This document shows, in pieces, positions 1 through 64,000 of a DNA stretch of 64,000 nucleotides. Both the position numbers and the translations under genes were made by a program. The stretch lies in IMG/VR virus record IMGVR_UViG_2778261087_000003; one strand, written 5' to 3'. The notes under the pieces were generated by a model. It had not been told where the DNA came from and made no database searches. It saw only the letters and a list, made by a program, of their open reading frames with translations. Origin of the DNA: a virus. Taxonomy: Duplodnaviria; Heunggongvirae; Uroviricota; Caudoviricetes. Within the stretch, counting starts at the first letter, position 1, and each line of letters starts with the position of its first letter.

Positions 1-19657: not shown

Positions 19658-20752
19658 TCACGAGAAACTCTTTTCTGATGTCAGCCAACAGTGCTCGTGC
19701 ATATCTCTTGGTGGTTTTTCGACAAATGCCTCTTCAGCAATATCCCGCCAGGGGATTTGTTTAGCCCATTCAGCTATAGCGTTATGGTTTGCCGAGAATA
19801 ACGGTATTGTATAGGCCTTCAGCCAGTCTAATGTGCTGGAGTTGTGTTTTTGAGCGTGATGTTTCGCATGGTGTTTGGCGATCACGATCGTAGGCACTAC
19901 CCATTTACTACCGTCAGTCATTGTGAAGTGCATATTACGGGGAACAGATGACTTTTCCATCAACTCCCGAATCCCGGGAAATTTCCCCAAGATCAATCGG
20001 CGATATTCATCGCTATTGCGCCCACCAAACTCTTTGGCTTTGAATTCAAGATATGCTTCAGAAACGAGAGGTGAATCCTCTGTGTTTAGAGTTATCGCCG
20101 TGAAAAAACCAGCAGGATTGTTTTTACTATGGGCCAACCGGTGATGCGAATCATAAAAGTACCCTTTCTCGCGTTCCGATGGTTTCGACAGCAACAGCAG
20201 GCGCGAGTCATAATTGGTTAAATTGCCTGTTATCACTGCATGAGCGCGATCGCTGATTTCCGCCGAGTTAATAACGATGAAAAGATCGTGCGGTCCAGTA
20301 AAACCAGCCAGAGATACTTCGTTATTCAGACAATAGGTTATATAGACGCATCCCCATGTTTCACTGGTATGCACCAACCCTTTGTCAGGGTGCATTCTGA
20401 AATGATTGCCAAGAAAAGGGTGTCTTTGGGTAACTCGCTCCCAATAACGGAACATATAGTCAATTATTGTTTTTCGACTATCGTTAATCGCAGGAGAAAC
20501 AACCACTGTACGGGAACACGAATACAGTATTGTTTGCAGGATGCTAATCACTGCCACAATAGAGGTTTCCCCAATACCATGTGGTGTGGTGGCAGTGACT
20601 TTGGCTCCGGTGTTCTTTATCGCGTTAATAATTTTTGCTTGATGAGGTGTTAACTCAATATCAAGCAACTCTTTCGCTGCCAGTTCCCAATTGTCTTTAT
20701 ACTGTTCTATCAGTGCTAACCAGGCAGGTTCATTCTGTATACGATTAGTCAC
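19658..20752 (-). CDS. terminase large subunit (PacB) N-terminal-domain paralogue with degenerate Walker motifs
   Basis: Aligns by eye to the PacB ATPase domain (SKPSEREKGYFYDSHHRLA vs [18 protein letters not shown]; AGFFTAITLNTEDSPLV vs [17 protein letters not shown]); Walker A is HGIGETS not HGTGKS, Walker B INSAE not IDEAS; no nuclease domain. Confidence 0.7.
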   Translation of the reverse strand: MTNRIQNEPAWLALIEQYKDNWELAAKELLDIELTPHQAKIINAIKNTGAKVTATTPHGIGETSIVAVISILQTILYSCSRTVVVSPAINDSRKTIIDYMFRYWERVTQRHPFLGNHFRMHPDKGLVHTSETWGCVYITYCLNNEVSLAGFTGPHDLFIVINSAEISDRAHAVITGNLTNYDSRLLLLSKPSEREKGYFYDSHHRLAHSKNNPAGFFTAITLNTEDSPLVSEAYLEFKAKEFGGRNSDEYRRLILGKFPGIRELMEKSSVPRNMHFTMTDGSKWVVPTIVIAKHHAKHHAQKHNSSTLDWLKAYTIPLFSANHNAIAEWAKQIPWRDIAEEAFVEKPPRDMHEHCWLTSEKSFS

Positions 20753-20848
20753 TTTCCACCTCTTCCGTGGTGTTTTCTTGCAGTTCTGTTAATGCAGCAC
20801 GACACAGGTTCCGGGCCTTGGCTATAGCCACACTTTTGACTTCATCCG

Positions 20849-21532
20849 TCATCGTGCAGGCAATGTACTGATCGAGTTCTTCAGCTCGGAGATGCTTTTG
20901 CCAATCAGAAACTGTATTTGCCAGAGCAGATCGGCATCCATAATCAGAATTTCTGCCGGGCCTTCAGGGCCAGCCGGGAAGGAAACATAAGCCTGTTTGC
21001 CCAAGCCGATAACTCGACAACTTGCTTCAAGAATTGCGCGCTTGAGGTCTGACTTTGTAACGGAAACAGGTTGGTTTTCACCAGTGATTACGCCGTTGAC
21101 ATGGAAGTGAAAGGGCATGTAGCTTGAAATTCGCTCTACTTTCCATACGCCAGCAAGCGATCCTTCATGCAGCACAATGGGGGTAACCGCGAGTTTCATC
21201 TCACCATATAACTGCTGGCAGAGAGCTGGATTGCTGAATACATCCAAAGGTTCACACTCAAACAGCGGTGCAATCTGCATGAGGTCCATCATGGTCATAC
21301 CTGGGGTACGAGCAGTAATGAATCTGCGCATTCCAGTATCCATTGTGCGCCAGATAGCTACACCATGCTTTTTGCTCACTTCTTCAGTAAAGCCAAGGTG
21401 GCACATGATGGTTTTTTCGATAGCCAGATCAGAGATAGAAACCTTTTCGCCTGGCACTCCATCATTATTGATGGTCACTTCGACACTCTGGCCATTACGC
21501 AGGCGGTATTGAATTGCTTTAGTATTTTCCAC
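20849..21532 (-). CDS. hypothetical protein
   Basis: 227-aa ORF on the same strand, downstream of the DUF2829-domain gene. Confidence 0.5.
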   Translation of the reverse strand: MENTKAIQYRLRNGQSVEVTINNDGVPGEKVSISDLAIEKTIMCHLGFTEEVSKKHGVAIWRTMDTGMRRFITARTPGMTMMDLMQIAPLFECEPLDVFSNPALCQQLYGEMKLAVTPIVLHEGSLAGVWKVERISSYMPFHFHVNGVITGENQPVSVTKSDLKRAILEASCRVIGLGKQAYVSFPAGPEGPAEILIMDADLLWQIQFLIGKSISELKNSISTLPAR

Positions 21533-21538
21533 GTTAAA

Positions 21539-22216
21539 TCACTCCACTACAAACCAGTCACATGCCAGTAAGTCGCCTACAGAAGGAACCCACGGAACAA
21601 CTACACCTTGTGCATTTTTTAAGGCGAAATAAGCACCATACGGAACGAGGTCGCCGGGGAAATATCCCTTAATGGCTTCCATTCGTGCCGGGTACTGTCC
21701 TTCAGGAACCAGCCAGCAGAATTGGTTTTCGCCGTTCCACCCGCGTCGAGCAACTTTCTTGCCATCCTTCAGCCACATCAGCGCGTCAGAAAAGTCGGCT
21801 GCTTCAAGGTCGATTTCTTCTTGTAGAGTAGCGATACCGCCAGCAGAAATAGTTACGTCCCTGGCTGTAATGAATGTCACCCCATTGTGACCTTCAATGC
21901 TGAGCAATGCCCCATTTTCGAAGAAGTCGTTAGTCCGACTAAAGCCTTCTTCAAATGTTTTTTCTGGTGAATAGGACAGAGATCCGTCCTCATAAGCGAC
22001 CAGATATCCGCCAATTTCTGGTCGGTGTTTTTGCAAAAACATTTTATCAACATGGACTTTTACCCCTTCTGGCTCAACGACTTCGATGTTGCAAAGAAGG
22101 ACCACATCCATTAGGGCGATAATTTCGATATCTTTGATTTTTGAGGCACGAACTGTTTTATGGCTTTTGTATTTTGGAAGTGCCGTCAAAAGCTCTTTCG
22201 TTGTCATATTATTCAT
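21539..22216 (-). CDS. protein with C-terminal DUF2829 (Tad2-like) domain
   Basis: Start at MNNMTT (GAGGAAAG SD 6 nt upstream); C-terminal ~85 aa ALMWLKDGKKVARRGWNG...PWVPSVGDLLACDWFVVE fits the DUF2829 pattern as I recall it. Confidence 0.6.
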   Translation of the reverse strand: MNNMTTKELLTALPKYKSHKTVRASKIKDIEIIALMDVVLLCNIEVVEPEGVKVHVDKMFLQKHRPEIGGYLVAYEDGSLSYSPEKTFEEGFSRTNDFFENGALLSIEGHNGVTFITARDVTISAGGIATLQEEIDLEAADFSDALMWLKDGKKVARRGWNGENQFCWLVPEGQYPARMEAIKGYFPGDLVPYGAYFALKNAQGVVVPWVPSVGDLLACDWFVVE

Positions 22217-22413
22217 AGTCTTTCCTCTGCTTAAAACCTGGTGTATTGCGCCTTCAGGTGGGTCAGGAATGTTTTCCCACCAGCGAAAGCAATATCTCGG
22301 GGTGTTCTTTTCGTGAAAAGCGCGTGCCATTGCCAACTTTGGCGTTTTTTAGCGAGTTCGTGCTTTTGTTGGCGTCTGGACCACCGCTTTTCTTTCAATC
22401 GTTTTTTACTCAT

Positions 22414-22902
22414 TCAAAACGGAATATCGTCGTCAAAGTCCATTGGAGGTTCGTTATTGGCGTTGCTCTGAGGTTTACCGCCACCACTGTATTGCTGGTG
22501 GTTTTGAGGTTGGTTTGATTGCCCCCAGCCGTTTGAGGGCTGTGAATCGTCACGACGAGTGCCGATCATTTGCATGGTGCCGCCCTGGCTGACGATAATT
22601 TCCGTCGTGTAACGTTCTACACCGGCGTCATCTGTCCACTTACGGGTTTTAAGTTTCCCTTCGATGTAGACCTGAGAACCTTTTCGTAAATACTCACTCG
22701 CAATTTCAGCAAGTTTTCCGAACAAAACGACTTTATGCCATTCTGTTTGCTCTTTCTGTTGGCCCGTTTGCTTGTCGCGCCATGATTCATTCGTTGCGAT
22801 GCTGAGTCTTCCGACCGCGCCGCCATTTGGTATATACCTGATCTCCGGGTCTTGCCCCAGGGTACCAATCAGGATGACTTTGTTTACACCGCGTTGTGCC
22901 AC
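22414..22902 (-). CDS. ssb: single-stranded DNA-binding protein
   Basis: 162 aa, OB-fold N-terminus, Gly/Gln-rich linker, acidic tail DFDDDIPF. Confidence 0.95.
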
Positions 22903-22921
22903 TTATCTTACCTAATAAAAT

Positions 22922-22938
22922 AAATTAATTAGAGCAAT
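22922..22938 (-). promoter_or_regulatory. C1 operator (ATTGCTCTAATTAATTT)
   Basis: One mismatch to the consensus ATTGCTCTAATAAATTT; 20 nt upstream of the ssb start. Confidence 0.6.
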
Positions 22939-22962
22939 AATGTATATCTTTGAAACGTAGCT

Positions 22963-22982
22963 AACAAGTGATTTGCATTATC
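22963..22982 (+). promoter_or_regulatory. candidate late promoter (aacaagtga box plus -10-like) upstream of lyz
   Basis: Shared ACAAGTGA box; see findings. Confidence 0.3.
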
Positions 22983-23071
22983 CTGTGTCTTCTAAAGGGA
23001 TCGAGTCAGTCGGTATTGGCTGTGAATGGGTGTTTGTCCTGGAGCGTAAAAAATTCGCTTATGAGGTCTTT

Positions 23072-23629
23072 ATGAAGGGAAAAACAGCCGCAGGAGGCGG
23101 TGCAATTTGCGCTATCGCGGTGATGATTACCATCGTGATGGGTAATGGCAATGTGCGAACCAACCAGGCGGGGCTTGAGCTTATCGGAAACGCTGAAGGT
23201 TGCCGACGTGATCCATACATGTGCCCGGCGGGTGTATGGACTGACGGGATTGGTAATACACACGGGGTAACGCCTGGCGTGCGAAAAACCGACCAGCAAA
23301 TCGCCGCTGATTGGGAAAAGAATATCCTGATCGCTGAACGCTGTATTAACCAGCACTTCCGGGGCAAAGACATGCCCGATAATGCCTTCAGCGCAATGAC
23401 AAGCGCGGCATTCAATATGGGATGCAATAGTTTACGGACCTACTACAGCAAAGCGCGAGGCATGCGAGTAGAAACGTCCATCCACAAGTGGGCGCAGAAA
23501 GGGGAATGGGTGAATATGTGTAACCATCTCCCTGATTTCGTGAACAGTAACGGCGTCCCCCTGCCCGGGTTAAAGATTCGCCGTGGAAAAGAACGCCAGC
23601 TTTGCCTGACGGGGCTTGTCAATGAATAA
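23072..23629 (+). CDS. lyz: endolysin (lysozyme), SAR-type N-terminus
   Basis: Start at MKGKTAAGGGAICAIAVMITIVMG... with GAGGT SD; 185 aa; lysozyme family sequence. Confidence 0.9.
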   Translation: MKGKTAAGGGAICAIAVMITIVMGNGNVRTNQAGLELIGNAEGCRRDPYMCPAGVWTDGIGNTHGVTPGVRKTDQQIAADWEKNILIAERCINQHFRGKDMPDNAFSAMTSAAFNMGCNSLRTYYSKARGMRVETSIHKWAQKGEWVNMCNHLPDFVNSNGVPLPGLKIRRGKERQLCLTGLVNE

Positions 23630-23876
23630 ACTCCGGCAGCTCCGCCGACTTTCGACAATGAAGTTATCGCTGGCGGCGATAGTTTTTGACTCGATTTTCA
23701 TGGCGGTATATGTGCTCAATGAGACGTGGCCACTGGAACCGCTATTGTATGCCGGGCTTCGGCTGTGCCTGACATTTTTGAGCATGGCTGCGAGATTGAT
23801 GCAGCAGAAAGAAACTGCTTCAGATTGTCCACGCCGCGCGGTGCGCAAATATATGGCACGCAGGCGAAGGAGATAA
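23616..23876 (+). CDS. small membrane protein (possible lysis accessory)
   Basis: 86-aa ORF overlapping the lyz 3' end, hydrophobic core, Arg-rich tail; followed by a terminator. Confidence 0.3.
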   Translation: MSMNKLRQLRRLSTMKLSLAAIVFDSIFMAVYVLNETWPLEPLLYAGLRLCLTFLSMAARLMQQKETASDCPRRAVRKYMARRRRR

Positions 23877-23889
23877 TAGTTAACGAGAA

Positions 23890-23915
23890 CCCCGGCAGCC
23901 GCCGGGGTTATTTTT
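23890..23915 (+). terminator. rho-independent terminator after the lyz operon
   Basis: ccccggc-agcc-gccgggg then ttattttt; between convergent lyz and pro. Confidence 0.55.
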
Positions 23916-23920
23916 GGTGG

Positions 23921-26651
<2,731 letters not shown>

Positions 26652-26685
26652 TTAATTAGAATAATTCGCATCGTGTTTTAACGGA

Positions 26686-26705
26686 ATTTAACACTAGTCA
26701 CTTGT
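26686..26705 (-). promoter_or_regulatory. candidate late promoter upstream of prt (aacaagtgactagtgttaaat on the minus strand)
   Basis: Strongly resembles the motif at 61749-61770 (aacaaatgactagcggtagaat). Confidence 0.35.
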
Positions 26706-26717
26706 TAAGGATTACCA

Positions 26718-29700
26718 ATGAACAAGCTATCTATGGGGGTGTTTCGCTGTTCAAGTGTCAGCGAAATATTGAAATACATTAGGGCAATAACATCTCACCG
26801 AGCGCCGATTAAATACGGCGTGGAAAAGGTGGAAGGCAAAAGCTATGACCGACTGCGCCGGGAGGCGAATCAGAAGGCGATAGATTTGCTTAATTCGCTG
26901 GTGGACGGCGCGACACTGACAGATGAACAGCGCCAGATCCTGGCTGGGTACACCGGTGAAGGCGGCATTGGCGGGTCCGTCTCCGAATATTACACACCAA
27001 AGCCGATCGCTGAAGGTGTCTGGGAGATCATGAAGCTCTACGGCGCGGACGTAGGTAACACTCTGGAACCATCGGCGGGCACCGGCGTTTTTAATGAGAC
27101 AAAACCGGTTGGTACGGTGATGACCGCGACTGAGATCAGCAGTGTTTCCGGTCGTATAAACCAGCTGTTACATCCGGAAGACAGCGTACAGATTTCCCCG
27201 TTCGAACAACTGGCTGTAAGCACGCCTAACGATTCATTCGACCATGTTGTGGGTAACGTTCCGTTCGGCGGTCGTGATAACACACGCAACATCGATAAGC
27301 CTTACGCAGAAGAAACGGACATGGGTTCTTACTTCATGCTCCGCATGCTGGACAAGATAAAGCCAGGCGGATTCATGTGCGTGATTGTGCCGCCGTCCAT
27401 TGTTTCAGGTTCAAACATGAAGCGGTTACGCCTGCGCCTATCACGGAAAGCTGAATTTCTTGGTGCCCACCGCTTGCCTACCGGTACTTTTGATGCTAAC
27501 GGGACCAGTACGGTCGTAGATGTGGTGCTGATGCGCAAACATCCGGCAGAGATGGCTGAGAAAATCCCCCTGGTGGATGAAGGCACTCTTGAATCGGCAA
27601 ATGTGCTTTGGCCAACGTTTATTTCTGGCAAGTGGTTCGAAAAGGATGGCCGCCGGTTTGTTCATGGCACCCAGGAGAAGGGATTCCAGGGGCGTATTGA
27701 GGTTCGTGCCGACGGGCAGATTGATAACCAGGCTCTTAAAGCGAAGCTGATTCATCGTTTCGAAAGCCGTATCGACTGGTCTTTGCTTGATATGGCTGAA
27801 CCGTCACCGACCGCAGACGTTGTTGATGAAGGGGAAATGCGCCTGATTAATGGCGTATGGCAAAAATATGCTGGTGGTCGCTGGATTGAAGCTGATTCTG
27901 GTAAGGAGCTTAAGATTGATGCTGCCAGTTATGGCGCGGATAGCTGGGAGGCTCTTCAGCGTAACCTGACTACCACTGAAGGCCGTCTCGGCATGACATT
28001 TACCCAGATGGCAAATGTCCGCGATAAGTACACCACATCAATCAGCGACGATATGGTGCAGCTGGTGGACTGGATTAACAGCCAGCCTGAAAAATACCGT
28101 GAACGCTTGTATCGCGGGGCGATGATTGGCCGGATGTTAATTGAATATCAGGACATGAAGGCCGCCGGGCATAGTGCTGAACAAATCGAACAGCAGCGCC
28201 TTTCTCTGGTATCCCGTTTGCAAGCAGAGATTGACCGTTTTGGTAACCCCGGTCGCGGTCCGATAGCGAAATTATCGGGAAGCGGTGCGCGCGCCTGGTT
28301 TGCTTTCCGTGGTGCAATTAAGCTGGATGGCACTATTTCTGACGAGCTGACAGGAAAGCTGGTTACGCATGATTCCAGCGCCAGTTATGACTCCACCAGC
28401 TATCAGGACACCCTGCGTTATCTCTATAGCGATCTTACCCGCGATCCAATCCAGCTCGATGATTTCCGCCTTGCGTTTACCGGCGGACTGCCAGCCAGTG
28501 ATGAAGAGTTGCTTAATTTATTGGCCAGCACCCCTGGTATTGCGGTTTCACCGTATGGCGGGATTGTTCCGTTCGCCCGCGCCACCAGCGGCGACATTAA
28601 CGAGATAGTGGCTCCAAAACAGGAATTCCTTTCCACACTCCCCGACGGTCCAGTAAAGAACAACGTCCTTAATCAGTTGGCAGCGATCGAAGAGAAGCGC
28701 ATCAAGACGCCAGCAGAGAATATCCGCTTTAAGCTCAATAGCCGTTGGTTCGACCGTTCCGTCATTCTGGAGTTTTTGCAGGAAAACGGCTATCCGGATC
28801 TGCGCTATGTGCAGTCAGTGCAGCTGGAAGGCGACGAAATGGTTTCTGACACCTATCACGGTGGTGATGGTCTGTTCGTCGGGCACCGATACGGTGTCGT
28901 CCAGCGCAAGGATAAAGAAACAGGTGAGATCCGCTACGAGTGGGACCGTAAATCAGGTGAAAACGCGACCGGGTTCCCGGCACAGCTGGAAAAGTATCTC
29001 AATGGTGCGCGTATCGGTGGCAAAGATAGCGCGACGGCGAACGGCTATCGTGAGCAGATGGCACTGCTTGAGGACCAGTTCAATAAGTGGATCAAGACGC
29101 ACGATCGCTACGATGAGCTGGTTGCCAAATACAACGATGTTTTCAATAGCAATATTCCGTATGAACACTCTGGTGATCCGCTTGGGTTGAAGGGATTAAG
29201 CGGTAAGCGTCAGCCATTTGATTACCAGAATAGCGAGGTGCGCCGACTGTCCGAAGATGGGCGCGGCATCCTGGGCTTCGGCACCGGGCTGGGTAAAACC
29301 ACGACCGCGCTGGCACTTGAGGCGTTCAACTATGAGAACGGTCGCTCCACCCGTACTGCGTATGTAGTGCCTAAATCAGTGCTGGAAAACTGGTATTACG
29401 AAGCAAAAGAATTCCTGAGTGAAGAGGCATTCAGTAACTACCTGTTCGTCGGTCTTGATGTGCTGATGGATGGCGATCAGATTCGCCAGGTGCCGGTGCT
29501 CGATGAGAACGGTAAACCTGTTCTTGGTGCTGATGGCACTCCAGTTATGCGCGATGCTCTTAAGCTGGCAGATGAAGCCACTATCACGGCGCGGATGAAT
29601 GCGATCCCGCACTCAAATTACCGTGCAGTCGTGTTTACCAAAGAACAATACGCCCGCATTCCGCTACGTGATGACACCGTAGATGAGCATGCACAAGACA

Positions 29701-32700
29701 TGCTTTATGACTTCGTTGCTGCCGGACGTGTGGCCAGCGCAATGGATTCCGATTCCCATCGCAAAGAGGCGGCGCGTCGCCGGGTATTGTCGGAGTATTC
29801 AGATACCGGTACCGAAAAAGCAGAGAAGTATCCGTACTTTGAGGATATGGGCTTCGACAGCGTGATCGCCGACGAAGGCCACAACTACCGCAATAGCTAT
29901 AAAAATGGTCGCGAAGCGTCACAACTGGCCTATCTGCCCACCAGCGCGGTGGCGCAATCGGCGCGGGATATGGCAATTAAAAACGCGTACCTGATGAAAA
30001 AGAATGGCGGGCGCGGACCGGTTCTCCTGACTGCAACGCCAGTCGTTAACACCCCGATCGATGCATACAACATGCTTTCTCATGTTCTGCCGAAGGAATA
30101 CTGGCAGAAGATGGGGATCTACGGTCCTGATGACTTCGTTAAATTCTTCGGCAAGACCAGGCTGGAAACGGTACAGAAAATCAGCGGTGAAGTTGAAGAA
30201 AAAATGGCGCTGGTGGGCTTTGAAAACCTTGATGCGCTGCGCGGCATATTCCATCGCTGGACAACGCTTAAAACGGCGGAAGACGTTAAGGATACCGTGG
30301 AGATCCCGGAACTGGACGAACACCAGCAGGATGCACCACTTACTGAAGAACAACTGGCGGCGTATGAAGAATTACGTCAGCAGGCGGAAGCGGCAGCAAA
30401 AGCCAACAATGGCGTAACGACCTCGGTCAATGAAGACGGCGTGATTGAGCACGAGAAAGCCCGTCCGATCTTCTCAATAATCAGGGATATGGACCGCGTA
30501 TGTACTGACATGGACCTGTACTATCGCCGGATCACCTATCGTTTCCTGCCGGAGTACGCCGATGCGGTGCAGCAGCTGGCGGACAGTTTGCCTAAACAAG
30601 CCACCAGCGAAGACGACGACAGTGATGATTCAATCACGCAGCAATCGCAATACTCCCTGATAGATAAGGGCGAGTTTATTCAGTTGCAGGTTCCGGAAGC
30701 GTTCGAGCAGGAAGTGAATAAGCGCCTGGCCAGGTTTGGCATTGACGAACAGACCGTAACTCACCCCGTTACACCCAAATACGCGAAGCTGATCGCCACG
30801 CTGAAGGAGTTTTTCCCGGAAGGTAAGCAAATCATCTTCACGGACGAAAAAACGCAGCACCAGAAGCTCAAGCGCATTATCTGCAATGCTCTTAACCTTG
30901 AACCTTCAAAGGTGGGGATCCTGAATGCTCAGACGGTTGCCGAGGCAGGTAAAACCGGTAAGAAACTGAAAGCGGTTAAACCGCCGAAAGAGTTACCGGA
31001 TGAACCAACAGATGCACAGATAGCGAAATACAACGAGCAAATGGCTCTGTATGACGCCTATATCGCGCAGCAAAATGAAATGTCGTTGGGCGGTCTGGAA
31101 AAGATTGCAGCCGACTTCCAGGAGGGCCGGACTCCGATCATCATCTGCAACAAAAAGGCAGAGGTGGGTATCAACCTGCATCGAGGAACGACTGACATCC
31201 ATCATCTGACGTTGCCGTGGACTCCAGCCAGTATCGCACAACGTAACGGTCGCGGTGCCCGAGTTGGCTCCAACCGTGCAAGCGTTCGCGTTCACTACTA
31301 CTGCGGCAAGGGTTCTTTCGATGAATACCGACTGAAGACGCTGAAGCGTAAAGCAGGCTGGATCTCCGATATCCTCCGTTCAGATAAGTCAGAAATGGAG
31401 AACGCCGACGCCAACGATATGATCGAAATGCAGATGTATACCGCTAAGGATGATGGCGAACGTCTGGCAATGATGCAGGTTCAAATGGATAAGGCGAAAG
31501 CCGCGCAACGCGCTCGCCAGAAAGAACAGGCTACTATCGACCTTCAGAACTACATCAAGGCGCAGCACGCAGCTGGCGAGGATGTGGAGGTACTTACCGC
31601 TGAATTAGAGCGAAGCAAAGCGGAACTTGAAAAGACCACCGCCGAGGTAGCTAAATTCAAACAGGCGGTAATGGCCAAAGCAGCTGATAACGCAGACTGG
31701 AAAGCCCGCTGGGGTAGCGTCCATCACACAGACCGTACGTTGTTAGCACAGTATCGCGCGTCGTTGAAAAGCGCCATTCAGCGCAAGGCTAATATCTCTC
31801 AAGCCATCTCCCGCTATGAGAAATTATTGAACCGTACTCAGAAGGCCGCGACGGATATCAAACGCCTGCGCCCGCTGGTGGAGGATGCAATAAATAAAGG
31901 CATTCTGGATGTTGATCCTGACCTGGTTAACCATGCGAGTGAGTTCCTTGTTATCGGCGATCGCTCATGGCGTGTAGGCCAATACTACGATTGTGCCGGT
32001 GATATCGTTCGCATTAAGTCGCTGGACTTCGACAGCCAGCGCGCAGACGTGGAGATTATCTTTACCTTCAAAGGTACCAAATCGGGTAACTGGGATGTGA
32101 AGACGCTGGATAAACAGGTTGATGTAACTCCCGATGAAGATGCTGTTATGCAGAAAATCAGTGGCGGCGTCTCCATCGCCGGGATTAACGACATCATTTC
32201 CTGTGACGATTTCTACCGTTTCCAGCAGCGCGGCATGATCAAAATCACTGACTCATACGGCGTTCAGACTACAGAGTCAGGCTATAGCATTGATTTTGTT
32301 GGTACCTATACGGACCCACTGAAGCATGCGGTTTACCCGGATCGCCGTGACGGCGCGCTGAAGTCGTCAATTGCAAAATGGGTGCTTGGTATGATGTCGG
32401 AAGGGAATAACCGCCAGATCCGTTCGGCAGAAACATTCCTGGTTGAACTGTTTGGCTCCAATTATGGCGATGTAATCGCGTCATACGGAGATACGCTATC
32501 CCCTGAAGCAATTCAGGAGAAAATAGCGGATGCGATCGCCAGAATGCCGGAAAAAACAAGCCAGGGGGCTACTCGTAACGGGGATTCTGAACTTGAAGTC
32601 ACCAATGCCATTTTCGGTACCAATGAGTTCCGGGCGTCAGATTATGAGATCACCACAGCACAGTTTGGCACCATTGGCATTTACAGTAATAAAGACGAGA

Positions 32701-33485
32701 TCAAGCAGGCAATGGACGCAGCAAGTGCGCGCATTGCAGCAGAACGGAAAGCCAATCTGAATCATGCAGTCGCCGCGCTGACTCAATCGTGGGTAACAGC
32801 AATCAGGGAGGCCGCCACCACAGGGAAAATCACACCTGCAATAGCGGATGTCGTAAACGACGGCTCTAAATTTATGGATGCCTATCAAATGGATGCGGTG
32901 AAGTTGCCATCAGCCTATGGTCAACTCAGCTATCGCATGACCTACAACCTGGTATCAATGTTTTCCGACCTTGCCATCCTTGGGCTGGTGGATCTTAACG
33001 AGGTTACGCCGGAATTGCTCAGCATGCGCAAGAATCATGTGGAGATATTGCAGAGAATTAACACGGTTCTTGCCGGGCGCACCGATGAAGAGAAACAGGC
33101 CGACGCTGATCGGATAAACCTGGCCCTTGGCAACATCACAGAGGAAGAGATTGCCGCCAGAAACGAGAAACAAGAAGAGTTATCATCAATACAGGGTGAT
33201 GCCACCAGCATAGCTCAGTCTCTTGGTCTGAATTATCGCGTATCCACCGCCGACCTGAAGATGATGTACGCACCAAAATTCGCCGCTGGCGAGGTATTTG
33301 GGCTTCAGGAAGCCTCAGGCATGAAAGGCGTTCTTTTCCGTGCGAAAGACGCAATCAAGGCGAAATTCGGCGCTCGCTGGCTGCCAGCGAAGGCGAAGAA
33401 CAGCGATTTCCCGGGTAACTGGTGGATTATCGAGACAAAACACAACGTGGCGGACGTTCTGGCCGTCATCCAACAATACGCATAA
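26718..33485 (+). CDS. darB: DarB antirestriction protein (methyltransferase plus SF2 helicase domains)
   Basis: 2255-aa ORF; MTase-like N-terminus, helicase Walker A GFGTGLGKT and DEGH box. Confidence 0.9.
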   Translation: MNKLSMGVFRCSSVSEILKYIRAITSHRAPIKYGVEKVEGKSYDRLRREANQKAIDLLNSLVDGATLTDEQRQILAGYTGEGGIGGSVSEYYTPKPIAEGVWEIMKLYGADVGNTLEPSAGTGVFNETKPVGTVMTATEISSVSGRINQLLHPEDSVQISPFEQLAVSTPNDSFDHVVGNVPFGGRDNTRNIDKPYAEETDMGSYFMLRMLDKIKPGGFMCVIVPPSIVSGSNMKRLRLRLSRKAEFLGAHRLPTGTFDANGTSTVVDVVLMRKHPAEMAEKIPLVDEGTLESANVLWPTFISGKWFEKDGRRFVHGTQEKGFQGRIEVRADGQIDNQALKAKLIHRFESRIDWSLLDMAEPSPTADVVDEGEMRLINGVWQKYAGGRWIEADSGKELKIDAASYGADSWEALQRNLTTTEGRLGMTFTQMANVRDKYTTSISDDMVQLVDWINSQPEKYRERLYRGAMIGRMLIEYQDMKAAGHSAEQIEQQRLSLVSRLQAEIDRFGNPGRGPIAKLSGSGARAWFAFRGAIKLDGTISDELTGKLVTHDSSASYDSTSYQDTLRYLYSDLTRDPIQLDDFRLAFTGGLPASDEELLNLLASTPGIAVSPYGGIVPFARATSGDINEIVAPKQEFLSTLPDGPVKNNVLNQLAAIEEKRIKTPAENIRFKLNSRWFDRSVILEFLQENGYPDLRYVQSVQLEGDEMVSDTYHGGDGLFVGHRYGVVQRKDKETGEIRYEWDRKSGENATGFPAQLEKYLNGARIGGKDSATANGYREQMALLEDQFNKWIKTHDRYDELVAKYNDVFNSNIPYEHSGDPLGLKGLSGKRQPFDYQNSEVRRLSEDGRGILGFGTGLGKTTTALALEAFNYENGRSTRTAYVVPKSVLENWYYEAKEFLSEEAFSNYLFVGLDVLMDGDQIRQVPVLDENGKPVLGADGTPVMRDALKLADEATITARMNAIPHSNYRAVVFTKEQYARIPLRDDTVDEHAQDMLYDFVAAGRVASAMDSDSHRKEAARRRVLSEYSDTGTEKAEKYPYFEDMGFDSVIADEGHNYRNSYKNGREASQLAYLPTSAVAQSARDMAIKNAYLMKKNGGRGPVLLTATPVVNTPIDAYNMLSHVLPKEYWQKMGIYGPDDFVKFFGKTRLETVQKISGEVEEKMALVGFENLDALRGIFHRWTTLKTAEDVKDTVEIPELDEHQQDAPLTEEQLAAYEELRQQAEAAAKANNGVTTSVNEDGVIEHEKARPIFSIIRDMDRVCTDMDLYYRRITYRFLPEYADAVQQLADSLPKQATSEDDDSDDSITQQSQYSLIDKGEFIQLQVPEAFEQEVNKRLARFGIDEQTVTHPVTPKYAKLIATLKEFFPEGKQIIFTDEKTQHQKLKRIICNALNLEPSKVGILNAQTVAEAGKTGKKLKAVKPPKELPDEPTDAQIAKYNEQMALYDAYIAQQNEMSLGGLEKIAADFQEGRTPIIICNKKAEVGINLHRGTTDIHHLTLPWTPASIAQRNGRGARVGSNRASVRVHYYCGKGSFDEYRLKTLKRKAGWISDILRSDKSEMENADANDMIEMQMYTAKDDGERLAMMQVQMDKAKAAQRARQKEQATIDLQNYIKAQHAAGEDVEVLTAELERSKAELEKTTAEVAKFKQAVMAKAADNADWKARWGSVHHTDRTLLAQYRASLKSAIQRKANISQAISRYEKLLNRTQKAATDIKRLRPLVEDAINKGILDVDPDLVNHASEFLVIGDRSWRVGQYYDCAGDIVRIKSLDFDSQRADVEIIFTFKGTKSGNWDVKTLDKQVDVTPDEDAVMQKISGGVSIAGINDIISCDDFYRFQQRGMIKITDSYGVQTTESGYSIDFVGTYTDPLKHAVYPDRRDGALKSSIAKWVLGMMSEGNNRQIRSAETFLVELFGSNYGDVIASYGDTLSPEAIQEKIADAIARMPEKTSQGATRNGDSELEVTNAIFGTNEFRASDYEITTAQFGTIGIYSNKDEIKQAMDAASARIAAERKANLNHAVAALTQSWVTAIREAATTGKITPAIADVVNDGSKFMDAYQMDAVKLPSAYGQLSYRMTYNLVSMFSDLAILGLVDLNEVTPELLSMRKNHVEILQRINTVLAGRTDEEKQADADRINLALGNITEEEIAARNEKQEELSSIQGDATSIAQSLGLNYRVSTADLKMMYAPKFAAGEVFGLQEASGMKGVLFRAKDAIKAKFGARWLPAKAKNSDFPGNWWIIETKHNVADVLAVIQQYA

Positions 33486-33491
33486 CAGGAG

Positions 33492-33509
33492 CGCCCGGTT
33501 CGCCGGGCG
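33492..33509 (+). promoter_or_regulatory. stable UUCG-loop hairpin between an SD and the ulx start codon
   Basis: cgcccgg-ttcg-ccgggcg; AGGAG at 33487-33491, ATG at 33519. Confidence 0.35.
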
Positions 33510-33518
33510 TCGCATAAT

Positions 33519-33959
33519 ATGGCCACACTATCTGATACAATAAAACCGAATAAAACATATCTTGAGGCGGTACTCCGTACAGCGTTGTTAGGAAAGACAG
33601 AAGACGAATACGTTGATTTCTTCCTGTCAGGGCTACGCGGGCGATTACTGAAAAATCCCCGCCTGTACCGCAGCTACGGCCCATACTGGCCGGAAATTAA
33701 AAAATTATTACTGGAGCGCGGTTATGGTAATTTCGGTCGTCTCGTTGACCGTGACGTTCGCAAAATTTACCGTTATGACCGCCCGGCGCTGACGCTCATA
33801 GCCGCGACGCTCTACAGCCAGGAGCGTTTTGATAATGGTCAGATATACTCAGCCTGGCATTTACTGCCTGTGCCTGAAGAGGTTGACGACCAGGACTATG
33901 AGTTTGAGTCTTACGATTTGGAAGTTGAAGCCTTAGCACAGGCTGGAGAGAAAACTTGA
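33519..33959 (+). CDS. ulx: Ulx
   Basis: 146-aa ORF between darB and lxc; synteny. Confidence 0.55.
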   Translation: MATLSDTIKPNKTYLEAVLRTALLGKTEDEYVDFFLSGLRGRLLKNPRLYRSYGPYWPEIKKLLLERGYGNFGRLVDRDVRKIYRYDRPALTLIAATLYSQERFDNGQIYSAWHLLPVPEEVDDQDYEFESYDLEVEALAQAGEKT

Positions 33960-34204
33960 AAAAGCGATACTACACAGTAAAGCATGGGACGCTACGAGCA
34001 TTACAAGAGTTTGCTGACAAGCATAACGTTGAGGTGCGCAGGGAAGGGGGAAGTAAAGCTCTGCGCATGTACCGCCCGGACGGGAAATGGCGGACGGTCG
34101 TCGATTTCAAAACTAACAGCGTTCCCCAGGGCGTCCGTGACCGGGCATTCGAGGAATGGGAGCAGATCATCATAGATAACGCATTGCTCCTGAATGCTGA
34201 TTAA
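33956..34204 (+). CDS. lxc: Lxc/Bof, modulator of C1 repression
   Basis: 82 aa, start overlaps ulx stop; sequence and length as I recall for P1 Lxc. Confidence 0.7.
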   Translation: MKKRYYTVKHGTLRALQEFADKHNVEVRREGGSKALRMYRPDGKWRTVVDFKTNSVPQGVRDRAFEEWEQIIIDNALLLNAD

Positions 34205-34208
34205 GAAC

Positions 34209-34237
34209 TCTCCGGCCTAGGGAGATTAGGCCGGAGA
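34209..34237. terminator. 10-bp-stem hairpin between convergent lxc and the SIR2-like gene
   Basis: tctccggcct-agggagatt-aggccggaga; AT-rich flanks. Confidence 0.4.
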
Positions 34238-34245
34238 TAAATATA

Positions 34246-35550
34246 CTATATAAACTTAGATATAATATCGTGAATCTGTTGTAGCGGGATTTCTTCCATC
34301 TTACTCTTAATAAGAGAGCGGTTAGATGCTGTCAGTGAAGGCCATTTTGTTTTCCAGGCTAGATATGCTCGCCATGAGTAGCCTGTTTCGTAAGGTTTAT
34401 TCATATAAGTCATTGAGTGTTCAACCGCATGTATGTATTTTTTCTCAAAGTTGGTTCCTTTTACTTCAAATAAACTACCGAAATAAATAAGCCATTTTGC
34501 CAGGTGTTCATACTGCTCCCATGCGCCAGACTCTTTAGTAAGATCTATTTTTTTATCTATTATATCACAAAAAACATTTAATACCTTTTCATCATTCCAG
34601 CTATATCCAGATGATGAAATGGAGGAAATGATATGATAAAAAGAATCCTCTAACTTCAAGAACTCTATTTTATACTCTCTTCCGTTTTTTATTACCGATT
34701 TGATTGAGTGCCTCAATTTGTCTTTTATTTTTTTTGCTTCTGGAATTTTCTTGTTAAGTTTTCTAAAGAAATCAGACACCTCTGTTTTATCTATAACCCT
34801 AATCCCAAAGCAGGAAAAATAGTAATCTTTAATAGGTTGCAATAGTTTCCCTCGGGAAATAAGGAAAATATTGGAGGACATTACGTTGTCCCGTGAAAAT
34901 ACCTTATATTCATTTATAATCGCCTTGAGGTTCGCGTCACTTAGAGAATAGCCAAGAATAACAATAGTGTTTTCATGTAGAACTGTGCTTAGTTTATTTG
35001 AAAAGTAAGAATTACCATTTATAAATCTGAAATAATCCTCGCTAGTAACAACCATATCTGATGGGGAGTCTATAGAGCCGTGAACATGGTAGACTTTAAC
35101 CTCACAATTATATTTTGGAATTGGCAGGCCGGGGGTGATTGTACACGTTCGATTCTCTCCAGCCAGTTTTTCTGCTAACTTGTCATAATTTGTCGTAATT
35201 ACTTTAAATGTGTTTTCTTTGAAAAAGTCTTGAATATATTCAATTGATGGATCAAGTTCGATTGAGGCTATGATTTTCTCAATCTCCTGGTAAATATTTT
35301 TCCCCGAAAGTATAAATTTTAGTGCAATAACCTGAGCTGCCTCTTCAAGGCTAAGGTCTTTTGCTTTTCCATCAGGAAATAATTCCTCTTTGAGTGAGTC
35401 ACCATCCTTCAATAAACCGCACAGTTGCTCCAATAAAGATTGCCAACTTGGGGCTTTATCATCAGAAACAGCCTTTGAAAATCCAGTGCCTGTAAGAAAG
35501 CACAGCCTATGTGTAGCTGCTGCATAGGCAATTTCTATATACTCGCTCAT
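34246..35550 (-). CDS. SIR2-like protein (SIR2_2 family), candidate NAD-dependent anti-phage defence protein
   Basis: 434 aa; N-terminal CFLTGTGFSKAV, TTNYD (N121/D123) and VHGS (H157) motifs typical of defence-type SIR2 domains; markedly AT-rich gene; GGAG SD 7 nt upstream of ATG. Confidence 0.75.
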   Translation of the reverse strand: MSEYIEIAYAAATHRLCFLTGTGFSKAVSDDKAPSWQSLLEQLCGLLKDGDSLKEELFPDGKAKDLSLEEAAQVIALKFILSGKNIYQEIEKIIASIELDPSIEYIQDFFKENTFKVITTNYDKLAEKLAGENRTCTITPGLPIPKYNCEVKVYHVHGSIDSPSDMVVTSEDYFRFINGNSYFSNKLSTVLHENTIVILGYSLSDANLKAIINEYKVFSRDNVMSSNIFLISRGKLLQPIKDYYFSCFGIRVIDKTEVSDFFRKLNKKIPEAKKIKDKLRHSIKSVIKNGREYKIEFLKLEDSFYHIISSISSSGYSWNDEKVLNVFCDIIDKKIDLTKESGAWEQYEHLAKWLIYFGSLFEVKGTNFEKKYIHAVEHSMTYMNKPYETGYSWRAYLAWKTKWPSLTASNRSLIKSKMEEIPLQQIHDIISKFI

Positions 35551-35606
35551 TACTTACTCCATTTACTTATAGTTCTACGGAGAAGTATACCCTAATGCAT
35601 TGACGT

Positions 35607-36248
35607 TTATAGATAATTTCCTTTTCCTGTTAATACTCCCTTAGGCACCTGTTTTTGTGCCAGCGTTTGGGTTCCGCGAATTATGTTAATCAGAGGGCTT
35701 AGTAACGATGGTTCCTGGCGTGCCTCAACTTCTCCAGCCATTGCCCTGATGTAGTCTGCGCTGGCAACGTTGTTGTATTCCGTCGCAAAGCAACATAGTA
35801 ACGTCAGAACATGCTCTGTCGTTATTTCGCTCCAGTTGATGTTGAAAAATTCATCGCCTTTTTTGTCGTGTTCGGAATCGAAGATGCTTTGGTGGAGGAT
35901 GTATTTGCCGGATTCTTTGCGCGGTAACTTGATCGCTTTCTGGCGTTCCAGCTCCTTGTAAATCTGCATTGCCTCAATTAGTACCGGCCTGCCGTTCATG
36001 AAGGGATCGCGCAACCTTACACGCTGGCCAACTCGTCCAGTAATAAAGCTGTTTTCCTCTTCCACCAGCACGATAAAACCCTTTTCCTCTTTTTCTCGCA
36101 ATTCGCGCAGCAGCTGGAGTTCCATATCGCGGCGGCGTTCAGGGTAGCTGGTCCGCTCAGCCATTATCAGCTCGTTATTGATCCATGCAGCAGTCATTGA
36201 CGCCGGTTTGCCGACGCTCATCGAAACAACGCATATTTTCTTATCCAT
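35607..36248 (-). CDS. mat: Mat-like protein (particle maturation)
   Basis: Start taken at internal ATG (MDKKICVV...) with G-rich SD; the longer ORF reaches 36359; synteny next to ref. Confidence 0.5.
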   Translation of the reverse strand: MDKKICVVSMSVGKPASMTAAWINNELIMAERTSYPERRRDMELQLLRELREKEEKGFIVLVEEENSFITGRVGQRVRLRDPFMNGRPVLIEAMQIYKELERQKAIKLPRKESGKYILHQSIFDSEHDKKGDEFFNINWSEITTEHVLTLLCCFATEYNNVASADYIRAMAGEVEARQEPSLLSPLINIIRGTQTLAQKQVPKGVLTGKGNYL

Positions 36249-36437
36249 AGCGCCCCCTACAAAAAAGAAAAGCCACCAGCGGCGGCTTAGCAATACAACT
36301 GAAGGTAGCGCCCGGTACTCAGACTGTGCCGTCCATGGAATATTTGAAAAGGGATCCATCCGTACCGGGCGTGTGATGATTCTGACTGAAGTAACTTGTC
36401 AGTTGTCAATCATTTATCATTAAAAATAATATATTTA

Positions 36438-36998
36438 TTAGTGCATGATGTTTGCCATCTCATAGGCGTCAGCCAGCAACTCCATCTCTGACTTGTTCAG
36501 CAAGGTGAATTCTTTCTTGCCTCCAACCACACCATCGGCATGGACAGGGACCAGCCAGGGGTATTTTTCTCTTACTTCAGCCGGTGCTGCATGCTGGTGG
36601 TGCCATCTACAAAGGGGCAATTGCTTTTTGTGACAACCCGGCGCGGTACGACCGGAGATATGGTGCAGAGATACCTCTTCAGATATTACTCCATGCATAT
36701 AGCAGGCAATGCAGGGGAGAGCGCCAAGAGCATTGGCGATGCTCCGTTCCTCCGCTGTCGGTGTTCGCCCCTTCAAGCCACGAGATTTTATCTTTACCGC
36801 ACTTTTCCGCGTTTTGCTGGCTGGTGGGCGCTCTTTCTGTTTAGCGATACGGCGGTCGATAGAATCCCGCATTTTCTGATATTGCGATTCTCGCCAGGCG
36901 GGGTCAGCCAACTTTTCCCGTTGCCGAGCGATAGCTCGTTCTCTGGCTGCCTTCTGCCACTTGCGGCACTGTTCAATTTTTTGTTCGTTTGTTTTCAT
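36438..36998 (-). CDS. ref: Ref, recombination enhancement function (HNH nuclease)
   Basis: 186 aa, MKTNEQKIEQCRKWQKAARERA...; HNH-type Cys/His motifs. Confidence 0.9.
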   Translation of the reverse strand: MKTNEQKIEQCRKWQKAARERAIARQREKLADPAWRESQYQKMRDSIDRRIAKQKERPPASKTRKSAVKIKSRGLKGRTPTAEERSIANALGALPCIACYMHGVISEEVSLHHISGRTAPGCHKKQLPLCRWHHQHAAPAEVREKYPWLVPVHADGVVGGKKEFTLLNKSEMELLADAYEMANIMH

Positions 36999-37003
36999 AT
37001 GGC

Positions 37004-37030
37004 AAAAAAAAAGGCGGCCTAATGGCCGCC
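37004..37030 (-). terminator. rho-independent terminator directly upstream of the ref start codon
   Basis: Minus strand ggcggcc-atta-ggccgcc followed by T9; ends 5 nt before the ref ATG. Confidence 0.55.
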
Positions 37031-37090
37031 AATGATGTCAAGGAGTGAAGTAATGGCAACGTCTTCGTAGTTGACAAAAACTGCGGCTCA

Positions 37091-37114
37091 ATTATAGCAA
37101 TCAATTAGAGCAAT
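37091..37114 (-). promoter_or_regulatory. bipartite C1 operator (atagcaat-N3-attagagcaat)
   Basis: Operator consensus core read on the minus strand; same bipartite layout as the site upstream of lpa. Confidence 0.5.
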
Positions 37115-37245
37115 GATAGATGTTTTGTTAATCGCGAATCACATTTTTTCACTTCAGTACCTGTGTGCTATACTCCTTCTTGATTGATTGGATGCGGAAT
37201 ACAAACCCGCTCTTTTGTGCAGCCTGGCTCCTTGCCAGGCTTTTT

Positions 37246-37557
37246 TTATTTCATCATGGACGCTGTTAACGCTTTGGATCTTGCTGAACTGATTGAAAGG
37301 GCATTGTTTACCTTACCCAGGAGTTCGCCAAATTCCGCCATCACTCTATTAAGCCCGCGCCGCGCTTCCTCCTCCGTTGCATTCATCACAAAATGTTCAG
37401 CACTCCGCATGCTTTTAACGGGGAACGCAACAGATATCGAGTCGATATCTGGCATCCTATCGCTCAATTTTACGGTGACAATGACAGATGGTGACTGAAT
37501 TTGAGAGCTTACAGACAGCACCACATATTTTCCGTCTATTTTGAAATCCTTCCGCAT
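37246..37557 (-). CDS. cra: Cra-like protein (cre-associated)
   Basis: 103-aa ORF between cre and ref; synteny. Confidence 0.45.
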   Translation of the reverse strand: MRKDFKIDGKYVVLSVSSQIQSPSVIVTVKLSDRMPDIDSISVAFPVKSMRSAEHFVMNATEEEARRGLNRVMAEFGELLGKVNNALSISSARSKALTASMMK

Positions 37558-37563
37558 GTGTCA

Positions 37564-37580
37564 CCATAAACATCAAATAA
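37564..37580 (-). promoter_or_regulatory. C1 operator-like site (ATTGCTCTAATTATTTG)
   Basis: Read on the minus strand between cre and cra. Confidence 0.5.
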
Positions 37581-37607
37581 TTAGAGCAATCAAGCGCAAA
37601 TTGACGG

Positions 37608-38639
37608 CTAATCGCCATCTTCCAGCAGGCGCACCATTGCCCCCGTTTCACTATCCAGGTTACGAATGTAGTTCATGACAATATTTACGTTGGTCCAGCC
37701 ACCAGCTTGCATGATCTCCGGTATTGAAACTCCGGCGCGGGCCATATCTCGCGCGGCACCGACACGGGCACTATGTCCAGACCAGGCCAGGTATCGCTGA
37801 CCAGAGTCATCTTTTGCCCCGTAAATCAATCGGTGAGTTGCTTCAAAAATCCCTTCCAGGGCGCGAGTTGATAGCTGGCTGGTGGATGATGGCGCGGCAA
37901 CACCATTTTTTCTGACGCGGCAAAACAGGTAGTTATTCGGATCATCAGCTACACCAGAGACAGAAATCCATCGCTCAACCAGTTTAGTTACCCCCAGGCT
38001 AAGTGCCTTCTCTACACCAGCGGTGCTAACCAGCGTTTTCGTTCTGCCAATATGGATTAACATCCTCCCACCGTCAGTACGTGAGATATCTTTAACCCTG
38101 ATCCTGGAAATTTCGGCTATACGTAACAGGGTGTTATAAGCAATCCCCAGAAATGCCAGATTACGTATATCCTGGCAGCGATCGCTATTTTCCATGAGTG
38201 AACGAACCTGGTCGAAATCAGTGCGTTCGAACGCCAGCGCCTGTTTTGCACGCTCACCGGCATCAACGTTTTCTTTTCGGATCCGTCGCATGACCAGTGA
38301 AACAGCATTGCTGTCACTTGGTCGTGGCAGACCGGACCGACGATGAAGCATATTTAGCTGGCCCAAATGTTGCTGGATAGTTTTTACTGCCAGACCGCGC
38401 GCCTGAAGATATAGAAGATAATCGCGAACATCTTCAGGTTCTGCGGGAAACCATTTCCGGTTATTCAACTTGCACCATGCCGCCCACGACCGGCAAACGG
38501 ACAGAAGCATTTTCCAGGTATGCTCAGAAAACGCCTGGCGATCCCTGAACATGTCCATCAGGTTCTTGCGAACCTCATCACTCGTTGCATCGACCGGTAA
38601 TGCAGGCAAATTTTGGTGTACGGTCAGTAAATTGGACAT
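37608..38639 (-). CDS. cre: Cre tyrosine recombinase
   Basis: 343 aa, MSNLLTVHQNLPALPVDATSDEVRKNLMDMF...; essentially the P1 Cre sequence with a few substitutions. Confidence 0.98.
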   Translation of the reverse strand: MSNLLTVHQNLPALPVDATSDEVRKNLMDMFRDRQAFSEHTWKMLLSVCRSWAAWCKLNNRKWFPAEPEDVRDYLLYLQARGLAVKTIQQHLGQLNMLHRRSGLPRPSDSNAVSLVMRRIRKENVDAGERAKQALAFERTDFDQVRSLMENSDRCQDIRNLAFLGIAYNTLLRIAEISRIRVKDISRTDGGRMLIHIGRTKTLVSTAGVEKALSLGVTKLVERWISVSGVADDPNNYLFCRVRKNGVAAPSSTSQLSTRALEGIFEATHRLIYGAKDDSGQRYLAWSGHSARVGAARDMARAGVSIPEIMQAGGWTNVNIVMNYIRNLDSETGAMVRLLEDGD

Positions 38640-38646
38640 TTAACAC

Positions 38647-38868
38647 TCAGATAATGGTTTTAAGTAAAGTGTACAGGATCGGCTCTGCCTTTACCTGTTT
38701 ATGGTTCTCGTCATAGAAACGCCAGCGACCGCGCGTGCGTTCTATTTTCTCTTCACCGCGAGATAATGACAGTTGGTAACTATCACGCTCAAACCCTTTT
38801 GCCCGCCAGTAACCACGGTTTTTCTCAAGCTCAAGATGAGTGGACACTTTAGCAGCTGAATATCCCAT
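38647..38868 (-). CDS. hypothetical 73-aa protein immediately upstream of cre
   Basis: GAGGTGA SD 5 nt before ATG; stop 8 nt before the cre start. Confidence 0.4.
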   Translation of the reverse strand: MGYSAAKVSTHLELEKNRGYWRAKGFERDSYQLSLSRGEEKIERTRGRWRFYDENHKQVKAEPILYTLLKTII

Positions 38869-39009
38869 TTTTCACCTCTGATTGATTGGTGGTGCTAAGT
38901 GCGCTACGCGAAATCTGGAGCACTAACACTGCCAACATTTCGCAGATTTTACGTAGCGCAACCTTGATCAAATGATCAAGTGATCACTATTTGACCTGAT
39001 AAGGTATTG

Positions 39010-39029
39010 AACTGTATGGATTTACAGGT
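39010..39029. promoter_or_regulatory. LexA box-like palindrome (aaCTGTatggatttACAGgt)
   Basis: CTGT-N8-ACAG; lies between loxP and cre. Confidence 0.35.
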
Positions 39030-39057
39030 AAATTGATCATGTTCAATAACCCTTAAG

Positions 39058-39091
39058 ATAACTTCGTATAATGTATGCTATACGAAGTTAT
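39058..39091 (+). other. loxP: loxP recombination site
   Basis: Exact ATAACTTCGTATA-ATGTATGC-TATACGAAGTTAT. Confidence 0.97.
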
Positions 39092-39134
39092 TAGGTCTGA
39101 AGAGGAGTTTACGTCCAGCTGCGCATAAAAATCA

Positions 39135-39151
39135 AGAATTATTAGAGCAAT
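39135..39151 (-). promoter_or_regulatory. C1 operator (ATTGCTCTAATAATTCT)
   Basis: Inverted relative to the operator at 39218. Confidence 0.6.
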
Positions 39152-39217
39152 AAATTTTGAGAGAAAAATCCCACTCCACCAGCCAAAAACTGGATTGTTT
39201 TTCATAGTTGTTTGACA

Positions 39218-39234
39218 ATTGCTCTAATAAATTA
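39218..39234 (+). promoter_or_regulatory. C1 operator (ATTGCTCTAATAAATTA) overlapping a TTGACA -35 of the coi/c1 promoter
   Basis: TTGACA at 39212-39217 directly abuts the operator; tatagt -10-like element follows. Confidence 0.7.
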
Positions 39235-39472
39235 TAGTTTTGCCGCCGTTTCGTAATACGACTTTGGATTCACTATTTAATGTGTCTTCAGCGTTGTAGA
39301 GCGGCTCAGAAGGAAATGAGCAAACAGGGAAACCTTATACAACGGCATTACAGCTATGCATTGCTCATCTTACACACAGCGCAATGTTGTTAGATTACCC
39401 CAGCATGGATCATGGGTGAAACAGTAGGTCAGAGCTTCAGGCTCTGTGTTGTCAATACAGTGAGGCATAATT

Positions 39473-39682
39473 ATGGCTTTCATTCCACCAACCATCGACG
39501 ACGTTAGACATTGCTCTAACGCTTTATCTGTAGACCCCGCCGAAACCGACGCTGCCCGCGCCATTGCTGAACACTACTCAAAGATATCCAATCAGGAGTA
39601 CCGCATCACCCAAGACGACCTGGATGATCTCACTGACACAATCGAATATCTCATGGCCACTAACCAGCCAGACTCACAATAA
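39473..39682 (+). CDS. coi: Coi, C1 inactivator
   Basis: 69 aa, MAFIPPTIDDVRHCSNALSVDPAETDAARAI...; directly upstream of c1. Confidence 0.9.
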   Translation: MAFIPPTIDDVRHCSNALSVDPAETDAARAIAEHYSKISNQEYRITQDDLDDLTDTIEYLMATNQPDSQ

Positions 39683-39792
39683 ATGCACTAATAAATCTAT
39701 TATTTTCGTTGGATCCTTCTATAATGGTGGCCAACAACTCCCAGTGTAATCCGCTGTGAGTTGTTGGCCATGTCAATTCTGGAGGAGGATCA

Positions 39793-40644
39793 ATGATAAA
39801 TTATGTCTACGGCGAACAACTGTACCAGGAGTTCGTCAGCTTCAGGGATCTCTTTCTAAAAAAAGCTGTTGCACGCGCCCAACACGTTGATGCCGCCAGC
39901 GACGGTCGTCCTGTACGCCCGGTTGTCGTTCTGCCGTTCAAAGAAACTGACAGCATTCAGGCTGAAATTGATAAATGGACTTTAATGGCGCGGGAACTGG
40001 AACAGTACCCAGACCTCAATATCCCAAAGACTATTTTATATCCAGTGCCTAACATCCTTCGCGGTGTGCGTAAGGTTACGACTTATCAGACAGAAGCTGT
40101 GAACAGCGTCAACATGACCGCTGGCCGCATTATTCATCTGATTGATAAGGACATTCGCATCCAGAAAAGCGCAGGGATCAATGAGCACAGTGCGAAATAC
40201 ATAGAGAACCTGGAAGCAACAAAAGAGCTAATGAAGCAGTACCCGGAGGATGAAAAATTCCGTATGCGCGTACACGGCTTTAGCGAAACAATGCTGCGCG
40301 TCCATTACATTTCTAGTAGCCCTAACTACAATGATGGTAAATCAGTTAGTTACCATGTGCCGCTATGTGGTGTGTTTATCTGCGATGAAACTCTCCGTGA
40401 TGGAATTATCATCAACGGTGAATTCGAGAAAGCAAAATTTAGCCTTTATGACTCTATAGAACCGATCATCTGCGACCGCTGGCCGCAGGCAAAAATATAT
40501 CGCCTGGCAGATATTGAAAATGTAAAAAAACAAATTGCCATCACTCGCGAAGAGAAAAAGGTCAAATCAGCCGCATCAGTTACGCGCAGCCGTAAAACTA
40601 AGAAGGGGCAGCCAGTAAACGACAACCCCGAAAGCGCGCAATAG
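39793..40644 (+). CDS. c1: C1 repressor of lysis
   Basis: 283 aa, MINYVYGEQLYQEFVSFRDLFLKKAVARAQ...; GGAGGAGGA SD. Confidence 0.97.
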   Translation: MINYVYGEQLYQEFVSFRDLFLKKAVARAQHVDAASDGRPVRPVVVLPFKETDSIQAEIDKWTLMARELEQYPDLNIPKTILYPVPNILRGVRKVTTYQTEAVNSVNMTAGRIIHLIDKDIRIQKSAGINEHSAKYIENLEATKELMKQYPEDEKFRMRVHGFSETMLRVHYISSSPNYNDGKSVSYHVPLCGVFICDETLRDGIIINGEFEKAKFSLYDSIEPIICDRWPQAKIYRLADIENVKKQIAITREEKKVKSAASVTRSRKTKKGQPVNDNPESAQ

Positions 40645-40668
40645 TTTCCATCCGGCATGGTCAATGAG

Positions 40669-42153
40669 TTATTCATTAAGCCATGCCAGAGCTTCATCAA
40701 CCTGCGCTTCGTCTTCGACGCTAAGCACTTCATCCTGGGGAACATAATCCGCCAGCATAGCGAAACAATATGTATCCCAATGGTCTGGTGAGTGCAGGTT
40801 GAGTTTTTTCTTCATATCCTCCTTACTCATCACCTTCCATTGACCGGCGGAGTTAATCCCTACAGGGATTTTCGACGCTTCCTCAATAGTTTCATTACCC
40901 TTATCCAGTCTCATACGACCTGATTTTACGGCCTCTGCGGCTTGAACGTTGGCATAAGCACGTTTATCAAAGTACAGGCTCTTATCTTCACGGCTATGCA
41001 TCTTTTTACCCCAGCGTATACGCTGTACGGTAATACCATAATACTCGTACATCAGATCCGCCGTTGCTTTACCCAGCCCATCGCCGTCTATCGCTATGGT
41101 GATATTTGGGAATCGCTCAGGATTACATTCTGCGAAAATTTTGGCGGCAAGCTGCGTTTCTGTAACGTCTGTGTATTCCAGCATTCGATAGTTGATTACA
41201 CGGCGTTTATTTCTCTGGCCGGACACCATCATGATATTGATAACGGACTTATCCCGTCCCGTACCACCAGCAACGTCCACACATGCAAGCCAGCCCCATC
41301 CTTTGGCAATCTTGACTTTCCGCCGCGTCGCACGTTCAACCTCATCACGTCCAAGAAGGAAGCCATCCTGTGATTTAGGGAATAGTCCGCGTACCTTAAT
41401 CATGTACATAGGGTTATCACGCCCGCCGTACTCCGCCAGCTTCATTTTGATAAATGCTGGCGTTACCAGCGGTGATTCCTCACTGTTAAGCGTGATCGCC
41501 GTATAAACGCCATCAGGGTTACCAGGACGCTTGGCCAGTTTATGGTGAGTATCGTAGAAATAGCCGCTTGGGCGTGTAGGCTGTGACAGTAATAAGATGC
41601 GGTTATCCTGTCCGGTAAGAGCACCGGTGATGATACCGAAAGCTCTATCACTGACACCGGAGGCTTCATCGATAATATACAGAAGATGATCTGCGTGTTC
41701 ACCGGCGAGAGCTTCTTCACTTCCCAGACGAAAGCCCTTCGGTACTACAGTCCATACACCTTTACCAGTAACCTCATAGAAAGCGGTTTCTGTCAGAACA
41801 AAATAATCAGCAAGCCATGGAAAACGGCTGGTGGCAGTAGCCCAGTTTATCTTGATGTACTTGAATATACCGGTCATTACCTGCTGAATTTTGTTCGCAA
41901 CGATAATGGCGCGGGCACCGGGATACATGATTATGAACAACATGATCATGATAGAAGTCATGTCTGATTTCCCGGTACCGTGACCAGACGAAACAGATGT
42001 CTTGCTGCCCTGTTCCTGCACAGACTCAATAATCAGATCCTGCTGCCAGGTAGGTGTTTTGCCGAACAAAACATCAGCGGCAGCAATCCAGTCATAACGA
42101 TATAGCGCCACCAGCTCGCGCCAACGTGGATCCGTTACGCAACTTCTGGCCAT
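40669..42153 (-). CDS. pacB: terminase large subunit PacB
   Basis: 494 aa; Walker A SGHGTGKS, Walker [13 protein letters not shown]-terminal nuclease domain. Confidence 0.95.
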
Positions 42154-43346
42154 TAATCATCATCCCCGTATAGCTTGCGGGTAACTTCTTCGTCTTCCTC
42201 CTCGTCTTCGTCCAGGTCTTGTTCCAGCCATGGGTCGTTTGATACACCTTCAGTATCAACATCTCCATAACCGCCTGTATCAACGATATCGGCGATTTCT
42301 TCCCTACGCTGCTCAATCCACAATGCGGCATCGGCGCGGCGGTTGGCGGCCCGTTCTCGCGCAACTTTGTCCAGATCTTCAAGAGAAGGGCCACCGACGG
42401 CTGTTTGCCTTTCCTCATCATCGGTATTGGTCTTAGGAGCACGCAGATCGGCTTTGATTTGCTCCAGCATCAGGGGCGGCACTTTTCCGCCATGCGCCTC
42501 GATGAATTCAGCTGCTTCCAGCACTGACCAGTTATTTTCACGCTTTCGTTCGTATGCCAGCTTAACAATGCCAGCTTGCCCCATAGATAAAGCGTGCTTT
42601 TCCGCCTCCCGGCTTTCTTTTCGATAGTTATTCCGGATGCTGTAAATGGTGTTGATCAGGCTGCTTATCTGCGCGGAACAGCTGTTTAGCATGCTCGCGA
42701 TACGATATTCAGGCGGAGTCCCTTCATCATCGTCTTTTTGCTGATCGCGCATTTCCTGCACCAGACGAATACACGTATCCCTGGCATTCTCCAGCATAAG
42801 GAGATGAGAAAGAGACTTTTCCAGAAGAGTGGTTTCCAGAACATCGGCCCCGGACCGACGCAACATAGCGCGCGCAGCCTTCCGCGCTTCAACGTTATCT
42901 ATCAGGTAATCGCCAGCTTCGAATTCAAAGCGTTCACCATCATCATCCAGGGTGTCGCGTTCCAGGCGATCACGTAAGGTCCGGTGGGCGCGGGTGATCA
43001 CGTCATGATCATCAGAACGATCATTTATGCGCTTATTTTGGCGCTTCGCATTCTCGACTGCGGCACTGACAACGGCATTAACCCTTTGTTTTTCCGCTAT
43101 TTCAGCCACAATGTGATCACCTGCATGTTGATCATTAGAGTGATCAATGATCATGCTTTTTAGTGGCTTCCTGACTGGCTTATTTGGCTTGCGGCTGTCC
43201 GCTGCCCTGGTGTCTTCTTTGAAGGCACGGAGATAACGACGTGCAGTATTAGGGTTAAGATTAAACTCGGCGGCATACTGTGCGATGGTGTAACCACCAT
43301 CTCGCGCCAGGCGAGCAAAATTCTTCTTGTGATCGTCCCAGGTCAC
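42153..43346 (-). CDS. pacA: terminase small subunit PacA (contains pac)
   Basis: 397 aa, N-terminal HTH ([12 protein letters not shown]), acidic C-terminus; pac hexamer clusters inside the gene. Confidence 0.95.
42995..43153. other. pac: pac packaging site: two clusters of TGATCA(G) hexamers
   Basis: Hexamers at 42995, 43006, ~43019 (degenerate) and 43114, 43129, 43141, 43148; each contains a Dam GATC. Confidence 0.8.
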
Positions 43347-43431
43347 TTATGCTTCCTTTCGTAAAAACTCTTTTTGACGCGAGGGTAACGAAAGTCACAT
43401 GTCAAAAGGCCCGGAACGGGCAAGCAATCAA

Positions 43432-43884
43432 TCAGATACGTGCGGATGTGGCATTACCGTAATGACGGTGCTGACGGGCCACCTTATTGAAAAGTTGACG
43501 CGCCATTACCCAAGGCTGGTGCTCCCGGCGTTCCTTTTCGTCCTGCGTCATATAGAGTTCGTTCTGGAGTTTTTCATCAAACCGGCGCGGAGCGCGGCTA
43601 CGGCGAAAGAATTCAGGATTCAGAGAGTGGATCTGAAATCTACGTGGGCGTGTACTGTCATCAATCAAAACAGACGAATACTTAGACACAGCGATAGCCT
43701 TTAAGCGCAGATAAACATCGCGCTTATCGACATCCAGATGCGGGTATTCCTTTTCAAGAATTGCTGCGAGTTCTTTCGCTGATAGAAGAGATTTAGTGCG
43801 GATCATGTAATCCGCAATCTCGTACGATGTTATTCGTGAGTGATTTATTTCCATGAAGTGGCGTCCCTGCCAGTTAAGTAACAT
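43432..43884 (-). CDS. lpa: Lpa, late promoter activator
   Basis: 150-aa ORF downstream of a C1 operator; synteny lpa-pacA-pacB. Confidence 0.8.
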   Translation of the reverse strand: MLLNWQGRHFMEINHSRITSYEIADYMIRTKSLLSAKELAAILEKEYPHLDVDKRDVYLRLKAIAVSKYSSVLIDDSTRPRRFQIHSLNPEFFRRSRAPRRFDEKLQNELYMTQDEKERREHQPWVMARQLFNKVARQHRHYGNATSARI

Positions 43885-43950
43885 CCTGTCACCTACTGAT
43901 TAGCCCATGTCAACTAATCAACGTGGAATATAATACCCTCGATTAAAGAA

Positions 43951-43971
43951 ATAGCAATACATTAGAGCAAT
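43951..43971 (-). promoter_or_regulatory. bipartite C1 operator upstream of lpa
   Basis: atagcaat-N3-attagagcaat on the plus strand (operators read on the minus strand). Confidence 0.55.
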
Positions 43972-43972
43972 T

Positions 43973-45016
43973 TTATCTAACGCTCGACGAGTGACTTGTG
44001 ATAGCGCCGACTCCAAGCGCGTAATCAAAGAACAATCGTTGATGCATCGCCAGCCTACCGTGCGTCTTCTCCCAATTATCGCGGTCACGCTCAATATCAC
44101 GCTGGCATGACTGGCACAGAGGAATTGCGTAAATGTCATGCGCGCATAATCGACTATGACGAACGATATAAGGCGTAATGTGAGCGCCAGCTCCCGCCGC
44201 TCCACACCCACAGCATGGACGGGAAGCAACAAAGTCCATGTACTCAGGTAATTTTAGCGATTGCAGTTTTGGTATTTTGAAATGCGCCATGCCAGGGTCG
44301 GAGTCAACATCCACAGGGCATACTTTTGCACGCATCGGCGCGGCGCGTTCTTCCATCATCTGAACATATGCTGTAGCGCGATCGTCATACGGGCGAATAT
44401 CCGCCTCTTTCAGAGGTCCGCTATCCTGCGTTGCGGCTTTCATCTTATTTATTGATATACGGCAAACTTCTTCCGGCATCAGGTGCATCATGTTGCGCAT
44501 GAAAGCCCACCAGCACAGTTCCTGAATACTTAAATCATGGCCATCTGAAAGCCCCATTTCCTGACGGGCGACATCCAGTATCCAGTTAACGCGATTATTA
44601 TGCAGCGTTTCTTTCAGCTCATTAAAACCACGCATCCGGTAATGGTTATCGTGATGCCAGCACAACAACACCGCGCTATTGTCTCGTTCTGCGTGGACAA
44701 TATGGTTGTCACACCAGCTACGATCTGCGGCCTGGCATTGCCCCTCTTTCCTGCGCAACCACGCCACCAGCGCGTCAATTCCACCAATACGGCGAAACAG
44801 TTCATCGCTGTTAAAAAACGGCTGCAACGCCTCATTTGTTGCCATAGTTTGCTCGGAAACAACGAGGCCGTCGTCCATGTGCTCGATTAACTCACGCGGC
44901 ACCGGCTCCATAATAAATTTACGGCCAGCCTCCACCAGCTTTCTGACTTCCTGATCCACTTTGAATGTGGCGACGCCAAGCTCTTTTTGTACAAAGGGAG
45001 TAATTACGGCTTTCAC
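43973..45016 (-). CDS. hypothetical Cys-rich protein (P1 pdcB position)
   Basis: 347-aa ORF between doc and lpa. Confidence 0.5.
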
Positions 45017-45043
45017 ATCACACCTTTCATCACTGATTGGGCT

Positions 45044-45223
45044 TTATCTGCTGCCCGGCATTCTCTGTTTAAGCACAACCATTTCCTGACGGCATAACAC
45101 AGCAATAGCAGTCCTGGCTCCAATTTGCTTACCAACCAGGTATTGCTTTACCTCGCGGCGACTCACGCCATCAAGAAGCATCTTTAACGCTTCACGGGAC
45201 AATTTGTTGTATTTGCGTGCCAT
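45044..45223 (-). CDS. hypothetical small basic protein
   Basis: Short ORF downstream of doc; start uncertain. Confidence 0.25.
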   Translation of the reverse strand: MARKYNKLSREALKMLLDGVSRREVKQYLVGKQIGARTAIAVLCRQEMVVLKQRMPGSR

Positions 45224-45227
45224 TAAT

Positions 45228-45608
45228 CTACTCCGCAGAACCATACAATCTACGTAACGTGTCGGCGACAGAAGATACAGATATCTCGCCAGTCGCAGCG
45301 CCTACAGTAAGGTCTGCCAGTTCAGGTGAATCAAATACCTGCACCCCGTTACGGCGTAGAAATAGCAGCGCGCTGTTTAGCGCGGTACGCTTATTGGCAT
45401 CATTGAATATATGCCCTCTCGCTGTAGCCACCAGGTAGGTGGCGGAGACTTCGAAAAGGTCGGTGATCTCTTCGTAGGCAACTCTGGCCTGAACTCTCCC
45501 GATAATGGCCTCTGCCCTGCCCGGATCTGACATGCCAGGCAGGCCGCCGTAGCGGCTTATATTCGCATCATGAAGCGCAATAAGTTCTTCCGGTGATATA
45601 TGCCTCAT
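45228..45608 (-). CDS. doc: Doc toxin (Fic-fold kinase)
   Basis: 126 aa, [25 protein letters not shown]...; start overlaps phd stop. Confidence 0.95.
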
Positions 45609-45829
45609 TATCGGTTAACCAGTTCCTTGTTGGTGGAGTCCAGGGTGTCAAACAGGGATGCAAATTCAGCATCCAGCGCCGCTTTTTTGTAGGCTTCGAA
45701 AGTAGCCTTGCTGACAATTACTGCTGGCTCACGGCCTCTGCGGGTGATTTCAACCTCTTCCCCGGCTTCAACATTGTTGAGCACTTCAGAAAGGTTGCCA
45801 CGCGCGGTACGGAAGTTAATGGATTGCAT
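45608..45829 (-). CDS. phd: Phd antitoxin
   Basis: 73 aa from [16 protein letters not shown]... (ORF extends 2 codons further upstream). Confidence 0.95.
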
Positions 45830-45901
45830 AAACACCTCGTGTACTCGTTATGTGTACACGATTATAAACTTCACAGGCATAAAGCACCAGCACTTTGCAG
45901 C

Positions 45902-46291
45902 TTAAATAACCGGACAATCATCAAATTCCCCACTTCGGGCATCATTGATGACATGAGTGATCACACCAAAAACAGCATTACTGCCCGTGTATCCATCGTC
46001 ATCTACTGGTAACGCCTCTTTCTTCCCGGTGCTTAAGTCCTCCAGGTGCTGGCGCGGATACTTCCTGTATCTCTTTATGCGATATTCACCCTCCATAGCG
46101 CACACAAGCAGAGAACCATCAACCGGAGTAAGCGAGGAATCAACCACCAGCAAAGCACCCTGCAATATTCCCTCACGGTGATGGCTATCAGCTGCCCGCA
46201 TGAAGTAGGTCGCTGAAGGATGTCTAATTATCTGCTGATCAAGAGAAATTCGGCTTTCAACATAATCCGCCGCAGGAGAAGGGAAGCCCAT
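45902..46291 (-). CDS. humD: HumD, UmuD' homologue
   Basis: 129 aa with UmuD/LexA C-terminal-domain-like sequence; LexA box just upstream. Confidence 0.9.
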   Translation of the reverse strand: MGFPSPAADYVESRISLDQQIIRHPSATYFMRAADSHHREGILQGALLVVDSSLTPVDGSLLVCAMEGEYRIKRYRKYPRQHLEDLSTGKKEALPVDDDGYTGSNAVFGVITHVINDARSGEFDDCPVI

Positions 46292-46309
46292 AGCGTTTTA
46301 CCTCAATGA

Positions 46310-46329
46310 TACTGTTTATTCATACAGTA
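46310..46329. promoter_or_regulatory. LexA box (TACTGTTTATTCATACAGTA)
   Basis: Near-consensus SOS box 19 nt upstream of the humD start. Confidence 0.7.
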
Positions 46330-46414
46330 TACATTGAAAAGGCATAGTTTGTGAAAGCGGGGTTTGTAGGCGCGCCACGCTGGGGGCTAATCACATTTCT
46401 CCCCCATCTTGCCG

Positions 46415-46666
46415 TTATTTTTTTGGTGCATCCTCGTTCTGATACACCGGATCGCTCCCTTTTGGCAACTGGAGGCTTAACTGCCGGTAGTGCCGTAGCC
46501 GTTCCATGAAATAGGCGCGCAGGTTTTCCGGTTGCTCACGGGCCACCTGCTCTGCAATCACAGGTATATTCAGCCGTTCTTTGTAAGCAACGCCGCTGGC
46601 GGCAAGGTCTACGTTCACCTTGTCTCGCTCTTCCTGGCTTTTAGCTGCTATATTTCGATCTGACAC
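46415..46666 (-). CDS. hot: Hot, homologue of DNA polymerase III theta subunit
   Basis: 83 aa; [33 protein letters not shown] closely resembles E. coli HolE. Confidence 0.9.
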
Positions 46667-46698
46667 AAGAAACCTCCAGGAGTTAGTGGATCAGGCAC

Positions 46699-47049
46699 AT
46701 GCACAATAACGTTCTCAATGTTAGCCGTTCAATTCAGACAATCAGAGACTGCACCAGTGTGGTGGCATCAATCCCATTGCGGAACAGCATAGACGAACTG
46801 CAAATTCGTGTATTGAATCCGAATCAGGCTAATAAGCAATTGCGCTTTATTTTGACGCTGAAAAGTGAAACAGAGGGGATAAAGCACAGCGTAAAAGTGT
46901 TTTCTGAGGCCATTCTGCTTAATGGGAAGCTCCGGCATCTGGTAAGGCCAGAACGTCAATATCCTGACGTCCTGGCGCGTGAAAAAGACCTTCTTTCTGA
47001 AGTTCAGGATAGGGTGATCGATTTCGTCAAATGCTATCCCCTGCATTGA
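46699..47049 (+). CDS. hypothetical protein (divergent from hot)
   Basis: 116-aa ORF, weak SD; only plus-strand ORF in this block. Confidence 0.3.
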   Translation: MHNNVLNVSRSIQTIRDCTSVVASIPLRNSIDELQIRVLNPNQANKQLRFILTLKSETEGIKHSVKVFSEAILLNGKLRHLVRPERQYPDVLAREKDLLSEVQDRVIDFVKCYPLH

Positions 47050-47318
47050 GGGCAGGTGTTCCCTTCCGCAAAGTAGGGAAAATTGCTATCAAGTTCATCA
47101 CACCATCTGCGATGGTCGTAGCACCAAAACGCCTCCCACGGTGCACGGAAATACTTCATCCACCAGGACACTCGATCAGGTATATCTGCTGGTGGCAGTT
47201 CTTCTGGCAATAATTTGCCTGATAATTCCCTTTCCGCCCGCGACAGCATTTTTTTGAGGCTCGCGTTCTCTTTTTCAAGCTCATCTACGCGCACCTGTAA
47301 TTCAGCTTTCGTTGGCAT
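47034..47318 (-). CDS. hypothetical coiled-coil protein
   Basis: Start taken at MPTKAELQVRVDELEK; longer ORF to 47399 overlaps the upstream gene. Confidence 0.4.
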   Translation of the reverse strand: MPTKAELQVRVDELEKENASLKKMLSRAERELSGKLLPEELPPADIPDRVSWWMKYFRAPWEAFWCYDHRRWCDELDSNFPYFAEGNTCPQCRG

Positions 47319-48240
47319 GGTCCACCTCATGCTTTTCAGCCACCAGCGGCAATAAAGCCCTGGCCATCTTATGAACCAATAGTGCATCAATAATGCCAAG
47401 CGTATGCCCCGGCTTAATGTTTAATGCCGCCTCAAGGTGACACCTTTCCAGGTCACTTTTCTCGGCTTGTTTATGATGATCTGGTGTAATAACGTCGCCC
47501 AAAACACGGCTAATTCTTTCTCGTAATTGCTGGGTGCCAGCACACTTGATCGCTGTATCGTGGAGACGGTTAACCAGTTCGCGATAAACATGCGGCTTAA
47601 TGCGGATACGTTCACCGGTGACGCCCTTTCCTGGCGCTGGCACCGAACTATCCGGAATATCCGGATAGTTGCCAGCCTCGTAAGCTACCCACAGCCAGTG
47701 CATGAATGTTTCAGTGGACACACAACCACAGTCCACATCGATTTTCCCGCGTTGCTGTTCCAGCCATTGCCCAAAATCCAACCTGTAAGTCTTACTTTCA
47801 AGTTCATCACCATTGAACTCGACTTTCTGCGACGCTATGAGAGCTGATTCGTATTGTTCGCGAGTGACAACTGACTGGTATTCATCGCTATCAAGGCCAC
47901 CAATTGGAAGCTCAATCTCACAACAAAAATTGCGCCCAAAGAAAGTGTCTTTTTTGTGGTCTGAGCCAAAAGCAAAAGTCGCGCATGGTGCCATTAAATT
48001 GACACTGGGTAGGTAACAATAACTCATTCCATCAGGCCACCCGCCGCACTTAGGCAGCTCCTTCACTAACAAGTCGATAAGCTTCATTTTTTTATCATCT
48101 TTGCAAGCCGCCAAAGCCATTTGGGCAAGTGCCAATACTTCATCTGCCGTATATCCAGCACCGTGACCATACATTTCGATACGGGAAATAATCTCTGATA
48201 TACGCTCTTCAGTGATTCTGGTCATTTCTTTTTGCGCCAT
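47302..48240 (-). CDS. hypothetical protein (312 aa)
   Basis: Long ORF, coupled to neighbours. Confidence 0.55.
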   Translation of the reverse strand: MAQKEMTRITEERISEIISRIEMYGHGAGYTADEVLALAQMALAACKDDKKMKLIDLLVKELPKCGGWPDGMSYCYLPSVNLMAPCATFAFGSDHKKDTFFGRNFCCEIELPIGGLDSDEYQSVVTREQYESALIASQKVEFNGDELESKTYRLDFGQWLEQQRGKIDVDCGCVSTETFMHWLWVAYEAGNYPDIPDSSVPAPGKGVTGERIRIKPHVYRELVNRLHDTAIKCAGTQQLRERISRVLGDVITPDHHKQAEKSDLERCHLEAALNIKPGHTLGIIDALLVHKMARALLPLVAEKHEVDHANES

Positions 48241-48596
48241 TTCTTTTCACATTCCTTAGTCCATTTTTCAATGTTCATTTTGGCAATATCGGTCATTCCA
48301 TCACCTAAGAAATACTTTCTCCGGTATGTCTTGCACTTAAACCACACTACAACAGCCACCAGCCAGAAAATAAAAGGCCATACAGCAATACCAACGACTG
48401 CCGCGATAAAGCTCAATATCCATAAATGAAGCTCTCCAACTTCTGTTTCCGGCAATATTCTTAAAGAATTAAACAGTAGGCTGAACGCATGGTCGTATGC
48501 ATTGGCAGTATAAGACATGCAATCCATATAATTAAAGTCATAGCCTGCGGCTGCCGCCCATAATGGGCGGTCAAGAAAATGTTTTAGTGTCATCAT
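48222..48596 (-). CDS. hypothetical membrane protein (124 aa)
   Basis: Hydrophobic helices (ILSFIAAVVGIAVWPFIFWLVAVVVWF). Confidence 0.45.
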   Translation of the reverse strand: MMTLKHFLDRPLWAAAAGYDFNYMDCMSYTANAYDHAFSLLFNSLRILPETEVGELHLWILSFIAAVVGIAVWPFIFWLVAVVVWFKCKTYRRKYFLGDGMTDIAKMNIEKWTKECEKKWRKKK

Positions 48597-48602
48597 ATAA
48601 AT

Positions 48603-48896
48603 TTAAGGTTCAGACCAGTTATCTTCAATAGCAATGCTTAATCTTTGTAGCCATTCTGCTAATTTCAGCATTGCTTCTCTTTCGCTTAAACCACGAGGAA
48701 AATCATCAAGCGAAATTGTTGGCTTGAAGCCCCCGTAATTATCCATTTCAACTGTCAGATTTTGCTCCAGCACGGTATTCCTTACGCGGCTATTGTGCCG
48801 AAGCAAATATACTGAACGTGATTTATTGGTTTTGTGGTCGAACGTATATTCGGTAAGTATCATCTGACTTCCGCCATGATTATTACCGCGCCACAT
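48603..48896 (-). CDS. hypothetical protein (97 aa)
   Basis: ORF in a tight minus-strand array. Confidence 0.45.
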   Translation of the reverse strand: MWRGNNHGGSQMILTEYTFDHKTNKSRSVYLLRHNSRVRNTVLEQNLTVEMDNYGGFKPTISLDDFPRGLSEREAMLKLAEWLQRLSIAIEDNWSEP

Positions 48897-48919
48897 AATT
48901 ACTCCGTGTTAATTGAAAT

Positions 48920-49201
48920 TTAGCTATTAATCTTCACTTTTATCGCGAACACCTTTACCGGTTTATCACCGAAGTGTGGATGTGTGATTGTTTTTATTTC
49001 ATATCCGTTATACGGGACGTCAATTCTGCGACTGAAGTCTTCGCGCTTCGGATATCCCTTTGTGATAATCAGGCGGTAATACTTACGGTTAACGAGGCGC
49101 TTATTCCAGTAGTCATTACACAGGCGATACTCTTCCGTTTTCTCCCCGCGAATCATGGCATCGAAGTATTCACCTTTAACGGCAAGTTGCAGGTTAGCCA
49201 T
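48920..49201 (-). CDS. hypothetical protein, possibly ASCH/PUA-like
   Basis: Start at MANLQ with GGAGGTGA SD, overlapping upstream stop (TAATG). Confidence 0.45.
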   Translation of the reverse strand: MANLQLAVKGEYFDAMIRGEKTEEYRLCNDYWNKRLVNRKYYRLIITKGYPKREDFSRRIDVPYNGYEIKTITHPHFGDKPVKVFAIKVKINS

Positions 49202-49461
49202 TACCTCACCTCCAGTCTCCATACCGCCTGACCAATCCGGCTGGCATAGGTATCTTTGGATACTGTTCCGTCTTTAGCCATCTCCATAAGAATTTTGCGC
49301 AAATCTGCCGAACGCCATTCTTCATCAGGAAATTCCTTCTCCATTGCCAACCGCAGACTCCAGGTTGCCATCCTGAATGGATATTCCCCGCCGAGAACTT
49401 TCTCTTGCAGGGCTGCACGGGAACGCATCACCTGCAAAATCTTCTCTTTCACATCCATCAT
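49201..49461 (-). CDS. hypothetical protein
   Basis: Start at MMDVKE with AGGAGGTGA SD right after the upstream stop. Confidence 0.4.
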   Translation of the reverse strand: MMDVKEKILQVMRSRAALQEKVLGGEYPFRMATWSLRLAMEKEFPDEEWRSADLRKILMEMAKDGTVSKDTYASRIGQAVWRLEVR

Positions 49462-50018
49462 TTCACCTCCTGCGGCGGTTCCGGTAGCGGCATCCAGTGT
49501 GATGGTATCCACGACGCACCAGGTATTACCCACCCATCATTAGCGTCAGGATGCCCCGGGATGTAAGTCGCCCATTTCATTCGCCAGTCACCTTTCCTGT
49601 CAAACTCCCTGGCAACAAGAACGGCTGTTTTGGTATCCGGCATTCGCTCACTACAGCTTATCCAGCCATCCGGAGTTACCGGAGAGTTGCCATTTACATC
49701 GAAGTTTGGCTCTGCGTCCTGAACCAGGAGGATGTAACCATTCTTGGCTGTATCAAGTTCTAACGCCTCGGTGACGGTGCCGAAATAGCGATTACCTAAA
49801 TCAGCATCACAAGTGCTTACATCAATGGAAACTTCCATGCCTTCGATTAATTCTGGTAAGTTGTAAGTTTGGTTTACAGGCTCTGCTTCCAGCGATGCCA
49901 GAGCAATTCGTGCCAGTTCTTCCGCTTCTTCTGCTGGCAGTACAACGTTGCTACCCGGTCCGTATGTTTCGCGCCACTGCTTGATTGTCAGCAGTCGCTC
50001 TTTGGTAATAGTGATCAT
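49458..50018 (-). CDS. hypothetical protein, paralogue of 50893-51255
   Basis: Shares the N-terminal I-T-K-E-R and ELARIALASLEAEPV motifs. Confidence 0.55.
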   Translation of the reverse strand: MITITKERLLTIKQWRETYGPGSNVVLPAEEAEELARIALASLEAEPVNQTYNLPELIEGMEVSIDVSTCDADLGNRYFGTVTEALELDTAKNGYILLVQDAEPNFDVNGNSPVTPDGWISCSERMPDTKTAVLVAREFDRKGDWRMKWATYIPGHPDANDGWVIPGASWIPSHWMPLPEPPQEVK

Positions 50019-50530
50019 GCCGCGTTTCCTTCTTTCTTATTAACAATTACACCGTCATATATTTCATTAAGGTGCCCTCTCAACTCCATGCGCCTTAATG
50101 CAGATAACATGTAATCGCATTCAACCTGCTTATTTCCAGTAAATGGCTTATCGTCAGGATTACCCCAACAGCAATTACCCTTGGGCCACCCATGTACTTT
50201 CCGTACTCTTCCGTTAACAACGTGAAGTAATCCCCAGCCAGGTGGTAAATCCTCAACTGAAATAATTCCCGGCTCACTAATAAAGAATCGCCAGTCGCCC
50301 ATTCCAAGAGATGGATTTTTACGAAAACGCTTTTTTCTATCTGCCAACAAGTCAGCACGAGAACACTTCGCCTCTATCAGGCATGATGCTGAATTTCTGA
50401 ATCCCATAGCATCTGGCTGTTCTCCGGTACTGGTTACAGCTATAAAGCGGTCATGAAAACAAACCTTGAACCCGTTGCGCTTAAGGAACTTATACGCAAT
50501 CTGACAGAGTTCGCGGTGTGTTAACGCCAT
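50015..50530 (-). CDS. hypothetical protein with possible PD-(D/E)xK nuclease motif
   Basis: Start at MALTHREL with AAGGAGA SD; D...EAK motif. Confidence 0.5.
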   Translation of the reverse strand: MALTHRELCQIAYKFLKRNGFKVCFHDRFIAVTSTGEQPDAMGFRNSASCLIEAKCSRADLLADRKKRFRKNPSLGMGDWRFFISEPGIISVEDLPPGWGLLHVVNGRVRKVHGWPKGNCCWGNPDDKPFTGNKQVECDYMLSALRRMELRGHLNEIYDGVIVNKKEGNAA

Positions 50531-50892
50531 ATCACTCTCCTTTAGTGCGCAAGTGGTTTTTCCAGCGGTTTTGCGCCGCGCTGGGCTTTTTGCAAAAACC
50601 ACAATCCATCATCCCGTAATATTTCATCAACCCCATCCGTCGGTTGCTGAGTCTCACCCACTGCCAGACGCCAGGAGCGTTTCTACGAACTAACAGAATC
50701 TTTGCTTTACGGTTTTTCATCGCTTTGCTCTCCTGCGTCTCTTTGCTGCTCGTCGTGCCGCTGCAATACCGGTATGGCGGCGCTTTGGTGCCGGGATGAT
50801 GTTGTCAGCCATCAGGACATGTGGCTTTGCAATTAGCGCAGAAGCCCAAAAACGAGTCGGGTACGGTAACAAGCCGAAAAATGCCACACGCA

Positions 50893-51255
50893 TTACTCAT
50901 CTCCCTTACCCTGAAGCATGGCAGCGCGGCAGGCGTTCCAGCCATCAACATAATCAAACGTATTGCTATCGTCTGGCTCGATTTCATCCGGCACTACCGG
51001 CTCTGGTTGGATAGTGACGTTGGCAAAGGCAGCACGCAAACCGGCCTTAATTTCCTCTACTTCATCAGCGCCTAGCGATGAATCTGACAATGCGTGATGG
51101 AATGCGTAAGCCATGTCGTCGTTTACTGCAACCGGTTCGGCTTCCAGTGATGCCAGCGCAATTCGTGCCAGTTCCATTTGTTCGCCACGGGTAAGCCCGT
51201 TATCAAGCGGATTTTTAATGAATAATTCGATACGTTCTTTGGTAATAGTGGTCAT
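50893..51255 (-). CDS. hypothetical protein, paralogue of 49458-50018
   Basis: MTTITKERIE...ELARIALASLEAEPV. Confidence 0.5.
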   Translation of the reverse strand: MTTITKERIELFIKNPLDNGLTRGEQMELARIALASLEAEPVAVNDDMAYAFHHALSDSSLGADEVEEIKAGLRAAFANVTIQPEPVVPDEIEPDDSNTFDYVDGWNACRAAMLQGKGDE

Positions 51256-51461
51256 TTGTTAATCCTCAAAACTTTATGCCCGGGCGCAAAAGCACGTGTT
51301 TTGTCTTTACTTATTCGCCACCCGTCTTTACGGGCCTCTTTTGCACAACCAGACCATGACGTACCGATATACTCACCGAAGTCTGGCACTGGATATACAC
51401 CTTCCGTACACTGGCGGCAGTCACAATAGAGATGCATGGTGTAACTTGCAGCGATAGCCAT
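51252..51461 (-). CDS. hypothetical small Cys-rich protein
   Basis: Start at MAIAASYT with the same AAGGAGAGTGAT SD-containing repeat as the gene at 50530. Confidence 0.4.
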   Translation of the reverse strand: MAIAASYTMHLYCDCRQCTEGVYPVPDFGEYIGTSWSGCAKEARKDGWRISKDKTRAFAPGHKVLRINK

Positions 51462-51462
51462 A

Positions 51463-51948
51463 TCACTCTCCTTTGATGCGAATGCCTGTTGCAATGCTGT
51501 TTATGATGCTGTCAGTGCATGGGGTAGAAAGCTGGGCATCTCCAGCAATTTTCATGACCTCAACATCTGCATATCGAATACCGAGGTGTATCAGACCGGC
51601 TATACCTGACTTAAGCCGAGCATTTTCCATAAACAGATCCTTTGCCCGCTGTTTTTCTGCCTCAAGCTCAACGCGCAACTTCCCTACCGTTAGCGCAATA
51701 TCCTCGTTCTCCTGGTCGCGGGATTTGATGTATTGCTGGTTTCTTTCCCGTTCATCCAGTAGTGCCAGCACGGTTTCTGGTCCGGCCAGAAATTTGAAGG
51801 CGTTGAGCGCATCAATATCCACACCGTAATCTTTAAGTTCCTGTTCGCTTATCAGATCATCATCAACTGGCAACATTAACAGGCGTTCCATTGCCGGAAT
51901 TGCACGTTCTGCCGCCTCACGCAGTGCCTGATAGTTAATTTTGGTCAT
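51463..51948 (-). CDS. hypothetical protein (161 aa)
   Basis: ORF in coupled array. Confidence 0.5.
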   Translation of the reverse strand: MTKINYQALREAAERAIPAMERLLMLPVDDDLISEQELKDYGVDIDALNAFKFLAGPETVLALLDERERNQQYIKSRDQENEDIALTVGKLRVELEAEKQRAKDLFMENARLKSGIAGLIHLGIRYADVEVMKIAGDAQLSTPCTDSIINSIATGIRIKGE

Positions 51949-51949
51949 A

Positions 51950-52249
51950 TCACATCACCCTGAAGCCGTTGCATTTACGTAAAAAATCGCAGATATAGCC
52001 CTTCATTTTTTCATGCCAATCTCGATCATTCCCATTGCACCACCCATCAGGTGGAGTCCAGTTTTCTATCAGAGCAGCCATTTTCTTTGCTTTCGCCGGA
52101 GTAGCTGTTGCGGTATCGCAGTAATGACGAGTGTCAACCAACGTATCCATACCATCGATATCAAGTACGCAAAACCATGTGTGATTCGGCATTTCAACAG
52201 ATGGTATTTGTTGCCCACGTCGACGTTTATCAATAAGACATACAGTCAC
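51950..52249 (-). CDS. hypothetical protein (99 aa)
   Basis: ORF in coupled array. Confidence 0.45.
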   Translation of the reverse strand: MTVCLIDKRRRGQQIPSVEMPNHTWFCVLDIDGMDTLVDTRHYCDTATATPAKAKKMAALIENWTPPDGWCNGNDRDWHEKMKGYICDFLRKCNGFRVM

Positions 52250-52980
52250 TGGTTGCCTCCTTTGCGAAGCTGGGCAGCAAAGTCAACTAACCACTCAGTC
52301 ATTTCAACCTTCCCTACCAGGTCTGAACCAGGGTGCATACAGCAATCACTCTGCGCCGCTTTGAAATCCTTATACTCATATTCTTGGGCCACCAGATTTT
52401 TTGCAGCTTCTATAGCAGCATCCACCCCCTGCGCCCGGACTTCAGCCAAGAAAGCGTCGGTGGCTGACATATTTCCTGTTGCCTTCATGGCCTTCAAAAT
52501 AACCAGAACGCCATCTCGCCCAACCACCTCAGCGATAACCTCGGTGTTGTCGCCAACAACATCGCAGAATGCCTGAAATGCCTTACGAGCCAGCTCATTC
52601 TCCACTGCCAGCGCCGTGCGATTACCCTCCAGCTCTGCAATGCGCTGTTTTGCGGCATCCAGTTCAATCGACAATTTTTCCAACTGCTCTTGATGCTTCT
52701 TGTATTCCTGATATGCGTGCCAAGACTGACCTTTGCGCACACTATCAGTGATATCAGTAATCTGTTCTGGTGTTAGCGTGGTCAGTGGCTGTGATGGGAA
52801 AATAAGCACTTTCCCGGAATCCCAATCAAAACCAGCGTGAATTGACTGAACCTCAACTGAAGGTGTTGAACCAATGCTGCCAGGCGAATGAACAACGATT
52901 GTTACATCCATATCGCGACGATGGCTGTGGTTGTTGGACAAAATACGATTCACCAACTCAGAAAATTTGGAAATTTTCAT
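52246..52980 (-). CDS. hypothetical protein, paralogue of 53264-53974
   Basis: Shared ATDAFLAE(V/I)RA segment. Confidence 0.55.
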   Translation of the reverse strand: MKISKFSELVNRILSNNHSHRRDMDVTIVVHSPGSIGSTPSVEVQSIHAGFDWDSGKVLIFPSQPLTTLTPEQITDITDSVRKGQSWHAYQEYKKHQEQLEKLSIELDAAKQRIAELEGNRTALAVENELARKAFQAFCDVVGDNTEVIAEVVGRDGVLVILKAMKATGNMSATDAFLAEVRAQGVDAAIEAAKNLVAQEYEYKDFKAAQSDCCMHPGSDLVGKVEMTEWLVDFAAQLRKGGNQ

Positions 52981-53300
52981 GCTGATTCCCCTTTCTCTGC
53001 TCTCTCCTGTCGGAACATCACTATCATCAGGTCGCCTTTTGTCGCTATCCTGGCTGTTGTACCTGGTTCAATGCGGCTAAGCTCAAATGCGTCATAGAAC
53101 GCTTCTAATGCCTTCTGGCGTAGTTCCTGTTTGCGCCGTTTTTTCCACTGTTTTAGGAAAATGGAACCCAGCCATCGCCATGTGCGGGACATGATGTAAA
53201 GCCAACCGAGAAGTGCCAGACCGGTATTTAGGAGCGTATCGATCGTTATTGTCGTGTCGATATTCACTGGCTGCTTCCTTTGCGAATCTGTTCCGCCCAT
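52977..53300 (-). CDS. hypothetical membrane-anchored protein
   Basis: Hydrophobic segment LLNTGLALLGWLYIM, basic stretch. Confidence 0.4.
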   Translation of the reverse strand: MGGTDSQRKQPVNIDTTITIDTLLNTGLALLGWLYIMSRTWRWLGSIFLKQWKKRRKQELRQKALEAFYDAFELSRIEPGTTARIATKGDLMIVMFRQERAEKGESA

Positions 53301-53974
53301 TCTTCAAGGGATTTCTCCGCATATTCACCAGACAGGCCATCAATCGGATGCGCTTCATTAGCCAACTCTTCTTTCGCTGACAAAATCATGCGTGTAACGT
53401 CGAAAACTTCACGCAAAGACTTATTGATAAATCCGTGATTGAACGCAGCAGCAAGACGGCTGGCGGTATAGTTAATCCCCTCGTTGCGTGCTTCCGCACG
53501 AATTTCAGCCAGAAAAGCATCGGTAGCTGGAGTTTCGCTGTGGTGCAGGGCATCGTTGATAATCATTGCAGCAACTCCGGCCTGCCCTGCATCCGTGACC
53601 GACACATGATCAAGAGTTACAGCCATTGCGAGTTTCAGCCCGGCGTTCTCTGCCACCAGAGCCGCGAGCTTAGTCTCAAGCGGTGCTATTCGGCACATAG
53701 CATCAATATTTGTGTCCTCCAGGCGCTTAATTTCGCCCAGGAGTGCCAGCGCAACTTTTGGTGGGATAGCCGCGATATAACGGGCATTAGCACCAGCATT
53801 CCTTTGCCCATCAATGCCAGGCCAGTCAATAAAGTATCCGCAATGCCTACCCTCAGACGTGCGCGCAGGATAAATGCCGTTATGACCCGGCAAAATATAT
53901 GCTACCCATTCATCTTGCGTTGCCTGTTCCGCCGCCTCGCGCAGTTCTTGATAGTCAATTGTCATTCTCGCCAT
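53264..53974 (-). CDS. hypothetical protein, paralogue of 52246-52980
   Basis: Shared ATDAFLAEIRA segment. Confidence 0.55.
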   Translation of the reverse strand: MARMTIDYQELREAAEQATQDEWVAYILPGHNGIYPARTSEGRHCGYFIDWPGIDGQRNAGANARYIAAIPPKVALALLGEIKRLEDTNIDAMCRIAPLETKLAALVAENAGLKLAMAVTLDHVSVTDAGQAGVAAMIINDALHHSETPATDAFLAEIRAEARNEGINYTASRLAAAFNHGFINKSLREVFDVTRMILSAKEELANEAHPIDGLSGEYAEKSLEEWAEQIRKGSSQ

Positions 53975-54606
53975 CCTTCACAGTTGTAATCACGACAGCC
54001 TTCAAAATCATATGGGCTGTACTGCCAGGTGATTTTTCCGCAATGCGGACAATTCCAACGCACCTTCCCGCTTCGCGACTTCTTTCTTCTGTTCTGCTTT
54101 TTCAACCAGTCAGGCATGATCAAACCTGCGCCCTGAACCATTGTTCTGCGGTTAAAGTTATTGATATTGAACGTCCGGCGCTTTGCTGCATCAGCAATGG
54201 AAAATGGCAACCAAACTATTCCTGGTTCGTTTTTGTTGGCGACGCTAAAGATGGTCGCTTTACTGAAGTCATCTGTTGGCAATCCACCGTGTTGAAGCCA
54301 GTAAACATCGTTGCCGTTCCAGCTACCTTTTTTGTAGGCCACATACGCAGTGCAATCTGACTCAATCAGGCTTTCTGTAGGGATGTACTGGCAATCAACG
54401 TGCCACACAGCCATTGCATCCACACTATCGGCACAAACAGGCTGATCGATATCTCGCCCACAATTCCAGGCTTTTTGGGCTTCTTCCAGCGTGTAAACAT
54501 GAGCGCGATCGATATCAGAACTGTAACCATTGCCGTTATGGCAATGGAATGAGGCGTTATTACCCACAGTTTCACGCAAGCACATCATGTAAAAACGGTT
54601 ACTCAC
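53962..54606 (-). CDS. hypothetical Cys-rich protein (214 aa)
   Basis: Multiple Cys pairs including CPHCGK. Confidence 0.5.
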   Translation of the reverse strand: MSNRFYMMCLRETVGNNASFHCHNGNGYSSDIDRAHVYTLEEAQKAWNCGRDIDQPVCADSVDAMAVWHVDCQYIPTESLIESDCTAYVAYKKGSWNGNDVYWLQHGGLPTDDFSKATIFSVANKNEPGIVWLPFSIADAAKRRTFNINNFNRRTMVQGAGLIMPDWLKKQNRRKKSRSGKVRWNCPHCGKITWQYSPYDFEGCRDYNCEGWRE

Positions 54607-54814
54607 TGGATGCCTCCCAGCAAATTTGTCTTATATAAGAACTGTTAACGCGCTTTACTTTCCCGTCGAACTCCAGTTTCTTTAGACGACGCAAAACGTA
54701 TGCCGTTTTGAGTGTGCGATATTTATCCCTAAGCCAGTTGGTCACGACGTAAGTCATACAGCGCCCGTGTTCTTCCAACACCCGAACTATTTCTTCGTCG
54801 GTTGGCTTGCTCAT
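54599..54814 (-). CDS. hypothetical small protein, possible winged-helix
   Basis: 71-aa ORF, coupled. Confidence 0.4.
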   Translation of the reverse strand: MSKPTDEEIVRVLEEHGRCMTYVVTNWLRDKYRTLKTAYVLRRLKKLEFDGKVKRVNSSYIRQICWEASSE

Positions 54815-55032
54815 TTTGTCGCTCCTTCAGCTTTCTCTACTTTCGCTGCCATGATTTCCAGCTTTTGTGCTGCCGATGCCGCTAACCTGTGAAATTCTTC
54901 ATCTGTTTCAACTGGAATTGGTACAAACCTGACACCAATTTGAGCAAGGCTATGCGCCATTTCGAGACTTGCTCTTAACTCTGCTGGGGATGCTTTATTC
55001 AGGCCGACTTCCTCACAAATAACTGATTGCAT
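54811..55032 (-). CDS. hypothetical small protein
   Basis: 73-aa ORF, coupled. Confidence 0.4.
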   Translation of the reverse strand: MQSVICEEVGLNKASPAELRASLEMAHSLAQIGVRFVPIPVETDEEFHRLAASAAQKLEIMAAKVEKAEGATK

Positions 55033-55041
55033 ACGCTCGCC

Positions 55042-55767
55042 CTACTGAATACGCTCAAACTCGATTACCCAAACCCAGGGATTAGCGCTCCAGCTTTCTT
55101 CGCCGTAGATGGATTCCCACAGGCGCTGGAACGCAACCTTGGCCATTGCGAAATCCCCCTTGGGAGTAAGGAATGTTCCCGGGTGATCAGGAAGCAAACT
55201 TCCAGCAGGCGGAACACCCTCATCCCTTGCATCGCATTCGCTGATATCGTTCAACCGCTCAACGCGCACGTTGGTAATTTCCACCAGGATGCGTGATGCC
55301 CATCGCGGCATGTGAATTGATGGACGCCACCCACCATCAAACTTTTCATTCACAGTGTGAGGTTTCCAGTCGGCATCATCGGGTATCGACCATAAACCGT
55401 AATCACCAGGCTTTTGCTCACAACTGGCCCGATAAATCCTTGCTGCGTTCTTCTCATCGCCACGACAAAGGTTGTCGTTCCAGTCCACACTGCAACCATC
55501 TTCATTGCCTAATATCGCCCATGTTTCACGAACCCAAATTCGATCGCCGACGATACCAAAGGGGCAATTGAAAACACTGCTTACACCATCAGCCCCGTAC
55601 CACTGAAAACCTGCACCAATTTTTCTAACCATCACTGGTGCTTCTGGACCAACTTCCGCAGGCTGATTTTTCATTATCCGCCGCGTCTGCGTTTTCCTTC
55701 CTTCGAGGATGGCCCGGACCATCTCATCGTTAAAAATCATGCCGCGCTCTTTCACTTCGCCTTTCAT
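55042..55767 (-). CDS. hypothetical protein (241 aa), first gene of a C1 operator-controlled operon
   Basis: AGGGGGA SD; N-terminal MIFNDEMVRAILEGRKTQTRR. Confidence 0.55.
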   Translation of the reverse strand: MKGEVKERGMIFNDEMVRAILEGRKTQTRRIMKNQPAEVGPEAPVMVRKIGAGFQWYGADGVSSVFNCPFGIVGDRIWVRETWAILGNEDGCSVDWNDNLCRGDEKNAARIYRASCEQKPGDYGLWSIPDDADWKPHTVNEKFDGGWRPSIHMPRWASRILVEITNVRVERLNDISECDARDEGVPPAGSLLPDHPGTFLTPKGDFAMAKVAFQRLWESIYGEESWSANPWVWVIEFERIQ

Positions 55768-55890
55768 GCATCCCCCTTACCCATGTGCGACGATGCCGCC
55801 AAAAGTGATAGAGAACAGCCAGAAATAGATCGCGGCCATAATGATTTTGAATGCCGTGTTCATATTTTCAGCTCCTGTGATTGATTGGAT

Positions 55891-55922
55891 ACATGCCGCG
55901 CCTTGCGGCATGTTTTTATTTT
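55891..55922 (+). terminator. strong hairpin plus T tract (plus-strand terminator-like) in the operator-proximal leader
   Basis: acatgccgc-gcctt-gcggcatgt then tttttatttt. Confidence 0.4.
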
Positions 55923-55945
55923 CACTTTCTCTGTTTTAAAAATCA

Positions 55946-55962
55946 ATATTTATTAGAGCAAT
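55946..55962 (-). promoter_or_regulatory. C1 operator (ATTGCTCTAATAAATAT)
   Basis: One mismatch to consensus; overlaps the stop of the HAD phosphatase gene. Confidence 0.6.
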
Positions 55963-56468
55963 TATTGTTGATGGAGAAGCGCGTTTTCATACTCCCTGAC
56001 CATTAACGTAAGCACGCCGTGCCTCCTGAAAACACGCGCCACTTCAATCTTATCTTCCAGCGCGAACGCAATTTTACTTAGACCAATTTTCTTCAGGAGA
56101 TCAATCTTTGCTGGGCCGTCATTTCTGTCATCGGTGGCAGGACGCATAGATAGCAAAGGCTCAGCCCCATTTGTTACGTGCTTACGCAACCAAGCTCGTG
56201 TTTTATCCCTGGCTATCTCACAGCGCCCGGTTACAAACCAGAGCGTGTAAATGCTGGACAACTGGCGCACCATATCAATAACTGGAGTGATGGGAGCATC
56301 AGTGTCACAGGCAAGGTTAAACTCGTTCCAGTGCTCTGTTAATGCACCTTTGCCAGGTGGTGGAAGTAAATGCAGCCTGTCTTCCGTTGCCTCTGATATC
56401 GTTCCATCAATATCTACTATGACGATGTACGGACGTTCCTGGTGTGCGTGTTTATTGAAAATACTCAA
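55962..56468 (-). CDS. HAD-superfamily phosphatase-like protein
   Basis: VIVDIDGTI motif I near the N-terminus. Confidence 0.55.
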   Translation of the reverse strand: MSIFNKHAHQERPYIVIVDIDGTISEATEDRLHLLPPPGKGALTEHWNEFNLACDTDAPITPVIDMVRQLSSIYTLWFVTGRCEIARDKTRAWLRKHVTNGAEPLLSMRPATDDRNDGPAKIDLLKKIGLSKIAFALEDKIEVARVFRRHGVLTLMVREYENALLHQQ

Positions 56469-56540
56469 ATGCCCTCCTCATTGGACGAAAAAAATGCTGG
56501 TGGGCGCACTCCACCAGCATTAAAAGTGACACTGTAACTA

Positions 56541-57803
56541 TCAGCGAACGTAAATAGTGCCGCCGTTCTCTTTTTCCCATGCATCGCTACGTGCATAGCA
56601 AACATCGAGAAGTCTTCTTGCCGCAGTTTCCTCTAAACCCAATTCGACAACCAACTGCTCATGACGGCGGGTAACCACATCAAACAGGGTATGCAGCCCT
56701 TTAGTTGCCAGATCATCAATGAATTCCGGTTCGAACGGCAGCTCTGCATCTGCCAACATAACCTCTTGCGCCCACTCAACTCGACGGACCAGTTCCGGGC
56801 GGCGGCTTTCCATCTCTTTACAGATCAATTCATGGAAGAACTCTACCCAACCTTCCGGCTGGAACTCGCGGAAAATTGCCAACGGCTGGAAGTTTGGCAT
56901 CAACCATTCGTTGATTCGGATATCAATGGCATAGCCCATGTCGCAGCAGAACTGATAAGCAAAGTCCAGCTTAGAAACGATATAAGGACGCTCGTTATTG
57001 AACTCTTTAGGCGATGAGATCCCATAAGCCAGGAGGCGCGGGAAGAAGGAGATTTGCCCTAACGTCGGATGAAGTTTGCTTGCAGGGAAACGGCGCTCAG
57101 TAATGCCATACATTTCCTTCTTGAGCGTCGCAAATTTGGCATTCTCATTAACCAGCGCGGTAACCTCTGCTTTTTTATTAGCAAATGCCACGCGCGCCTC
57201 GCTTGCATCTTTAATAGTTTTTTTGAGCTGTTGGTTAAGGTCGGCGACCTGCTTACGCAGTTCCTGTCGCTCGCTTTTAGCTTTGTTATAGCGTTTCTCA
57301 AGGTTAAAAGGATCAAGTTTCATGATCTCTTTATATTGAGATTTTAGCGTTGAAATCTGTGAGTTCCGCAGTTCAACCATCGCGGTCATTTCATTGAGTT
57401 TTGTTTCCAGCTCAATGCTTATACGTTCGGCATTATCAGCACGCTGGTTGGCGTCATGCGTCGCATCGTCGATCGCGTCCTGTTGCTGGCGTTTCAAATG
57501 TTCAATTTGCAGCTGAAGCTCTTCAATTTCTTTACCCTTCAGACCAAGATCCAACTGCATATTTTCAGCTGCATCTACCAGGGAGTTATGGCTATCAGCT
57601 TCTGCGTTATAAACATCAATAAGCTGTGCGTGAAGCATCTCCGCTGACTGAACCGCATTATCAAAAAAACGCGCTGTGAGGTCATCACAACTAACGCGGC
57701 GTTGCGCGGCCCGGATGTTCTGGATAATGGCCGGGATACCGGCATTCAGGACGTCAGGGATAGATACATTTTCGATTGATTGGTTTTGTGCTGAAGTGCT
57801 CAT
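56541..57803 (-). CDS. hypothetical coiled-coil protein (420 aa)
   Basis: Long heptad-rich central region. Confidence 0.55.
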   Translation of the reverse strand: MSTSAQNQSIENVSIPDVLNAGIPAIIQNIRAAQRRVSCDDLTARFFDNAVQSAEMLHAQLIDVYNAEADSHNSLVDAAENMQLDLGLKGKEIEELQLQIEHLKRQQQDAIDDATHDANQRADNAERISIELETKLNEMTAMVELRNSQISTLKSQYKEIMKLDPFNLEKRYNKAKSERQELRKQVADLNQQLKKTIKDASEARVAFANKKAEVTALVNENAKFATLKKEMYGITERRFPASKLHPTLGQISFFPRLLAYGISSPKEFNNERPYIVSKLDFAYQFCCDMGYAIDIRINEWLMPNFQPLAIFREFQPEGWVEFFHELICKEMESRRPELVRRVEWAQEVMLADAELPFEPEFIDDLATKGLHTLFDVVTRRHEQLVVELGLEETAARRLLDVCYARSDAWEKENGGTIYVR

Positions 57804-57804
57804 T

Positions 57805-58023
57805 TCAAAGTTCCGTATTAGCTTGTGCTTCGGTCATTTTTCCTAAGTATGAAGGAGGAAGGACTACGCAATTTGTATCCAGTCCCTCACCTATGGCAGC
57901 CTGTAAAATTCTGGCTAAGGTGAGTCTCTTGTTGCGATACCTGGTGATGACATGCCTGATACCGCCGGTCGGCGTAACAAAGGCGATCAGCCAGTAGTGA
58001 TATTTCCGTCGGAATGGCCACAT
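57805..58023 (-). CDS. hypothetical small protein
   Basis: AAGGTG SD; immediately downstream of a C1 operator. Confidence 0.35.
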   Translation of the reverse strand: MWPFRRKYHYWLIAFVTPTGGIRHVITRYRNKRLTLARILQAAIGEGLDTNCVVLPPSYLGKMTEAQANTEL

Positions 58024-58037
58024 AGCGCACCTTGTAG

Positions 58038-58054
58038 ATTGCTCTAATAAAAAA
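58038..58054 (+). promoter_or_regulatory. C1 operator (ATTGCTCTAATAAAAAA)
   Basis: Inverted relative to the operator at 58087; the pair flanks a hairpin. Confidence 0.55.
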
Positions 58055-58075
58055 CGTGATGAGTGTACATCACGT
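58047..58075 (-). terminator. hairpin with flanking A/T tracts (terminator after the upstream operon)
   Basis: acgtgatg-agtgta-catcacgt; A6 before and T3A5 after. Confidence 0.45.
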
Positions 58076-58086
58076 TTTAAAAATAT

Positions 58087-58103
58087 GGAATTATTAGAGC
58101 AAT
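58087..58103 (-). promoter_or_regulatory. C1 operator (ATTGCTCTAATAATTCC)
   Basis: Read on the minus strand. Confidence 0.55.
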
Positions 58104-58104
58104 A

Positions 58105-58806
58105 TTATTCTGATTCTCGCTCAAAAAATGAGCTGATAAGGGGAAGCCAATCCTCTGACACTTCGCGAGGTCGCGGTTTGCCGTGGAAAAAGATTATTCG
58201 GCAGTCTTTTGGTAATGCCCCATTCCCCCTGGAGTAACGCGCGCTCGCATATTTTGAACCAGGTTCCACAACATCGGCCTTGTAACTTACAAACCATCCT
58301 GGATACAGATCCTGAAATGCTGGTGTATCATCGCCCATAACCTTTCGTAAGAACCCCTGGTCACCCCAACACTCAGTAGTGACACAACGAGAAATCCAAC
58401 CTTCCGGATCTTGCCAGAATGAACTCCAGATATGCGCTTTAACACTATTTGGTATCCACAGGGCACCGCTGCCACGATATTGTGGATGGTAAAAATCCCT
58501 AAGCATGGTGAAGCTGGTTGGTGGATGCTCTAGGATTGGGCGTATATCACCGGCAATAACCGTGTCCAAATCCAGATAGAACAGATCATCGGTTATATCC
58601 GGTCGGAACAACTCGATTTTCGCCCACCAGCCACGGCACTTTTGCCACTGGTTGATCAATGGGACAACTTTGACGCCAGGTACATGTAAACGCTTCAGGT
58701 CTGTCAGGCAAATAATTTCATAGCCTTTTGGCAGTTGATTAACCAGCCACTGCACATCGGAAGCGTTATAGTCACCACCAGAGCGAAAAACTAAAGCAAT
58801 CTTCAT
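58105..58806 (-). CDS. hypothetical protein with DxD motif, possibly glycosyltransferase-like
   Basis: [11 protein letters not shown] motif; 233 aa. Confidence 0.5.
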
Positions 58807-59495
58807 GCTGCACCATCACCTTTCACTTTCATCAATGTCAGGTTTCCGCAAAATACGGCACCAGTGTCGATATACTGCTGATTCCAGAATGTCTTCGGGC
58901 TTTTCACCGGAGTGTGACCAAAGATAAAACGATCTGCGCCCGAAATTTCGCCACCAATATCATCCATCGAATCACTGATACGCTCGCGCGCCCAGACAAC
59001 GTTGAAAAGCGGCACCTCCTTACCGAATTGGTATTCATTATCCGGATAGTCGGCATGGGCTATAACGATAGTTTCTTGCCCGGTGTTCAACTCAATGATA
59101 TAGGGCAGACGCTTTACCAGCTCCACCAGCGCCCTGGCTAATATTTCCTGATCAGTGTCCAGCATGAAGAACCATTGTCCGCCATTCATTAGCCAGTTAT
59201 TCACGTTGCCATCAGGACTTAACGCATCGAGCATCAACCGCTCATGGTTCCCCATCACTGCCCTGAACCAGGGCATCTGCAATAGTTCCAGACATTCGAC
59301 ATTTTCAGTACCGCGATCGATAAGGTCGCCGACCGATATCAGTAAATCCTGCGCCGGGTCAAAATCCACACGATGGAGTTCGGACATCAGTCTGGTGTAG
59401 CAACCATGCAGATCACCAACAACCCAGACATTCCTGTATTTGGTACCGTCGATACGGTGATAAATTGTGGGTGCCATCATGTATTCTTCAGCCAT
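58803..59495 (-). CDS. Ser/Thr protein phosphatase (lambda-PPase-like)
   Basis: GDLHG, GDLIDRG and GNHE motifs in canonical order. Confidence 0.8.
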
Positions 59496-60103
59496 TCTTT
59501 AAGAGTCATCTGCGGAATACCTCCCATTTTCCCGCATGAAACAACGTCAATCTGTTCACGCGCAGACTGGAATAACAAAGGCAGGTGACTTAGATTTTTT
59601 GGCGTGCCGCCGGAGTGAACGCGTAGTTCTTGCGTAGCGTCAACGCCCACCAGAGCTACATGTTTGAATCCGATATGGAAAGCCAGGTTCAGAGCACCAT
59701 ATGCACTATTGCCGCTGGCAATTTCATTCTCATCTTCGCAAAGGCCGAAATGTGCGGACCAGCGCCACGCCCACCACTCGGGAGAATTCGTATTTTTTGG
59801 CTCCATGCCGCGTTCAGCCACACGACGGAAGCACAGAACGCCATCTCTGACTTCACGTTCTTTAACATCGGGTAGTGCCATGCAATAACAAACACCACGG
59901 CGACGGCGGCCACGACCAACGCGCCGCATATTGTCTGGCGATGGATCAAGTGTGAAAAAATAAGAAGCGCGGTTAAGCCAGTCGATGGCCCCATTGACCG
60001 CTATAATCGGCACTCCGCGCGGCGCAACAAAGTTTGCGGCGCTTGGGCCACTGCCGACGATAATAACGCGATCACTGCCTCTAAATTTATTCTTGGGAAA
60101 CAT
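59477..60103 (-). CDS. hypothetical protein with VGSGPS...IIAVN motif, paralogue of 60001-60630
   Basis: Gly-rich N-terminal motif shared with the neighbouring gene. Confidence 0.5.
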
Positions 60104-60630
60104 TGAATTGCACTGTTCCTACTTGCATTCAAAATATGTAAATCTGCGTGTTTTTTGCGGGTATCCAGGAACTGCTGTTGCCATTTTGAAATAGACACCT
60201 GCGTTGGATTCCGTAGGGCTTGAGGATGCGCGCCATGCCAATGAAGGCCGTTTTGCAGAGAACAGTCATAGCCGACTAATACAACTACTTCAGCCCCTGA
60301 TTCAGCAGCCAGACTGATAGCCTGCGCGCCGCTATTTACCCCTTCCGCCGGTCCACAATATCGCCTGTACTCCAACGAAAATGATTTCGCCGCCGCCAGG
60401 TTGGCTGTCACTTTGCGGAATCTCCCTCCCGGTATGGTGGATCCGTATTGCTTCCACCATGACGAATCACCGGCGTATAAGGCATAAATGTCATCGAACA
60501 TCTGCCAGGAATTGTTAACCGCGATGATTGAACAGCCAGTTTTTTCTATAGCAGCACAGTCCTCACGAGTGAGTGACGGACCGCTACCGACACAAAAAAC
60601 AGTCCTAGTCGCCCTGGGTGGTATGTTCAT
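60001..60630 (-). CDS. hypothetical protein with VGSGPS...IIAVN motif, paralogue of 59477-60103
   Basis: Start taken at MNIPPRATRTVFCVGSGPSL; 3' end overlaps the next gene by ~100 nt. Confidence 0.5.
   Translation of the reverse strand: MNIPPRATRTVFCVGSGPSLTREDCAAIEKTGCSIIAVNNSWQMFDDIYALYAGDSSWWKQYGSTIPGGRFRKVTANLAAAKSFSLEYRRYCGPAEGVNSGAQAISLAAESGAEVVVLVGYDCSLQNGLHWHGAHPQALRNPTQVSISKWQQQFLDTRKKHADLHILNASRNSAIQCFPRINLEAVIALLSSAVAQAPQTLLRRAECRL

Positions 60631-64000: not shown

What the first reader, a model, noticed from the sequence alone, without database searches (positions are those of the whole stretch)
19658..20752. Terminase-large-subunit paralogue with inactivated ATPase motifs
This 364-aa protein aligns along the PacB N-terminal ATPase domain (SKPSEREKGYFYDSHHRLA vs [18 protein letters not shown]; AGFFTAITLNTEDSPLV vs [17 protein letters not shown]). 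Its Walker A lysine is replaced (HGIGETS vs HGTGKS), its Walker B acidic pair is lost (INSAE vs IDEAS), and it lacks the C-terminal nuclease domain. It is encoded far from pacAB, next to the dar/ddr head-protein operon. A catalytically dead terminase-like protein could be a packaging regulator, a decoy, or a structural adaptor.
Basis: seen in the sequence. Interest (0 to 1): 0.5.

Follow-up and report, generated by a model that had tools for sequence, protein, structure and literature searches.

The report
Catalytically dead terminase copy in P1-like phage
A P1-like phage carries a second, shortened copy of its DNA-packaging motor protein that has lost every ATP-burning residue yet is kept under selection as an optional early gene, so it probably works by binding something rather than by packaging DNA.

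Summary
ORF 19658-20752 (-), 364 aa, aligns with the window's own PacB (40669-42153, -) at 35% identity over 275 residues (E=5e-55). Its AlphaFold model matches terminase ATPase domains. The Walker A lysine, Walker B Asp-Glu, coupling motif and a conserved arginine are all replaced, and the nuclease domain is absent.

It is not a decaying duplicate. All 22 P1-type copies examined are intact, with dN/dS of 0.22-0.37. It belongs to a clade of motif-less PacB-like proteins only 32-53% identical to one another.

The C-terminal ~95 residues are not terminase-derived. They are a widespread, unannotated, usually stand-alone early-phage domain.

The gene is the last in the C1-controlled ssb operon, not part of the dar operon. 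An IsaA-like gene always sits directly upstream, and a Tad2-like gene often precedes that. The cassette lies in the known variable region where reference P1 has isaA-IS1-isaB. About 19% of P1-like plasmids carry it.

Best reading: an optional, non-catalytic terminase mimic used in phage-host or phage-phage conflict. A decoy for terminase-sensing immunity is the favoured but untested mechanism. Role as an essential part of the packaging machinery: excluded, since reference P1 lacks the gene; an optional modulator is still a rival. No description was found in the papers I could search.

The parts
19658..20752 (-). ORF364: PacB-derived pseudo-ATPase fused to a small accessory domain (GTG start, stop at 19658-19660)
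   Evidence: a GAGG Shine-Dalgarno lies 5-6 nt upstream of the GTG
19967..20752 (-). residues 1-262: terminase-large-subunit ATPase-like domain, catalytically dead
   Evidence: 35% identity to PacB, E=5e-55. AF2 pLDDT ~97 over this part. Foldseek top hits are Sf6 gp2, P74-26, T4 gp17 and D6E TerL ATPase domains.
20564..20590 (-). Walker A remnant TTPHGIGET (PacB: SSGHGTGKS)
   Evidence: identical in 22/22 P1-type copies
20261..20284 (-). Walker B remnant LFIVINSA (PacB: LYIIDEAS)
19661..19945 (-). residues ~270-364: small alpha/beta domain of unknown function (C-terminal part of phrog_17928), elsewhere usually a stand-alone ~100-aa early phage protein
   Evidence: No informative fold match.
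19629..19654 (.). palindromic GC-rich hairpin AAATCCCGCC-AATT-GGCGGGATTT between the convergent hxr and ORF364 stops; likely shared terminator
   Evidence: read; the simple terminator scan did not list it
20849..21532 (-). IsaA-like gene, invariable upstream partner of ORF364. In this window it is frameshifted by a 1-nt deletion near 20890/20891. In relatives it runs to 20745 and its stop overlaps the ORF364 start (GTGAYTAA).
21539..22216 (-). Tad2-like (PF11195/DUF2829) gene, frequent third member of the cassette (probable start at Met41 of the 265-aa ORF)
   Evidence: Pfam E=2.2e-22; phrog_872 aligns to residues 41-265; co-occurrence
22414..22902 (-). ssb, first gene of the operon that ends with ORF364
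22922..22938 (-). C1 repressor operator (Ossb/Op21 equivalent), 1 mismatch to consensus, directly upstream of ssb
   Evidence: 12 sites against 0.26 expected; annotation of the homologous P1 site
40669..42153 (-). pacB, the active terminase large subunit and paralogue of ORF364

Best explanation
ORF364 is a selectively maintained pseudo-enzyme. It combines the ATPase domain of a PacB-type terminase large subunit, which has lost every catalytic motif, with a ~95-aa domain that is otherwise a common stand-alone early phage protein.

It is made early after C1 derepression, as the last gene of the ssb operon, and is translationally coupled to an IsaA-like partner. It is an optional cassette in the known variable region of P1-like phage-plasmids and is often linked to a Tad2-like sponge gene.

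It cannot hydrolyse ATP or cut DNA, so it must act by binding. The most likely mode is as a terminase look-alike in a conflict function: it occupies a factor that normally recognises the PacB ATPase domain. My favoured target is a host terminase-sensing immune receptor (Avs1-3 or Upx type), engaged before the real PacB appears late in infection.

Shown: homology, fold, motif loss, purifying selection, clade, gene pairing, accessory distribution, operon position.

Inferred: early expression, non-catalytic binding, conflict role.

Speculative: the identity of the target. I put the decoy step alone at about 0.25.
For: - Homology and fold.
- Complete loss of the catalytic set. Walker A S/G/T/K/S, Walker B D/E/S, H152, the Q190/T192 coupling motif and R194 are all lost, while the core and lid motifs are kept.
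- Clade. Motif-less relatives form one clade inside the PacB-like terminases (NJ tree, 61/100 bootstrap for the 9 members; in 100/100 replicates their clade held no motif-bearing protein, only the two other motif-less sequences, P0043 and P0060, which sit beside them in the tree; a third, P0042, branches elsewhere). Of the 137 of 141 representatives scored at both the Walker A Lys and Walker B Glu positions, 122 keep both.
- Selection. 22/22 copies are intact, with dN/dS of 0.22-0.37.
- Accessory status. The gene is absent from reference P1. It is in 120 PLSDB plasmids against 617 that carry pacB, and in 100 of 5426 complete E. coli genomes.
- Mobile cassette. The same IsaA-like + dead-PacB (+ Tad2-like) block sits after pacAB-c1-cre in divergent phages.
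- Fast divergence. Dead paralogues are 32-53% identical to one another where the cognate PacBs are 61-89% identical.
- Early operon. There is a C1 operator upstream of ssb, tight same-strand packing and no internal promoter-like site on the - strand.
- The C-terminal domain family lives in early accessory regions of lambdoid prophages.
- Precedent. Stand-alone terminase-ATPase-like phage proteins (T4 vs.8, Ksap2) fit the Avs2 terminase pocket. Avs2 recognition uses the ATP bound to the terminase, which a dead P-loop could not supply (bioRxiv 10.64898/2026.04.30.721860; PMC11564622).
Against: - No binding partner was tested.
- There are no hits to anti-defence or defence models (PADLOC, NCBIfam, Pfam).
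- The known terminase look-alikes (vs.8, Ksap1/2) activate Avs2 rather than block it.
- The Tad2-like neighbour is missing from most P1-type loci, so that association is loose.
- The contexts next to ssb, ban/DnaB and Erf fit a replication or recombination role equally well.
- In this window the IsaA-like partner is frameshifted, so the cassette may not be fully functional here.
- Early expression is inferred from operon layout only.
Confidence: 0.45

Rival explanations
1. Modulator of the phage's own packaging. The dead ATPase domain binds PacA (small subunit), PacB or the portal, and tunes or delays pac cleavage and motor assembly, for example by preventing premature cutting early in infection or by altering headful or transduction behaviour.
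For: It is a PacB paralogue from the same lineage. The N-terminal helices (DPRW..L...Y..W..A) and lid motifs (GYFYDSHH, EDSPLV, YGGRDS..YR) are shared with active PacBs. In other terminases the N-terminal region contacts the small subunit (my own background knowledge, not tested here).
Against: - The gene is optional: reference P1 and ~80% of P1-like plasmids package without it.
- The cassette moves independently of pacAB.
- There is no higher similarity to the cognate PacB than to foreign PacBs, in the N-terminus or overall.
- It sits in an early C1-controlled operon, not in a late one.
- ORF364 itself has the least PacB-like N-terminus of the clade (29%).
Confidence: 0.2
2. Accessory factor of early DNA replication or recombination. 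The small C-terminal domain docks on replication or recombination proteins (SSB, DnaB-like helicase, Erf-type annealase), and the dead ATPase domain supplies DNA or protein binding.
For: - ORF364 lies in the ssb operon.
- The 36%-identical relative L041 lies directly downstream of the DnaB-like ban gene.
- The stand-alone domain follows DnaB-type helicase genes in lambdoid prophages and in phage JK004.
- In Xanthomonas phage CP2 the domain ends a 511-aa protein next to the Erf, exonuclease and SSB genes.
Against: Those same regions are the classic dumping grounds for non-essential accessory genes (Ead/Ea22, Lar, DUF551 are neighbours). The domain has no fold match to any DNA-metabolism protein. 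Nothing explains why a terminase domain would be recruited.
Confidence: 0.12
3. Weapon against competing phages or satellites. It is a poison subunit that co-assembles with, or titrates the small subunit of, related incoming phages and blocks their packaging.
For: It is a dead subunit of an oligomeric motor with an accessory, fast-evolving and mobile distribution.
Against: It sits behind a C1-repressed promoter, so it is probably silent in the lysogen. It would be expected to poison the resident PacB as much as a foreign one. There are no PADLOC hits.
Confidence: 0.1
4. Functionless remnant of a duplicated or captured terminase gene on its way to loss.
For: Catalytic motifs are destroyed. The gene is absent from many relatives. 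The partner gene is frameshifted in this window.
Against: - Intact with an identical start in 22/22 copies, dN/dS 0.22-0.37.
- Full-length orthologues at 36-52% identity in divergent phages.
- A whole clade of motif-less relatives.
- Conserved gene pairing with overlapping stop and start.
- A confident fold prediction.
Confidence: 0.03

Closest known systems
PacB, terminase large subunit of phage P1 and relatives (window 40669-42153)
   Same: Same ATPase-domain fold and clear common ancestry (35% identity, E=5e-55). Shared N-terminal helices, Q motif, LAG motif and lid motifs. Same PHROG (phrog_5902).
   Different: - No Walker A lysine, no Walker B Asp-Glu, no coupling motif, no conserved Arg and no nuclease domain.
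- Not next to pacA.
- Early rather than late operon.
- Optional rather than essential.
- Carries an unrelated C-terminal domain.
Stand-alone terminase-ATPase-like phage proteins: T4 vs.8 and, more loosely, Ksap2 (bioRxiv 10.64898/2026.04.30.721860; PMC11564622)
   Same: Non-essential phage proteins that resemble a terminase ATPase domain without a nuclease domain. Their function is unknown, and those authors suspect a role in defence or counter-defence.
   Different: - vs.8 is reported to keep its Walker A and B motifs; ORF364 and its clade have lost them.
- vs.8, Ksap1 and Ksap2 are known as activators of Avs2; no such test exists for ORF364.
- No sequence comparison with vs.8 was made here.
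- ORF364 has an extra C-terminal domain and a fixed IsaA-like partner.
IsaA / isaA-IS1-isaB variable region (RD-2) of P1-like plasmids (PMC6906374, PMC9603915)
   Same: Same genomic slot between hxr and ssb. The IsaA-like partner is 94-98% identical to most of P1 IsaA. Homology with P1 stops within a few bases of the ORF364 start on one side and at the hxr stop on the other.
   Different: Reference P1 has IS1 and the unrelated isaB in place of ORF364. The papers describe the region as variable but do not mention a terminase paralogue.
phrog_17928 / ~100-aa early phage proteins (e.g. Cronobacter phage JK004 gene_35, C-terminus of Xanthomonas phage CP2 ORF36)
   Same: The C-terminal ~95 residues of ORF364 belong to this family: the stand-alone members match it at about E=1e-41 when searched with the domain alignment A7, and the invariant M-D-S-W-P...T-PLF...WA...W...W pattern is shared.
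   Different: These proteins are usually free-standing. Only the ORF364 subclade (C-terminal) and P0023 (N-terminal) fuse the domain to a dead terminase domain.

Membership tests
Terminase large subunit (TerL, PacB type) | ASCE P-loop ATPase fold of the TerL type | tested here: met
   AF2 pLDDT ~97 over residues 1-262. Foldseek PDB hits are Sf6 gp2, P74-26, T4 gp17 and D6E (E down to 4e-9). BLASTP to PacB gives E=5e-55.
Terminase large subunit (TerL, PacB type) | Walker A GxxxxGK[ST] | tested here: not met
   The sequence is PHGIGET: Lys is replaced by Glu and the first Gly by Pro. The Lys position holds E/R/H/T/M/I/C across the clade.
Terminase large subunit (TerL, PacB type) | Walker B hhhhDE with catalytic Glu | tested here: not met
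   FIVIN replaces YIIDE.
Terminase large subunit (TerL, PacB type) | Coupling (C) motif and conserved Arg after it (SQPTR in PacB) | tested here: not met
   In the active relatives Gln190 and Thr192 are invariant and Arg194 is kept in 88%. All three vary in the dead clade.
Terminase large subunit (TerL, PacB type) | C-terminal RNase-H-like nuclease domain | tested here: not met
   Nothing aligns to PacB 275-494. The C-terminus is a different ~95-aa domain.
Terminase large subunit (TerL, PacB type) | Encoded next to a small-subunit gene in the late packaging module | tested here: not met
   It lies in the ssb operon, ~20 kb from pacA. The upstream IsaA-like gene is unrelated to PacA (hhalign probability 0.1).
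Stand-alone terminase-ATPase-like accessory proteins (T4 vs.8 type) | TerL ATPase-like domain without a nuclease domain, non-essential | tested here: met
Stand-alone terminase-ATPase-like accessory proteins (T4 vs.8 type) | Conserved Walker A/B motifs (as reported for vs.8) | tested here: not met
   the vs.8 description comes from bioRxiv 10.64898/2026.04.30.721860
Stand-alone terminase-ATPase-like accessory proteins (T4 vs.8 type) | Binds or activates Avs2 | not testable with these tools
   This needs co-expression toxicity assays or co-folding with Avs sensor domains.
phrog_5902 | Full-length match to the profile | tested here: met
   E=6e-183 over residues 2-364. PacB also matches this profile, so it lumps active and dead forms.
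phrog_17928 C-terminal domain / ~100-aa early phage protein family | Match to the conserved ~95-aa domain, including the invariant D-S-W-P, F and W residues | tested here: met
   phrog_17928 positions 407-501, E=7e-13. Alignments A7 and A8. 1559 related clusters.
Known anti-phage defence system components (PADLOC) | Match to any PADLOC model | tested here: not met
   0 hits at E<=0.1 for ORF364, the IsaA-like, the Tad2-like and Hxr proteins.

The most novel reading that the evidence does not exclude
ORF364, with its IsaA-like partner, is a new kind of anti-defence protein: a nucleotide-free terminase mimic made early in infection. It occupies the terminase-binding pocket of host immune sensors (Avs1-3 or Upx type) without providing the terminase-bound ATP or the surfaces needed for activation. 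The real PacB made later then goes unseen. The frequent linkage to a Tad2-like sponge would make the cassette a small counter-defence island.
Probability: 0.2. Interest if true: 0.85.

Novelty: new variant of a known kind. Interest (0 to 1): 0.55.

Why it matters
Terminase large subunits are among the most conserved phage proteins and are a main target of bacterial pattern-recognition immunity. A conserved clade of terminase ATPase domains that have shed all catalytic residues would be an example of a phage pseudo-enzyme built from the packaging motor that I found undescribed in the literature searched. These proteins are kept under selection as optional early genes.

If the protein blinds terminase sensors, it would be a new counter-defence principle.

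It is also practically relevant. The gene sits in about one fifth of P1-like phage-plasmids of E. coli, Salmonella and Klebsiella, including elements that carry resistance genes. Automatic pipelines annotate it either as 'hypothetical protein' or, misleadingly, as 'terminase large subunit'.

The study also defines two uncharacterised families that travel with it: IsaA-like proteins and a very common ~100-aa early phage domain.

Tried and rejected
- IsaB of reference P1 as a remnant of ORF364: no significant similarity (E=0.095).
- IsaA-like as a PacA (small-subunit) paralogue, which would make the cassette a degenerate pacAB duplicate: hhalign probability 0.1.
- Co-variation of dead paralogues with the PacB of the same genome: none, overall or in the N-terminus.
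- Identity of IsaA-like: no Pfam, NCBIfam, PADLOC or PDB hits.
- The word-indexed homologue search with ORF364 or the clade profile was insensitive, giving 3 and 11 hits. The exhaustive representative search was needed.
- The search for related loci with the 9-member alignment failed for lack of a conserved stretch. Narrower alignments worked.
- Literature searches for an inactive or decoy terminase paralogue found no description.
- The simple promoter scan found no - strand promoter inside the cassette, and the terminator scan did not list the hxr/ORF364 hairpin.
- No comparison with the T4 vs.8 sequence was made.

Full report
**What the window is.** The window is a P1-like phage-plasmid (Punavirus) in the opposite orientation to the reference P1 record. 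Around the finding the gene order is:
- darA-ddrA-ddrB-hxr on the + strand;
- then, on the - strand, ssb, a 60-aa ORF, a Tad2-like gene, an IsaA-like gene and the 364-aa ORF;
- then lyz, pro, prt, darB and further genes.

pacA and pacB lie at 42153-43346 and 40669-42153, with c1 and cre next to them.

**Check of the observation.** The ORF is at 19658-20752 (-), with a GTG start and 364 codons.
- Walker A reads TTPHGIGET against SSGHGTGKS. Walker B reads FIVINSAE against YIIDEASG.
- PacB residues 275-494 have no counterpart.
- An AlphaFold2 model built on a 58-sequence alignment has mean pLDDT 88.5, about 97 over residues 1-262.
- Its best PDB matches are the terminase ATPase domains of Sf6 gp2, P74-26, T4 gp17 and D6E.

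**It is a maintained pseudo-enzyme, not a wreck.**
- An exhaustive profile-free search of 1.8 billion representatives gave 658 relatives.
- Among the 141 of at least 200 aa, 122 keep the Walker A Lys and Walker B Glu and 4 could not be scored. The 15 that do not include all the closest relatives of ORF364 and are all short, nuclease-less proteins apart from ORF364's own 438- and 444-aa relatives.
- Nine of these form one clade inside the PacB-like terminases. Bootstrap support in the NJ tree is 61/100. In all 100 replicates the smallest clade holding the nine contained no motif-bearing protein, only the other motif-less sequences P0043 and P0060. A third motif-less sequence, P0042, branches elsewhere in the tree.
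- Comparing this clade with 16 active relatives, the whole catalytic set has gone: Walker A S/G/T/K/S, Walker B D/E/S, His152, the Gln190/Thr192 coupling motif and Arg194. The replacements vary from member to member.
- The Q motif, the LAG motif and the lid motifs (GYFYDSHH, EDSPLV, YGGRDS..YR, G.FP) are retained.
- All 22 P1-type copies recovered from IMG/VR and the window are intact, with the same GTG start and the same degenerate motifs. Pairwise dN/dS is 0.22-0.37 for the more diverged pairs (dS 0.06-0.17).
- Full-length orthologues exist at 46-52% and 36% identity in other ~60-95 kb phage contigs that each also encode a normal PacB.

**The C-terminus is a second, unrelated module.**
- Residues ~270-364 match the C-terminal end of phrog_17928.
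- They align with a ~100-aa protein family that has at least 1559 clusters and no Pfam model.
- These proteins are usually free-standing. In lambdoid prophages they lie between the DnaB-type helicase gene and ninB, among Ead/Ea22, DUF551 and Lar-type genes.
- In the P1-like Cronobacter phage JK004 the domain is encoded two genes after ban.
- In Xanthomonas phage CP2 it ends a 511-aa DUF1351-like protein next to the Erf, exonuclease and SSB genes.
- One metagenomic protein (P0023) has the domain N-terminal to a dead terminase domain. This independent fusion argues that the two modules work together.
- The domain folds confidently (pLDDT 87.6) but has no informative structural neighbour.

**Genomic setting.**
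- ORF364 is convergent with hxr. A perfect GC-rich palindrome lies between the two stops.
- Upstream on the same strand the genes are tightly packed back to ssb. A C1 operator with one mismatch sits at 22922-22938, where P1 has Ossb/Op21.
- No promoter-like site was found on the - strand inside the cassette.
- ORF364 is therefore most simply the distal gene of the C1-controlled early ssb operon. This is an inference from layout. The gene is not part of the dar operon.
- Homology with reference P1 ends exactly at the hxr stop on one side and a few bases past the ORF364 GTG on the other.
- In between, P1 has IS1 and the unrelated isaB. This is the published variable region 'RD-2 / isaA-IS1-isaB' of P1-like plasmids. 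The papers describing it do not mention a terminase paralogue.

**A conserved gene pair and a mobile cassette.**
- In every ORF364-type locus with an upstream flank to examine (L003-L040, 36 loci), an IsaA-like gene lies directly upstream of the dead terminase, at 42-98% identity.
- The exceptions are L041, where the 36%-identical relative follows ban instead, and the loci of the shorter relatives (L078-L081), where any IsaA-like gene lies kilobases away.
- In the relatives checked the IsaA-like stop overlaps the ORF364 start (GTGAYTAA), which suggests translational coupling.
- A Tad2-like (PF11195) gene precedes the pair in the window, in four other P1-type loci and in nearly all of the 46-52% group.
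- In that divergent group the block sits after pacA-pacB-c1-cre, a different place in the genome.
- The cassette is optional. It is in 120 PLSDB plasmids against 617 carrying pacB, about 19%, and in 100 of 5426 complete E. coli genomes.
- The dead paralogues are only 32-53% identical to each other where their cognate PacBs are 61-89% identical. They are no closer to the PacB of their own genome than to foreign ones.

**Interpretation.** A protein with this history cannot hydrolyse ATP or cut DNA, so it must act by binding.
- Several features point to a conflict function rather than a core packaging role: optional carriage, a hypervariable slot, fast divergence, independence from pacAB, early-operon position, an accessory-type C-terminal domain and frequent linkage to a Tad2-like sponge gene.
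- The literature offers a concrete frame. Avs1-3 and Upx sense terminase large subunits. Avs2 recognition involves the ATP bound to the terminase. Stand-alone terminase-like proteins (T4 vs.8, Ksap2) fit the same pocket and have no known function.
- An early-made, nucleotide-free mimic that engages such sensors without activating them is my favoured mechanism. It is untested, and I give that specific step about 0.2-0.25.

**Rivals.**
- A modulator of the phage's own PacA/PacB. It is weakened by the optional distribution, the lack of co-variation and the early operon.
- A replication or recombination accessory. It is supported by the ssb, ban and Erf contexts, but these are also generic accessory regions.
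- A poison subunit against competing phages. It is weakened by C1 repression.
- A dying pseudogene. It is contradicted by the selection and conservation data.

**Limits.**
- No partner was identified, and no defence or anti-defence model matches any cassette protein.
- Expression timing is inferred from layout.
- In this particular window the IsaA-like partner carries a 1-nt deletion, so the cassette may be impaired here, or the base may be a sequencing error.
- The NJ tree is a simple distance tree with moderate support for the nine-member clade.

**Verdict.** The finding is real and reproducible. The gene is a new variant of a known kind: a terminase-derived pseudo-ATPase with a fixed partner gene. 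I found no description of it in the papers I could search, and existing annotation is inconsistent ('hypothetical protein' or 'terminase large subunit'). Interest is moderate and would rise sharply if the decoy mechanism holds.

Noticed in passing
window 20849-21532 (-), deletion at ~20890/20891: The IsaA-like gene has a 1-nt deletion (GCATC-TCCG against GCATCATCCG in P1, L008 and L020). This shifts the frame and ends the ORF at 20849 instead of 20745, removing the stop/start overlap with ORF364. It is either a real mutation or a sequencing error.
   Followed up: yes
window 21539-22336 (-): This gene has a C-terminal Tad2-like/DUF2829 domain (PF11195, E=2.2e-22) and an unannotated N-terminal part. 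The true start is probably Met41 (22216). It is present in only a subset of P1-type loci but in nearly all loci of the divergent group. It may be a signalling-nucleotide sponge.
   Followed up: partly
window 22231-22413 (-): A lysine/arginine-rich 60-aa ORF starts one base after the ssb stop. It is conserved at 92% identity in L020. Its function is unknown.
   Followed up: no
window 19629-19654: A perfect palindrome AAATCCCGCC-AATT-GGCGGGATTT lies between the convergent hxr and ORF364 stops. It is likely a shared terminator. The T-run is good only on the + strand.
   Followed up: partly
window, 12 sites including 22922, 39135, 39218, 55946, 61711: There are twelve matches (at most 3 mismatches) to the 17-bp C1 operator consensus, against 0.26 expected. 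This marks the C1 regulon across the window.
   Followed up: no
protein P0142 (675 aa, representative search): This terminase homologue has a ~200-residue insertion inside its Walker A motif (SGTG C...HN TGKT). The insertion looks like an intein.
   Followed up: no
protein P0023 (246 aa): The small early-phage domain is fused N-terminally to a dead PacB-like ATPase domain, the reverse order to ORF364. The protein appears cut at its C-terminus.
   Followed up: partly
proteins P0010 (444 aa) and L081 9911-11326: Some members of the dead clade carry a different, unannotated C-terminal extension of ~180-200 aa instead of the small domain. Others (P0006, P0007, P0009, P0012, P0014) are ATPase-domain-only proteins of 252-266 aa.
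   Followed up: no
L002 (reference P1) 4998-5010 against window 20740-20752: Reference P1 keeps the GTG and a few bases of the ORF364 start at the end of isaA, and homology resumes exactly at the hxr stop. The alternative cassettes of this variable region are therefore exchanged at gene boundaries.
   Followed up: yes
L041 8610-11089 and L082 (phage JK004) 2360-4297: In Cronobacter-type P1-like phages the dead terminase (L041) lies directly downstream of the DnaB-like ban gene, and in JK004 the free small domain lies two genes after it, rather than next to ssb.
   Followed up: partly

What the first reader, a model, noticed from the sequence alone, without database searches (positions are those of the whole stretch)
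26686..26705. Recurrent ACAAGTGA(CTAG) box plus -10 element: probable Lpa-dependent late promoters
Closely related sequences occur upstream of prt (minus strand, aacaagtgactagtgttaaat) and of the plus-strand gene at 61800 (aacaaatgactagcggtagaat). Shorter versions lie upstream of lyz (22963, aacaagtga) and R (7564, acaagtta), with a weaker one before lydA (12618). None has a recognisable -35, which fits activator-dependent late promoters. I do not recall the published Lpa box precisely, so the assignment is an inference.
Basis: inference. Interest (0 to 1): 0.4.

Follow-up and report, generated by a model that had tools for sequence, protein, structure and literature searches.

The report
Known phage P1 late promoter LPpro
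The flagged sequence is the already described late promoter in front of the portal gene of a phage P1 relative, one of a known set of promoters switched on late in infection by the phage activator Lpa, so it is an ordinary, correctly guessed feature.

Summary
The window is a phage P1-like genome, about 98% identical to P1, P7, RCS47 and SJ46.

**The finding.** The site at 26685-26706 (- strand) is AAC-AAGTGACTA-GTGT-TAAATT. It is base-for-base identical to "late promoter LPpro" in the P1 GenBank record AF234172.1.

- 61749 is LP26, 22963 is LPlyz and 7564 is LPs. All three are correct.
- The "weak" site at 12618 is misplaced. The annotated LPdar lies 15 bp downstream, at 12634-12655.
- LPmat, LPpac and LPpmgL were missed.

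**Chance.** The bare 8-mer is not enriched (55 matches against 49 expected). The box plus a -10 hexamer at fixed spacing is enriched: 7 against 0.8 and 12 against 1.1 expected, with 0 of 100 shuffles reaching either count.

**Supporting evidence.**
- The window encodes Lpa (PF25716, E = 3e-57).
- Cronobacter phage JK004 (Lpa 67% identical) keeps the motif before the matching late operons.
- Phage D6 (Lpa 31% identical) carries a different motif.

**Mechanism.** As published: Lpa acts at the box centred near -22, with host SspA and sigma-70 RNA polymerase.

**Side observation.** An unannotated, equally good match lies inside gene 7 at 63454-63475. It is unlikely by chance, and its function is untested.

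The parts
26685..26706 (-). LPpro, the finding. Read 5'->3' on the - strand it is AAC (26706-26704), box AAGTGACTA (26703-26695), spacer GTGT (26694-26691) and -10 TAAATT (26690-26685). The inferred start site is near 26678.
   Evidence: Identical to annotated P1 LPpro. PWM score 25.5 bits. Best -35 match 2 of 6. Conserved in JK004 as CACAAGTGACCAGTGTTAAATT.
24933..26642 (-). prt (portal) gene, first gene of the prt-pro operon served by LPpro. The TTG start at 26642 lies 42 nt downstream of the -10.
   Evidence: ORF list. P1 annotation of Prt, 569 aa. tblastn 99% to P1 Prt. Distance.
7563..7584 (+). LPs (Ps), GACAAGTTACTTCTCTTACAAT, 30 nt upstream of gene R.
   Evidence: 58 of 59 nt match to annotated P1 LPs. 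26.4 bits.
12634..12655 (+). LPdar, GAGAAGTTACTTTGCATACCAT, 28 nt upstream of lydA.
   Evidence: 59 of 59 nt match to annotated P1 LPdar. 21.2 bits.
22963..22984 (+). LPlyz, AACAAGTGATTTGCATTATCCT, upstream of lyz.
   Evidence: 59 of 59 nt match to annotated P1 LPlyz. 22.6 bits.
36379..36400 (-). LPmat, GACAAGTTACTTCAGTCAGAAT, 19 nt upstream of mat.
   Evidence: 58 of 59 nt match to annotated P1 LPmat; the only change is the central base of the box. 23.1 bits.
43382..43403 (-). LPpac, GACATGTGACTTTCGTTACCCT, 35 nt upstream of pacA and directly after lpa.
   Evidence: 59 of 59 nt match to annotated P1 LPpac. The ortholog is retained in three diverged Lpa-encoding contigs and in JK004.
61749..61770 (+). 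LP26, AACAAATGACTAGCGGTAGAAT, 29 nt upstream of gene 26.
   Evidence: 58 of 59 nt match to annotated P1 LP26. 25.9 bits.
61742..61763 (-). LPpmgL, a divergent late promoter that shares the palindromic box (61752-61760) with LP26.
   Evidence: 58 of 59 nt match to annotated P1 LPpmgL.
43432..43884 (-). lpa, the late promoter activator gene (150 aa).
   Evidence: Pfam PF25716 BPP1_LPA, E = 3.1e-57. PHROG 1704 'Lpa-like transcriptional activator', E = 7.6e-85. 99% identical to NCBI 'Late promoter-activating protein'. The AlphaFold core, residues 17-90, has a winged-helix topology.
63454..63475 (+). Candidate additional late promoter, AACAAGTGACTGGTGATAACCT, about 46 bp inside gene 7. Not annotated in P1 and not proven.
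   Evidence: 21.7 bits. Zero mismatches to ACAAGTGACT-N5-TANNNT. Chance expectation 0.002 per window. No regulatory feature in the P1 record at this place. Only partly conserved in JK004 and Pantoea.

Best explanation
The sequence at 26685-26706 (- strand) is the late promoter LPpro of a P1-like phage. It has three defining properties:

- a 9-bp imperfect inverted repeat (AAGTGACTA; family consensus AAGTnACTT, usually preceded by AC) centred about 21-22 bp upstream of the start site;
- a 4-bp spacer followed by a -10 hexamer (TAAATT);
- no -35 element.

In the prophage and early in infection it is silent or weak, because sigma-70 RNA polymerase lacks a -35 contact. Once the C1-repressed lpa gene (43432-43884) is expressed, Lpa acts at the box together with the host RNA-polymerase-associated protein SspA. 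Transcription then starts about 7 nt downstream of the -10 (near 26678) and runs leftward through prt (portal) and pro (head processing).

The same device drives the other late operons in the window: R-S-U tail fibres, lydA-lydB-darA, lyz, mat, pacAB and 26-25-7-24-6-5, with pmgL divergent from gene 26.

Shown here: sequence identity with the annotated promoter, non-random recurrence, correct position and orientation, absence of a -35, presence of lpa, and conservation in a diverged relative.

Taken from the literature or inferred, not tested here: Lpa and SspA dependence, the start site, and direct Lpa-DNA contact.
For: - **Identity.** The 22-nt core is identical, and 57 of 59 nt of context match, to the feature 'late promoter LPpro / -22 region / -10' of AF234172.1.
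- **Family architecture.** All 11 annotated P1 late promoters share the box, a 4-bp spacer and a -10 (LPhot has a longer spacer).
- **In-window copies.** Eight annotated orthologs are present in the window. Seven of them score 21-26 bits; LPpmgL is recognised only by homology.
- **Enrichment.** 7 against 0.79 expected and 12 against 1.08 expected, with 0 of 100 shuffles reaching either count.
- **Position.** Every in-window ortholog with a measured distance lies in an intergenic gap, with its -10 19-88 nt upstream of a co-oriented late gene, and with at most 2 of 6 matches to a -35. No sigma-70 promoter is called on these hexamers.
- **Activator.** lpa is present.
- **Independent genome.** In Cronobacter phage JK004 (Prt 82%, Lpa 67% identical), the P1-derived PWM gives 9 hits of 14 bits or more against 0.48 expected. 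They lie upstream of the genes at the positions of 23, R, mat, 26, pacA, prt, lyz and pmgC. The LPpro ortholog is one of them.
- **Diverged contigs.** LPpac is retained between lpa and pacA in three further diverged contigs.
- **Specificity.** Phage D6 (Lpa 31% identical) lacks enrichment of the P1 box and has a different motif at the same places, as expected if the box is read by Lpa.
[quoted passage not shown] SspA is required for P1 late transcription (PMC7515715; PMC8201110).
- **Protein fold.** The predicted Lpa core has a winged-helix fold.
Against: - Nothing in the sequence contradicts the explanation.
- No transcript or start-site data for this phage, or for LPpro specifically, could be examined.
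- The P1 record gives no experimental qualifier for LPpro, unlike LPs, LPlyz, LPdar and LP26, whose notes cite earlier published promoters. LPpro itself may therefore rest on sequence prediction.
- The primary papers (Lehnherr 1991/1992, Hansen 2003, Lobocka 2004) are not held in the library. The mechanism is therefore cited second-hand.
- One secondary source calls Lpa 'an RNA polymerase binding factor' rather than a DNA-binding protein (PMC8198154).
- The fold matches are weak (E = 0.01-0.1).
- LPpro carries TG at -15/-14, so some Lpa-independent activity is possible.
Confidence: 0.93

Rival explanations
1. The site works mainly as an Lpa-independent 'extended -10' sigma-70 promoter (TGnTAAATT), and its resemblance to the Lpa box is secondary.
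For: The spacer GTGT places T and G at -15/-14, directly before TAAATT. TAAATT keeps the critical A-11 and T-7. JK004 keeps the same GTGT-TAAATT.
Against: - The box is conserved as well as the -10 in JK004.
- The other late promoters lack TG at -15/-14 but share the box.
- The P1 record annotates the site as a late promoter.
- prt and pro are head genes with no need for early expression (established phage biology).
Confidence: 0.05
2. The recurrence is a chance repetition of a short A/T-rich word and has no function.
For: The 8-mer with up to 1 mismatch is not enriched: 55 against 49 expected. The 51239 hit overlaps the ribosome-binding site and ATG of an ORF.
Against: - The composite motif is enriched 9- to 11-fold, with 0 of 100 shuffles reaching the observed count.
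- The expectation for a hit of 20 bits or more is 0.009 per window, against 8 observed.
- The sites lie at orthologous positions in JK004.
Confidence: 0.01
3. The palindromic box is an operator for a repressor or another DNA-binding protein that controls the overlapping, oppositely oriented predicted darB promoter, rather than an activator site for prt.
For: The predicted sigma-70 promoter PdarB lies 20-70 bp away on the other strand. The tool calls it as CTGCCA-18-AATAAT at 26636-26665, and P1 annotates it. Its transcript would cross the box. The box is a partial palindrome, as operators are.
Against: - The same box occurs at seven or more other late-operon fronts that have no facing promoter.
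- Always being 4 bp from a co-oriented -10 is an activator/promoter geometry.
- P1 C1 operators have a different, 17-bp asymmetric sequence and are annotated elsewhere.
Confidence: 0.01

Closest known systems
Phage P1 late promoter LPpro (GenBank AF234172.1 / NC_005856, nt 17251-17269)
   Same: The ortholog. The 22-nt core AACAAGTGACTAGTGTTAAATT is identical. It sits in the same place between darB and prt, in the same orientation, with the same downstream operon.
   Different: Two substitutions downstream of the -10, within the 59-nt context. The host element is a P1 variant, 98% identical, with several replaced segments.
Phage P1 late promoter family (LPs/Ps, LPlyz, LPdar, LP26, LPpmgL, LPmat, LPpac, LPsit, LP23, LPhot), activated by Lpa (gp10) with E. 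coli SspA
   Same: A 9-bp inverted repeat AAGTnACTT centred near -22, a 4-bp spacer, a -10 of the form TAnnnT, no -35, and a position in front of late operons (PMC10695390; PMC3152322).
   Different: - LPpro's box ends in A rather than T, as do LP26 and LPsit, so 3 of 4 palindromic pairs form.
- It has TG at -15/-14.
- In this window LPhot is absent, and LPsit and LP23 lie outside the window.
Late promoters of Cronobacter phage JK004 and related plasmid prophages (Lpa 67-77% identical)
   Same: The same box, spacing and -10 at orthologous positions. The LPpro ortholog is CACAAGTGACCAGTGTTAAATT.
   Different: The box is more degenerate on its left half, for example AAAGCACTT before lydA and GTGTGACTT before pacA. 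These records carry no promoter annotation.
Late-gene upstream motif of phage D6 (Lpa homolog 31% identical)
   Same: A short conserved box a few bp upstream of a -10-like hexamer, with no -35, in front of the genes annotated as similar to P1 prt, R, lydA, 23, 7, pmgB, ddrB and mat, and of a lysin gene.
   Different: The box sequence is different: AAATCACAnnCT, with 8 exact copies against about 0.17 expected from base counts. It is not palindromic. The P1-type box is not enriched in D6.
Other activator-dependent phage late promoters (Mu C protein; P2/P4 Ogr/Delta; T4 gp55/gp33)
   Same: Late genes are under positive control at promoters lacking a usable -35 (PMC3152322; PMC10695390).
   Different: Mu C binds at -30 to -55 (PMC3152322). 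T4 replaces sigma. The P1 box lies unusually close, abutting the -10 region, and needs host SspA. No sequence relationship was tested or is claimed.

Membership tests
P1-type Lpa-dependent late promoter | A 9-bp inverted repeat matching AAGTnACTT, centred about 21-22 bp upstream of the start site | tested here: met
   The box AAGTGACTA at 26703-26695 matches 7 of the 8 specified positions of the consensus and forms 3 of 4 palindromic pairs. It is identical to the annotated '-22 region of LPpro'.
P1-type Lpa-dependent late promoter | A -10 hexamer (TAnnnT) exactly 4 bp downstream of the box | tested here: met
   Spacer GTGT, then TAAATT, which matches TATAAT at 4 of 6 positions with A-11 and T-7 present. 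The spacing is the same in 10 of 11 P1 late promoters.
P1-type Lpa-dependent late promoter | No functional -35 hexamer | tested here: met
   The best TTGACA match at 16-18 bp spacing is 2 of 6. The sigma-70 scan finds no promoter using this -10.
P1-type Lpa-dependent late promoter | Located upstream of, and co-oriented with, a late (morphogenesis, lysis or packaging) operon | tested here: met
   The -10 ends 42 nt upstream of the TTG start of prt (portal), which is followed by pro.
P1-type Lpa-dependent late promoter | The genome encodes Lpa | tested here: met
   43432-43884 (-): PF25716, E = 3.1e-57. 99% identical to the NCBI Late promoter-activating protein.
P1-type Lpa-dependent late promoter | Orthology to an annotated P1 late promoter | tested here: met
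   22 of 22 core and 57 of 59 context nt identical to AF234172.1 LPpro.
P1-type Lpa-dependent late promoter | Conservation of the box and -10 in diverged relatives that keep a similar Lpa | tested here: met
   JK004 has CACAAGTGACCAGTGTTAAATT at the same place before prt. The motif is replaced where Lpa is only 31% identical, in D6.
P1-type Lpa-dependent late promoter | Transcription starts 6-8 nt after the -10, only late, and depends on Lpa and host SspA | not testable with these tools
   No transcript data were available for this element. The dependence is taken from the literature for the family.
Sigma-70 extended -10 promoter | A TG dinucleotide at -15/-14 directly upstream of a good -10 hexamer | tested here: met
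   The sequence is TGT-TAAATT. This is compatible with some basal activity. It does not exclude Lpa control and is not shared by the rest of the family.

The most novel reading that the evidence does not exclude
The Lpa regulon of P1-group phages may be larger and differently defined than annotated, in two ways.

(i) A twelfth, intragenic late promoter may lie about 46 bp inside gene 7 (63454-63475, AACAAGTGACTGGTGATAACCT). It would boost the downstream tail genes 24, 6 and 5.

(ii) The recognised element may be an 11-bp ACAAGTGACTT rather than the annotated 9-bp palindrome. A-27 and C-26 are as invariant as the box core in 22 sites from 4 lineages.

The element has been swapped for an unrelated box (AAATCACAnnCT) in the D6 lineage, along with Lpa divergence.
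Probability: 0.3. Interest if true: 0.3.

Novelty: already known. Interest (0 to 1): 0.1.

Why it matters
It matters little beyond annotation. It confirms that this P1-like element keeps the classical Lpa/SspA late-transcription circuit intact, with 8 of the 11 P1 late promoters inside the window. It also gives exact coordinates for them.

The practical value is a corrected promoter map for this variant:
- the true LPdar position;
- the loss of LPhot.

It also yields two small testable leads: a possible unannotated late promoter inside gene 7, and a lineage-specific change of the activator's box in phage D6.

Tried and rejected
Not above chance. Only the composite motif is.
Rejected, because it has no -10 at the right spacing and lies 15 bp upstream of the annotated LPdar.
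3. **PWM hit at 51239-51260 (15.9 bits).** Rejected, because AACAAATGACC there is the ribosome-binding site and ATG context of ORF 50893-51255.
4. **PWM hit at 12946-12967 (18.3 bits, before lydB).** Probably not functional, because the box is lost in JK004.
5. **Search for new late promoters in the 8.7-kb non-P1 segment 46340-55071.** Nothing convincing was found, and LPhot is absent upstream of the hot homolog.
6. **The P1 PWM in phage D6.** No enrichment. This led to the different D6 motif.
7. **Test of DNA-level constraint on the gene-7 site.** The viral-contig scan returned only 98-100% identical copies, which are uninformative. The genome-contig scan gave one intermediate relative, from Pantoea. 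The result is inconclusive.
8. **Primary literature.** Lobocka 2004 and Lehnherr 1991 are not held in the library.
9. **Solved structure of Lpa.** None exists in the PDB copy.
10. **Terminator scan at the GC-rich hairpins that abut LPs and LPpac.** Not called by the tool's criteria.
11. **P7 annotation.** It shows no promoter features in the 26-25-7 stretch, so it gave no independent check.

Full report
**What the window is.** The 4 kb around the finding matches phage P1 and its relatives (P7, RCS47, SJ46 and others) at 98% identity over its full length. A whole-window comparison shows it is the reverse complement of P1 from about nt 44,100 down through nt 1, then from 94,800 down to 76,255. 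Several segments are replaced: 1-1752, 9435-11635, 19625-20743, 34205-35612 and 46340-55071.

**Checking the observation.** The other quoted strings are also where stated.

Whether this exceeds chance depends on the definition used:
- The 8-mer ACAAGTGA with one mismatch allowed is not enriched: 55 against 49.2 expected.
- The 15-mer of the finding with up to three mismatches is marginal: 4 against 1.04 expected.
- Box plus fixed spacer plus -10 is clearly non-random. AAGTNACTT-N4-TANNNT with up to 1 mismatch gives 7 hits against 0.79 expected. ACAAGTGACT-N5-TANNNT with up to 2 mismatches gives 12 against 1.08. No shuffle out of 100 reaches either count.

**What it is.** The fully annotated P1 record AF234172.1 carries a feature 'late promoter LPpro' at 17251-17269. 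It is split into a 9-bp '-22 region' and a -10 signal, and it lies between darB and prt. The window's 22-nt core, AAC-AAGTGACTA-GTGT-TAAATT, is identical to it, and 57 of 59 nt of context match.

The record annotates 11 late promoters in all. Aligned, they show the architecture (A/G)AC-AAGTnACTT-N4-TAnnnT. The box is an imperfect 9-bp palindrome. LPhot has a longer spacer.

Mapping the annotated promoters onto the window gives:

| Promoter | Window coordinates | Strand |
|---|---|---|
| LPs | 7563-7584 | + |
| LPdar | 12634-12655 | + |
| LPlyz | 22963-22984 | + |
| LPpro | 26685-26706 | - |
| LPmat | 36379-36400 | - |
| LPpac | 43382-43403 | - |
| LP26 | 61749-61770 | + |
| LPpmgL | 61742-61763 | - |

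LPpmgL shares its box with LP26. LPsit and LP23 lie outside the window. LPhot is absent, because the sequence upstream of the hot homolog has been replaced.

The 'weaker' site at 12618 (AACAAATGACC) is not LPdar. It has GAGAAG where a -10 should be, and it lies 15 bp upstream of the true box, AAGTTACTT at 12637-12645. LPmat, LPpac and LPpmgL were missed.

The '(CTAG)' of the title is peculiar to LPpro and LP26. The consensus there is ACTT.

In 22 non-identical sites from the window, P1, JK004, two other contigs and Pantoea, A-27 is invariant and C-26 is 20 of 22. That is as conserved as the core of the annotated box.

**Anatomy and context.** At every in-window site the best -35 match at 16-18 bp spacing is 2 of 6 or worse. 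The -10 ends 19-88 nt upstream of the start codon of a co-oriented gene, and 42 nt upstream for prt. The simple sigma-70 scan calls no promoter using these hexamers.

The activator gene is present. 43432-43884 (-) encodes a 150-aa protein matching Pfam PF25716 'Late promoter-activating protein' at E = 3.1e-57 and PHROG 1704. It is 99% identical to the NCBI Lpa cluster.

No solved structure of Lpa exists. An AlphaFold model built from 14 homologs is confident (pLDDT about 90) for residues 17-90, with a helix-helix-helix-strand-strand topology. Its best PDB matches are all winged-helix DNA-binding domains: PadR, Fur/PerR N-domains, MarR, BlaI and forkhead. The scores are weak, with E = 0.01-0.1 and probability 0.9-1.0. 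This fits a dimeric reader of a short palindrome, but it is only suggestive.

**Independent evidence from relatives.** Cronobacter phage JK004 has Prt 82% and Lpa 67% identical, and its record carries no promoter annotation.
- A weight matrix built only from P1 sites finds 9 hits of 14 bits or more, against 0.48 expected.
- Eight of them lie in front of the genes at the positions of P1 genes 23, R, mat, 26, pacA, prt, lyz and pmgC.
- The LPpro ortholog there is CACAAGTGACCAGTGTTAAATT, and sequence further downstream diverges.
- Before lydA, JK004 has AAAGCACTT-TCAC-TAACAT. The left half of the box is degenerate, while the right half and the spacing are intact.

Three further contigs encoding Lpa at 67-77% identity keep LPpac between lpa and pacA.

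Phage D6 has an Lpa homolog that is only 31% identical, and it shows no enrichment of the P1 box. The upstream regions of its late genes instead share AAATCACAnnCT followed by a -10-like hexamer. There are 8 exact copies where about 0.17 are expected from base counts. The box therefore changes where Lpa has diverged strongly. That is what is expected if Lpa, or an Lpa-polymerase complex, reads it.

**Mechanism.** From the held papers:
- P1 late genes are transcribed by host RNA polymerase from late promoters that need Lpa (PMC8198154; PMC8201110).
[quoted passage not shown] 2003; also PMC7515715).

lpa itself sits behind a C1-controlled operator and a sigma-70 promoter in P1. The timing logic follows: loss of C1 repression, then Lpa synthesis, then activation of -35-less promoters, then head, tail, lysis and packaging genes.

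For LPpro, the inferred start is near 26678 (-) and the transcript covers prt and pro. These last steps are inferred from the family. They are not shown for this site, and the P1 record gives no experimental note for LPpro.

**Rivals.** Three alternatives were weighed.
- *A purely Lpa-independent extended -10 promoter.* This is conceivable, because TG lies at -15/-14. It does not explain the conserved box.
- *Chance.* This is excluded by the statistics and by JK004.
- *An operator role for the facing predicted darB promoter.* This does not fit the recurrence of the box at the other late-operon fronts, always 4 bp from a co-oriented -10.

**Side observations.**

*Candidate promoter inside gene 7.* The strongest unannotated match is 63454-63475 (+), AACAAGTGACTGGTGATAACCT, at 21.7 bits.
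- It has zero mismatches to the pattern taken from LPpro.
- The chance expectation is 0.002 per window.
- It lies about 46 bp inside gene 7, downstream of genes 26 and 25. The P1 record has no regulatory feature there.
- It is invariant in 79 of 80 P1-clade contigs, but those are about 99% identical overall.
- JK004 reads CACAAATGACCGGTGATACGCT and a Pantoea plasmid reads AACAAAGCACAGAGGATACAAT at this place.
- The third-codon positions that coincide with motif-critical bases -27, -24 and -12 are conserved in all three. The one at -18 is not. The three third-codon positions at non-critical bases all vary.
- This is mildly suggestive of DNA-level constraint, but the sample is tiny.
- In D6, gene 7 is separated from gene 25 by toxin-antitoxin genes and has a D6-type box directly upstream. 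An independent promoter for genes 7-24-6-5 is therefore not implausible.

*Other matches.*
- A weaker match before lydB (12946-12967) is not conserved in JK004.
- A box-like palindrome at 43989-43997, about 70 bp upstream of the lpa promoter start, is conserved in two relatives. It lies inside the pdcB coding end.

**Verdict.** The interpretation, Lpa-dependent late promoters, is correct. The feature is already known and annotated in P1, so interest is low.

Noticed in passing
window 63454-63475 (+): AACAAGTGACTGGTGATAACCT is as good a late-promoter match as the annotated ones (21.7 bits; chance expectation 0.002 per window). It lies about 46 bp inside gene 7 and is not annotated in P1. JK004 and Pantoea keep most invariant positions but lose T-18. 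It may be a twelfth late promoter serving genes 24, 6 and 5.
   Followed up: partly
window 12946-12967 (+): AACGAGTGAATATCGATAGCAT (18.3 bits) lies inside the 3' end of lydA. Its -10 is 42 nt upstream of the lydB ATG at 13010. The box is not conserved in JK004, so it is probably not functional.
   Followed up: partly
window 43986-44007 (box 43989-43997): A box-like palindrome, GAGTGACTT (AAGTCACTC on the lpa strand), abuts the C1 operator and promoter of lpa, roughly 70 bp upstream of the lpa start site. It is conserved in two diverged contigs (L005, L006), but it lies within the last codons of pdcB. Whether Lpa feeds back on its own gene is open.
   Followed up: partly
22 late-promoter sites from the window, P1 (L002/L003), JK004 (L009/L010), L005, L006 and L093: The AC dinucleotide just upstream of the annotated 9-bp '-22 region' is as conserved as the box core (A-27 in 22 of 22 sites, C-26 in 20 of 22). 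The functional element may be the 11-bp ACAAGTGACTT.
   Followed up: partly
phage D6, L007+L008 (e.g. record positions 19215+, 25241-, 27747-, 38135-, 45511-, 67413-, 72120-): D6 (Lpa 31% identical) lacks the P1 box. It has AAATCACAnnCT followed by a -10-like hexamer in front of its late genes (those similar to P1 prt, ddrB, R, pmgB, 7 and mat, and a lysin gene), with 1-mismatch copies before the lydA and gene 23 homologs. There are 8 exact copies against about 0.17 expected. I could not check whether this has been published.
   Followed up: partly
window 46340-55071 and 46640-46820: About 8.7 kb of non-P1 sequence replaces P1 nt 85183-87536. The hot homolog (46415-46666, -) has lost the P1 late promoter LPhot upstream, and no substitute box was found.
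   Followed up: partly
window 26632-26703: LPpro (- strand, start near 26678) and the predicted sigma-70 darB promoter (+ strand, -10 near 26657-26665) face each other, and their footprints overlap. Polymerase at one should exclude the other, so late activation of LPpro might shut off PdarB.
   Followed up: no
window 26691-26694 and 63469-63472: LPpro and the gene-7 candidate both have TG at -15/-14 (the extended -10 configuration), unlike the other late promoters. The same is true of the JK004 LPpro ortholog.
   Followed up: no
window 7544-7562 (+) and 43404-43418 (-): GC-rich hairpins (ccccgtccgcagggcgggg; gcccgttccgggc followed by tttt) directly abut the boxes of LPs and LPpac. The same arrangement is seen before LPpac in JK004, L004, L005 and L006. 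They look like insulating terminators of the upstream operons, but they did not meet the terminator scan's T-run criterion.
   Followed up: partly
window 36389 and 7575; 61742-61747: The differences between this element and P1 inside late promoters fall at non-conserved positions: the central base of the LPmat box (G to T) and the LPs spacer (A to C). The exception is the LPpmgL -10, which changes from AATATT to ATTATT.
   Followed up: no
window 43432-43884 (-), Lpa protein: The N-terminal 78 residues of Lpa also match the PHROG 'anti-repressor Ant' family (E = 1e-6). Database homologs include fusions of a KilAC/ANT domain with the Lpa domain (P0032, P0039, P0042). The predicted core is a winged helix.
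   Followed up: no

What the first reader, a model, noticed from the sequence alone, without database searches (positions are those of the whole stretch)
33486..33521. UUCG-loop hairpin inserted between a Shine-Dalgarno and the ulx start codon
AGGAG (33487-33491) follows the darB stop, then an 18-nt hairpin cgcccgg-UUCG-ccgggcg, then 9 nt, then the ulx ATG. With the hairpin folded the effective SD-to-AUG spacing is ~9 nt; unfolded it is 27 nt. This looks like structure-dependent translational coupling, or alternatively a 3' stabiliser for the darB message.
Basis: seen in the sequence. Interest (0 to 1): 0.35.

Follow-up and report, generated by a model that had tools for sequence, protein, structure and literature searches.

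The report
Hairpin-bridged ribosome binding site of ulx
In this P1-type phage a small, very stable RNA hairpin sits between the ribosome-docking sequence and the start codon of the ulx gene, and comparison with relatives suggests it folds away 18 bases so the two signals come close enough to work, as already shown for two phage T4 genes.

Summary
The order is darB stop (33483-85), AGGAG (33487-91), hairpin CGCCCGG-UUCG-CCGGGCG (33492-33509), a 9-nt spacer, then the ulx ATG (33519). The window is a P1-like phage. Folding this one sequence is only weakly significant (z -1.0 to -1.8). The comparative evidence is strong. Among 36 distinct darB-ulx junctions from P1-like phages and plasmids, 30 share the same layout: GGAG-type SD touching the stem, a 6-9 bp GC-rich stem, a 3-5 nt loop, a 7-9 nt A/U-rich spacer, then AUG. 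These 30 use at least 10 different stem sequences and about 20 different loops, and 97% of stem cells remain paired. No usable SD lies after the hairpin. Four junctions from a nested clade lack the hairpin and have an ordinary SD 5-8 nt from AUG, and two Vibrio outgroup junctions have the usual order hairpin, SD, AUG. There is no U-tract, so it is not a terminator. Best reading: a constitutive split (noncontiguous) ribosome binding site of the T4 gene 25/38 type, 27 nt reduced to 8-9 nt. The UUCG loop is incidental. Classical coupling by RBS sequestration is not supported, and reinitiation cannot be excluded. This is a new member of a known kind. It is untested experimentally and of moderate interest.

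The parts
26718..33485 (+). darB coding sequence (2255 aa), the upstream cistron. Its stop TAA is at 33483-33485.
   Evidence: ORF list. It is 97.7% identical to the annotated P1 darB/ulx/lxc region.
33487..33491 (+). Shine-Dalgarno AGGAG of ulx, 1 nt after the darB stop and directly abutting the stem.
   Evidence: Sequence. It is the best anti-SD hybridisation site in the junction, -6.6 kcal/mol against +1.8 for anything in the spacer. A GGAG-type site sits at the same place in 28 of 30 hairpin-bearing variants, and SD positions show 0 of 5 variable sites within the P1 clade.
33492..33498 (+). 5' arm of the hairpin (CGCCCGG). G33491 may add a G-U pair with U33510.
   Evidence: Pair probabilities are 0.88-1.0.
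33499..33502 (+). Loop UUCG, with a G-C closing pair. It is not conserved.
   Evidence: Loops in relatives include UUAG, CGCG, CACG, AUGU, CGAA, GAAG, CGGAG, GUAA, AGUC, GUGA and AACC.
33503..33509 (+). 3' arm of the hairpin (CCGGGCG).
   Evidence: The only stem polymorphism in the P1 clade is C33508 to U, which keeps a G-U pair on the + strand RNA (L010).
33510..33518 (+). Single-stranded spacer UCGCAUAAU (9 nt) between the stem and AUG. It contains no SD.
   Evidence: Spacers are 7-9 nt in all 30 hairpin-bearing variants.
33519..33959 (+). ulx coding sequence (146 aa), the downstream cistron whose initiation region this is.
   Evidence: The N-terminus is conserved from Met1. Ulx was detected in P1 virions by mass spectrometry (PMC9024508).

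Best explanation
The element is a split (noncontiguous) ribosome binding site on the darB-ulx polycistronic mRNA. The SD AGGAG lies immediately after the darB stop codon. An 18-nt G+C hairpin of about -15 kcal/mol, folded essentially all the time, loops out the intervening bases. The SD-anti-SD helix and the AUG then sit about 8-9 nt apart instead of 27 nt, and a 30S subunit can use them together. The hairpin acts as a constitutive geometric adaptor, not a switch. It is far too stable to melt physiologically, its loop sequence is free to vary, and it does not mask the SD or the AUG.

Shown here: the anatomy, its stability in silico, its conservation with compensatory changes, the absence of any other SD, and the contiguous RBS in hairpin-less relatives.

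Inferred: that ribosomes really initiate this way (by analogy with T4 genes 38 and 25, where it was shown by mutation and probing), and that ulx is read from the darB transcript. The P1 record annotates no promoter between the predicted PdarB promoter upstream of darB and the ulx start, and none is predicted in the 1 kb upstream of ulx in this window.

Not resolved: whether the initiating ribosome is a fresh 30S or the one that has just terminated on darB.
For: The hairpin is present in the MFE and centroid structures, with pair probabilities of about 1 in 120-350 nt contexts, here and in 10 other stem variants.

From about 215 loci there are 36 distinct junctions, and 30 have SD, then a 6-9 bp stem, then a 3-5 nt loop, then a 7-9 nt spacer, then AUG. 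They use at least 10 different stems: CGCCCGG, GCCCGA, GCGCCCC, GGCCCAG, CGGCCCC, CGGCCUC, CUGCCCC, UGGCCUGG, GCCGGGC and UUGCCGGA.

RNAalifold recovers the helix, and 3 of its 6 pairs show double compensatory changes. In the pair count, 97% of cells are paired and the covariation score is 0.435, against 0.111 in shuffles (0 of 500 reach it) and at most 0.06 when the partners are slid.

Within the P1 clade the variable positions are SD 0/5, stem 1/14 (G-C to G-U), loop 4/4 and spacer 8/9, Fisher p = 1e-5.

The best anti-SD site abuts the 5' side of the stem in 28 of 30 variants. In 28 of 30 spacers the best anti-SD site is no better than -0.9 kcal/mol. In L214 and L215 the spacers carry AAGG/AGGA (-2.9 and -5.6 kcal/mol), but only 2-3 nt from the AUG.

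Hairpin-less relatives (L004, L005/L100, L007) have UAAGGA-type SDs 5-8 nt from the AUG. Vibrio relatives have the conventional order hairpin, SD, AUG.

There is no U-tract on either strand. The P1 record annotates no promoter between PdarB and the ulx start, and the scan of window 32500-34500 finds no + strand promoter-like site. Ulx protein is made (PMC9024508).

Precedent: T4 gene 38 goes from 22 to 5 nt and gene 25 from 27 to 11 nt. Both were verified by mutation, lacZ fusions and DMS probing, and show the same pattern of close relatives with the hairpin and distant ones without it (PMC3014915; PMC7297116).
Against: There is no experimental evidence for P1 ulx; everything here is comparative or by analogy.

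The single-sequence folding z-score is unremarkable (-1.0 to -1.8).

Compensatory evolution shows the helix is needed once the SD is upstream of it. It does not show why the hairpin exists, because hairpin-less lineages work without one. Entrenchment of a neutral or otherwise-selected insertion would leave the same signature.

In P1 itself the SD is predicted to be partly paired with distant segments, with an unpaired probability of 0.27 in one context.

The stem is identical in many variants of the P1 clade, so independent covariation events are fewer than the 30 variants suggest.
Confidence: 0.68

Rival explanations
1. The hairpin is primarily an mRNA stability or processing element. It would act as a 3'-to-5' exonuclease barrier protecting the long darB message, or as a stabiliser after cleavage. 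On this view the split SD arrangement is merely tolerated, an 'accommodated' RBS.
For: It is a G+C-rich hairpin without a U-tract, sited a few nt after a stop codon, which is where stabilisers lie. Hairpin-less relatives translate ulx without it, so bridging is not intrinsically required. This is compatible with the best explanation as a second function.
Against: It does not predict that the SD is always 5' of the stem and touching it. It also does not predict a spacer of always 7-9 nt, or the absence of any SD after the stem in 30 of 30 variants. The usual stabiliser order of stop, hairpin, SD, AUG is seen only in the Vibrio outgroup. No 3'-end data exist.
Confidence: 0.14
2. This is translational coupling. 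One version is that ulx is translated only when ribosomes translating darB open a structure that masks its SD and AUG. The other is that the terminating ribosome itself, held by the stop-adjacent SD, reinitiates at the AUG that the hairpin brings near.
For: The SD lies 0-11 nt after the darB stop in all variants and overlaps UAA in several. In P1, some contexts predict that GGA 33488-90 pairs with UCC 33469-71 and that AUG pairs with 33464-66 inside darB. A darB ribosome would open such a structure. There is no separate promoter for ulx.
Against: The hairpin itself does not sequester the SD or the AUG. The predicted long-range partners of the SD change with the length folded: 33573-76 in one context and 33469-71 in another. 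In most relatives the SD is 0.6-0.9 unpaired. A ribosome terminating at UAA would cover the SD and open the base of the helpful hairpin. Reinitiation is not addressed by any data here.
Confidence: 0.12
3. It is a DNA-level palindrome, serving as a protein-binding or recombination site, or a decayed terminator or chance hairpin with no present function.
For: The sequence is a perfect DNA palindrome, and the minus-strand RNA also folds at -15.8 kcal/mol. One deletion derivative (pO26_98E11_1) has an end point in the 3' arm. The same CGCCCGG stem occurs next to Ulx proteins of two different clades.
Against: Stem sequence is not conserved across clades; only pairing is, so it cannot be a sequence-specific site. 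G-U wobbles (P1 base pair, L010, L215) pair only in + strand RNA. There is no U-tract on either strand. It is single-copy in the window. Chance is excluded by covariation.
Confidence: 0.04

Closest known systems
Phage T4 gene 25 translation initiation region at the gene 26-25 intercistronic junction (Nivinskas et al. 1999; Malys & Nivinskas 2009; reviewed in PMC3014915)
   Same: The SD and AUG are 27 nt apart in the linear sequence, at an intercistronic junction of a phage structural operon. A stable hairpin between them reduces the distance to a functional one (11 nt in T4, 8-9 nt here). Close relatives keep the hairpin and more distant relatives lack it and have an ordinary RBS.
   Different: The sequences are unrelated, as are the phage family (Punavirus versus Tevenvirinae) and the genes. 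The P1-type stem is a short perfect all-G/C helix. The T4 case is proven by mutagenesis, lacZ fusions and DMS probing, while this one is not. Here the covariation is much richer, with at least 10 stems.
Phage T4 gene 38 split RBS (Gold 1988)
   Same: A hairpin separates the SD from the AUG (22 nt reduced to 5 nt) and enhances initiation.
   Different: The spacing after folding is shorter in T4. The sequences are unrelated, and T4 gene 38 has experimental support.
E. coli thrS split RBS with operator hairpin, and the rpmE noncontiguous TIR (PMC7297116)
   Same: The ribosome binding site is interrupted by a stable stem-loop that the 30S subunit tolerates.
   Different: In those cases the hairpin is a binding site for an autoregulatory protein and its sequence and bulges are conserved. 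Here the loop and stem sequences are free to vary, which argues against a protein operator.
Intrinsic terminators and intercistronic stabiliser hairpins (REP-like)
   Same: A G+C-rich stem-loop lies just downstream of a stop codon.
   Different: There is no U-tract. It is not repeated elsewhere in the window. The SD lies upstream of the hairpin rather than downstream of it.

Membership tests
Split / noncontiguous RBS with intervening hairpin (T4 gene 25/38 type) | The SD is too far from the start codon in the linear sequence (more than about 13-15 nt). | tested here: met
   27 nt from AGGAG to AUG, and 24-30 nt in 30 related variants.
Split / noncontiguous RBS with intervening hairpin (T4 gene 25/38 type) | A stable local hairpin fills the interval and leaves the SD and AUG outside the helix. 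| tested here: met
   7-8 bp helix at -15.6 kcal/mol with pair probability 0.88-1.0. Only G33491 can join the helix, through a G-U pair.
Split / noncontiguous RBS with intervening hairpin (T4 gene 25/38 type) | With the hairpin closed, the SD-AUG distance falls in the functional range. | tested here: met
   8-9 nt here and 7-9 nt in all 30 variants. Hairpin-less relatives have 5-8 nt. T4 has 5 and 11 nt.
Split / noncontiguous RBS with intervening hairpin (T4 gene 25/38 type) | There is no alternative SD at canonical distance from the AUG. | tested here: met
   Anti-SD duplex scan: here the best spacer site is +1.8 kcal/mol. In relatives it is no better than -0.9, except L214 and L215, where the site is only 2-3 nt from the AUG.
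Split / noncontiguous RBS with intervening hairpin (T4 gene 25/38 type) | The helix is maintained by compensatory change in relatives. | tested here: met
   At least 10 stems, 97% of cells paired, covariation 0.435 against 0.111 in shuffles (0 of 500) and at most 0.06 when slid.
Split / noncontiguous RBS with intervening hairpin (T4 gene 25/38 type) | Stem-disrupting mutations lower translation, compensatory mutations restore it, and the structure is present in vivo. | not testable with these tools
   This needs reporter fusions, toeprinting and DMS/SHAPE probing.
Intrinsic (Rho-independent) terminator | A G+C-rich hairpin is followed immediately by a U-tract. | tested here: not met
   The tail is UCGCAUAAU on the + strand and CUCCUGUUA on the - strand. 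The terminator scan does not call it. Relatives have A-rich tails.
Translational coupling by RBS sequestration | The SD and/or AUG of the downstream gene is paired in a conserved structure that upstream translation must open. | tested here: not met
   The hairpin excludes the SD and AUG. The predicted long-range partners of the SD differ with context, and the SD is mostly unpaired in relatives. Reinitiation-type coupling was not tested.
Extra-stable C(UUCG)G tetraloop motif | A UUCG loop closed by a C-G pair and conserved as such. | tested here: not met
   The closing pair is G33498-C33503. About 20 other loops are seen in relatives, including UUAG within the P1 lineage.
Known RNA families (Rfam 15) | A match to a curated covariance model. 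| tested here: not met
   The only hit is a chance-level one on the other strand at 33229-33251, E = 7.9.
Repeated palindromic elements (REP-like) | Multiple copies in the genome. | tested here: not met
   There is one exact copy. Two 3-mismatch matches are at chance level, with 2.3 expected.
Programmed ribosomal bypass (T4 gene 60 type) | Matched take-off and landing codons, a stop after take-off, a hairpin at the gap, and the reading frame continuing after landing. | tested here: not met
   GCA-UAA occurs at 33480-85 and again at 33512-17, flanking the hairpin. However, a stop follows the landing codon, so no new product would result, and the repeat is absent from all other lineages.

The most novel reading that the evidence does not exclude
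The hairpin is more than a passive bridge. Together with the stop-adjacent SD it would form a termination-reinitiation device that sets the Ulx:DarB ratio. The ribosome finishing the 2255-codon darB would be held by the SD 1 nt past the stop and handed to the AUG that the refolding hairpin swings into place. In the P1 lineage specifically, it could even hop between the duplicated GCA-UAA motifs at 33480-85 and 33512-17 that bracket the hairpin, terminating 1 nt before the ulx AUG. That would be a structure-mediated mode of intercistronic ribosome transfer not described before.
Probability: 0.06. Interest if true: 0.75.

Novelty: new member of a known kind. Interest (0 to 1): 0.38.

Why it matters
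Natural split ribosome binding sites are textbook curiosities known mainly from two T4 genes. This would add a case in another model phage, P1, in the operon for its anti-restriction proteins DarB and Ulx. It comes with a rich natural data set: at least 10 covarying stems, plus sister lineages that lack the hairpin and have a contiguous RBS. That constrains the geometry a ribosome accepts (SD flush with the stem, 7-9 nt to AUG). It is useful for RBS-strength predictors and gene callers, which would score ulx as lacking an SD. It also matters for anyone engineering P1 phagemids around darB, ulx and lxc. It does not reveal a new principle.

Tried and rejected
- **Intrinsic terminator.** Rejected: there is no U-tract on either strand and the scan does not call it.
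- **Known RNA family.** No Rfam hit.
- **Repeated or mobile palindrome.** It is single-copy in the window.
- **Special UUCG tetraloop.** The closing pair is wrong and the loop is not conserved.
- **Wrong start codon.** Rejected: the ATG at 33519 is the first start in the ORF, and Met1, Thr3, Leu4 and Asp6 are invariant in homologues down to 47% identity.
- **Other SD-hairpin-start arrangements in the window.** Only ulx qualifies. The hit at 2884-2910 lies inside a 1006-aa ORF.
- **Precise deletion between the CGCATAA repeats.** Not found in viral contigs.
- **Mosaic or recombination break at the hairpin.** This was suggested by truncated plasmid matches. The two examined are a darB deletion and an IS3 insertion, so they are uninformative.
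- **MAFFT alignment of the junctions.** Two divergent stems were mis-registered in the first attempt. A later alignment was adequate for 6 of the 7 pairs.
- **Literature.** The P1 genome paper (PMC523184) is not held. Searches found no description of this hairpin. That covers only the held library.
- **Pfam for Ulx.** No match.

Full report
**What is there.** The window is a P1-type phage or plasmid prophage. The region 33300-34250 is 97.7-98.7% identical to phages P1, P7, SJ46 and RCS47, where the genes are annotated darB, ulx (olxA in P7) and lxc. Every coordinate in the finding is right:
- darB ends with TAA at 33483-85.
- AGGAG is at 33487-91.
- CGCCCGG / TTCG / CCGGGCG occupy 33492-98 / 33499-502 / 33503-09.
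- A 9-nt spacer (33510-18) follows, then the ulx ATG at 33519.

The ATG is the true start. It is the first start codon of the ORF, and Met1, Thr3, Leu4 and Asp6 are invariant in Ulx homologues down to 47% identity. Ulx is a real protein, detected in P1 virions (PMC9024508), and is part of the Dar anti-restriction system (PMC12810830).

**Is it more than chance?** RNAfold places the 7-bp helix in the MFE and centroid structures, with an optional G33491-U33510 extension. The energy is -17.1 kcal/mol for 42 nt, and pair probabilities are 0.88-1.0 whether 120, 200 or 350 nt are folded. Perfect all-G/C stems of this size occur 4 times in the window against 0.43 expected. The other three are terminator-like. 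The single-sequence z-scores are weak, however (-0.98 and -1.77), because the segment is so G+C-rich. This sequence alone would not be convincing.

**Comparative evidence.** I collected the darB-ulx junction from about 215 loci (phage records, plasmids, genome, viral and metagenome contigs). They reduce to 36 distinct junction sequences.

Thirty of the 36 have the same architecture. A GGAG-type SD sits flush against the helix (0-2 nt away). The helix is 6-9 bp and G+C-rich, with a loop of 3-5 nt. A 7-9 nt A/U-rich spacer follows, then AUG.

The stems differ between lineages:
- CGCCCGG/CCGGGCG (P1, JK004, Pantoea, Salmonella)
- GCCCGA/UCGGGC
- GCGCCCC/GGGGCGC
- GGCCCAG/CUGGGCC (Citrobacter)
- CGGCCCC/GGGGCCG (Salmonella pYU39_89 type)
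- CGGCCUC/GAGGCCG
- CUGCCCC/GGGGCAG
- UGGCCUGG/CCGGGCCA
- GCCGGGC/GCCCGGC
- UUGCCGGA/UCCGGCAA

About 20 different loops occur, and UUCG becomes UUAG even within the P1 lineage.

RNAalifold recovers the helix with double compensatory changes at 3 of 6 pairs. On that alignment 97% of cells pair. The covariation score is 0.435, against 0.111 in column shuffles (0 of 500 reach it) and at most 0.06 when partners are slid by 1-3 columns.

Within the P1 clade alone the variable positions are SD 0/5, stem 1/14 (a G-C to G-U change that pairs only in + strand RNA), loop 4/4 and spacer 8/9, p = 1e-5.

An anti-SD hybridisation scan puts the best site directly 5' of the stem in 28 of 30 variants. It finds nothing usable in the spacers: the best sites are no better than -0.9 kcal/mol, except two that lie 2-3 nt from the AUG.

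**Natural controls.** A clade of relatives (L004, L005/L100, L007/L008) has no hairpin. There the SD follows the stop codon and lies 5-8 nt from the AUG (UAAGGAUUUUGACAAUG, UAAGGGACUACUAUG). Two Vibrio P1-like plasmids have the conventional order of hairpin, SD, 6-8 nt, AUG. On a rough NJ tree of Ulx the hairpin-less clade is nested among hairpin-bearing ones and Vibrio is the outgroup. The arrangement is therefore old in the enterobacterial group and was lost, or never gained, in one clade.

**Mechanism.** The layout matches the split or noncontiguous RBS established for T4 gene 38 (22 reduced to 5 nt) and gene 25 (27 reduced to 11 nt, at the 26-25 junction). For gene 25, destabilising mutations lowered initiation, and lacZ fusions and DMS probing confirmed the structure. 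Close relatives had the hairpin and distant ones did not (PMC3014915; PMC7297116).

Here the numbers are 27 reduced to 8-9 nt. At about -15 kcal/mol the helix is constitutive, so I read it as an adaptor rather than a switch or thermometer. The free variation of loop and stem sequence argues against a protein operator of the thrS type.

ulx probably has no promoter of its own. The P1 record annotates a predicted PdarB promoter upstream of darB and the lxc promoters inside ulx. No + strand promoter-like site is found in 32500-34500. That ulx is read from the darB transcript is an inference from this.

**Rivals.**
- **Terminator.** It fails on the U-tract.
- **Pure 3' stabiliser.** It does not predict SD-before-stem, the fixed 7-9 nt spacer, or the lack of a downstream SD. 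It may still be a side benefit.
- **Coupling by sequestration.** This is not supported. The helix excludes the SD and AUG, and the predicted distant partners of the P1 SD change with context and are not conserved.
- **Reinitiation by the terminating ribosome.** It is neither supported nor excluded.
- **DNA-level site.** This is unlikely, because only pairing is conserved, not sequence, and the wobble pairs work only on the + strand RNA.

One caveat applies to the main reading. Covariation proves that the helix is needed given an upstream SD. It does not explain why the hairpin arose, and entrenchment of an insertion would look the same.

**Verdict.** The geometry holds; the UUCG loop and classical coupling do not. 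This is a new member of a known kind with unusually good comparative support and no experimental test. I found no description of it in the searchable literature, and the P1 genome paper could not be read.

Noticed in passing
window 33479-33485 and 33511-33517: A 7-nt direct repeat CGCATAA brackets the SD plus hairpin. The first copy is the last darB codon plus TAA, and the second ends 1 nt before the ulx ATG. It is present only in the P1 lineage; relatives have other spacers. Deletion between the repeats would give TAA-T-ATG with no SD, but that product was not found in viral contigs. It may be a relic of a local duplication or a coincidence.
   Followed up: partly
window 33956-33959: The ulx stop TGA (33957-59) overlaps the TTG start of lxc (33956) as TTGA, a classic overlap-type coupling junction. 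The P1 record also annotates three sigma-70 lxc promoters inside ulx.
   Followed up: no
window 34246-35550 (-) and 35607-36359 (-): Downstream of lxc, where P1 carries the EcoP1I mod/res genes, this window has a 434-aa SIR2_2-domain protein (Pfam E = 1.6e-23) and a 250-aa ORF with no Pfam match. This looks like a different defence cargo in the same variable slot.
   Followed up: partly
window 34209-34237: An 11-bp hairpin (TCTCCGGCCTA...TAGGCCGGAGA) lies between the convergent lxc and SIR2-like genes. The scan calls it terminator-like on the minus strand.
   Followed up: no
window 36438-36998 (-) and 37013-37030: A RecA-dependent nuclease (Ref) homologue (Pfam E = 4.8e-50). It is preceded on its own strand by an all-G/C 7-bp hairpin, GGCGGCC-ATTA-GGCCGCC. 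By my reading of the overlapping + strand ORF translation, a T-run follows it. The DNA was not read directly and the region was not scanned for terminators.
   Followed up: no
window 39058-39091: The loxP site ATAACTTCGTATA-ATGTATGC-TATACGAAGTTAT turned up in the hairpin scan as 13-bp inverted repeats with an 8-bp spacer.
   Followed up: no
L232 (NZ_AP027182.1, pO26_98E11_1), about 395-420; L090 1-45: A P1-like plasmid has nearly all of darB deleted. The 5' part of darB is joined to the 3' arm of the hairpin (…CGACTACGCCGGACGTGAAATAATATG), so ulx sits behind a truncated junction. Contig L090 also breaks inside the 5' arm. The G+C palindrome may be a preferred rearrangement end point.
   Followed up: partly
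L223, L224 (IMG/VR contigs) versus window: The exact P1 stem CGCCCGG/CCGGGCG, with 5-nt loops, occurs next to Ulx proteins of a different clade (the Citrobacter olxA-like branch). This suggests either deep ancestry of this stem or exchange of the junction between lineages.
   Followed up: no
L212, L214, L215, L183, L103, L188 junctions: Several non-P1 lineages have GNRA tetraloops (GUGA, GCAA, GUAA, GAAA) in the equivalent hairpin, whereas the P1 clade loops look unconstrained.
   Followed up: no

What the first reader, a model, noticed from the sequence alone, without database searches (positions are those of the whole stretch)
34205..35606. Single-gene SIR2-like cargo occupying the P1 res-mod position: candidate NAD-dependent anti-phage defence
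Between the conserved lxc and mat genes, where P1 carries its type III restriction-modification genes, this element has one 434-aa minus-strand ORF and no res or mod homologue. The protein has the hallmarks of defence-type SIR2 domains (N-terminal CFLTGTGFSKAV, TTNYD with N121/D123, VHGS with H157) followed by an uncharacterised ~200-aa helical C-terminal region. The gene is far more AT-rich than the flanking backbone, has its own SD and a TATACT-like -10, and is bracketed by hairpins, all consistent with a horizontally acquired cassette in a known variable locus. No TIR, HerA, Argonaute or other partner gene is adjacent, so it does not fit the multi-gene SIR2 systems I know (Thoeris, SIR2-HerA, pAgo-SIR2) and is much shorter than the DSR proteins. 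It may be a compact, self-contained effector/sensor.
Basis: partly seen in the sequence, partly recalled or inferred. Interest (0 to 1): 0.9.

Follow-up and report, generated by a model that had tools for sequence, protein, structure and literature searches.

The report
Stand-alone SIR2 defence gene in P1
A P1-like phage-plasmid carries, in the slot where phage P1 keeps its restriction enzyme, a single uncharacterised 434-residue protein that joins an NAD-cleaving SIR2 domain to a small helical domain found nowhere else; it is most likely a one-protein anti-phage system, a new variant of a known kind rather than a new principle.

Summary
A 434-aa minus-strand ORF (34246-35550) fills the segment between the lxc and mat stop codons, where P1 carries EcoP1I mod/res. 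It is the lowest-GC kilobase of the window. Residues 1-255 are a SIR2_2 domain with the NAD loop, N121 and H157 intact. Its closest solved relatives are DSR2, ThsA and KomC.

Residues 256-434 form a HEAT-like alpha-solenoid. Among 1.84 billion representative proteins this domain is found only behind a SIR2_2 domain.

No neighbouring gene is conserved across 52 species, so it is a single-gene unit. Relatives sit in defence islands, a P4-satellite hotspot and a prophage end. The same P1 slot holds CapRelSJ46, a validated one-protein defence, in phage SJ46.

About 18% of P1-like plasmids in PLSDB carry one of two alleles (59% identical) here.

It fails every membership test for Thoeris, DSR1/2, SIR2-HerA, Lamassu and SPARSA, and I found no experimental work on this family.

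Most likely it is a phage-triggered NADase causing abortive infection. The 5' hairpin and the own-promoter claims are not supported.

Verdict: a real, plausible and testable candidate, a new variant of a known kind, of moderate interest (0.5, not 0.9).

The parts
34205..35606 (.). Cargo segment of the lxc-mat slot: everything between the stop codons of the convergent lxc and mat genes.
   Evidence: BLASTN against RCS47 (empty slot), SJ46, P1 and a second allele puts the breakpoints at 34204/34205 and 35606/35607. GC is 0.31-0.37 against 0.50 in the flanks.
34246..35550 (-). Gene for the 434-aa SIR2 + alpha-solenoid protein; the stop codon is 34246-34248.
   Evidence: ORF list. Full-length homologues at 53-60% identity. 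PHROG 7567 matches over its full length, E = 7.6e-291. dN/dS is 0.12 against a 92%-identical variant.
34786..35550 (-). SIR2 (SIRim-type) NADase domain, residues 1-255. It includes the NAD-binding loop F18-S25, N121 (35188-35190) and H157 (35080-35082).
   Evidence: Pfam SIR2_2, E = 1.6e-23. A family profile hits DSR2 at 4e-11 over residues 12-257, ThsA at 1e-10 and KomC at 2e-8. Foldseek's best hit is DSR2, E = 5e-12. AlphaFold2 pLDDT is 84.
34249..34785 (-). Family-specific C-terminal domain, residues 256-434: a short HEAT-like alpha-solenoid and the presumed sensor or regulatory module.
35551..35606 (-). mat-SIR2 intergenic region with the Shine-Dalgarno GGAG (35557-35560) and a TATACT -10-like hexamer (35584-35589).
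   Evidence: Sequence read. The region is 55/56 identical in the second allele although the genes are only 72% identical. The scan found no canonical promoter.
34209..34237 (.). Hairpin with an 11-12 bp G+C-rich stem between the convergent lxc and SIR2 genes. It has no U-tract.
   Evidence: -20.8 and -22.2 kcal/mol on the two strands, z = -4.9 and -5.0. Each cargo type brings a different hairpin to this position.
33956..34204 (+). lxc (C1 modulator): backbone gene forming the left border of the slot.
   Evidence: 96-98% identical to P1, RCS47 and SJ46 lxc.
35607..36359 (-). mat (maturation control): backbone gene forming the right border. It runs in the same direction as the SIR2 gene and lies immediately upstream of it. 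The alternative annotated start gives 35607-36248.
   Evidence: Its 3' end is only 83-92% identical to other P1-like elements.

Best explanation
The gene encodes a self-contained, one-protein anti-phage system carried as swappable cargo by a P1-like phage-plasmid.

Proposed mechanism:
1. In the lysogen the protein is made at a low level and kept inactive.
2. Infection by a competing phage produces a trigger, most likely a phage protein. The trigger is recognised by the family-specific C-terminal alpha-solenoid, or it relieves that domain's inhibition of the enzyme.
3. The N-terminal SIR2 domain then hydrolyses NAD+ to ADP-ribose and nicotinamide, using N121 and H157.
4. NAD+ is depleted and the infected cell stops supporting phage replication (abortive infection). 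This protects the clonal population and the resident plasmid.

Shown here:
- domain identity and an intact catalytic motif;
- single-gene status;
- a fixed two-domain architecture;
- placement in mobile and defence contexts;
- purifying selection.

Inferred:
- NADase activity;
- trigger sensing by the C-terminal domain;
- abortive infection;
- expression in the lysogen.
For: SIR2 domain:
- SIR2_2, E = 1.6e-23.
- The closest defence models are all SIR2 parts of known systems (PDC-S25, ThsA, LmuA, Dsr2).
- A family profile aligns residues 12-257 with DSR2. N121 falls on DSR2 N133 and H157 on H171, the residue mutated in the catalytically dead DSR2 structures.
- DSR2 is a one-protein SIR2 NADase with a helical sensor region that binds the phage tail tube (PDB titles; PMC10973363).
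- Bacterial SIR2_2-type ('SIRim') proteins form the clade that holds all known antiphage SIR2s. Defence genes are 12-fold enriched near them (bioRxiv 10.1101/2024.09.18.613514).

C-terminal domain:
- Confidently modelled all-helical solenoid.
- Found only fused behind SIR2_2.

Genomic context:
- No neighbouring gene family occurs in more than 6 of 52 species loci, and none at a fixed position.
- Contexts of relatives: prophage end next to the integrase, P4-like satellite hotspot, defence islands with HNH, DUF4145, HerA-like and Gabija-like genes.
- Immediate neighbours include retron reverse transcriptases, dGTPase, TIR, Mrr and ResIII proteins.
- The same slot carries EcoP1I in P1, CapRelSJ46 in SJ46 (= PDB 7ZTB; validated in PMC9712102), and PDC-S31- and PDC-S34-like genes in other plasmids.

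Selection and distribution:
- dN/dS = 0.12.
- Patchy distribution across Proteobacteria, Actinobacteria, Firmicutes and Melainabacteria (Caenarcaniphilales).
Against: - There is no experimental evidence for this family. PHROG 7567 is labelled 'unknown function' and no paper cites the protein accession.
- A different single-gene SIR2 from the P4 hotspot (pFR88) was cloned by Rousset et al. and is not among their validated systems. One-gene SIR2 cargo therefore does not always score in a standard phage panel.
- No convincing own promoter was found. The gene could be transcribed mainly from the C1-controlled and late mat promoter, which would be odd timing for a lysogen-protecting system.
- Faster amino-acid change in the C-terminal domain shows in one allele pair (13 non-synonymous vs 3 synonymous, Fisher p = 0.0095) but not in another (p = 0.5).
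Confidence: 0.6

Rival explanations
1. It is only the effector half of a split system. The SIR2 enzyme would be switched on by a small-molecule signal or a partner protein encoded elsewhere: on the P1 backbone, or by a host TIR, cyclase or SMC-type sensor.
For: Its nearest sequence models are effector subunits of multi-gene systems: ThsA at 7e-18, and LmuA at 2e-13 with in-register N-termini and a 433-position model. 2 of 136 nearest neighbours in other species are ThsB-like TIR proteins. One locus has an SMC-like gene pair 1 kb away.
Against: No partner is conserved in 52 loci. The family sits in unrelated backbones (P1, P4-like satellite, lambdoid prophage end, chromosomal islands). The C-terminal domain is all-helical, not a SLOG, Macro or STALD ligand-binding fold. 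The ThsA and LmuA matches cover the SIR2 part only.
Confidence: 0.12
2. It is a defence or exclusion factor, but not through bulk NAD+ depletion. The SIR2 domain would use NAD+ to ADP-ribosylate or deacylate a specific phage or host target. PGAP's current name, 'NAD-dependent protein deacylase', implies something of this sort.
For: SIR2 folds support several NAD-consuming chemistries (general knowledge of the superfamily). RefSeq now annotates the gene as a deacylase. The conserved aromatic face of the C-terminal domain could be a substrate-docking surface.
Against: There is no hit to canonical sirtuin PF02146 at E <= 0.1, and no Zn-binding Cys4 module: only C17 and C44 are invariant. All close solved relatives (DSR2, ThsA, KomC) are described as NADases.
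Confidence: 0.13
3. It serves the phage-plasmid itself rather than defence. It could be a late or derepression-expressed function co-transcribed with mat that remodels host NAD metabolism during P1 lytic growth, or a plasmid-addiction toxin.
For: It is co-oriented with mat, 56 nt downstream, with no terminator between them and no clear promoter. In P1, mat has a C1 operator and a late promoter. The mat-SIR2 junction is 55/56 identical between the two alleles. The type III restriction-modification system that P1 carries here can itself act as an addiction module (general knowledge).
Against: Homologues occur without mat or any P1 gene, in chromosomal defence islands and P4-like satellites. There is no antitoxin-like partner. 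RCS47 and other P1-like elements do without any cargo in the slot.
Confidence: 0.08
4. It is inert hitch-hiking cargo that no longer functions.
For: None specific. Such cargo genes are frequently lost, and empty slots exist.
Against: The ORF is intact at the family's standard length. All invariant residues are kept. dN/dS is 0.12. Near-identical copies occur in about 66 plasmids from humans, livestock, birds and water.
Confidence: 0.03

Closest known systems
DSR2 (defence-associated sirtuin 2, Bacillus subtilis 29R)
   Same: One-protein system. N-terminal SIR2 NADase with the same GxG loop, catalytic Asn (N133 / N121) and His (H171 / H157). It is the best sequence-profile and Foldseek match. 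The SIR2 domain is followed by an all-helical repeat region that, in DSR2, senses a phage protein.
Thoeris ThsA (SIR2-SLOG)
   Same: Similar length (about 476 aa), an N-terminal SIR2 NADase, and the second-best PDB and PADLOC match.
   Different: ThsA has an alpha/beta SLOG (or Macro) domain that binds gcADPR, and it needs an adjacent TIR gene, thsB. Here the C-terminal domain is all-alpha and no thsB is adjacent.
CapRelSJ46 (fused toxin-antitoxin of phage SJ46)
   Same: It occupies the very same lxc-mat slot of a P1-like element, on the same strand relative to mat. It is a single protein that combines an enzyme with a C-terminal sensor and is a validated abortive-infection defence (PMC9712102).
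   Different: The fold and chemistry are unrelated: CapRelSJ46 is a RelA/SpoT-type toxSAS described as tRNA-modifying (bioRxiv 10.64898/2026.04.06.716658), not a SIR2 NADase.
'sole-Sir2' (bioRxiv 10.1101/2024.12.27.630466)
   Same: A single protein of about 440 aa with a SIR2 domain. It is reported to convert NAD+ to ADPR in vitro, and a homologue protects E. coli against T2 and T4.
   Different: It is described as having the SIR2 domain at the C-terminus with a novel N-terminal part, and as embedded in type I-C cas operons. Here SIR2 is N-terminal, and none of 78 related loci has a CRISPR array within 8 kb. No sequence is available in the held text, so identity could not be tested.
PADLOC candidate PDC-S25 and PHROG 7567
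   Same: PDC-S25 is the best PADLOC hit (5e-24). PHROG 7567 is the same family over its full length.
   Different: The PDC-S25 match covers only residues 100-253 of a 517-position model, that is, the SIR2 core. PHROG 7567 carries no functional annotation.

Membership tests
SIR2_2 / 'SIRim' immune-type SIR2 superfamily (PF13289) | Match to PF13289 above the gathering score | tested here: met
   83.8 bits against a cut-off of 24.5, residues 117-245.
SIR2_2 / 'SIRim' immune-type SIR2 superfamily (PF13289) | Catalytic Asn and His and the glycine-rich NAD loop are conserved | tested here: met
   N121, H157 and G21-x-G23 are invariant in 42 homologues and align with DSR2 N133, H171 and GAG.
Canonical sirtuin deacylases (PF02146) | Match to PF02146 and a Zn-binding Cys4 module | tested here: not met
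   No PF02146 hit at E <= 0.1. Only two invariant Cys residues, C17 and C44.
DSR2 (NF041819) / DSR1 (NF041818) | Full-length equivalog score (cut-off 1,400 bits), protein of about 1,000-1,260 aa | tested here: not met
   30.6 and 21.2 bits, SIR2 region only; the protein is 434 aa.
DSR2 (NF041819) / DSR1 (NF041818) | Single gene, with N-terminal SIR2 followed by a helical sensor region | tested here: met
Thoeris (ThsA/ThsB) | C-terminal SLOG/STALD or Macro signal-binding domain | tested here: not met
Thoeris (ThsA/ThsB) | Adjacent TIR-domain thsB gene | tested here: not met
   The window neighbours are lxc and mat. Only 2 of 136 nearest neighbours in other species match ThsB.
SIR2-HerA (Nezha) | Adjacent HerA (DUF87) ATPase gene | tested here: not met
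   None in the window. Not conserved in 52 loci. One Halomonas locus has a DUF87 gene 2.6 kb away with three genes in between.
Lamassu (LmuA-SIR2 + LmuB) | Adjacent SMC/Rad50-like lmuB gene, and an LmuA C-terminal domain | tested here: not met
   The LmuA model matches residues 20-219 only, 48 bits. No conserved SMC neighbour.
SPARSA (SIR2-APAZ + short pAgo) | APAZ domain and an adjacent short Argonaute | tested here: not met
   No such hit in Pfam or PADLOC. No Argonaute gene adjacent.
PADLOC PDC-S25 | Full-length match to the 517-528-position models | tested here: not met
   The match covers model positions 127-283 only.
'sole-Sir2' (CRISPR-supervised, preprint) | Single gene of about 440 aa with a SIR2 domain | tested here: met
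   434 aa, single gene.
'sole-Sir2' (CRISPR-supervised, preprint) | Sequence homology to the published protein; SIR2 at the C-terminus; location between cas3 and cas5c | not testable with these tools
   No sequence or accession is given in the held text. By description the domain order differs. No CRISPR arrays lie near 78 related loci.
PHROG 7567 | Full-length profile match | tested here: met
   E = 7.6e-291, residues 1-434 against profile positions 1-434; category 'unknown function'.

The most novel reading that the evidence does not exclude
This would be the smallest self-sufficient SIR2 immune receptor so far. In a 434-aa protein, a family-specific 180-aa alpha-solenoid with an invariant aromatic face (W344, Y347, W353, W393, Y396, W399, W403) would directly recognise a conserved phage protein and unleash the NADase. 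The two 59%-identical alleles that alternate in the same P1 slot would recognise different phages. That would make the lxc-mat slot of P1-like plasmids a natural exchange site for one-protein pattern-recognition receptors: CapRelSJ46, this SIR2, and DUF2971, PIN and YaaC proteins.
Probability: 0.4. Interest if true: 0.6.

Novelty: new variant of a known kind. Interest (0 to 1): 0.5.

Why it matters
P1-like phage-plasmids are common in clinical and livestock E. coli and Salmonella and often carry resistance genes. In PLSDB this SIR2 family is among the most frequent occupants of the P1 restriction-modification slot, at about 18% of plasmids that carry ulx-lxc.

If it is an active defence, it shapes which phages, including therapeutic ones, can infect these strains. 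It also helps explain how such plasmids persist.

Mechanistically it offers a very small system for studying how a SIR2 NADase is held in check and triggered: 434 aa, two domains and no partner. The two natural alleles provide a ready-made specificity comparison.

It also shows that the lxc-mat slot is a defence-cargo hotspot worth mining. YaaC plus a 169-aa protein, a DUF2971 protein and a PIN-domain protein sit there uncharacterised.

The current RefSeq name, 'NAD-dependent protein deacylase', is probably misleading.

Tried and rejected
- Conserved partner gene: rejected. All-vs-all BLAST of ORFs within +/-8 kb in 52 species found no family in more than 6 loci. The 207-aa gene upstream in Pseudoalteromonas is unrelated to mat.
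- The C-terminal domain as a known domain: no Pfam or PDB sequence hit. The OTU hit at E = 0.017-0.08 lies below the cut-off and is taken as chance.
- The C-terminal domain as a module shared with other effectors: rejected. All 94 hits among 1.84e9 representatives have the same architecture or are fragments.
- The same family as the single-gene SIR2 tested by Rousset et al. (pFR88): rejected. Similarity is 26% over 43 residues only.
- Present in deposited phage genomes: neither nucleotide nor protein search of INPHARED finds it. Only distant SIR2 cores in Streptococcus and Mycolicibacterium phages turn up. BFVD has no structural match at E <= 0.001.
- Literature: nothing for the accession, a P1 hotspot, or a 'standalone SIR2' apart from the sole-Sir2 preprint.
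- Known RNA or tRNA in the region: none.
- CRISPR association: none within 8 kb in 78 loci.
- afdb50 fold search: the library was unavailable.
- Sensor-focused positive selection: inconsistent between allele pairs, so no claim is made.
- SD-sequestering stem in the leader: z = -1.2, not significant.
Full report
**What is there**

The window is a P1-like phage-plasmid. The gene order is darB (26718-33485, +), ulx (33519-33959, +), lxc (33956-34204, +), then on the minus strand a 434-aa ORF (34246-35550), mat (35607-36359), ref (36438-36998), c8 and cre (37608-38639). In P1 itself the EcoP1I mod and res genes lie between lxc and mat.

BLASTN against four other P1-like elements places the breakpoints exactly at the lxc stop codon (34204) and the mat stop codon (35607). 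The finding's coordinates, 34205-35606, are therefore the cargo segment. The segment has GC 0.31-0.37 against about 0.50 in the flanks and is the lowest-GC kilobase of the 64-kb window.

They are invariant across 42 homologues.

Two minor claims do not hold:
- Only the 3' hairpin (34209-34237; -20.8 kcal/mol, z = -4.9) is real. The 5' 'hairpin' lies inside the ORF and is indistinguishable from shuffled sequence.
- A GGAG Shine-Dalgarno and a TATACT hexamer exist, but the promoter scan finds no sigma-70-like site upstream. The gene follows mat by 56 nt without a terminator.

**The protein**

Residues 117-245 match Pfam SIR2_2 (E = 1.6e-23). There is no hit to the canonical sirtuin family.

A profile of the family matches the following in the PDB, always through the SIR2 part:
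- DSR2, 4e-11, over residues 12-257;
- ThsA, 1e-10;
- a 278-aa SIR2 chain (9v0g), 5e-10;
- KomC, 2e-8.

N121 and H157 align with DSR2 N133 and H171. H171A is the mutant used for the catalytically dead DSR2 structures.

AlphaFold2 with 42 homologues gives pLDDT 84: a Rossmann-type SIR2 domain (1-255) followed by helices only (258-433). Foldseek's best PDB hits are DSR2 (5e-12), ThsA and KomC.

A profile of this domain was searched against 1.84 billion representative proteins. It finds 94 proteins. All are either 406-480 aa with the domain in the same place or fragments. The ten most distant full-length ones tested all carry N-terminal SIR2_2. The architecture is therefore fixed, and the C-terminal domain is not a module shared with other effectors.

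The C-terminal domain has an invariant aromatic set: W344, Y347, W353, W393, Y396, W399, W403. It is less conserved overall than the SIR2 domain: mean pairwise identity 0.55 against 0.70.

**Single gene or part of a system?**

I fetched loci from 52 species that encode full-length relatives (43-60% identity): gamma-, beta- and alpha-proteobacteria, Desulfobacter, Nocardioides and a Caenarcaniphilales MAG. I then clustered all ORFs within +/-8 kb. No neighbour family occurs in more than 6 loci, and none sits at a fixed position. This is a stand-alone gene.

The nearest neighbours are heterogeneous and include many defence-type proteins: retron reverse transcriptases, dGTPase, PDC-S66, TIR/ThsB, ResIII, Mrr_cat, NERD and type I restriction-modification genes.

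Individually inspected contexts of relatives:
- the end of an E. coli prophage next to the integrase;
- the cargo position of a P4-like satellite in Klebsiella oxytoca;
- a Halomonas island with HNH, DUF4145, HsdR-like, DUF87 and STAND-like genes;
- a Pseudomonas putida island next to Gabija-like genes.

**The slot**

The lxc-mat position is a cargo-swap site:
- RCS47: empty, 39 nt between the two stop codons.
- SJ46: a 373-aa RelA/SpoT protein identical in length and sequence to PDB 7ZTB, that is, CapRelSJ46. CapRelSJ46 is a validated one-protein defence activated by a phage capsid protein (PMC9712102).
- P1: EcoP1I.
- Other plasmids, inspected directly: a YaaC-family protein plus a 169-aa protein, a DUF2971 protein (PADLOC PDC-S31, 1.8e-16), a PIN-domain protein (PDC-S34, 1.2e-11), or a scrap of chromosome.

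In PLSDB, 699 plasmids carry ulx-lxc. Of these, 66 carry this SIR2 allele at >=90% identity. Another 58 carry a second allele in the same slot, matching only over the first ~140 nt. The second allele is 59% identical in protein and 72% in DNA. Together that is about 18%.

In an evenly spaced sample of 60 matching plasmids, SIR2 was the most frequent distinguishing annotation: 8-9 rows, against 5 each for RelA/SpoT, type III restriction-modification and YaaC. I verified that the gene lies in the slot only for the records I opened.

Allele 1 occurs in 70 of 5,426 complete E. coli genomes, with 71 of 72 copies on plasmids. The 56-nt mat-SIR2 spacer is 55/56 identical between the two alleles. The exchange breakpoint therefore lies inside the 5' end of the gene.

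The gene is under purifying selection: dN/dS = 0.12 against a 92%-identical variant. A 98%-identical variant shows a cluster of amino-acid changes at residues 320-341 of the C-terminal domain (13 non-synonymous vs 3 synonymous; Fisher p = 0.0095). The more distant pair shows no such contrast (p = 0.5), so I make no claim of positive selection.

**How it most likely works**

The best-supported reading is a one-protein, phage-triggered NADase, with DSR2 as the closest working analogue. The protein would be held inactive. A phage product would be sensed through, or would relieve inhibition by, the C-terminal solenoid. The SIR2 domain would then hydrolyse NAD+, and infection would abort.

Shown here:
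- domain identity and intact catalytic residues;
- single-gene status;
- a fixed architecture;
- a mobile, defence-type context;
- a slot shared with two validated defence systems;
- purifying selection.

Inferred:
- NADase activity;
- the sensing role of the C-terminal domain;
- abortive infection;
- expression in the lysogen.

Rivals, with my confidence in each:
- an effector that needs an unlinked signal or partner (0.12);
- another NAD-dependent chemistry on a specific target (0.13);
- a function for P1's own lytic cycle or for plasmid addiction, suggested only by the possible co-transcription with mat (0.08);
- inert cargo (0.03).

**Comparison with what is known**

The protein belongs to the SIR2_2 / 'SIRim' superfamily. 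It fails the defining features of every named SIR2 system:
- DSR1 and DSR2: 21-31 bits against a 1,400-bit cut-off, and less than half their length.
- Thoeris: no SLOG or Macro domain and no thsB.
- SIR2-HerA: no HerA gene.
- Lamassu: no lmuB gene, and the LmuA model matches the SIR2 part only.
- SPARSA: no APAZ domain and no Argonaute.
- PDC-S25: core match only.

It is the full-length family PHROG 7567, annotated 'unknown function'. RefSeq calls it 'SIR2 family protein' or 'NAD-dependent protein deacylase'.

Rousset et al. listed single-gene 'SIR2_2' cargo in P4 hotspots and cloned one (pFR88). That protein belongs to a different family (26% identity over 43 residues) and is not among their validated systems.

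A 2024 preprint describes 'sole-Sir2', a single SIR2 protein of about 440 aa with in vitro NADase activity and a homologue active against T2 and T4. It is described with a C-terminal SIR2 domain and a CRISPR-embedded location, and no sequence is held. I could therefore not test identity. I found no paper on this family or on the P1 slot as a hotspot.

**Verdict**

It is not categorically new, because one-protein SIR2 NADase defences are an established kind. This is a distinct, compact variant with its own sensor-like domain. As far as I could find it is untested, and it is notably common in P1-like plasmids.

Interest is 0.5. It is a good, cheap experimental target and a pointer to an unmined defence hotspot, but it would not surprise a specialist.

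Noticed in passing
window 34205-35606 and loci L017, L018, L019, L098-L101: The lxc-mat slot of P1-like plasmids is a hotspot with very diverse cargo: empty, EcoP1I, CapRelSJ46, two SIR2 alleles, YaaC family + 169-aa protein, DUF2971 (PDC-S31-like), PIN-domain (PDC-S34-like), two hypothetical genes in a 'del res del mod' P1 isolate, and a chromosomal scrap (DUF1449, glgS). Several of these are uncharacterised candidates. Each cargo brings its own hairpin just after lxc.
   Followed up: partly
window 35551-35606 vs L016 6945-7000: The 56-nt mat-SIR2 spacer is 55/56 identical between two SIR2 alleles whose coding DNA is only 72% identical. Allele exchange therefore seems to break inside the 5' end of the gene. 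The spacer contains an imperfect inverted repeat (TACTTCTCC ... GGAGTAAGTA) that could pair with the Shine-Dalgarno sequence, but its folding energy is not significant (z = -1.2).
   Followed up: partly
window 34588-34593 region (residues 320-341 of the protein); L103: A 98%-identical variant from a Galapagos seawater E. coli plasmid differs by a cluster of charge-changing substitutions in one C-terminal helix (D320N, E321K, K322N, D329N, D336E, E340K, S341P). This could be a recombination patch or a sensor surface under selection.
   Followed up: partly
window-wide: 22922, 26772, 37098, 37574, 39135, 39218, 39682, 43955, 55946, 58038, 58087, 61711: There are twelve matches to the P1 C1-repressor operator consensus ATTGCTCTAATAAATTT (up to 3 mismatches; 0.26 expected by chance). 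A more degenerate copy (CATGCACTAATAAATAT, 4 mismatches) lies just upstream of mat at about 36437-36453, at the position of P1's Omat. This bears on whether the SIR2 gene is under C1 control through read-through.
   Followed up: partly
window 34000-35000: The cumulative GC skew of the window peaks here, at the convergence point of the plus-strand (darB-ulx-lxc) and minus-strand (SIR2-mat-ref-cre) transcription units.
   Followed up: no
L010 8335-12278 (Paracidovorax avenae): About 1 kb downstream of the SIR2 homologue lies a pair of genes: a 1,135-aa protein without Pfam hits and a 189-aa AAA_23/SMC_N fragment. This may be a separate SMC-type defence system. It is not conserved in other loci.
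   Followed up: no
H93, NZ_CP028125.1 (E. coli O26 RM10386 plasmid): This plasmid has the nearest ulx-lxc sequence to the window (99.9%). It carries the SIR2 gene plus an extra insertion of about 3.8 kb, with a recombinase-family gene, inside the otherwise collinear 12-kb region.
   Followed up: no
RefSeq annotation of the gene (e.g. NZ_CP033848.1 29500-30804): PGAP has renamed the product from 'SIR2 family protein' to 'SIR2 family NAD-dependent protein deacylase'. The domain is of the immune SIR2_2 type, without the sirtuin Zn module, so the deacylase label is probably wrong.
   Followed up: partly

What the first reader, a model, noticed from the sequence alone, without database searches (positions are those of the whole stretch)
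36996..37114. Intrinsic terminator abutting the ref start codon, downstream of a bipartite C1 operator
On the minus strand a GC stem (ggcggcc-atta-ggccgcc) and T9 tract end 5 nt before the ref ATG, which has no Shine-Dalgarno. A bipartite C1 operator lies ~70 bp upstream. Either ref is made from a terminator-proximal or leaderless transcript, or the hairpin is an attenuator in the ref leader.
Basis: seen in the sequence. Interest (0 to 1): 0.35.

Follow-up and report, generated by a model that had tools for sequence, protein, structure and literature searches.

The report
Known terminator-attenuator in P1 ref leader
A strong transcription stop signal sits between the repressor-controlled promoter and the start codon of the phage P1 ref nuclease gene; it is real and conserved, but it was already published in 1988 as the ref attenuator, so the finding is ordinary.

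Summary
The window is a P1-like phage. Cre, c8, ref and mat lie on the minus strand. The hairpin GGCGGCC-ATTA-GGCCGCC (37030..37013) plus T9 (37012..37004) is real. It ends 5 nt before the ref ATG (36998), which has no Shine-Dalgarno. It is the strongest intrinsic terminator in the 64 kb.

A C1 operator lies 68 nt upstream (37114..37098). It is a single site, annotated as monovalent in P1, not bipartite. The second ATTGCT-ATAAT copy is the -10 box of promoter P2ref.

The hairpin therefore lies in the roughly 85-nt leader of the C1-controlled transcript.

- In 88 P1-like contigs it is never lost.
- The stem is almost invariant while the loop and leader vary.
- Every one-sided stem change gives a G·U pair.
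- A Ref lineage about 65% identical (Cronobacter phage JK004 and relatives) keeps the same layout with a different hairpin. Two of its seven pairs changed on both sides.

Best reading: a leader attenuator that also stops read-through from c8. I found no conserved antiterminator fold, leader peptide or leaderless promoter.

This matches Windle, Laufer and Hays 1988 ("attenuator-antiterminator control" of ref). It is already known, and interest is low.

The parts
37098..37114 (-). C1 repressor operator Oref, a single 17-bp site (ATTGCTCTAATTGATTG). Its last two bases, TG, form the extended -10 motif of P2ref.
   Evidence: 3 mismatches to the C1 consensus; 12 matches in the window against 0.26 expected. 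Identical to the site annotated 'monovalent ... Oref' in P1 AF234172.
37091..37119 (-). Promoter P2ref: -35 CTATCA (37119..37114), 17-nt spacer, TGc-TATAAT with the -10 box at 37096..37091. Predicted start about G37084.
   Evidence: Annotated in P1 as P2ref, 'promoter 2 for ref' of M23246. Coordinates transferred through alignment A1. TATAAT is invariant in 61 distinct haplotypes. The start site is inferred from spacing, not measured.
37031..37084 (-). Leader of the P2ref transcript upstream of the hairpin (about 54 nt), with no start codon or SD for a leader peptide.
   Evidence: Sequence. 24 of 54 columns vary among P1-like haplotypes. No conserved secondary structure other than the terminator.
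37032..37059 (-). Predicted second promoter P1ref (TTGCCA, 16 nt, TGa-CATCAT). Its start would fall at about 37027..37023, inside the 5' arm of the hairpin.
   Evidence: Annotated as 'predicted sigma 70 promoter P1ref' in P1 and found by the consensus scan at 9/12. Transcripts started there keep at most 4-5 stem pairs. Not conserved in the JK004 lineage.
37013..37030 (-). Terminator hairpin: 7 G-C pairs (GGCGGCC / GGCCGCC) with loop ATTA.
   Evidence: One of 14 stem columns varies, against 3 of 4 loop columns. Intact in all 88 IMG/VR contigs that keep both flanks.
37004..37012 (-). T9 run, the U-tract of the terminator. It is also the only sequence directly upstream of the start codon and is polymorphic (T7-T10) among relatives.
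   Evidence: P1 itself has T8.
36999..37003 (-). GCCAT spacer between the T-run and the ATG, with no Shine-Dalgarno.
   Evidence: Variants are GACCAT and ACCTT.
36438..36998 (-). ref gene, encoding the RecA-dependent HNH nuclease (186 aa).
   Evidence: PDB 3PLW at E = 1.7e-120 over residues 1-186. PF16786. The ATG is the first possible start codon after the in-frame upstream stop.

Best explanation
The hairpin plus U-run is an intrinsic (Rho-independent) terminator placed in the 5' leader of ref, where it acts as a transcription attenuator. When C1 repressor leaves Oref, RNA polymerase starts at P2ref (about 37084), transcribes a leader of about 54 nt and meets the terminator. Most transcripts probably end there as an RNA of about 75-80 nt. 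Only the read-through fraction continues into ref. Because the attenuator is also the first terminator on this strand after c8, it stops transcription coming from the cre-c8 region from reaching ref in the lysogen. The combined effect keeps a toxic RecA-dependent nuclease very low under repression and modest after induction. Read-through mRNA is translated from an AUG without a Shine-Dalgarno. The AUG sits in an unstructured U/A-rich region, which by inference favours S1-dependent, inefficient initiation. Shown here: the anatomy, its statistical non-randomness, selection on the RNA helix, and conservation of the layout across diverged lineages. Inferred: the transcription start, termination efficiency, how read-through arises (leakiness or antitermination), and the mode of translation.
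For: The anatomy and strength of the terminator are established. The promoter and operator upstream are annotated in P1 and identical in sequence here. Among 61 distinct P1-like haplotypes the stem has 1 of 14 variable columns (pi about 0.003). The leader has 24 of 54 (pi 0.042) and the loop 3 of 4 (pi 0.092). The most diverged haplotypes differ at 20-21 of 63 non-stem positions and at 0 of 14 stem positions (Fisher p = 0.007-0.009). In 88 contigs the hairpin is never deleted. All one-sided stem changes are C-to-T, which gives G·U pairs. JK004-type phages and plasmids, with Ref about 65% identical, keep the same order of parts: C1 operator, TATAAT, a diverged leader of about 60 nt, the hairpin GACGGTC-TTCG-GACCGTC, T8, then ATG or GTG. 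All cells pair, and 2 of 7 pairs changed on both sides. The gene upstream of ref is unrelated in that lineage, so the module from operator to ref is self-contained. Published work fits this reading. The title of Windle, Laufer and Hays 1988 names 'attenuator-antiterminator control' of ref. Ref transcript rises 73-fold on C1 inactivation, but to a lower level and slightly later than other C1-controlled genes (PMC4713147).
Against: No transcript ends were available here, so the P2ref start and actual termination are unmeasured. I could not read the 1988 paper itself; only its title was seen. A predicted second promoter, P1ref, would start inside the hairpin and could supply ref mRNA that never meets the terminator. 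The covariation rests on two lineages, so it reflects few independent events. D6-type ref genes have a normal SD and no terminator, so the attenuator is not a general feature of ref genes.
Confidence: 0.75

Rival explanations
1. Regulated attenuation. An alternative RNA pairing in the leader, or a phage or host antitermination factor, prevents the hairpin from forming during lytic growth, so read-through is switched on rather than constant. This is the 'antiterminator' half of the 1988 model.
For: The title of Windle et al. 1988. In the nascent P1/window leader, GUUGCCA (37061..37055) can pair with UGGCGGC, which covers the 5' arm (ddG -7.7 kcal/mol). In all four JK004-lineage leaders tested, a conserved ACUGUC(A) can pair with (U)GACGGU of the 5' arm (ddG -5.3 to -7.8; 1.7-16% of shuffles do as well). 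Ref induction peaks later than that of other C1-controlled genes.
Against: The P1-type pairing is lost in natural variants L064, L070 and L022 (ddG -2.1 to -2.8, no better than shuffles). RNAalifold on 23 distinct leaders keeps only the terminator. The terminator helix (-15 to -16 kcal/mol) is much more stable than any alternative. There is no leader peptide and no Rfam family at gathering score. No antitermination factor is known for P1 (my own knowledge).
Confidence: 0.25
2. Promoter bypass. Most ref mRNA comes from P1ref, which starts inside the 5' arm of the hairpin. Those transcripts cannot form the terminator and carry a 5' UTR of about 25 nt without an SD. The hairpin then only blocks transcripts from P2ref and from upstream.
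For: P1ref is annotated as predicted in the P1 record. TTGCCA-16-TGaCATCAT is a 9/12 match with an extended -10. The predicted starts at 37027..37023 leave at most 4-5 stem pairs (-5.6 to -9.5 kcal/mol in total). PMC4713147 says C1 occludes 'one of the ref promoters'.
Against: Matches of 9/12 are common by chance: 7 were found against 3.4 expected in 3 kb. P1ref is not covered by the operator, yet ref is induced 73-fold on C1 loss. No equivalent promoter exists in the JK004 lineage, which keeps the operator, promoter and terminator. Conservation within P1-like phages is no greater than for the rest of the leader.
Confidence: 0.2
3. Upstream-operon terminator only. The hairpin is simply the terminator of the cre-c8 transcription unit, and its position downstream of P2ref is incidental.
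For: The hairpin directly after c8 (37222..37240) has its T-run on the opposite strand, so it is a poor terminator for c8 transcripts. That makes the ref-leader hairpin the first good terminator on the c8 strand. In JK004 the upstream gene ends right at the operator.
Against: In both lineages a C1-controlled promoter with a perfect TATAAT lies 60-70 nt upstream of the hairpin, never downstream of it, even though the upstream genes are unrelated. This role is compatible with attenuation rather than an alternative to it.
Confidence: 0.1
4. Small RNA gene. The terminated P2ref transcript of about 75-80 nt is itself a functional, C1-controlled small RNA, and ref is expressed only as its read-through product.
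For: It has a strong promoter, a short transcript, and a terminator hairpin with a tail of at least 7 U, which is the usual build of Hfq-type sRNAs. A C/U-rich block (CUCCUUGAC in P1, CUCCCUGAC in JK004) resembling the anti-Shine-Dalgarno sequence is kept just upstream of the hairpin in both lineages, although the rest of the leader diverged.
Against: No expression data were available. No Rfam family reached gathering score; the best hits were about 17-24 bits against gathering scores of 41-50. 44% of leader columns vary within P1-like phages. In JK004 part of the conserved block lies inside the stem, so its conservation may only reflect the terminator.
Confidence: 0.1

Closest known systems
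The ref leader attenuator of phage P1 (Windle, Laufer and Hays 1988, J Bacteriol 170:4881; sequence M23246)
   Same: It is the same locus. The window is identical to P1 from the operator to the ATG except for T9 in place of T8. The promoter, operator and attenuator are as in the published title.
   Different: Nothing substantive differs. This copy has one extra T in the U-run and CGATTAA where P1 has the reported H-NS motif CGATAAA. I could not read the 1988 text to compare the proposed antiterminator.
The E. coli ampC attenuator, which is also the frd operon terminator (from my own knowledge of Jaurin/Grundström 1981-82)
   Same: A promoter for the downstream gene lies upstream of an intrinsic terminator that also ends the preceding transcription unit. 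Expression depends on read-through.
   Different: ampC read-through is linked to growth rate and ampC has a normal ribosome-binding site. Here the promoter is repressor-controlled and the gene lacks an SD. The comparison is by analogy only and was not tested.
Leader-peptide attenuators (trp, his, pyrBI)
   Same: A GC-rich hairpin plus a U8-9 run lies in the leader shortly before the structural gene.
   Different: There is no leader ORF with a start codon and SD. There is no conserved mutually exclusive antiterminator helix.
Processive antitermination systems of phages (lambda N/nut and Q, HK022 put RNA)
   Same: These would be a way for a phage to read through a leader terminator during lytic growth.
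   Different: No nut, put or Q-like element or factor was identified and there was no Rfam hit. This remains purely hypothetical for P1.

Membership tests
Intrinsic (Rho-independent) terminator | GC-rich stem of 5-14 bp with a loop of 3-8 nt | tested here: met
   Seven G-C pairs with a 4-nt loop, -16.2 kcal/mol including the tail context.
Intrinsic (Rho-independent) terminator | U-tract immediately 3' of the stem | tested here: met
   T9 starts at the base after the stem. The run is T7-T10 in 88 relatives.
Intrinsic (Rho-independent) terminator | RNA-level helix maintained in evolution | tested here: met
   100% of cells pair. Two of 7 pairs changed on both sides between lineages. All one-sided changes give G·U.
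Intrinsic (Rho-independent) terminator | Transcripts actually end in the U-tract | not testable with these tools
   No RNA 3'-end data were available.
Transcription attenuator (leader terminator) | Terminator lies between the promoter or transcription start and the start codon of the regulated gene | tested here: met
   The P2ref -10 box is at 37096..37091 (P1 annotation), the hairpin at 37030..37013 and the ATG at 36998. The start site is inferred from spacing.
Transcription attenuator (leader terminator) | Mutually exclusive antiterminator structure | tested here: inconclusive
   Candidates exist (GUUGCCA:UGGCGGC in P1; ACUGUCA:UGACGGU in the JK004 lineage). The P1 candidate is not conserved, and neither is clearly better than shuffles.
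Transcription attenuator (leader terminator) | A sensing device such as a leader peptide, riboswitch or binding protein | tested here: not met
   No leader ORF is present. The only ORF across the leader starts inside the operator and changes frame with T-run length. No Rfam family reached gathering score. Protein factors are not testable.
Bivalent (bipartite) C1 operator of P1 | Two overlapping 17-bp C1 sites | tested here: not met
   Only one site with at most 3 mismatches is present, on one strand. The adjacent copy has 6 mismatches. The P1 record calls Oref monovalent.
Leaderless mRNA | Transcription start at the A of the AUG, which needs a -10 element about 7 nt upstream | tested here: not met
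   The bases upstream are T9 followed by GCCAT. No hexamer there has A at position 2 and T at position 6 at the right distance.
Ref family RecA-dependent HNH nuclease (the downstream gene) | Homology over the full length to P1 Ref and the PF16786 domain | tested here: met
   3PLW at E = 1.7e-120 over residues 1-186. PF16786 at 168 bits against a cut-off of 26.9.

The most novel reading that the evidence does not exclude
The C1-controlled promoter, leader and terminator together form a gene for a lytic-phase small RNA of about 75-80 nt. Its conserved C/U-rich, anti-Shine-Dalgarno-like block would act on phage or host mRNAs, and Ref would be made only from its read-through. Together with the divergent plus-strand unit at 37146..37250, the c8-ref spacer would then encode two undescribed small RNAs.
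Probability: 0.08. Interest if true: 0.5.

Novelty: already known. Interest (0 to 1): 0.12.

Why it matters
Ref is a toxic RecA-dependent nuclease. It lowers lysogenisation and increases ciprofloxacin killing of P1 lysogens (PMC4713147), so tight control of its dose matters to the phage and to the many P1-like plasmids in Enterobacteriaceae. The attenuator itself has been in the literature since 1988. This check adds comparative support: the helix is selected as RNA, and the module from operator to ref is conserved in a diverged lineage with a different hairpin. It also shows that the 'antiterminator' half of the old model has no clear conserved RNA basis. How read-through is achieved remains a small open question. 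It could be settled with standard transcript mapping.

Tried and rejected
1. Reading the primary papers failed. Windle 1988 (PMC211533, PMID 3170487), Lu 1989 (PMC210067), Schaefer and Hays 1990 (PMC209135) and Lobocka 2004 (PMC523184) are not held. Only titles and secondary statements could be used.
2. Literature searches for P1 transcript maps or for the names P2ref, P1ref and Oref gave nothing relevant. The P1vir RNA-seq papers do not discuss the ref leader.
3. An Rfam scan of 36300..37700 at E up to 10 gave only sub-threshold sRNA-like hits driven by the terminator hairpins.
4. Leader peptide: rejected. The 43-aa TTG ORF at 36973..37104 starts inside the operator, upstream of the predicted start site, and its frame depends on T-run length.
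5. Leaderless start: rejected because no -10 element is present.
6. Bipartite operator: rejected.
7. Long-range pairing of GCCGC (37086..37082) with the 5' arm as an antiterminator: rejected. It lies at or upstream of the predicted start site and falls in the most variable stretch of the region (pi 0.15).
8. c8 as a linked trans-factor: there is no homologue upstream of ref in JK004.
9. Absence of a terminator feature in the P1 record is uninformative, because none is annotated in another 13 kb either.
10. A search for natural deletions of the hairpin found none in 88 contigs.

Full report
**What the window is.** The region is a P1-like phage or plasmid. On the minus strand lie cre (37608..38639), c8 (37246..37557), ref (36438..36998) and mat (35607..36359). 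The 1251 bases around the finding are 97.8% identical to phages JL22 and RCS47 and 93.3% identical to P1. From the c8 stop to the first codons of ref, the window differs from P1 at only a few bases. The 186-aa product matches the crystallised P1 Ref (3PLW) over its whole length at E = 1.7e-120, and it carries PF16786.

**Checking the observation.** The minus strand reads ...CATCATT GGCGGCC ATTA GGCCGCC TTTTTTTTT GCCAT ATG.
- The stem is at 37030..37024 and 37019..37013, and the T9 run at 37012..37004.
- The ATG is at 36998.
- The element folds at -16.2 kcal/mol, z = -3.9.
- My own scan of both strands of the 64 kb found four perfect-stem terminators with a T-run of at least 6.
- This one is the only site with a stem of at least 7 bp, at least 6 GC pairs and at least 8 T. 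None of 100 simulated windows had such a site.
- The 17 bases before the ATG have no complementarity to the 16S 3' end (+1.9 kcal/mol). That places ref in the weakest 3% of 63 ORFs of at least 120 aa.
- A C1 operator match, ATTGCTCTAATTGATTG, lies at 37114..37098, which is 68 nt upstream of the hairpin. The window holds 12 operator matches against 0.26 expected.

**The operator is not bipartite.** The tandem look of ATTGCTCTAAT-TG-ATTGCTATAAT is real, but the second copy has 6 mismatches to the 17-bp consensus. It has A where all 12 operator matches in the window have C at position 7, and no inverted partner site is present. Its TATAAT is the -10 box of the promoter. The P1 GenBank record (AF234172) annotates a 'monovalent C1 controlled operator Oref (former Op1 and Op2a)'. 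It places former Op2b (Omat) at the 3' end of ref. The JK004 lineage has the operator and TATAAT without the second ATTGCT copy.

**Anatomy around the hairpin.**
- The P1 record annotates P2ref. Its -35 is CTATCA and its -10 is TATAAT, here at 37096..37091. The -10 box is preceded by TGc, whose TG is the last two bases of the operator. The record cites it as 'promoter 2 for ref' of Windle's entry M23246.
- The record also annotates a 'predicted' P1ref (TTGCCA at 37059..37054, 16 nt, CATCAT at 37037..37032).
- By spacing, P2ref should start at about G37084. That gives a leader of about 85 nt with the terminator at its 3' end.
- By spacing, P1ref should start at 37027..37023, inside the 5' arm. 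Such transcripts keep at most 4-5 stem pairs.
- On the plus strand the hairpin is followed by AATGATG, so the terminator works in one direction only.
- The hairpin directly after c8 (37222..37240) has its T-run on the plus strand. For c8 transcripts it is a poor terminator, which makes the ref-leader hairpin the first good terminator on this strand.

**Comparative evidence within P1-like elements.** I collected 81 loci through the Ref protein and 88 contigs through a flank pattern that would have tolerated deletions of up to 27 nt.
- The hairpin is present in every one.
- Among 61 distinct haplotypes, 1 of 14 stem columns varies (pi about 0.003). The leader has 24 of 54 variable columns (pi 0.042) and the loop 3 of 4 (pi 0.092). 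Loop variants are ATTA, ATCA and TAAA. TATAAT is invariant.
- The two most diverged haplotypes (L063, L064) differ from P1 at 20-21 of 63 non-stem positions between the start site and the ATG, but at 0 of 14 stem positions (Fisher p = 0.007-0.009).
- Every one-sided stem change seen is a C-to-T change that keeps a G·U pair (GGCCGC-T, GGCCG-TT, GGCGGCT). This points to an RNA helix rather than a DNA palindrome.
- The T-run varies from 7 to 10.

**Comparative evidence beyond P1.** A tblastn search found Ref at 66% identity in Cronobacter phage JK004 and at 56% in phage D6.
- In JK004, three IMG/VR relatives and a Salmonella plasmid, the order of parts is the same. A C1 operator ATTGCTCTAATAATTAT and TATAAT come first, then a diverged leader of about 60 nt. 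Next come the hairpin GACGGTC-TTCG-GACCGTC (GGCCGTC in L088) and T8. Another 10-13 nt lead to ATG or GTG.
- MAFFT aligns the two hairpins column for column. All 70 cells pair. Two of seven pairs changed on both sides (G-C to A-U and C-G to U-A), and one sequence has U·G. These changes come from essentially two lineages, so they represent few events.
- The gene upstream of ref in JK004 is unrelated to c8 and ends at the operator. The module from operator to ref therefore travels as a unit.
- D6-type ref genes instead have an AAGAGG Shine-Dalgarno and no terminator. Their upstream region carries inverted repeats, a perfect 34-nt palindrome in the Shigella plasmid copy. The attenuator is thus a feature of the P1/JK004 branch, not of ref genes in general.

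**Mechanism.** The best-supported reading is a leader attenuator. C1 controls initiation at P2ref. The terminator then removes most transcripts, and it also removes read-through from cre-c8. Only a fraction reaches ref.

This suits a gene whose product damages the host. Published data show that ref transcript rises 73-fold on C1 inactivation. It reaches a lower level, and peaks slightly later, than ssb, dmt and kilA. Ref also lowers lysogenisation (PMC4713147). The same paper notes that C1 occludes 'one of the ref promoters' and that H-NS binds the region.

Translation from an AUG preceded only by U9-GCCAU is inferred to be SD-independent and weak. The role of the U-run as an S1 site is my inference from general knowledge and was not tested.

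**The antiterminator.** The title of Windle, Laufer and Hays (1988) speaks of 'attenuator-antiterminator control'. I could not obtain the text. I searched for a competing structure.
- In the nascent P1/window leader, GUUGCCA can pair with UGGCGGC (ddG -7.7). This is no better than 14% of shuffles, and it is lost in natural variants L064, L070 and L022.
- RNAalifold over 23 distinct leaders keeps only the terminator.
- In the JK004 lineage a conserved ACUGUC(A) can pair with (U)GACGGU of the 5' arm in all four sequences tested (ddG -5.3 to -7.8; 1.7-16% of shuffles do as well). This is suggestive only.
- There is no leader peptide and no Rfam family.

Regulated antitermination is therefore neither supported nor excluded. 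Simple leakiness is the more economical assumption.

**Rivals.**
- The P1ref bypass is possible in P1-like phages. It rests on a 9/12 consensus match of a kind that is common by chance (7 found against 3.4 expected). It is not under the operator even though ref is C1-dependent, and it is absent in the JK004 lineage.
- A leaderless mRNA is rejected because there is no -10 element.
- 'Only the c8 terminator' does not explain why a C1-controlled promoter sits upstream of the hairpin in two lineages with unrelated upstream genes.
- The terminated leader could be a small RNA in its own right. A C/U-rich block, CUCC(U/C)UGAC, is kept before the hairpin in both lineages. There are no expression data.

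**Verdict.** The feature is the published ref attenuator of P1, so it is already known and of low interest. The unresolved point is how read-through is achieved.

Noticed in passing
window 37146..37250, + strand: A possible small-RNA unit lies divergent from ref and antisense to the end of c8. It has the promoter TTTTCA-17-TGcTATACT (37146..37174), then about 66 nt containing a small hairpin (GCGG...CCGC). It ends with a perfect terminator AGCCTGGC-TCCTT-GCCAGGCT plus T7 (37221..37247). It folds at -23.2 kcal/mol, z = -3.2. TGCTATACT and the terminator stem are kept in 60 of 61 P1-like haplotypes while the spacer and loop vary. It is not annotated in P1 AF234172 and no Rfam family reaches gathering score.
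   Followed up: partly
window 37574..37590, - strand (between cre stop and c8 start): A C1-operator-like site, ATTGCTCTAATTATTTG (3 mismatches), lies just upstream of c8. P1 has ATTGCTATAATTATTTG there (4 mismatches, lacking the invariant C7) and no operator is annotated. In this phage c8 might be under C1 control.
   Followed up: partly
window about 37121..37127, - strand: The H-NS motif CGATAAA reported in the P1 ref 5' region (PMC4713147) reads CGATTAA in this window, a single A-to-T difference from P1.
   Followed up: no
window 37004..37012; loci L002-L083 and L172-L251: The U-tract of the ref terminator is a length-polymorphic homopolymer among P1-like elements: T7 in 4 contigs, T8 in most, T9 in several and T10 in 2. 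The window has T9 and P1 has T8.
   Followed up: yes
L009, about 110-130 nt upstream of the ref ATG: One IMG/VR contig has unrelated sequence replacing the left part of Oref (TGAGACGACCCCTAATTGGTTGCTATAAT). This is a rearrangement breakpoint inside the operator that leaves the -10 box, leader and terminator intact. Ref may be uncoupled from C1 there.
   Followed up: no
L086 (phage D6), L168, L169: about 40-110 nt upstream of ref: D6-type ref genes have a normal Shine-Dalgarno (AAGAGG in L086 and L169) and no leader terminator. Their upstream region carries an inverted repeat. It is a perfect 34-nt palindrome in the Shigella plasmid L168 (TGTGTTAGAAATTCAATTTTGAATTTCTAACACA) and degenerate copies in L086 and L169. 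It is probably the operator of a different repressor.
   Followed up: no
L085, L087-L089, L167: leader of ref in JK004-type elements: A conserved ACUGUC(A) block about 26-30 nt upstream of the hairpin is complementary to the 5' arm, (U)GACGGU. It is present in all four leaders tested although the flanks diverged, and it is a candidate antiterminator for that lineage.
   Followed up: partly

What the first reader, a model, noticed from the sequence alone, without database searches (positions are those of the whole stretch)
38965..39040. TGATCA/Dam-site cluster and a LexA-like palindrome between cre and loxP
Three TGATCA hexamers in 22 bp (38965, 38973, 38981) and a fourth at 39034 resemble the pac hexamers and give four GATC Dam sites in the cre promoter region. 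Next to them is aaCTGTatggatttACAGgt (39010-39029), which matches the CTGT-N8-ACAG LexA consensus. Together these suggest methylation- and SOS-responsive control of cre or of a promoter reading across loxP.
Basis: seen in the sequence. Interest (0 to 1): 0.4.

Follow-up and report, generated by a model that had tools for sequence, protein, structure and literature searches.

The report
Known P1 cre/coi control region
This is the already-annotated control region beside loxP in a P1-type phage-plasmid: methylation-sensitive GATC sites in a cre promoter, and a LexA (DNA-damage repressor) site over a promoter that reads across loxP towards the anti-repressor gene coi, so it is real but not new.

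Summary
TGATCA starts at 38965, 38973, 38981 and 39034, and AACTGTATGGATTTACAGGT lies at 39010-39029.

The window is a P1-like phage-plasmid, reverse-complemented relative to P1 (window = 39075 - P1 position).
- P1 (AF234172) lists [quoted passage not shown].
- It also lists promoter P3cre (pR1 of Sternberg 1986), whose -35 is one of the hexamers.
- It lists a "LexA binding site" at 46-65, which is window 39010-39029.
- That site overlaps sigma-70 promoter P2coi, which reads across loxP towards imcA-imcB-coi-c1.
- P7 (AF503408) lists four Dam sites, as in this window.

My tests agree. Three TGATCA within 22 bp occurred in 0 of 3000 shuffles. The LexA box scores in the range of real E. coli boxes, with 0.07 equally good sites expected per window. 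Its CTGT/ACAG cores are intact in 89 of 89 loxP-anchored relatives. Two of those lineages have Coi only about 55% identical, and they keep the -35/box/-10 layout.

LexA binding and SOS induction of coi remain predictions; I found no experiment.

Verdict: already known, low interest. Side notes: copy number of the 8-bp TGATCAAN unit varies (2-4), and a conserved inverted repeat spans the pR1 -10.

The parts
38965..38986 (-). Three TGATCA hexamers with an 8-bp period (TGATCAAA/TGATCAAG/TGATCACT). They equal Dam sites 4, 3 and 2 of the P7 annotation and form the -35 region of cre promoter pR1/P3cre.
   Evidence: P1 positions 106-109 and 98-101, and P7 position 90-93, map here by window = 39075 - P1 position. 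0 of 3000 shuffles reach this clustering.
38946..38971 (-). Sigma-70 promoter P3cre (pR1 of Sternberg 1986) for cra-cre. The -10 is TAAAAT (38946-38951) and the -35 is TTGATC (38966-38971). X03453 also lists a second candidate -35, TTGATC at 38974-38979.
   Evidence: Annotation of AF234172 104-129 and X03453 147-180; sequence read. The spacers are 14 or 22 bp, so the consensus scan does not call it.
39010..39029 (.). LexA (SOS) box AACTGTATGGATTTACAGGT.
   Evidence: Annotated 'LexA binding site' at P1 and P7 positions 46-65. Heterology index 7.84, rank 2 in the window, 0.07 expected per shuffle. Cores intact in 89 of 89 relatives.
39007..39034 (+). Predicted sigma-70 promoter P2coi: -35 TTGAAC (39007-39012), 16-bp spacer, -10 TAAATT (39029-39034). 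It reads rightward over loxP. The core of the LexA box fills the spacer.
   Evidence: AF234172 41-68 minus strand. The same geometry is kept in JK004 (TTGCGA-16-TATATT) and L229 (TTTACC-16-TATCAT). It matches only 8 of 12 consensus positions and was not called by the scan.
39034..39039 (.). Fourth TGATCA, holding Dam site 1 (GATC 39035-39038). It lies directly after the P2coi -10, in the stretch between the -10 and the likely start site.
   Evidence: The site is lost (AATC) in 11 of 89 relatives and in L229.
39058..39091 (.). loxP (ATAACTTCGTATA-ATGTATGC-TATACGAAGTTAT).
   Evidence: lox annotation.
39106..39151 (-). Promoter P4cre (-35 TTGATT at 39130-39135, -10 TAAACT at 39106-39111) with C1 operator Oc1e (39135-39151). 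It reads leftward across loxP, converging on P2coi.
   Evidence: AF234172 94724-94769 mapped by window = 133875 - P1 position; sequence.
38647..38868 (-). cra, a 73-codon ORF upstream of cre.
37608..38639 (-). cre recombinase gene (343 aa).
   Evidence: 99.4% identical to P1 Cre.
39473..39682 (+). coi (C1-repressor inactivator, 69 aa), the proposed downstream target of P2coi. imcA and imcB lie upstream of it at about 39280-39507.
39793..40644 (+). c1 repressor gene (283 aa).

Best explanation
This is the two-way regulatory region between cra-cre and loxP of a P1-type phage-plasmid. It contains two separate, already-annotated control devices.

(1) The 8-bp-phased TGATCA triplet on the minus strand forms the -35 region of cre promoter pR1/P3cre. 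Dam methylation of its GATCs lowers promoter activity. cra-cre expression from pR1 should therefore rise when the DNA is unmethylated or hemimethylated, for example just after infection or replication.

(2) The CTGT-N8-ACAG palindrome is a LexA operator that fills the spacer between the -35 and -10 of P2coi. P2coi is a plus-strand promoter that fires across loxP, through the C1 operators Oc1e and Oc1d, into imcA-imcB-coi(-c1). In an undamaged lysogen LexA would block P2coi. After DNA damage RecA-stimulated LexA cleavage would free it, Coi would be made, Coi would inactivate C1, and the prophage would move towards lytic growth. That is a LexA-controlled anti-repressor circuit.

Shown here: the sequence features, their exact match to the P1 and P7 annotations, the box quality, its rarity by chance, and its conservation. 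Taken from the literature: Dam regulation of cre (Sternberg 1986) and Coi inactivating C1 (cited in PMC4713147). Inferred only: LexA occupancy, P2coi activity, and read-through to coi.
For: - The window is P1-like. The 901 bp around the site are 97-99% identical to P1, P7, SJ46 and phiW39. The 241-bp core is 100% identical in several P1-like plasmids and is present in about 700 plasmid records.
- AF234172 annotates Dam sites 1-3, P3cre with its -35 at a GATC, the LexA site at 46-65, and P2coi at 41-68 on the opposite strand. P7 annotates four Dam sites and the LexA site. X03453 places both candidate pR1 -35 hexamers on GATC hexamers.
- The LexA box has heterology index 7.84, is second best in the window, and 0.07 such sites are expected by chance. 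The best box (46310) is the annotated humD SOS box, which shows that the matrix works.
- In a loxP-anchored, box-blind sample of 89 relatives (72 distinct sequences), CTGTAT and ACAG never vary while flanking columns do. All natural variants keep a heterology index of 5.5-9.1.
- Two diverged lineages keep the layout of a -35 abutting CTGT and a -10 following ACAG, with 9 of 12 promoter matches. In these lineages (JK004/L146 and L229) Cre is 79%, Coi 55% and C1 77-79% identical.
- Ronayne et al. 2016 state that a LexA site overlaps the coi promoter and link SOS to Coi (PMC4713147).
- P1-like JL22 is identical over the 215 bp compared and was induced with mitomycin C (PMC9603915).
Against: - No LexA binding, start-site or reporter data for P2coi were found in the searchable literature.
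- P2coi matches only 8 of 12 consensus positions, and the generic promoter scan calls nothing in 38600-39500.
- A P2coi transcript must pass loxP and two C1-bound operators before it reaches coi, so read-through in a lysogen is uncertain.
- pR1 has unusual -35/-10 spacing (14 or 22 bp).
- Dam site 1 is lost in 11 of 89 relatives, and the number of hexamers varies from 2 to 4. The exact number of GATC sites is therefore not tightly constrained.
- The P7 record calls the box 'in the regulatory region of cre', so even the curators did not agree on its target.
- I could not open Sternberg 1986 or Lobocka 2004. The direction and size of the Dam effect rest on my memory and on the paper's title.
Confidence: 0.8

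Rival explanations
1. The LexA box controls cre rather than coi. Bound LexA would act as a roadblock to leftward transcripts from P4cre, which must cross the box to reach cra-cre, or it would modulate pR1 from upstream. Cre would then rise during SOS.
For: The P7 record labels the site 'LexA binding site in the regulatory region of cre'. P4cre lies on the far side of loxP and reads through the box.
Against: The box centre is about 80 bp upstream of the pR1 start and overlaps neither pR1 hexamer. It sits exactly between the -35 and -10 of an opposite-strand promoter, and that geometry is kept in three lineages. From general knowledge, LexA normally works by occluding a promoter, not by blocking elongation. 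This mechanism could coexist with the main one.
Confidence: 0.2
2. A leftward promoter uses the fourth hexamer as its -35 and the left half of the LexA box as its -10 (TGATCA-17 nt-TACAGT on the minus strand). One promoter toward cre would then be both Dam- and LexA-sensitive.
For: The hexamers and the 17-nt spacing can be read directly. JK004 keeps the same arrangement.
Against: It matches only 7 of 12 consensus positions, weaker than P2coi. In L229 the -10 becomes TACAGG and the GATC is lost. The GATC is lost in 11 of 89 relatives. No such promoter is annotated in P1, P7 or X03453.
Confidence: 0.06
3. The TGATCA cluster is a protein-loading site of the pac type (PacA binding) or a SeqA sequestration site, not a promoter element.
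For: It uses the same hexamer as the pac site, which is the only other TGATCA cluster in the window.
Against: pac has two arms of hexamers about 100 bp apart, with 7-15 bp irregular spacing, inside pacA. Here there is one arm of three at an 8-bp period plus a lone hexamer. The hexamers coincide with the mapped pR1 -35 candidates. Copy number varies between 2 and 4.
Confidence: 0.05
4. Both motifs are chance features of an AT-rich intergenic region and have no function.
For: The bare CTGT-N8-ACAG pattern is only 3 observed against 0.89 expected. Clusters of four GATC arise in 32% of shuffles.
Against: The TGATCA triple arose in 0 of 3000 shuffles. A full 20-mer score this good is expected 0.07 times per window. 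The cores are invariant in 89 of 89 relatives, including lineages whose flanks have diverged.
Confidence: 0.02

Closest known systems
Bacteriophage P1 (AF234172 / NC_005856) features: Dam methylation sites 1-3, P3cre (pR1), LexA binding site 46-65, P2coi
   Same: Same locus and same order. The LexA 20-mer is identical. The window's P2coi -35 and -10 hexamers sit at the annotated P1 positions. Every P1 coordinate maps by window = 39075 - P1 position.
   Different: P1 has TGGTCA in place of the third hexamer, so it has three GATC sites rather than four. The 215 bp compared are 95.3% identical.
Bacteriophage P7 (AF503408) cre regulatory region
   Same: Four annotated Dam sites at 37-40, 90-93, 98-101 and 106-109, and the LexA site at 46-65. 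This is exactly the pattern of the window.
   Different: A few point differences (98.1% identity). P7 assigns the LexA site to cre rather than to a coi promoter.
LexA-controlled anti-repressor switches: N15 AntC (Mardanov & Ravin 2007, cited in PMC11652158); coliphage 186 Tum and the Gifsy phages (from my own knowledge)
   Same: The logic is the same. The phage repressor is not cleaved by RecA. Instead host LexA holds down a small protein that inactivates the repressor, and SOS releases it.
   Different: In those phages LexA control of the anti-repressor was shown by experiment. Here it is a prediction. coi also has a stronger C1-controlled promoter of its own (P1coi/Oc1d), and the LexA promoter lies about 430 bp upstream, across loxP.
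Dam-sensitive promoters with GATC in the -35 or -10, such as IS10 transposase pIN, and the Dam-regulated P1 pac site (Sternberg & Coulby 1990, cited)
   Same: GATC lies inside a promoter hexamer, so methylation state sets activity. The hexamer TGATCA is the same as in pac.
   Different: The pac hexamers control cleavage by pacase, not transcription, and they are arranged in two arms.

Membership tests
E. coli-type LexA (SOS) box | 20-bp palindrome with CTGT-N8-ACAG cores and an AT-rich spacer (consensus TACTGTATATATATACAGTA) | tested here: met
   AACTGTATGGATTTACAGGT matches 14 of 20 consensus positions and both cores are perfect.
E. coli-type LexA (SOS) box | Heterology index within the range of boxes known to bind LexA | tested here: met
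   The index is 7.84, against 2.1-11.7 (median 6.7) for 27 chromosomal boxes. The next best non-annotated site in the window scores 13.06.
E. coli-type LexA (SOS) box | Overlaps the -35/-10 or start site of a promoter | tested here: inconclusive
   The box fills the spacer of the annotated P2coi, and the geometry is conserved in three lineages. P2coi is only a predicted promoter with 8 of 12 matches, and the scan did not call it.
E. coli-type LexA (SOS) box | Conserved in relatives beyond the background level | tested here: met
   The cores are invariant in 89 of 89 loxP-anchored contexts while neighbouring columns vary. The box is retained where Coi is only 55% identical.
E. coli-type LexA (SOS) box | LexA binds in vitro, and the downstream gene is induced by DNA damage in a lexA-dependent way | not testable with these tools
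   No experiment was found. The only indirect hint is mitomycin C induction of JL22.
Dam-regulated promoter (P1 cre pR1) | GATC inside a promoter hexamer | tested here: met
   The -35 TTGATC (38966-38971) and the alternative TTGATC (38974-38979) both contain GATC.
Dam-regulated promoter (P1 cre pR1) | Promoter activity differs between dam+ and dam- hosts | not testable with these tools
   Reported by Sternberg et al. 1986. Only the title and the GenBank notes were accessible.
P1 pac site | Two arms of TGATCA/G hexamers flanking a cleavage region, located inside pacA | tested here: not met
   The real pac site is at about 42968-43153 and has two arms. The cre-side cluster is a single arm of three at an 8-bp period plus one hexamer 53 bp away, and it is intergenic.

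The most novel reading that the evidence does not exclude
The LexA box/P2coi may be a working SOS-to-Coi induction switch shared by all P1-type phage-plasmids, although it has only ever been predicted. It forms one half of a pair of convergent promoters whose predicted start sites lie about 58 bp apart and bracket loxP: LexA-controlled P2coi and C1-controlled P4cre. DNA damage would then both start anti-repression and change transcription through the recombination site. In addition, the slippage-prone 8-bp TGATCAAN unit (2-4 copies in natural isolates) may act as a natural tuning knob for Dam control of cre.
Probability: 0.35. Interest if true: 0.35.

Novelty: already known. Interest (0 to 1): 0.1.

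Why it matters
For a genome scan this is a good calibration point. A reader working from sequence alone recovered two real regulatory devices, placed them to the base, and guessed the right kind of control.

Biologically the elements matter for how P1-type phage-plasmids respond to DNA-damaging antibiotics and set Cre levels. These elements are common carriers of resistance genes in Enterobacteriaceae. The region is already in the curated P1 and P7 records. The one open point is that the LexA-to-coi link still seems to lack a direct experiment.

Tried and rejected
- Papers not held by the library: Lobocka 2004, the EcoSal DNA-methylation review and Sauer & McDermott 2004. Sternberg 1986 is known here only through citations and GenBank notes.
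- Literature searches for an experimental test of LexA at coi or cre found only the Ronayne 2016 statement. One search was a wasted search.
- The generic promoter/terminator scan of 38600-39500 found nothing at its threshold of 9 of 12 matches. It neither supports nor excludes the annotated weak promoters.
- Phage D6 (Dre/rox; Cre 42% identical) was checked as a distant outgroup. It has no GATC cluster, no annotated coi, and only a degenerate CTGT-N8-ACAT with heterology index 13.2. It is uninformative.
- The loxP scan of GTDB genomes was dominated by assembly artefacts. Only 3 loci were P1-like, so the IMG/VR scan supplied the comparative set.
- The third CTGT-N8-ACAG in the window (35490) was rejected as chance, with heterology index 16.4.
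- The larger palindrome I2 (39005-39025 / 39028-39048) was rejected as a conserved element, because it is absent from JK004 and L229.
- Pfam found nothing for Cra or for the extra JK004 gene. ARAGORN found no tRNA in the JK004 locus.

Full report
**What is in the sequence**

TGATCA starts at 38965, 38973, 38981 and 39034. The corresponding GATC sites are at 38966, 38974, 38982 and 39035. The first three hexamers form an exact 8-bp tandem repeat: TGATCAAA TGATCAAG TGATCACT. AACTGTATGGATTTACAGGT lies at 39010-39029 and fits CTGT-N8-ACAG. All coordinates in the finding are correct.

The surrounding genes:

| Feature | Window coordinates | Strand |
|---|---|---|
| cre (343 aa) | 37608-38639 | - |
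| cra-like ORF (73 aa) | 38647-38868 | - |
| loxP | 39058-39091 | . |
| coi (69 aa) | 39473-39682 | + |
| c1 (283 aa) | 39793-40644 | + |
| pacB (494 aa) | 40669-42153 | - |

The elements therefore lie between cra and loxP.

**Is it more than chance?**

- The window has 35 TGATCA against 21.7 expected.
- Three TGATCA within 22 bp, or four within 76 bp, were never seen in 3000 shuffles. The analytic expectation for the triple is about 4e-4.
- GATC clustering alone is weak evidence. Four GATC within 74 bp somewhere in 64 kb arose in 971 of 3000 shuffles.
- The bare CTGT-N8-ACAG pattern is also weak: 3 matches against 0.89 expected.
- A symmetrised 20-bp matrix built from 27 E. coli SOS boxes gives the site a heterology index of 7.84. 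The training boxes range from 2.1 to 11.7, with a median of 6.7.
- That score ranks second in the window. The next site scores 13.06. Shuffled windows give 0.07 sites this good.
- The best site in the window (46310, index 2.99) is the annotated SOS box upstream of humD. This validates the matrix.
- The third pattern match (35490) scores 16.4 and is chance.

**What it is**

The 901 bp around the site are 97-99% identical to P1, P7, SJ46, phiW39 and other punaviruses. The 241-bp core is 100% identical in several P1-like plasmids and occurs in about 700 plasmid records.

The window is the reverse complement of the standard P1 map. Window coordinate = 39075 - P1 position on the cre side of lox. 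On the coi side it is 133875 - P1 position. The curated P1 record maps as follows.

| P1 feature (AF234172) | P1 position | Window coordinates |
|---|---|---|
| Dam methylation site 1 | 37-40 | 39035-39038 |
| Dam methylation site 2 | 98-101 | 38974-38977 |
| Dam methylation site 3 | 106-109 | 38966-38969 |
| Promoter P3cre (= pR1) | 104-129 | 38946-38971, minus strand |
| LexA binding site | 46-65 | 39010-39029 |
| Promoter P2coi | 41-68, opposite strand | 39007-39034, plus strand |

- P3cre has -35 TTGATC and -10 TAAAAT.
- P2coi has -35 TTGAAC, a 16-bp spacer and -10 TAAATT.
- P7 (AF503408) annotates the same LexA site and four Dam sites, including 90-93 (window 38982-38985). That is the pattern seen here.
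- P1 itself has TGGTCA at the third hexamer.
- The original cre record X03453 puts both candidate pR1 -35 hexamers on the GATC hexamers.
- On the other side of loxP, P1 annotates P4cre with C1 operator Oc1e, reading leftward. Beyond it lie P1coi with Oc1d, then imcA, imcB, coi and c1. The window carries the same sequences.
- loxP is thus bracketed by two convergent promoters, P2coi and P4cre. Their predicted start sites are about 58 bp apart.

**Comparative evidence**

To avoid selecting on the box, I scanned IMG/VR and GTDB for loxP alone. I then took the flanks of every hit that had a P1-like context.

- This gave 89 contexts and 72 distinct 399-bp sequences.
- CTGTAT and ACAG are invariant in all of them, while flanking columns vary.
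- The observed box variants are AGCTGT......ATAG......CAGAT, GACTGTATGGATATACAGTA and CCCTGTATGGATTTACAGTA. All keep a heterology index of 5.5-9.1.
- Two diverged lineages are informative: Cronobacter phage JK004 with L146, and L229. Cre is 79% identical, Coi 55% and C1 77-79%. Most of the intergenic sequence has changed and there are indels.
- Both lineages still keep a -35 abutting CTGT and a -10 directly after ACAG: TTGCGA-16-TATATT in JK004 and TTTACC-16-TATCAT in L229. Each matches 9 of 12 consensus positions.
- Both lineages also keep GATC hexamers at the pR1-equivalent position.
- Dam site 1 is less constrained. It is AATC in 11 of 89 contexts and is lost in L229.

**How it most likely works**

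1. The TGATCA triplet is the -35 region of cre promoter pR1. Methylation of its GATCs by host Dam depresses the promoter. This rests on Sternberg et al. [quoted passage not shown] The direction of the effect is from my memory of that paper.
2. The palindrome is a LexA operator occluding P2coi. DNA damage would remove LexA. Transcription would then cross loxP into imcA-imcB-coi, and Coi would inactivate C1.

Ronayne et al. 2016 state this link, citing the P1 genome paper (PMC4713147). The logic matches the LexA-controlled anti-repressor of N15 (cited). The P1-like element JL22 has an identical region and is induced by mitomycin C.

Inferred and untested: LexA binding, P2coi activity (8 of 12 matches, not called), and read-through past two C1 operators.

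**Rivals**

- LexA acts on cre, by blocking P4cre transcripts or modulating pR1. This is the wording of the P7 record. It is possible and could coexist with the main model.
- A weak leftward promoter, TGATCA-17-TACAGT. It matches 7 of 12 positions and is degraded in L229.
- A pac-like or SeqA-binding role for the hexamers. The region fails the two-arm layout of the true pac site at 42968-43153.
- Chance. This is excluded by the shuffles and by conservation.

**Novelty and score**

This is a correct rediscovery, so interest is low. The one open point is that I found no direct experimental test of LexA at this site.

**Side observations**

- The 8-bp unit varies from 2 to 4 copies among natural P1-like elements.
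- An 18-bp-arm inverted repeat (38900-38917 / 38943-38960) spans the pR1 -10. Its arms are conserved in all three lineages while the loop has diverged completely, and there is one compensatory AT-to-TA change.
- Most loxP hits in GTDB assemblies are 454 paired-end linker artefacts.

Noticed in passing
window 38965-38988; loci L005, L006, L007, L008 and IMG/VR loci: The 8-bp unit TGATCAAN in the pR1 -35 region varies in copy number among natural P1-like elements. There are 2 copies in OP242252, CP057263 and 7 of the 96 contexts examined, 3 in most, and 4 in AP027874. Point-mutated third units also occur: TGGTCA in P1 and TAATCA in ON934553. The pattern looks like replication slippage, and it changes the number of Dam sites at the cre promoter.
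   Followed up: partly
window 38900-38917 and 38943-38960: An inverted repeat with 18-nt arms, 89% complementary, and a 25-nt loop. It contains the pR1 -10 in its right arm and lies in the cra leader. The arms are conserved in the JK004/L146 and L229 lineages while the loop has diverged completely, with one two-sided compensatory change (AT to TA at 38913/38947). The minus-strand RNA folds at -32.4 kcal/mol, z = -2.9. It is not annotated in the P1, P7 or X03453 records. It could be a protein-binding palindrome or a hairpin in P4cre-derived transcripts.
   Followed up: partly
window 46310-46329: The strongest LexA box in the window is TACTGTTTATTCATACAGTA, with heterology index 2.99. It lies between humD and hot and corresponds to the annotated LexA site of P7 and P1. 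The best matches (RCS47) have humD next to hot, and the P1 alignment is split into two pieces, so lxr seems to be absent here.
   Followed up: partly
window 42968-43153: The pac site inside pacA has two arms of TGATCA/CGATCA hexamers, at 42968, 42995, 43006, 43019 and at 43114, 43129, 43141, 43148. It is the only other dense TGATCA/GATC cluster in the window.
   Followed up: partly
window 39005-39025 and 39028-39048: A larger imperfect palindrome (TATTGAAC...GTTCAATA; 21-nt arms, 76% complementary) encloses the right half of the LexA box and Dam site 1. It is not conserved in JK004 or L229, so it is probably lineage-specific or chance.
   Followed up: partly
loci L011-L130 (GTDB genome contigs): loxP occurs in assemblies of unrelated bacteria, including Gemmata, Candidatus Paracaedibacter, Legionella tunisiensis and Sediminibacterium. 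64 of the 120 loci carry the 42-mer TCGTATAACTTCGTATAATGTATGCTATACGAAGTTATTACG, which I recognise as the 454 paired-end circularisation linker. These are assembly artefacts, not P1 relatives. The loxP hit inside the portal gene of Lactococcus phage Q33 may have the same cause.
   Followed up: partly
L004 (Cronobacter phage JK004) 1277-2347 and 2580-3286; L229: The JK004 and L229 lineages carry an extra gene between the pR1-like promoter region and cra (356 aa in JK004, no Pfam match). JK004 also has about 700 bp between loxP and coi, against about 380 bp here. That stretch includes a segment that looks tRNA-like, but ARAGORN does not call it.
   Followed up: partly
window 35490-35505: The third CTGT-N8-ACAG match in the window (CTGTAAGAAAGCACAG) scores poorly as a LexA box, with heterology index 16.4. 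It is best read as chance.
   Followed up: yes

Follow-up and report, generated by a model that had tools for sequence, protein, structure and literature searches.

Most joints between the mosaic segments of phage genomes lack shared sequence, and the favoured view is that they arise by illegitimate recombination followed by selection. Short conserved boundary sequences have been proposed for lambdoid phages (Clark et al. 2001, on HK620, and the modular theory of Susskind & Botstein 1978, as referred to in a passage of PMC3029335). The exo-xis and Ea22 genes are mosaic and DUF551 is a portable domain (PMC10834534), while the content of variable region 8, which extends from pmgT to humD, differs among P1-like elements (PMC9603915).

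The 64-kb stretch of DNA analysed here, referred to throughout as the window, represents a P1-like (IncY) phage-plasmid whose pap-hot/humD region carries a long, translationally coupled operon of lambdoid exo-xis-type accessory genes on the minus strand. Flanking sequences at 45642-47804 and 55676-58192 were 98-99% identical to the hot/humD/phd and pap/pmgS sides of RCS47, and the interior between them is a mosaic. This block lies between the conserved pmgS/pap and hot/humD/phd-doc genes and maps into variable region 8, which agrees with the original prediction of a variable block. The repeated sequences within it are very probably conserved module-boundary linkers at which unrelated cassettes are swapped through recombination, and not relics of a duplication.

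Repeated junctions and genes of the operon

The features of the operon are given below in coding order, with coordinates of the window.

51463-51948, minus strand: Ead/Ea22-like protein (Ead161), 161 aa, ending ..ATGIRIKGE (Pfam PF13935, E = 4.6e-32)
51457-51480, minus strand: junction J1, exact 18-mer plus 24-nt repeat, sequence read
51252-51461, minus strand: 69-aa Cys-rich cassette gene (phrog_926; 210-nt CDS in RCS47 and NZ_LR890206.1)
50893-51255, minus strand: ITKER-120, member of a hyper-mosaic EaA-like family, without DUF551 here
51233-51255, minus strand: ITKER start box 1, ATGACCACTATTACCAAAGAACG, 23-nt repeat, 91%; right-hand edge of the 69-aa cassette
51131-51174, minus strand: ELARIALASLEAEPV box 1, 44-nt repeat, 89%; intragenic module boundary of ITKER-120
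50889-50910, minus strand: degenerate J-like junction GGTAAGGGAGATGAGTAATGCG, from ITKER-120 (..Q-G-K-G-D-E, stop) to ORF58, with a TAATG stop/start overlap
50717-50893, minus strand: ORF58, basic, 58 aa (phrog_13831; annotated in RCS47, MH422554 and TL-2011b)
50532-50720, minus strand: ORF62, basic, 62 aa (phrog_1380; PGAP 189-nt CDS)
50526-50549, minus strand: junction J2, same sequence as J1, from ORF62 (..T-K-G-E, stop) to the 171-aa gene
50015-50530, minus strand: 171-aa cassette gene, predicted PD-(D/E)xK nuclease, SPO1766/3dnx-like
49458-50018, minus strand: ITKER-DUF551 protein, 186 aa (Pfam PF04448, E = 8.4e-21, residues 118-183)
49996-50018, minus strand: ITKER start box 2, 23-nt repeat, 91%; right-hand edge of the 171-aa cassette
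49876-49919, minus strand: ELARIALASLEAEPV box 2, 44-nt repeat, 89%; intragenic module boundary of ITKER-DUF551

The junction sequence, J (AAAGGAGAGTGATATGGC), is made up of the K-G-E end codons of the upstream gene, of which the last 3-13 codons lie inside J, followed by a Shine-Dalgarno sequence, the stop codon TGA and the ATG-GC with which the downstream gene opens; AAGGAG is placed 6 nt ahead of the ATG and the stop 1 nt ahead of the start. J1 joins the end of the Ead/Ea22 gene (..I-K-G-E) through AAGGAG, TGA and one spacer base to the ATG-GC of the 69-aa gene. The 64-kb window holds exactly two copies of the 18-mer GCCATATCACTCTCCTTT (50526-50543 and 51457-51474); no third site was found even with up to 3 mismatches, and two matches arose in 0 of 100 shuffled controls. 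The repeat lengthens to 24 nt with 22/24 positions identical (50526-50549 vs 51457-51480). Across 48900-52300 the longest exact direct repeat was 18 nt, in comparison to a mean of 11.2 and a maximum of 16 nt in first-order Markov simulations (n=300), so that the repeated junction noticed in the original prediction is real; the positions given for it were shifted by +2 nt. A full-text literature search for the 15-mer GGAGAGTGATATGGC gave no match. A scan of species-dereplicated genomes with the 18-mer returned 58 matches, nearly all in unrelated taxa and probably due to chance, with three records named Enterobacteriaceae.

The two ITKER genes (186 aa, 49458-50018; 120 aa, 50893-51255) both carry MxTITKER and ELARIALASLEAEPV, as had been claimed, and the 23-nt and 44-nt boxes lie beneath these motifs. 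A BLASTP comparison of the two proteins gave 28/49 identities (pairwise E = 1e-8) over residues 1-48 only. The DUF551 assignment of the 186-aa protein passes the PF04448 gathering cutoff of 22 with 75 bits, and among 3067 cluster representatives some relatives of ITKER-120 were 96-100% identical over the query and had an additional DUF551 domain. The order of genes had been predicted the other way round, each ITKER gene being followed by a small gene; on the coding strand the 69-aa (51461-51252) and 171-aa (50530-50015) genes each stand upstream of their own ITKER gene, and the label of small gene does not suit the 171-aa gene.

Two proposals made beforehand, that the 171-aa gene begins at 50530 and that a distinct 62-aa ORF exists, were corroborated by a modal length of 171 aa among homologues (1363 proteins of 171 aa in cluster P0002 alone), by PGAP/RefSeq annotation of separate 516-nt and 189-nt genes and by PHROG 1380, which covers ORF62 end to end. 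N-terminal extensions of the homologues, which are gene-finder calls, show no conservation and change according to which gene lies upstream. The extended database proteins that were read proved to be alternate-frame read-throughs of a variety of genes lying upstream, or else fusions at other places, and on the basis of these proteins a true fusion of ORF62 with the 171-aa protein, as suggested by the PHROG 9263 profile (230 aa, spanning both), was rejected. The J linker settles where the 171-aa gene begins, and it accounts for the numerous false N-terminal extensions and fusions that gene-calling programs report in this region.

The 171-aa protein is predicted to be a PD-(D/E)xK nuclease, as it combines a predicted restriction-endonuclease-like core fold with the D...(D/E)-x-K motif, and D40, E53 and K55 did not vary among 32 homologues, the most distant at 59% identity. 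The protein matched no model of Pfam or NCBIfam, and by sequence its PDB match was at E = 0.2 only (SPO1766, 3dnx), a structure that we take to be representative of the MmcB-like DUF1052 family. The predicted likeness to SPO1766 and to PD-(D/E)xK nucleases is limited to this cassette protein within the locus. The 171-aa cassette was present in 290 PLSDB plasmids and the unit of 69-aa gene and ITKER-120 in 12, and the 171-aa protein can be regarded as a widespread, uncharacterised, predicted PD-(D/E)xK nuclease-like accessory protein.

Reassortment of flanks and positions of breakpoints

J was surveyed in IMG/VR by requiring the exact 18-mer, which gave at least 132 sites; this selection and the inclusion of redundant prophages mean that the resulting counts are not frequencies. 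Grouping by single linkage, applied to entire upstream ORFs and to ITKER C-termini, collapsed into 2-3 clusters owing to the mosaic make-up of the proteins themselves, and was repeated on the final 60 aa and under a rule of 70% coverage. The sites joined at least 14 unrelated upstream C-terminal families to at least 14 unrelated downstream ORF families in at least 41 combinations. On the upstream side, nucleotides were conserved for as much as about 39 nt (CGCGCCGCTGGCATTCGCATCAAAGGAGAGTGATATGGC); conservation ended directly past ATGGC, and the peptide tail RAAGIRIKGE was common to otherwise unrelated upstream proteins. The tail NACRAAMLQGKGE, found in the window at the degenerate junction (50889-50910), also runs into canonical J in IMG/VR. 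In nearly all of the IMG/VR sites listed, the gene after the cassette began M[TIS]T[ILF]T.. (M-T-T-I-T-K-E type), with conservation of this gene starting at its ATG, and the ITKER C-terminal parts diverged directly past EAEPV in 18 architectures.

Flank pairs were counted where the 100-nt flanks were at least 85% identical to those of the window, and among the IMG/VR sites listed Ead161/171aa was found at least 8 times, ORF62/171aa at least 6 times and ORF62/69aa at least 12 times. Together with the Ead161/69aa pairing in the window and NZ_LR890206.1, these counts indicate that all four combinations of the window flanks exist.

Comparison with individual phages placed the breakpoints of homology on the same boxes. 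RCS47 and Stx2a F578 have the arrangement ORF62/J/69aa/ITKER-DUF551, in contrast to ORF62/J/171aa/ITKER-DUF551 in P1 MH422554, Stx2c 5044 and TL-2011b. On its ORF62 side J2 is 100% identical to RCS47, in which the 69-aa gene comes after J instead, and the two homology blocks with RCS47 overlap by exactly the 24-nt J. The block shared with RCS47 and Stx2a F578 begins at ITKER start box 1 (51233-51255), homology of ELARIALASLEAEPV box 2 with comparison sequences L001, L002, L004 and L005 begins exactly at 49876, and ELARIALASLEAEPV box 1 is an isolated matching segment in L003, L004 and L005. Overall, the block ends at 49876, 50018, 50526, 51233 and 51480 (vs RCS47, MH422554, Stx2c 5044 and Stx2a F578) are edges of repeat boxes. 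This outcome upholds the part of the original prediction that described cassette shuffling at a junction serving as a mosaic boundary.

In MH422554, Ead161 adjoins ORF58 via the J-like junction AACGGAGGTGAGTAGTG, which implies that the 69-aa gene and ITKER-120 of the window form an indel bounded by J-type sequences. A single crossover between RCS47-like and MH422554-like parents was rejected as the origin of the window, since the junction of MH422554 is unlike either of those in the window and is not a simple hybrid of J1 and J2, so that among the sampled genomes the arrangement cannot be derived by one crossover. The 99.3% identity to Stx2c phage 5044 over 846 nt indicates that exchange with lambdoid phages was recent.

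Explanations for the repeats

The conservation of the boxes, the many combinations of flanks and the agreement of breakpoints with the boxes are observed; from them we infer the mechanism of recombination, its enzymes and its frequency. J would form a first boundary, in which the end of any upstream gene is followed by a strong Shine-Dalgarno sequence, a stop and the next ATG-GC; the second would be the place where the ITKER-type gene behind the cassette begins (ATGACCACTATTACCAAAGA..), and the third the ELARIALASLEAEPV box within that gene. The single ORF between J and the ITKER start, here the 69-aa or the 171-aa nuclease-like gene, would then be an exchangeable cassette. Homologous recombination over identities of 20-45 nt may swap, insert or delete such cassettes, with the reading frame and translational coupling of every gene kept through the exchange, and host RecA or phage single-strand-annealing recombinases are candidate catalysts.

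Selection for translation could alone keep about 10 nt similar in the AAGGAG/stop/ATG part of J, which counts against the linker explanation, and J could in this case be an optimal coupling or regulatory element preserved by functional constraint with no role in recombination. The spacing of AAGGAG and stop relative to the start is what such an element would show, gene boundaries throughout the operon overlap or are coupled, C-termini encoding K-G (AAAGGA) are frequent, and the block has fewer promoter-like sites than expected (3 vs 14). We consider this explanation unlikely, as identity extends over about 39 nt and includes positions outside the Shine-Dalgarno sequence and the RAAGIRIKGE tail on unrelated proteins, homology blocks end exactly at J, and all four flank combinations were found. 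A role for J as RNA structure was also rejected, J1 (z = -0.55) and J2 (z = +0.86) folding no better than shuffles, and an Rfam scan of 47000-56500 gave a sole, sub-threshold match to GcvB (E = 0.48).

Two more specific proposals can be made for the cassettes. J and the ITKER box may constitute a dedicated single-ORF cassette-exchange system of enterobacterial temperate phages, with PD-(D/E)xK or HNH nuclease cassettes cutting cassette-free or differently filled junctions in a homing-like manner, or a cassette and its ITKER partner may form a functional two-gene unit in which the conserved N-terminal module serves as a shared docking domain; we regard these proposals as quite improbable. Active mobility, with J and the ITKER box as targets of nuclease-driven 'intronless homing' or of an integron-like system, would account for cassettes exactly one ORF long, for the predicted PD-(D/E)xK nuclease being the commonest cassette (43/132 among the IMG/VR sites listed) and for the HNH-like motif in cassette family D12. 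It is nonetheless very unlikely, given that the majority of cassette families consist of small proteins other than nucleases and that an 87-aa cassette equalled the nuclease cassette in frequency and promiscuity among the sites listed. No recombinase was named among the ten genes scanned with four family libraries, and NCBIfam and PADLOC scans of the ten block proteins gave no match. Integron-like sites were ruled out because J has no inverted repeat, and no hairpin was seen.

Genuine tandem duplication of a unit made of a small gene and its ITKER gene, followed by divergence or gene replacement, as put forward in the original prediction, is hardly credible and largely refuted: J, the ITKER start and the ELARIALASLEAEPV box are collinear in both units, and other phages also carry the unit of J, cassette and ITKER gene ending in KGE as tandem copies with different cassettes, but the 69-aa and 171-aa proteins are unrelated (no alignment at E <= 100), the ITKER likeness is confined to the N-terminal 48 residues or so, only 91 nt of roughly 600-1100 nt are common to both units, and the cassettes and other parts of the window are 90-100% identical to copies beside different neighbours in other phages, far closer than to the adjacent 'copy'.

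Comparison with integrons, exo-xis genes and lambdoid linkers

The locus resembles several known systems. As in integrons, the window has single-ORF cassettes in one orientation, arranged in an array with a recurring junction. In contrast to attC sites, this junction is coding and ribosome-binding sequence without an imperfect inverted repeat or folded site, no integrase accompanies it, and homologous recombination is the simplest explanation for cassette exchange.

The gene families themselves (Ead/Ea22 PF13935, DUF551 and EaA annotation) are those of the lambda/Stx exo-xis region (ea22, orf60a-orf73) and the P22 ea genes, and in Stx2a F578 they sit between int/xis and exo/bet. In the window, by comparison, these genes are transplanted into P1-like variable region 8 and do not lie at an exo-xis locus. 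The J linker and its cassettes are up to 99% identical between Stx-converting lambdoid phages and P1-like phage-plasmids, which provides a concrete route of gene flow between the two.

The closest parallel is with the linkers of lambdoid phages, with which J shares its shortness, its position at a gene boundary, non-homologous flanks (Ead161 vs ORF62; 69aa vs 171aa), occurrence and reassortment in many phage genomes, and breakpoints that fall on the boundary, all of which fit the definition of a linker. J differs from them in also occurring in a P1-like phage-plasmid besides lambdoid and Stx phages, in being asymmetric (C-terminal tail, Shine-Dalgarno, stop, ATG-GC) and in having as its partner a second linker, formed by the sequence that encodes the N-terminus of the following gene. 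In kind the case of J is ordinary, and it clearly illustrates an idea put forward decades ago. With respect to the favoured view of phage mosaicism it is a clean counter-example, in which a linker of 18-39 nt keeps frame and coupling while joining at least 14 upstream families to at least 14 unrelated families downstream.

Gene order and setting of the block

The minus-strand genes of the block follow one another in the order given below, where J is a repeated gene junction, a cassette is the single ORF between J and the next ITKER gene, and ITKER genes encode proteins with an N-terminal MxTITKER.

DUF7739 gene, minus strand, 99 aa
Ead161 gene, minus strand, Ead/Ea22-like protein of 161 aa
51457-51480, minus strand, junction J1
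51252-51461, minus strand, 69-aa cassette
50893-51255, minus strand, ITKER-120
J-like junction, minus strand
50717-50893, minus strand, ORF58 (basic protein)
50532-50720, minus strand, ORF62 (basic protein)
50526-50549, minus strand, junction J2
50015-50530, minus strand, 171-aa cassette
49458-50018, minus strand, ITKER-DUF551 (186 aa)
eaa, minus strand, 86 aa
ASCH, minus strand, 93 aa

Comparison of 40000-64000 with ~95-kb IncY P1-like phage-plasmids from Klebsiella and E. coli gave coverage of up to 96% and identity of up to 98.9%. At 98-99% identity, 45642-47804 matched the phd/humD/hot side of RCS47 (Punavirus) and 55676-58192 its pap/pmgS side, and the interior between these flanks (~47.8-55.7 kb) is mosaic. 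This interval is variable region 8 of P1-like phage-plasmids, published as the interval from pmgT to humD (PMC9603915). Its gene families are those of the lambdoid exo-xis or 'ea' region (Ead/Ea22, PF13935; DUF551, PF04448; DUF7739), the ASCH match being weak; all block genes have PHROG families, in which functions are unassigned. Stx2a phage F578 carries its homologues of these genes in the interval from int/xis to exo/bet. The best phage matches to the 3.4-kb query were Stx-converting phages, P1 variants, RCS47 and TL-2011b, and no phage record covered 80% or more of it; the region is therefore mosaic. In PLSDB, the 171-aa cassette with J2 was found in 290 plasmids (coverage ≥80%) and the complete unit of 69-aa cassette and ITKER-120 in only 12.

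Most junctions between DUF1382 (54.8 kb) and ASCH (48.9 kb) are coupled via ATGA, GTGA, TAATG or TGAnATG, with the Shine-Dalgarno site usually within the C-terminal Lys-Gly codons of the upstream gene. Sigma-70-like promoter matches were depleted in 47000-56600 (3 in comparison to 14.0 ± 3.6 in shuffles), which fits one long operon. Terminator-like hairpins were enriched in this interval (19 versus 9.4), the strongest (56521-56493, minus strand; 55891-55913, plus strand) lying on either side of the pap gene.

Repeated boundaries in the window

J reads AAA GGA GAG TGA T ATG GC, encoding K-G-E-stop, one base and Met-Ala. The original prediction had placed an 18-bp sequence before two different genes, and exactly two copies of this 18-mer were found (50526-50543 and 51457-51474; the predicted coordinates were 2 nt too high), with no further site in the 64-kb window at up to 3 mismatches and two matches reached in 0 of 100 shuffles. 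Self-comparison likewise supported a repeat beyond chance, as the exact 18-nt direct repeat was longer than any that arose when the 3.4-kb region was simulated 300 times by a Markov model (mean 11.2, maximum 16). The repeat reaches 24 nt (22/24 identical), and stable RNA structure, inverted repeats and Rfam families were all absent at J, which argues against a structured site. Two further direct repeats, one of 23 nt (91%) at both ITKER start codons and one of 44 nt (89%) coding for ELARIALASLEAEPV, occur in the same order in both units, and the predicted N-terminal similarity of the ITKER proteins was recovered as 28 of 49 common residues, with nothing else significant.

A second junction family was observed at 52246-52275 and 53264-53293 (minus strand), with ~27 nt in common (cagNttcgcaaaggaRgcaRccaGTGA). 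It marks the 244aa/DUF7739 and Ead233/DUF4752 boundaries, where upstream proteins end RKGGNQ or RKGSSQ and stop and start overlap as GTGA.

Tandem duplication of gene modules, as initially proposed, was rejected: the 69-aa and 171-aa proteins show no alignment at all, the ITKER proteins differ completely beyond EAEPV, and each segment is far closer to other phages than to the adjacent 'copy'. What stood of the initial interpretation was recombination at a conserved junction, together with the start sites.

The 171-aa start is supported by homologues with a modal length of 171 aa (one such cluster has 1363 members), and the N-terminal extensions of longer database versions (185-235 aa) are unrelated up to ..KESDMALTH, where they converge; each is alternate-frame read-through of the gene that happens to precede it. 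RefSeq and PGAP annotate a 516-nt gene (171 aa) and a separate 189-nt ORF62, which PHROG 1380 matches end to end, in agreement with the predicted 62-aa ORF. In some database proteins (P0004, P0033, P0009, P0091) the 171-aa protein continues in frame into the next ITKER gene, or an Ead/Ea22 N-terminus is joined to the 171-aa body, and PHROG 9263 (230 aa) likewise covers ORF62 and the 171-aa protein; the four fusions may be real recombinants or frameshift/assembly artefacts. The 171-aa protein had no match in Pfam, NCBIfam or PADLOC, and is predicted to be a PD-(D/E)xK nuclease of unassigned role (D40, E53 and K55 invariant among 32 aligned homologues; AlphaFold pLDDT 85.8, pTM 0.80).

Reassortment at J and at the ITKER start

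Named phages carry different partners at J. The order ORF62, J, 69aa, ITKER-DUF551 is found in RCS47 and Stx2a F578, and ORF62, J, 171aa, ITKER-DUF551 in P1 MH422554, Stx2c 5044 and TL-2011b, so that presence and absence of modules in these phages agrees with the recombination first proposed. RCS47 blocks matching 50526-50721 (100% identity) and 51233-51480 have exactly the 24 nt of J in common, and homology-block ends at 49876, 50018, 50526, 51233 and 51480 are edges of the three repeat boxes. In MH422554, a J-like junction (..GIRINGGE, stop) joins Ead161 directly to ORF58; the window's unit of 69-aa cassette and ITKER-120 is therefore an indel with J-type sequences at both ends. The nearest plasmid, NZ_LR890206.1, is 99.5% identical outside interruptions at 49497-49639 and 51780-52246, which break homology inside the DUF551 domain and the Ead161 gene, and it lacks the DUF7739 gene at the corresponding place; these are further mosaic joints, off J.

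An exact-match scan of IMG/VR for J gave at least 132 sites in at least 120 stretches. Upstream proteins (last 60 aa without the 9-aa tail) formed at least 14 clusters without detectable similarity, downstream ORFs at least 14 families, and their pairings at least 41 distinct combinations. Judged on one representative per combination, conservation in the main subtype extends upstream to ~39 nt (CGCGCCGCTGGCATTCGCATCAAAGGAGAGTGATATGGC), and the tail RAAGIRIKGE is therefore common to unrelated proteins; other subtypes end AAAGKGE, AAMLHGKGE or NHLRTKGE. Conservation stops directly after ATGGC. At the ITKER start, its mirror image, conservation opens at the ATG and extends downstream, and thus the J cassette is exactly one ORF. 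Among the matches listed, the gene following the cassette begins M[TIS]T[ILF]T[KRD].. at almost every site. One downstream family comprises a J-preceded 121-aa cassette (MALTKKQRAELRMKFGGRCAYCGCELGEKWHADHV..) that appears HNH endonuclease-like by inspection.

With 100-nt flanks at ≥85% identity, the window's flank pairs among the matches listed were Ead161/171aa (8), ORF62/171aa (6) and ORF62/69aa (12); Ead161/69aa, the window's J1, also occurs in NZ_LR890206.1, and all four pairings exist. Ead161/171aa is the arrangement that a deletion from J1 to J2 would be expected to leave. In five IMG/VR loci among the matches listed (L014, L017, L030, L038, L064), J occurs twice in exact form at a spacing of 576-921 bp, with tandem units of J, cassette and an ITKER-type gene ending KGE, and different cassettes (171, 87, 69, 95 aa). 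The impression of a repeated module therefore reflects a real architectural rule, made by linkers and not by duplication.

ITKER-type proteins are themselves mosaics (18 architectures in 74 unique proteins), with homology typically breaking directly after ..ASLEAEPV and with APPAPVVPD, GWNACRAAMLQG and the start of DUF551 as other recurrent motifs. A protein-database search with ITKER-120 returned 3067 cluster representatives of widely different lengths, some 96-100% identical over the query and carrying an extra DUF551 domain. The N-terminus of the 312-aa ORF at 47302-48240 (minus strand) is ITKER-like but degenerate (MAQKEMTRITEERI..ALAQMALAA), and the C-terminal ~130 aa of this ORF (AGNYPDIPDSS...HEVDHANES) recur in ITKER-type proteins of IMG/VR loci; the ORF, 2 kb downstream, is therefore a further member of the mosaic family.

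Mechanism and comparison with known mosaic boundaries

The boundaries are conserved, their flanks are combinatorially reassorted and the breakpoints fall on the boxes. We infer that homologous recombination uses these identities of 20-45 nt and would be carried out by RecA or phage annealing recombinases. A further advantage of J under selection would be that it keeps the Shine-Dalgarno site, stop and start. Ea22 and exo-xis genes have been described as mosaic, and DUF551 as portable (PMC10834534). J matches the idea of 'short conserved boundary sequences' attributed to Susskind & Botstein (1978) and Clark et al. (2001) and outlined in PMC3029335, where such sequences are noted to be missing from most mosaic joints. 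The phenomenon is of a known kind, and J, common to lambdoid phages and P1-like phage-plasmids, exemplifies it with particular clarity and promiscuity.
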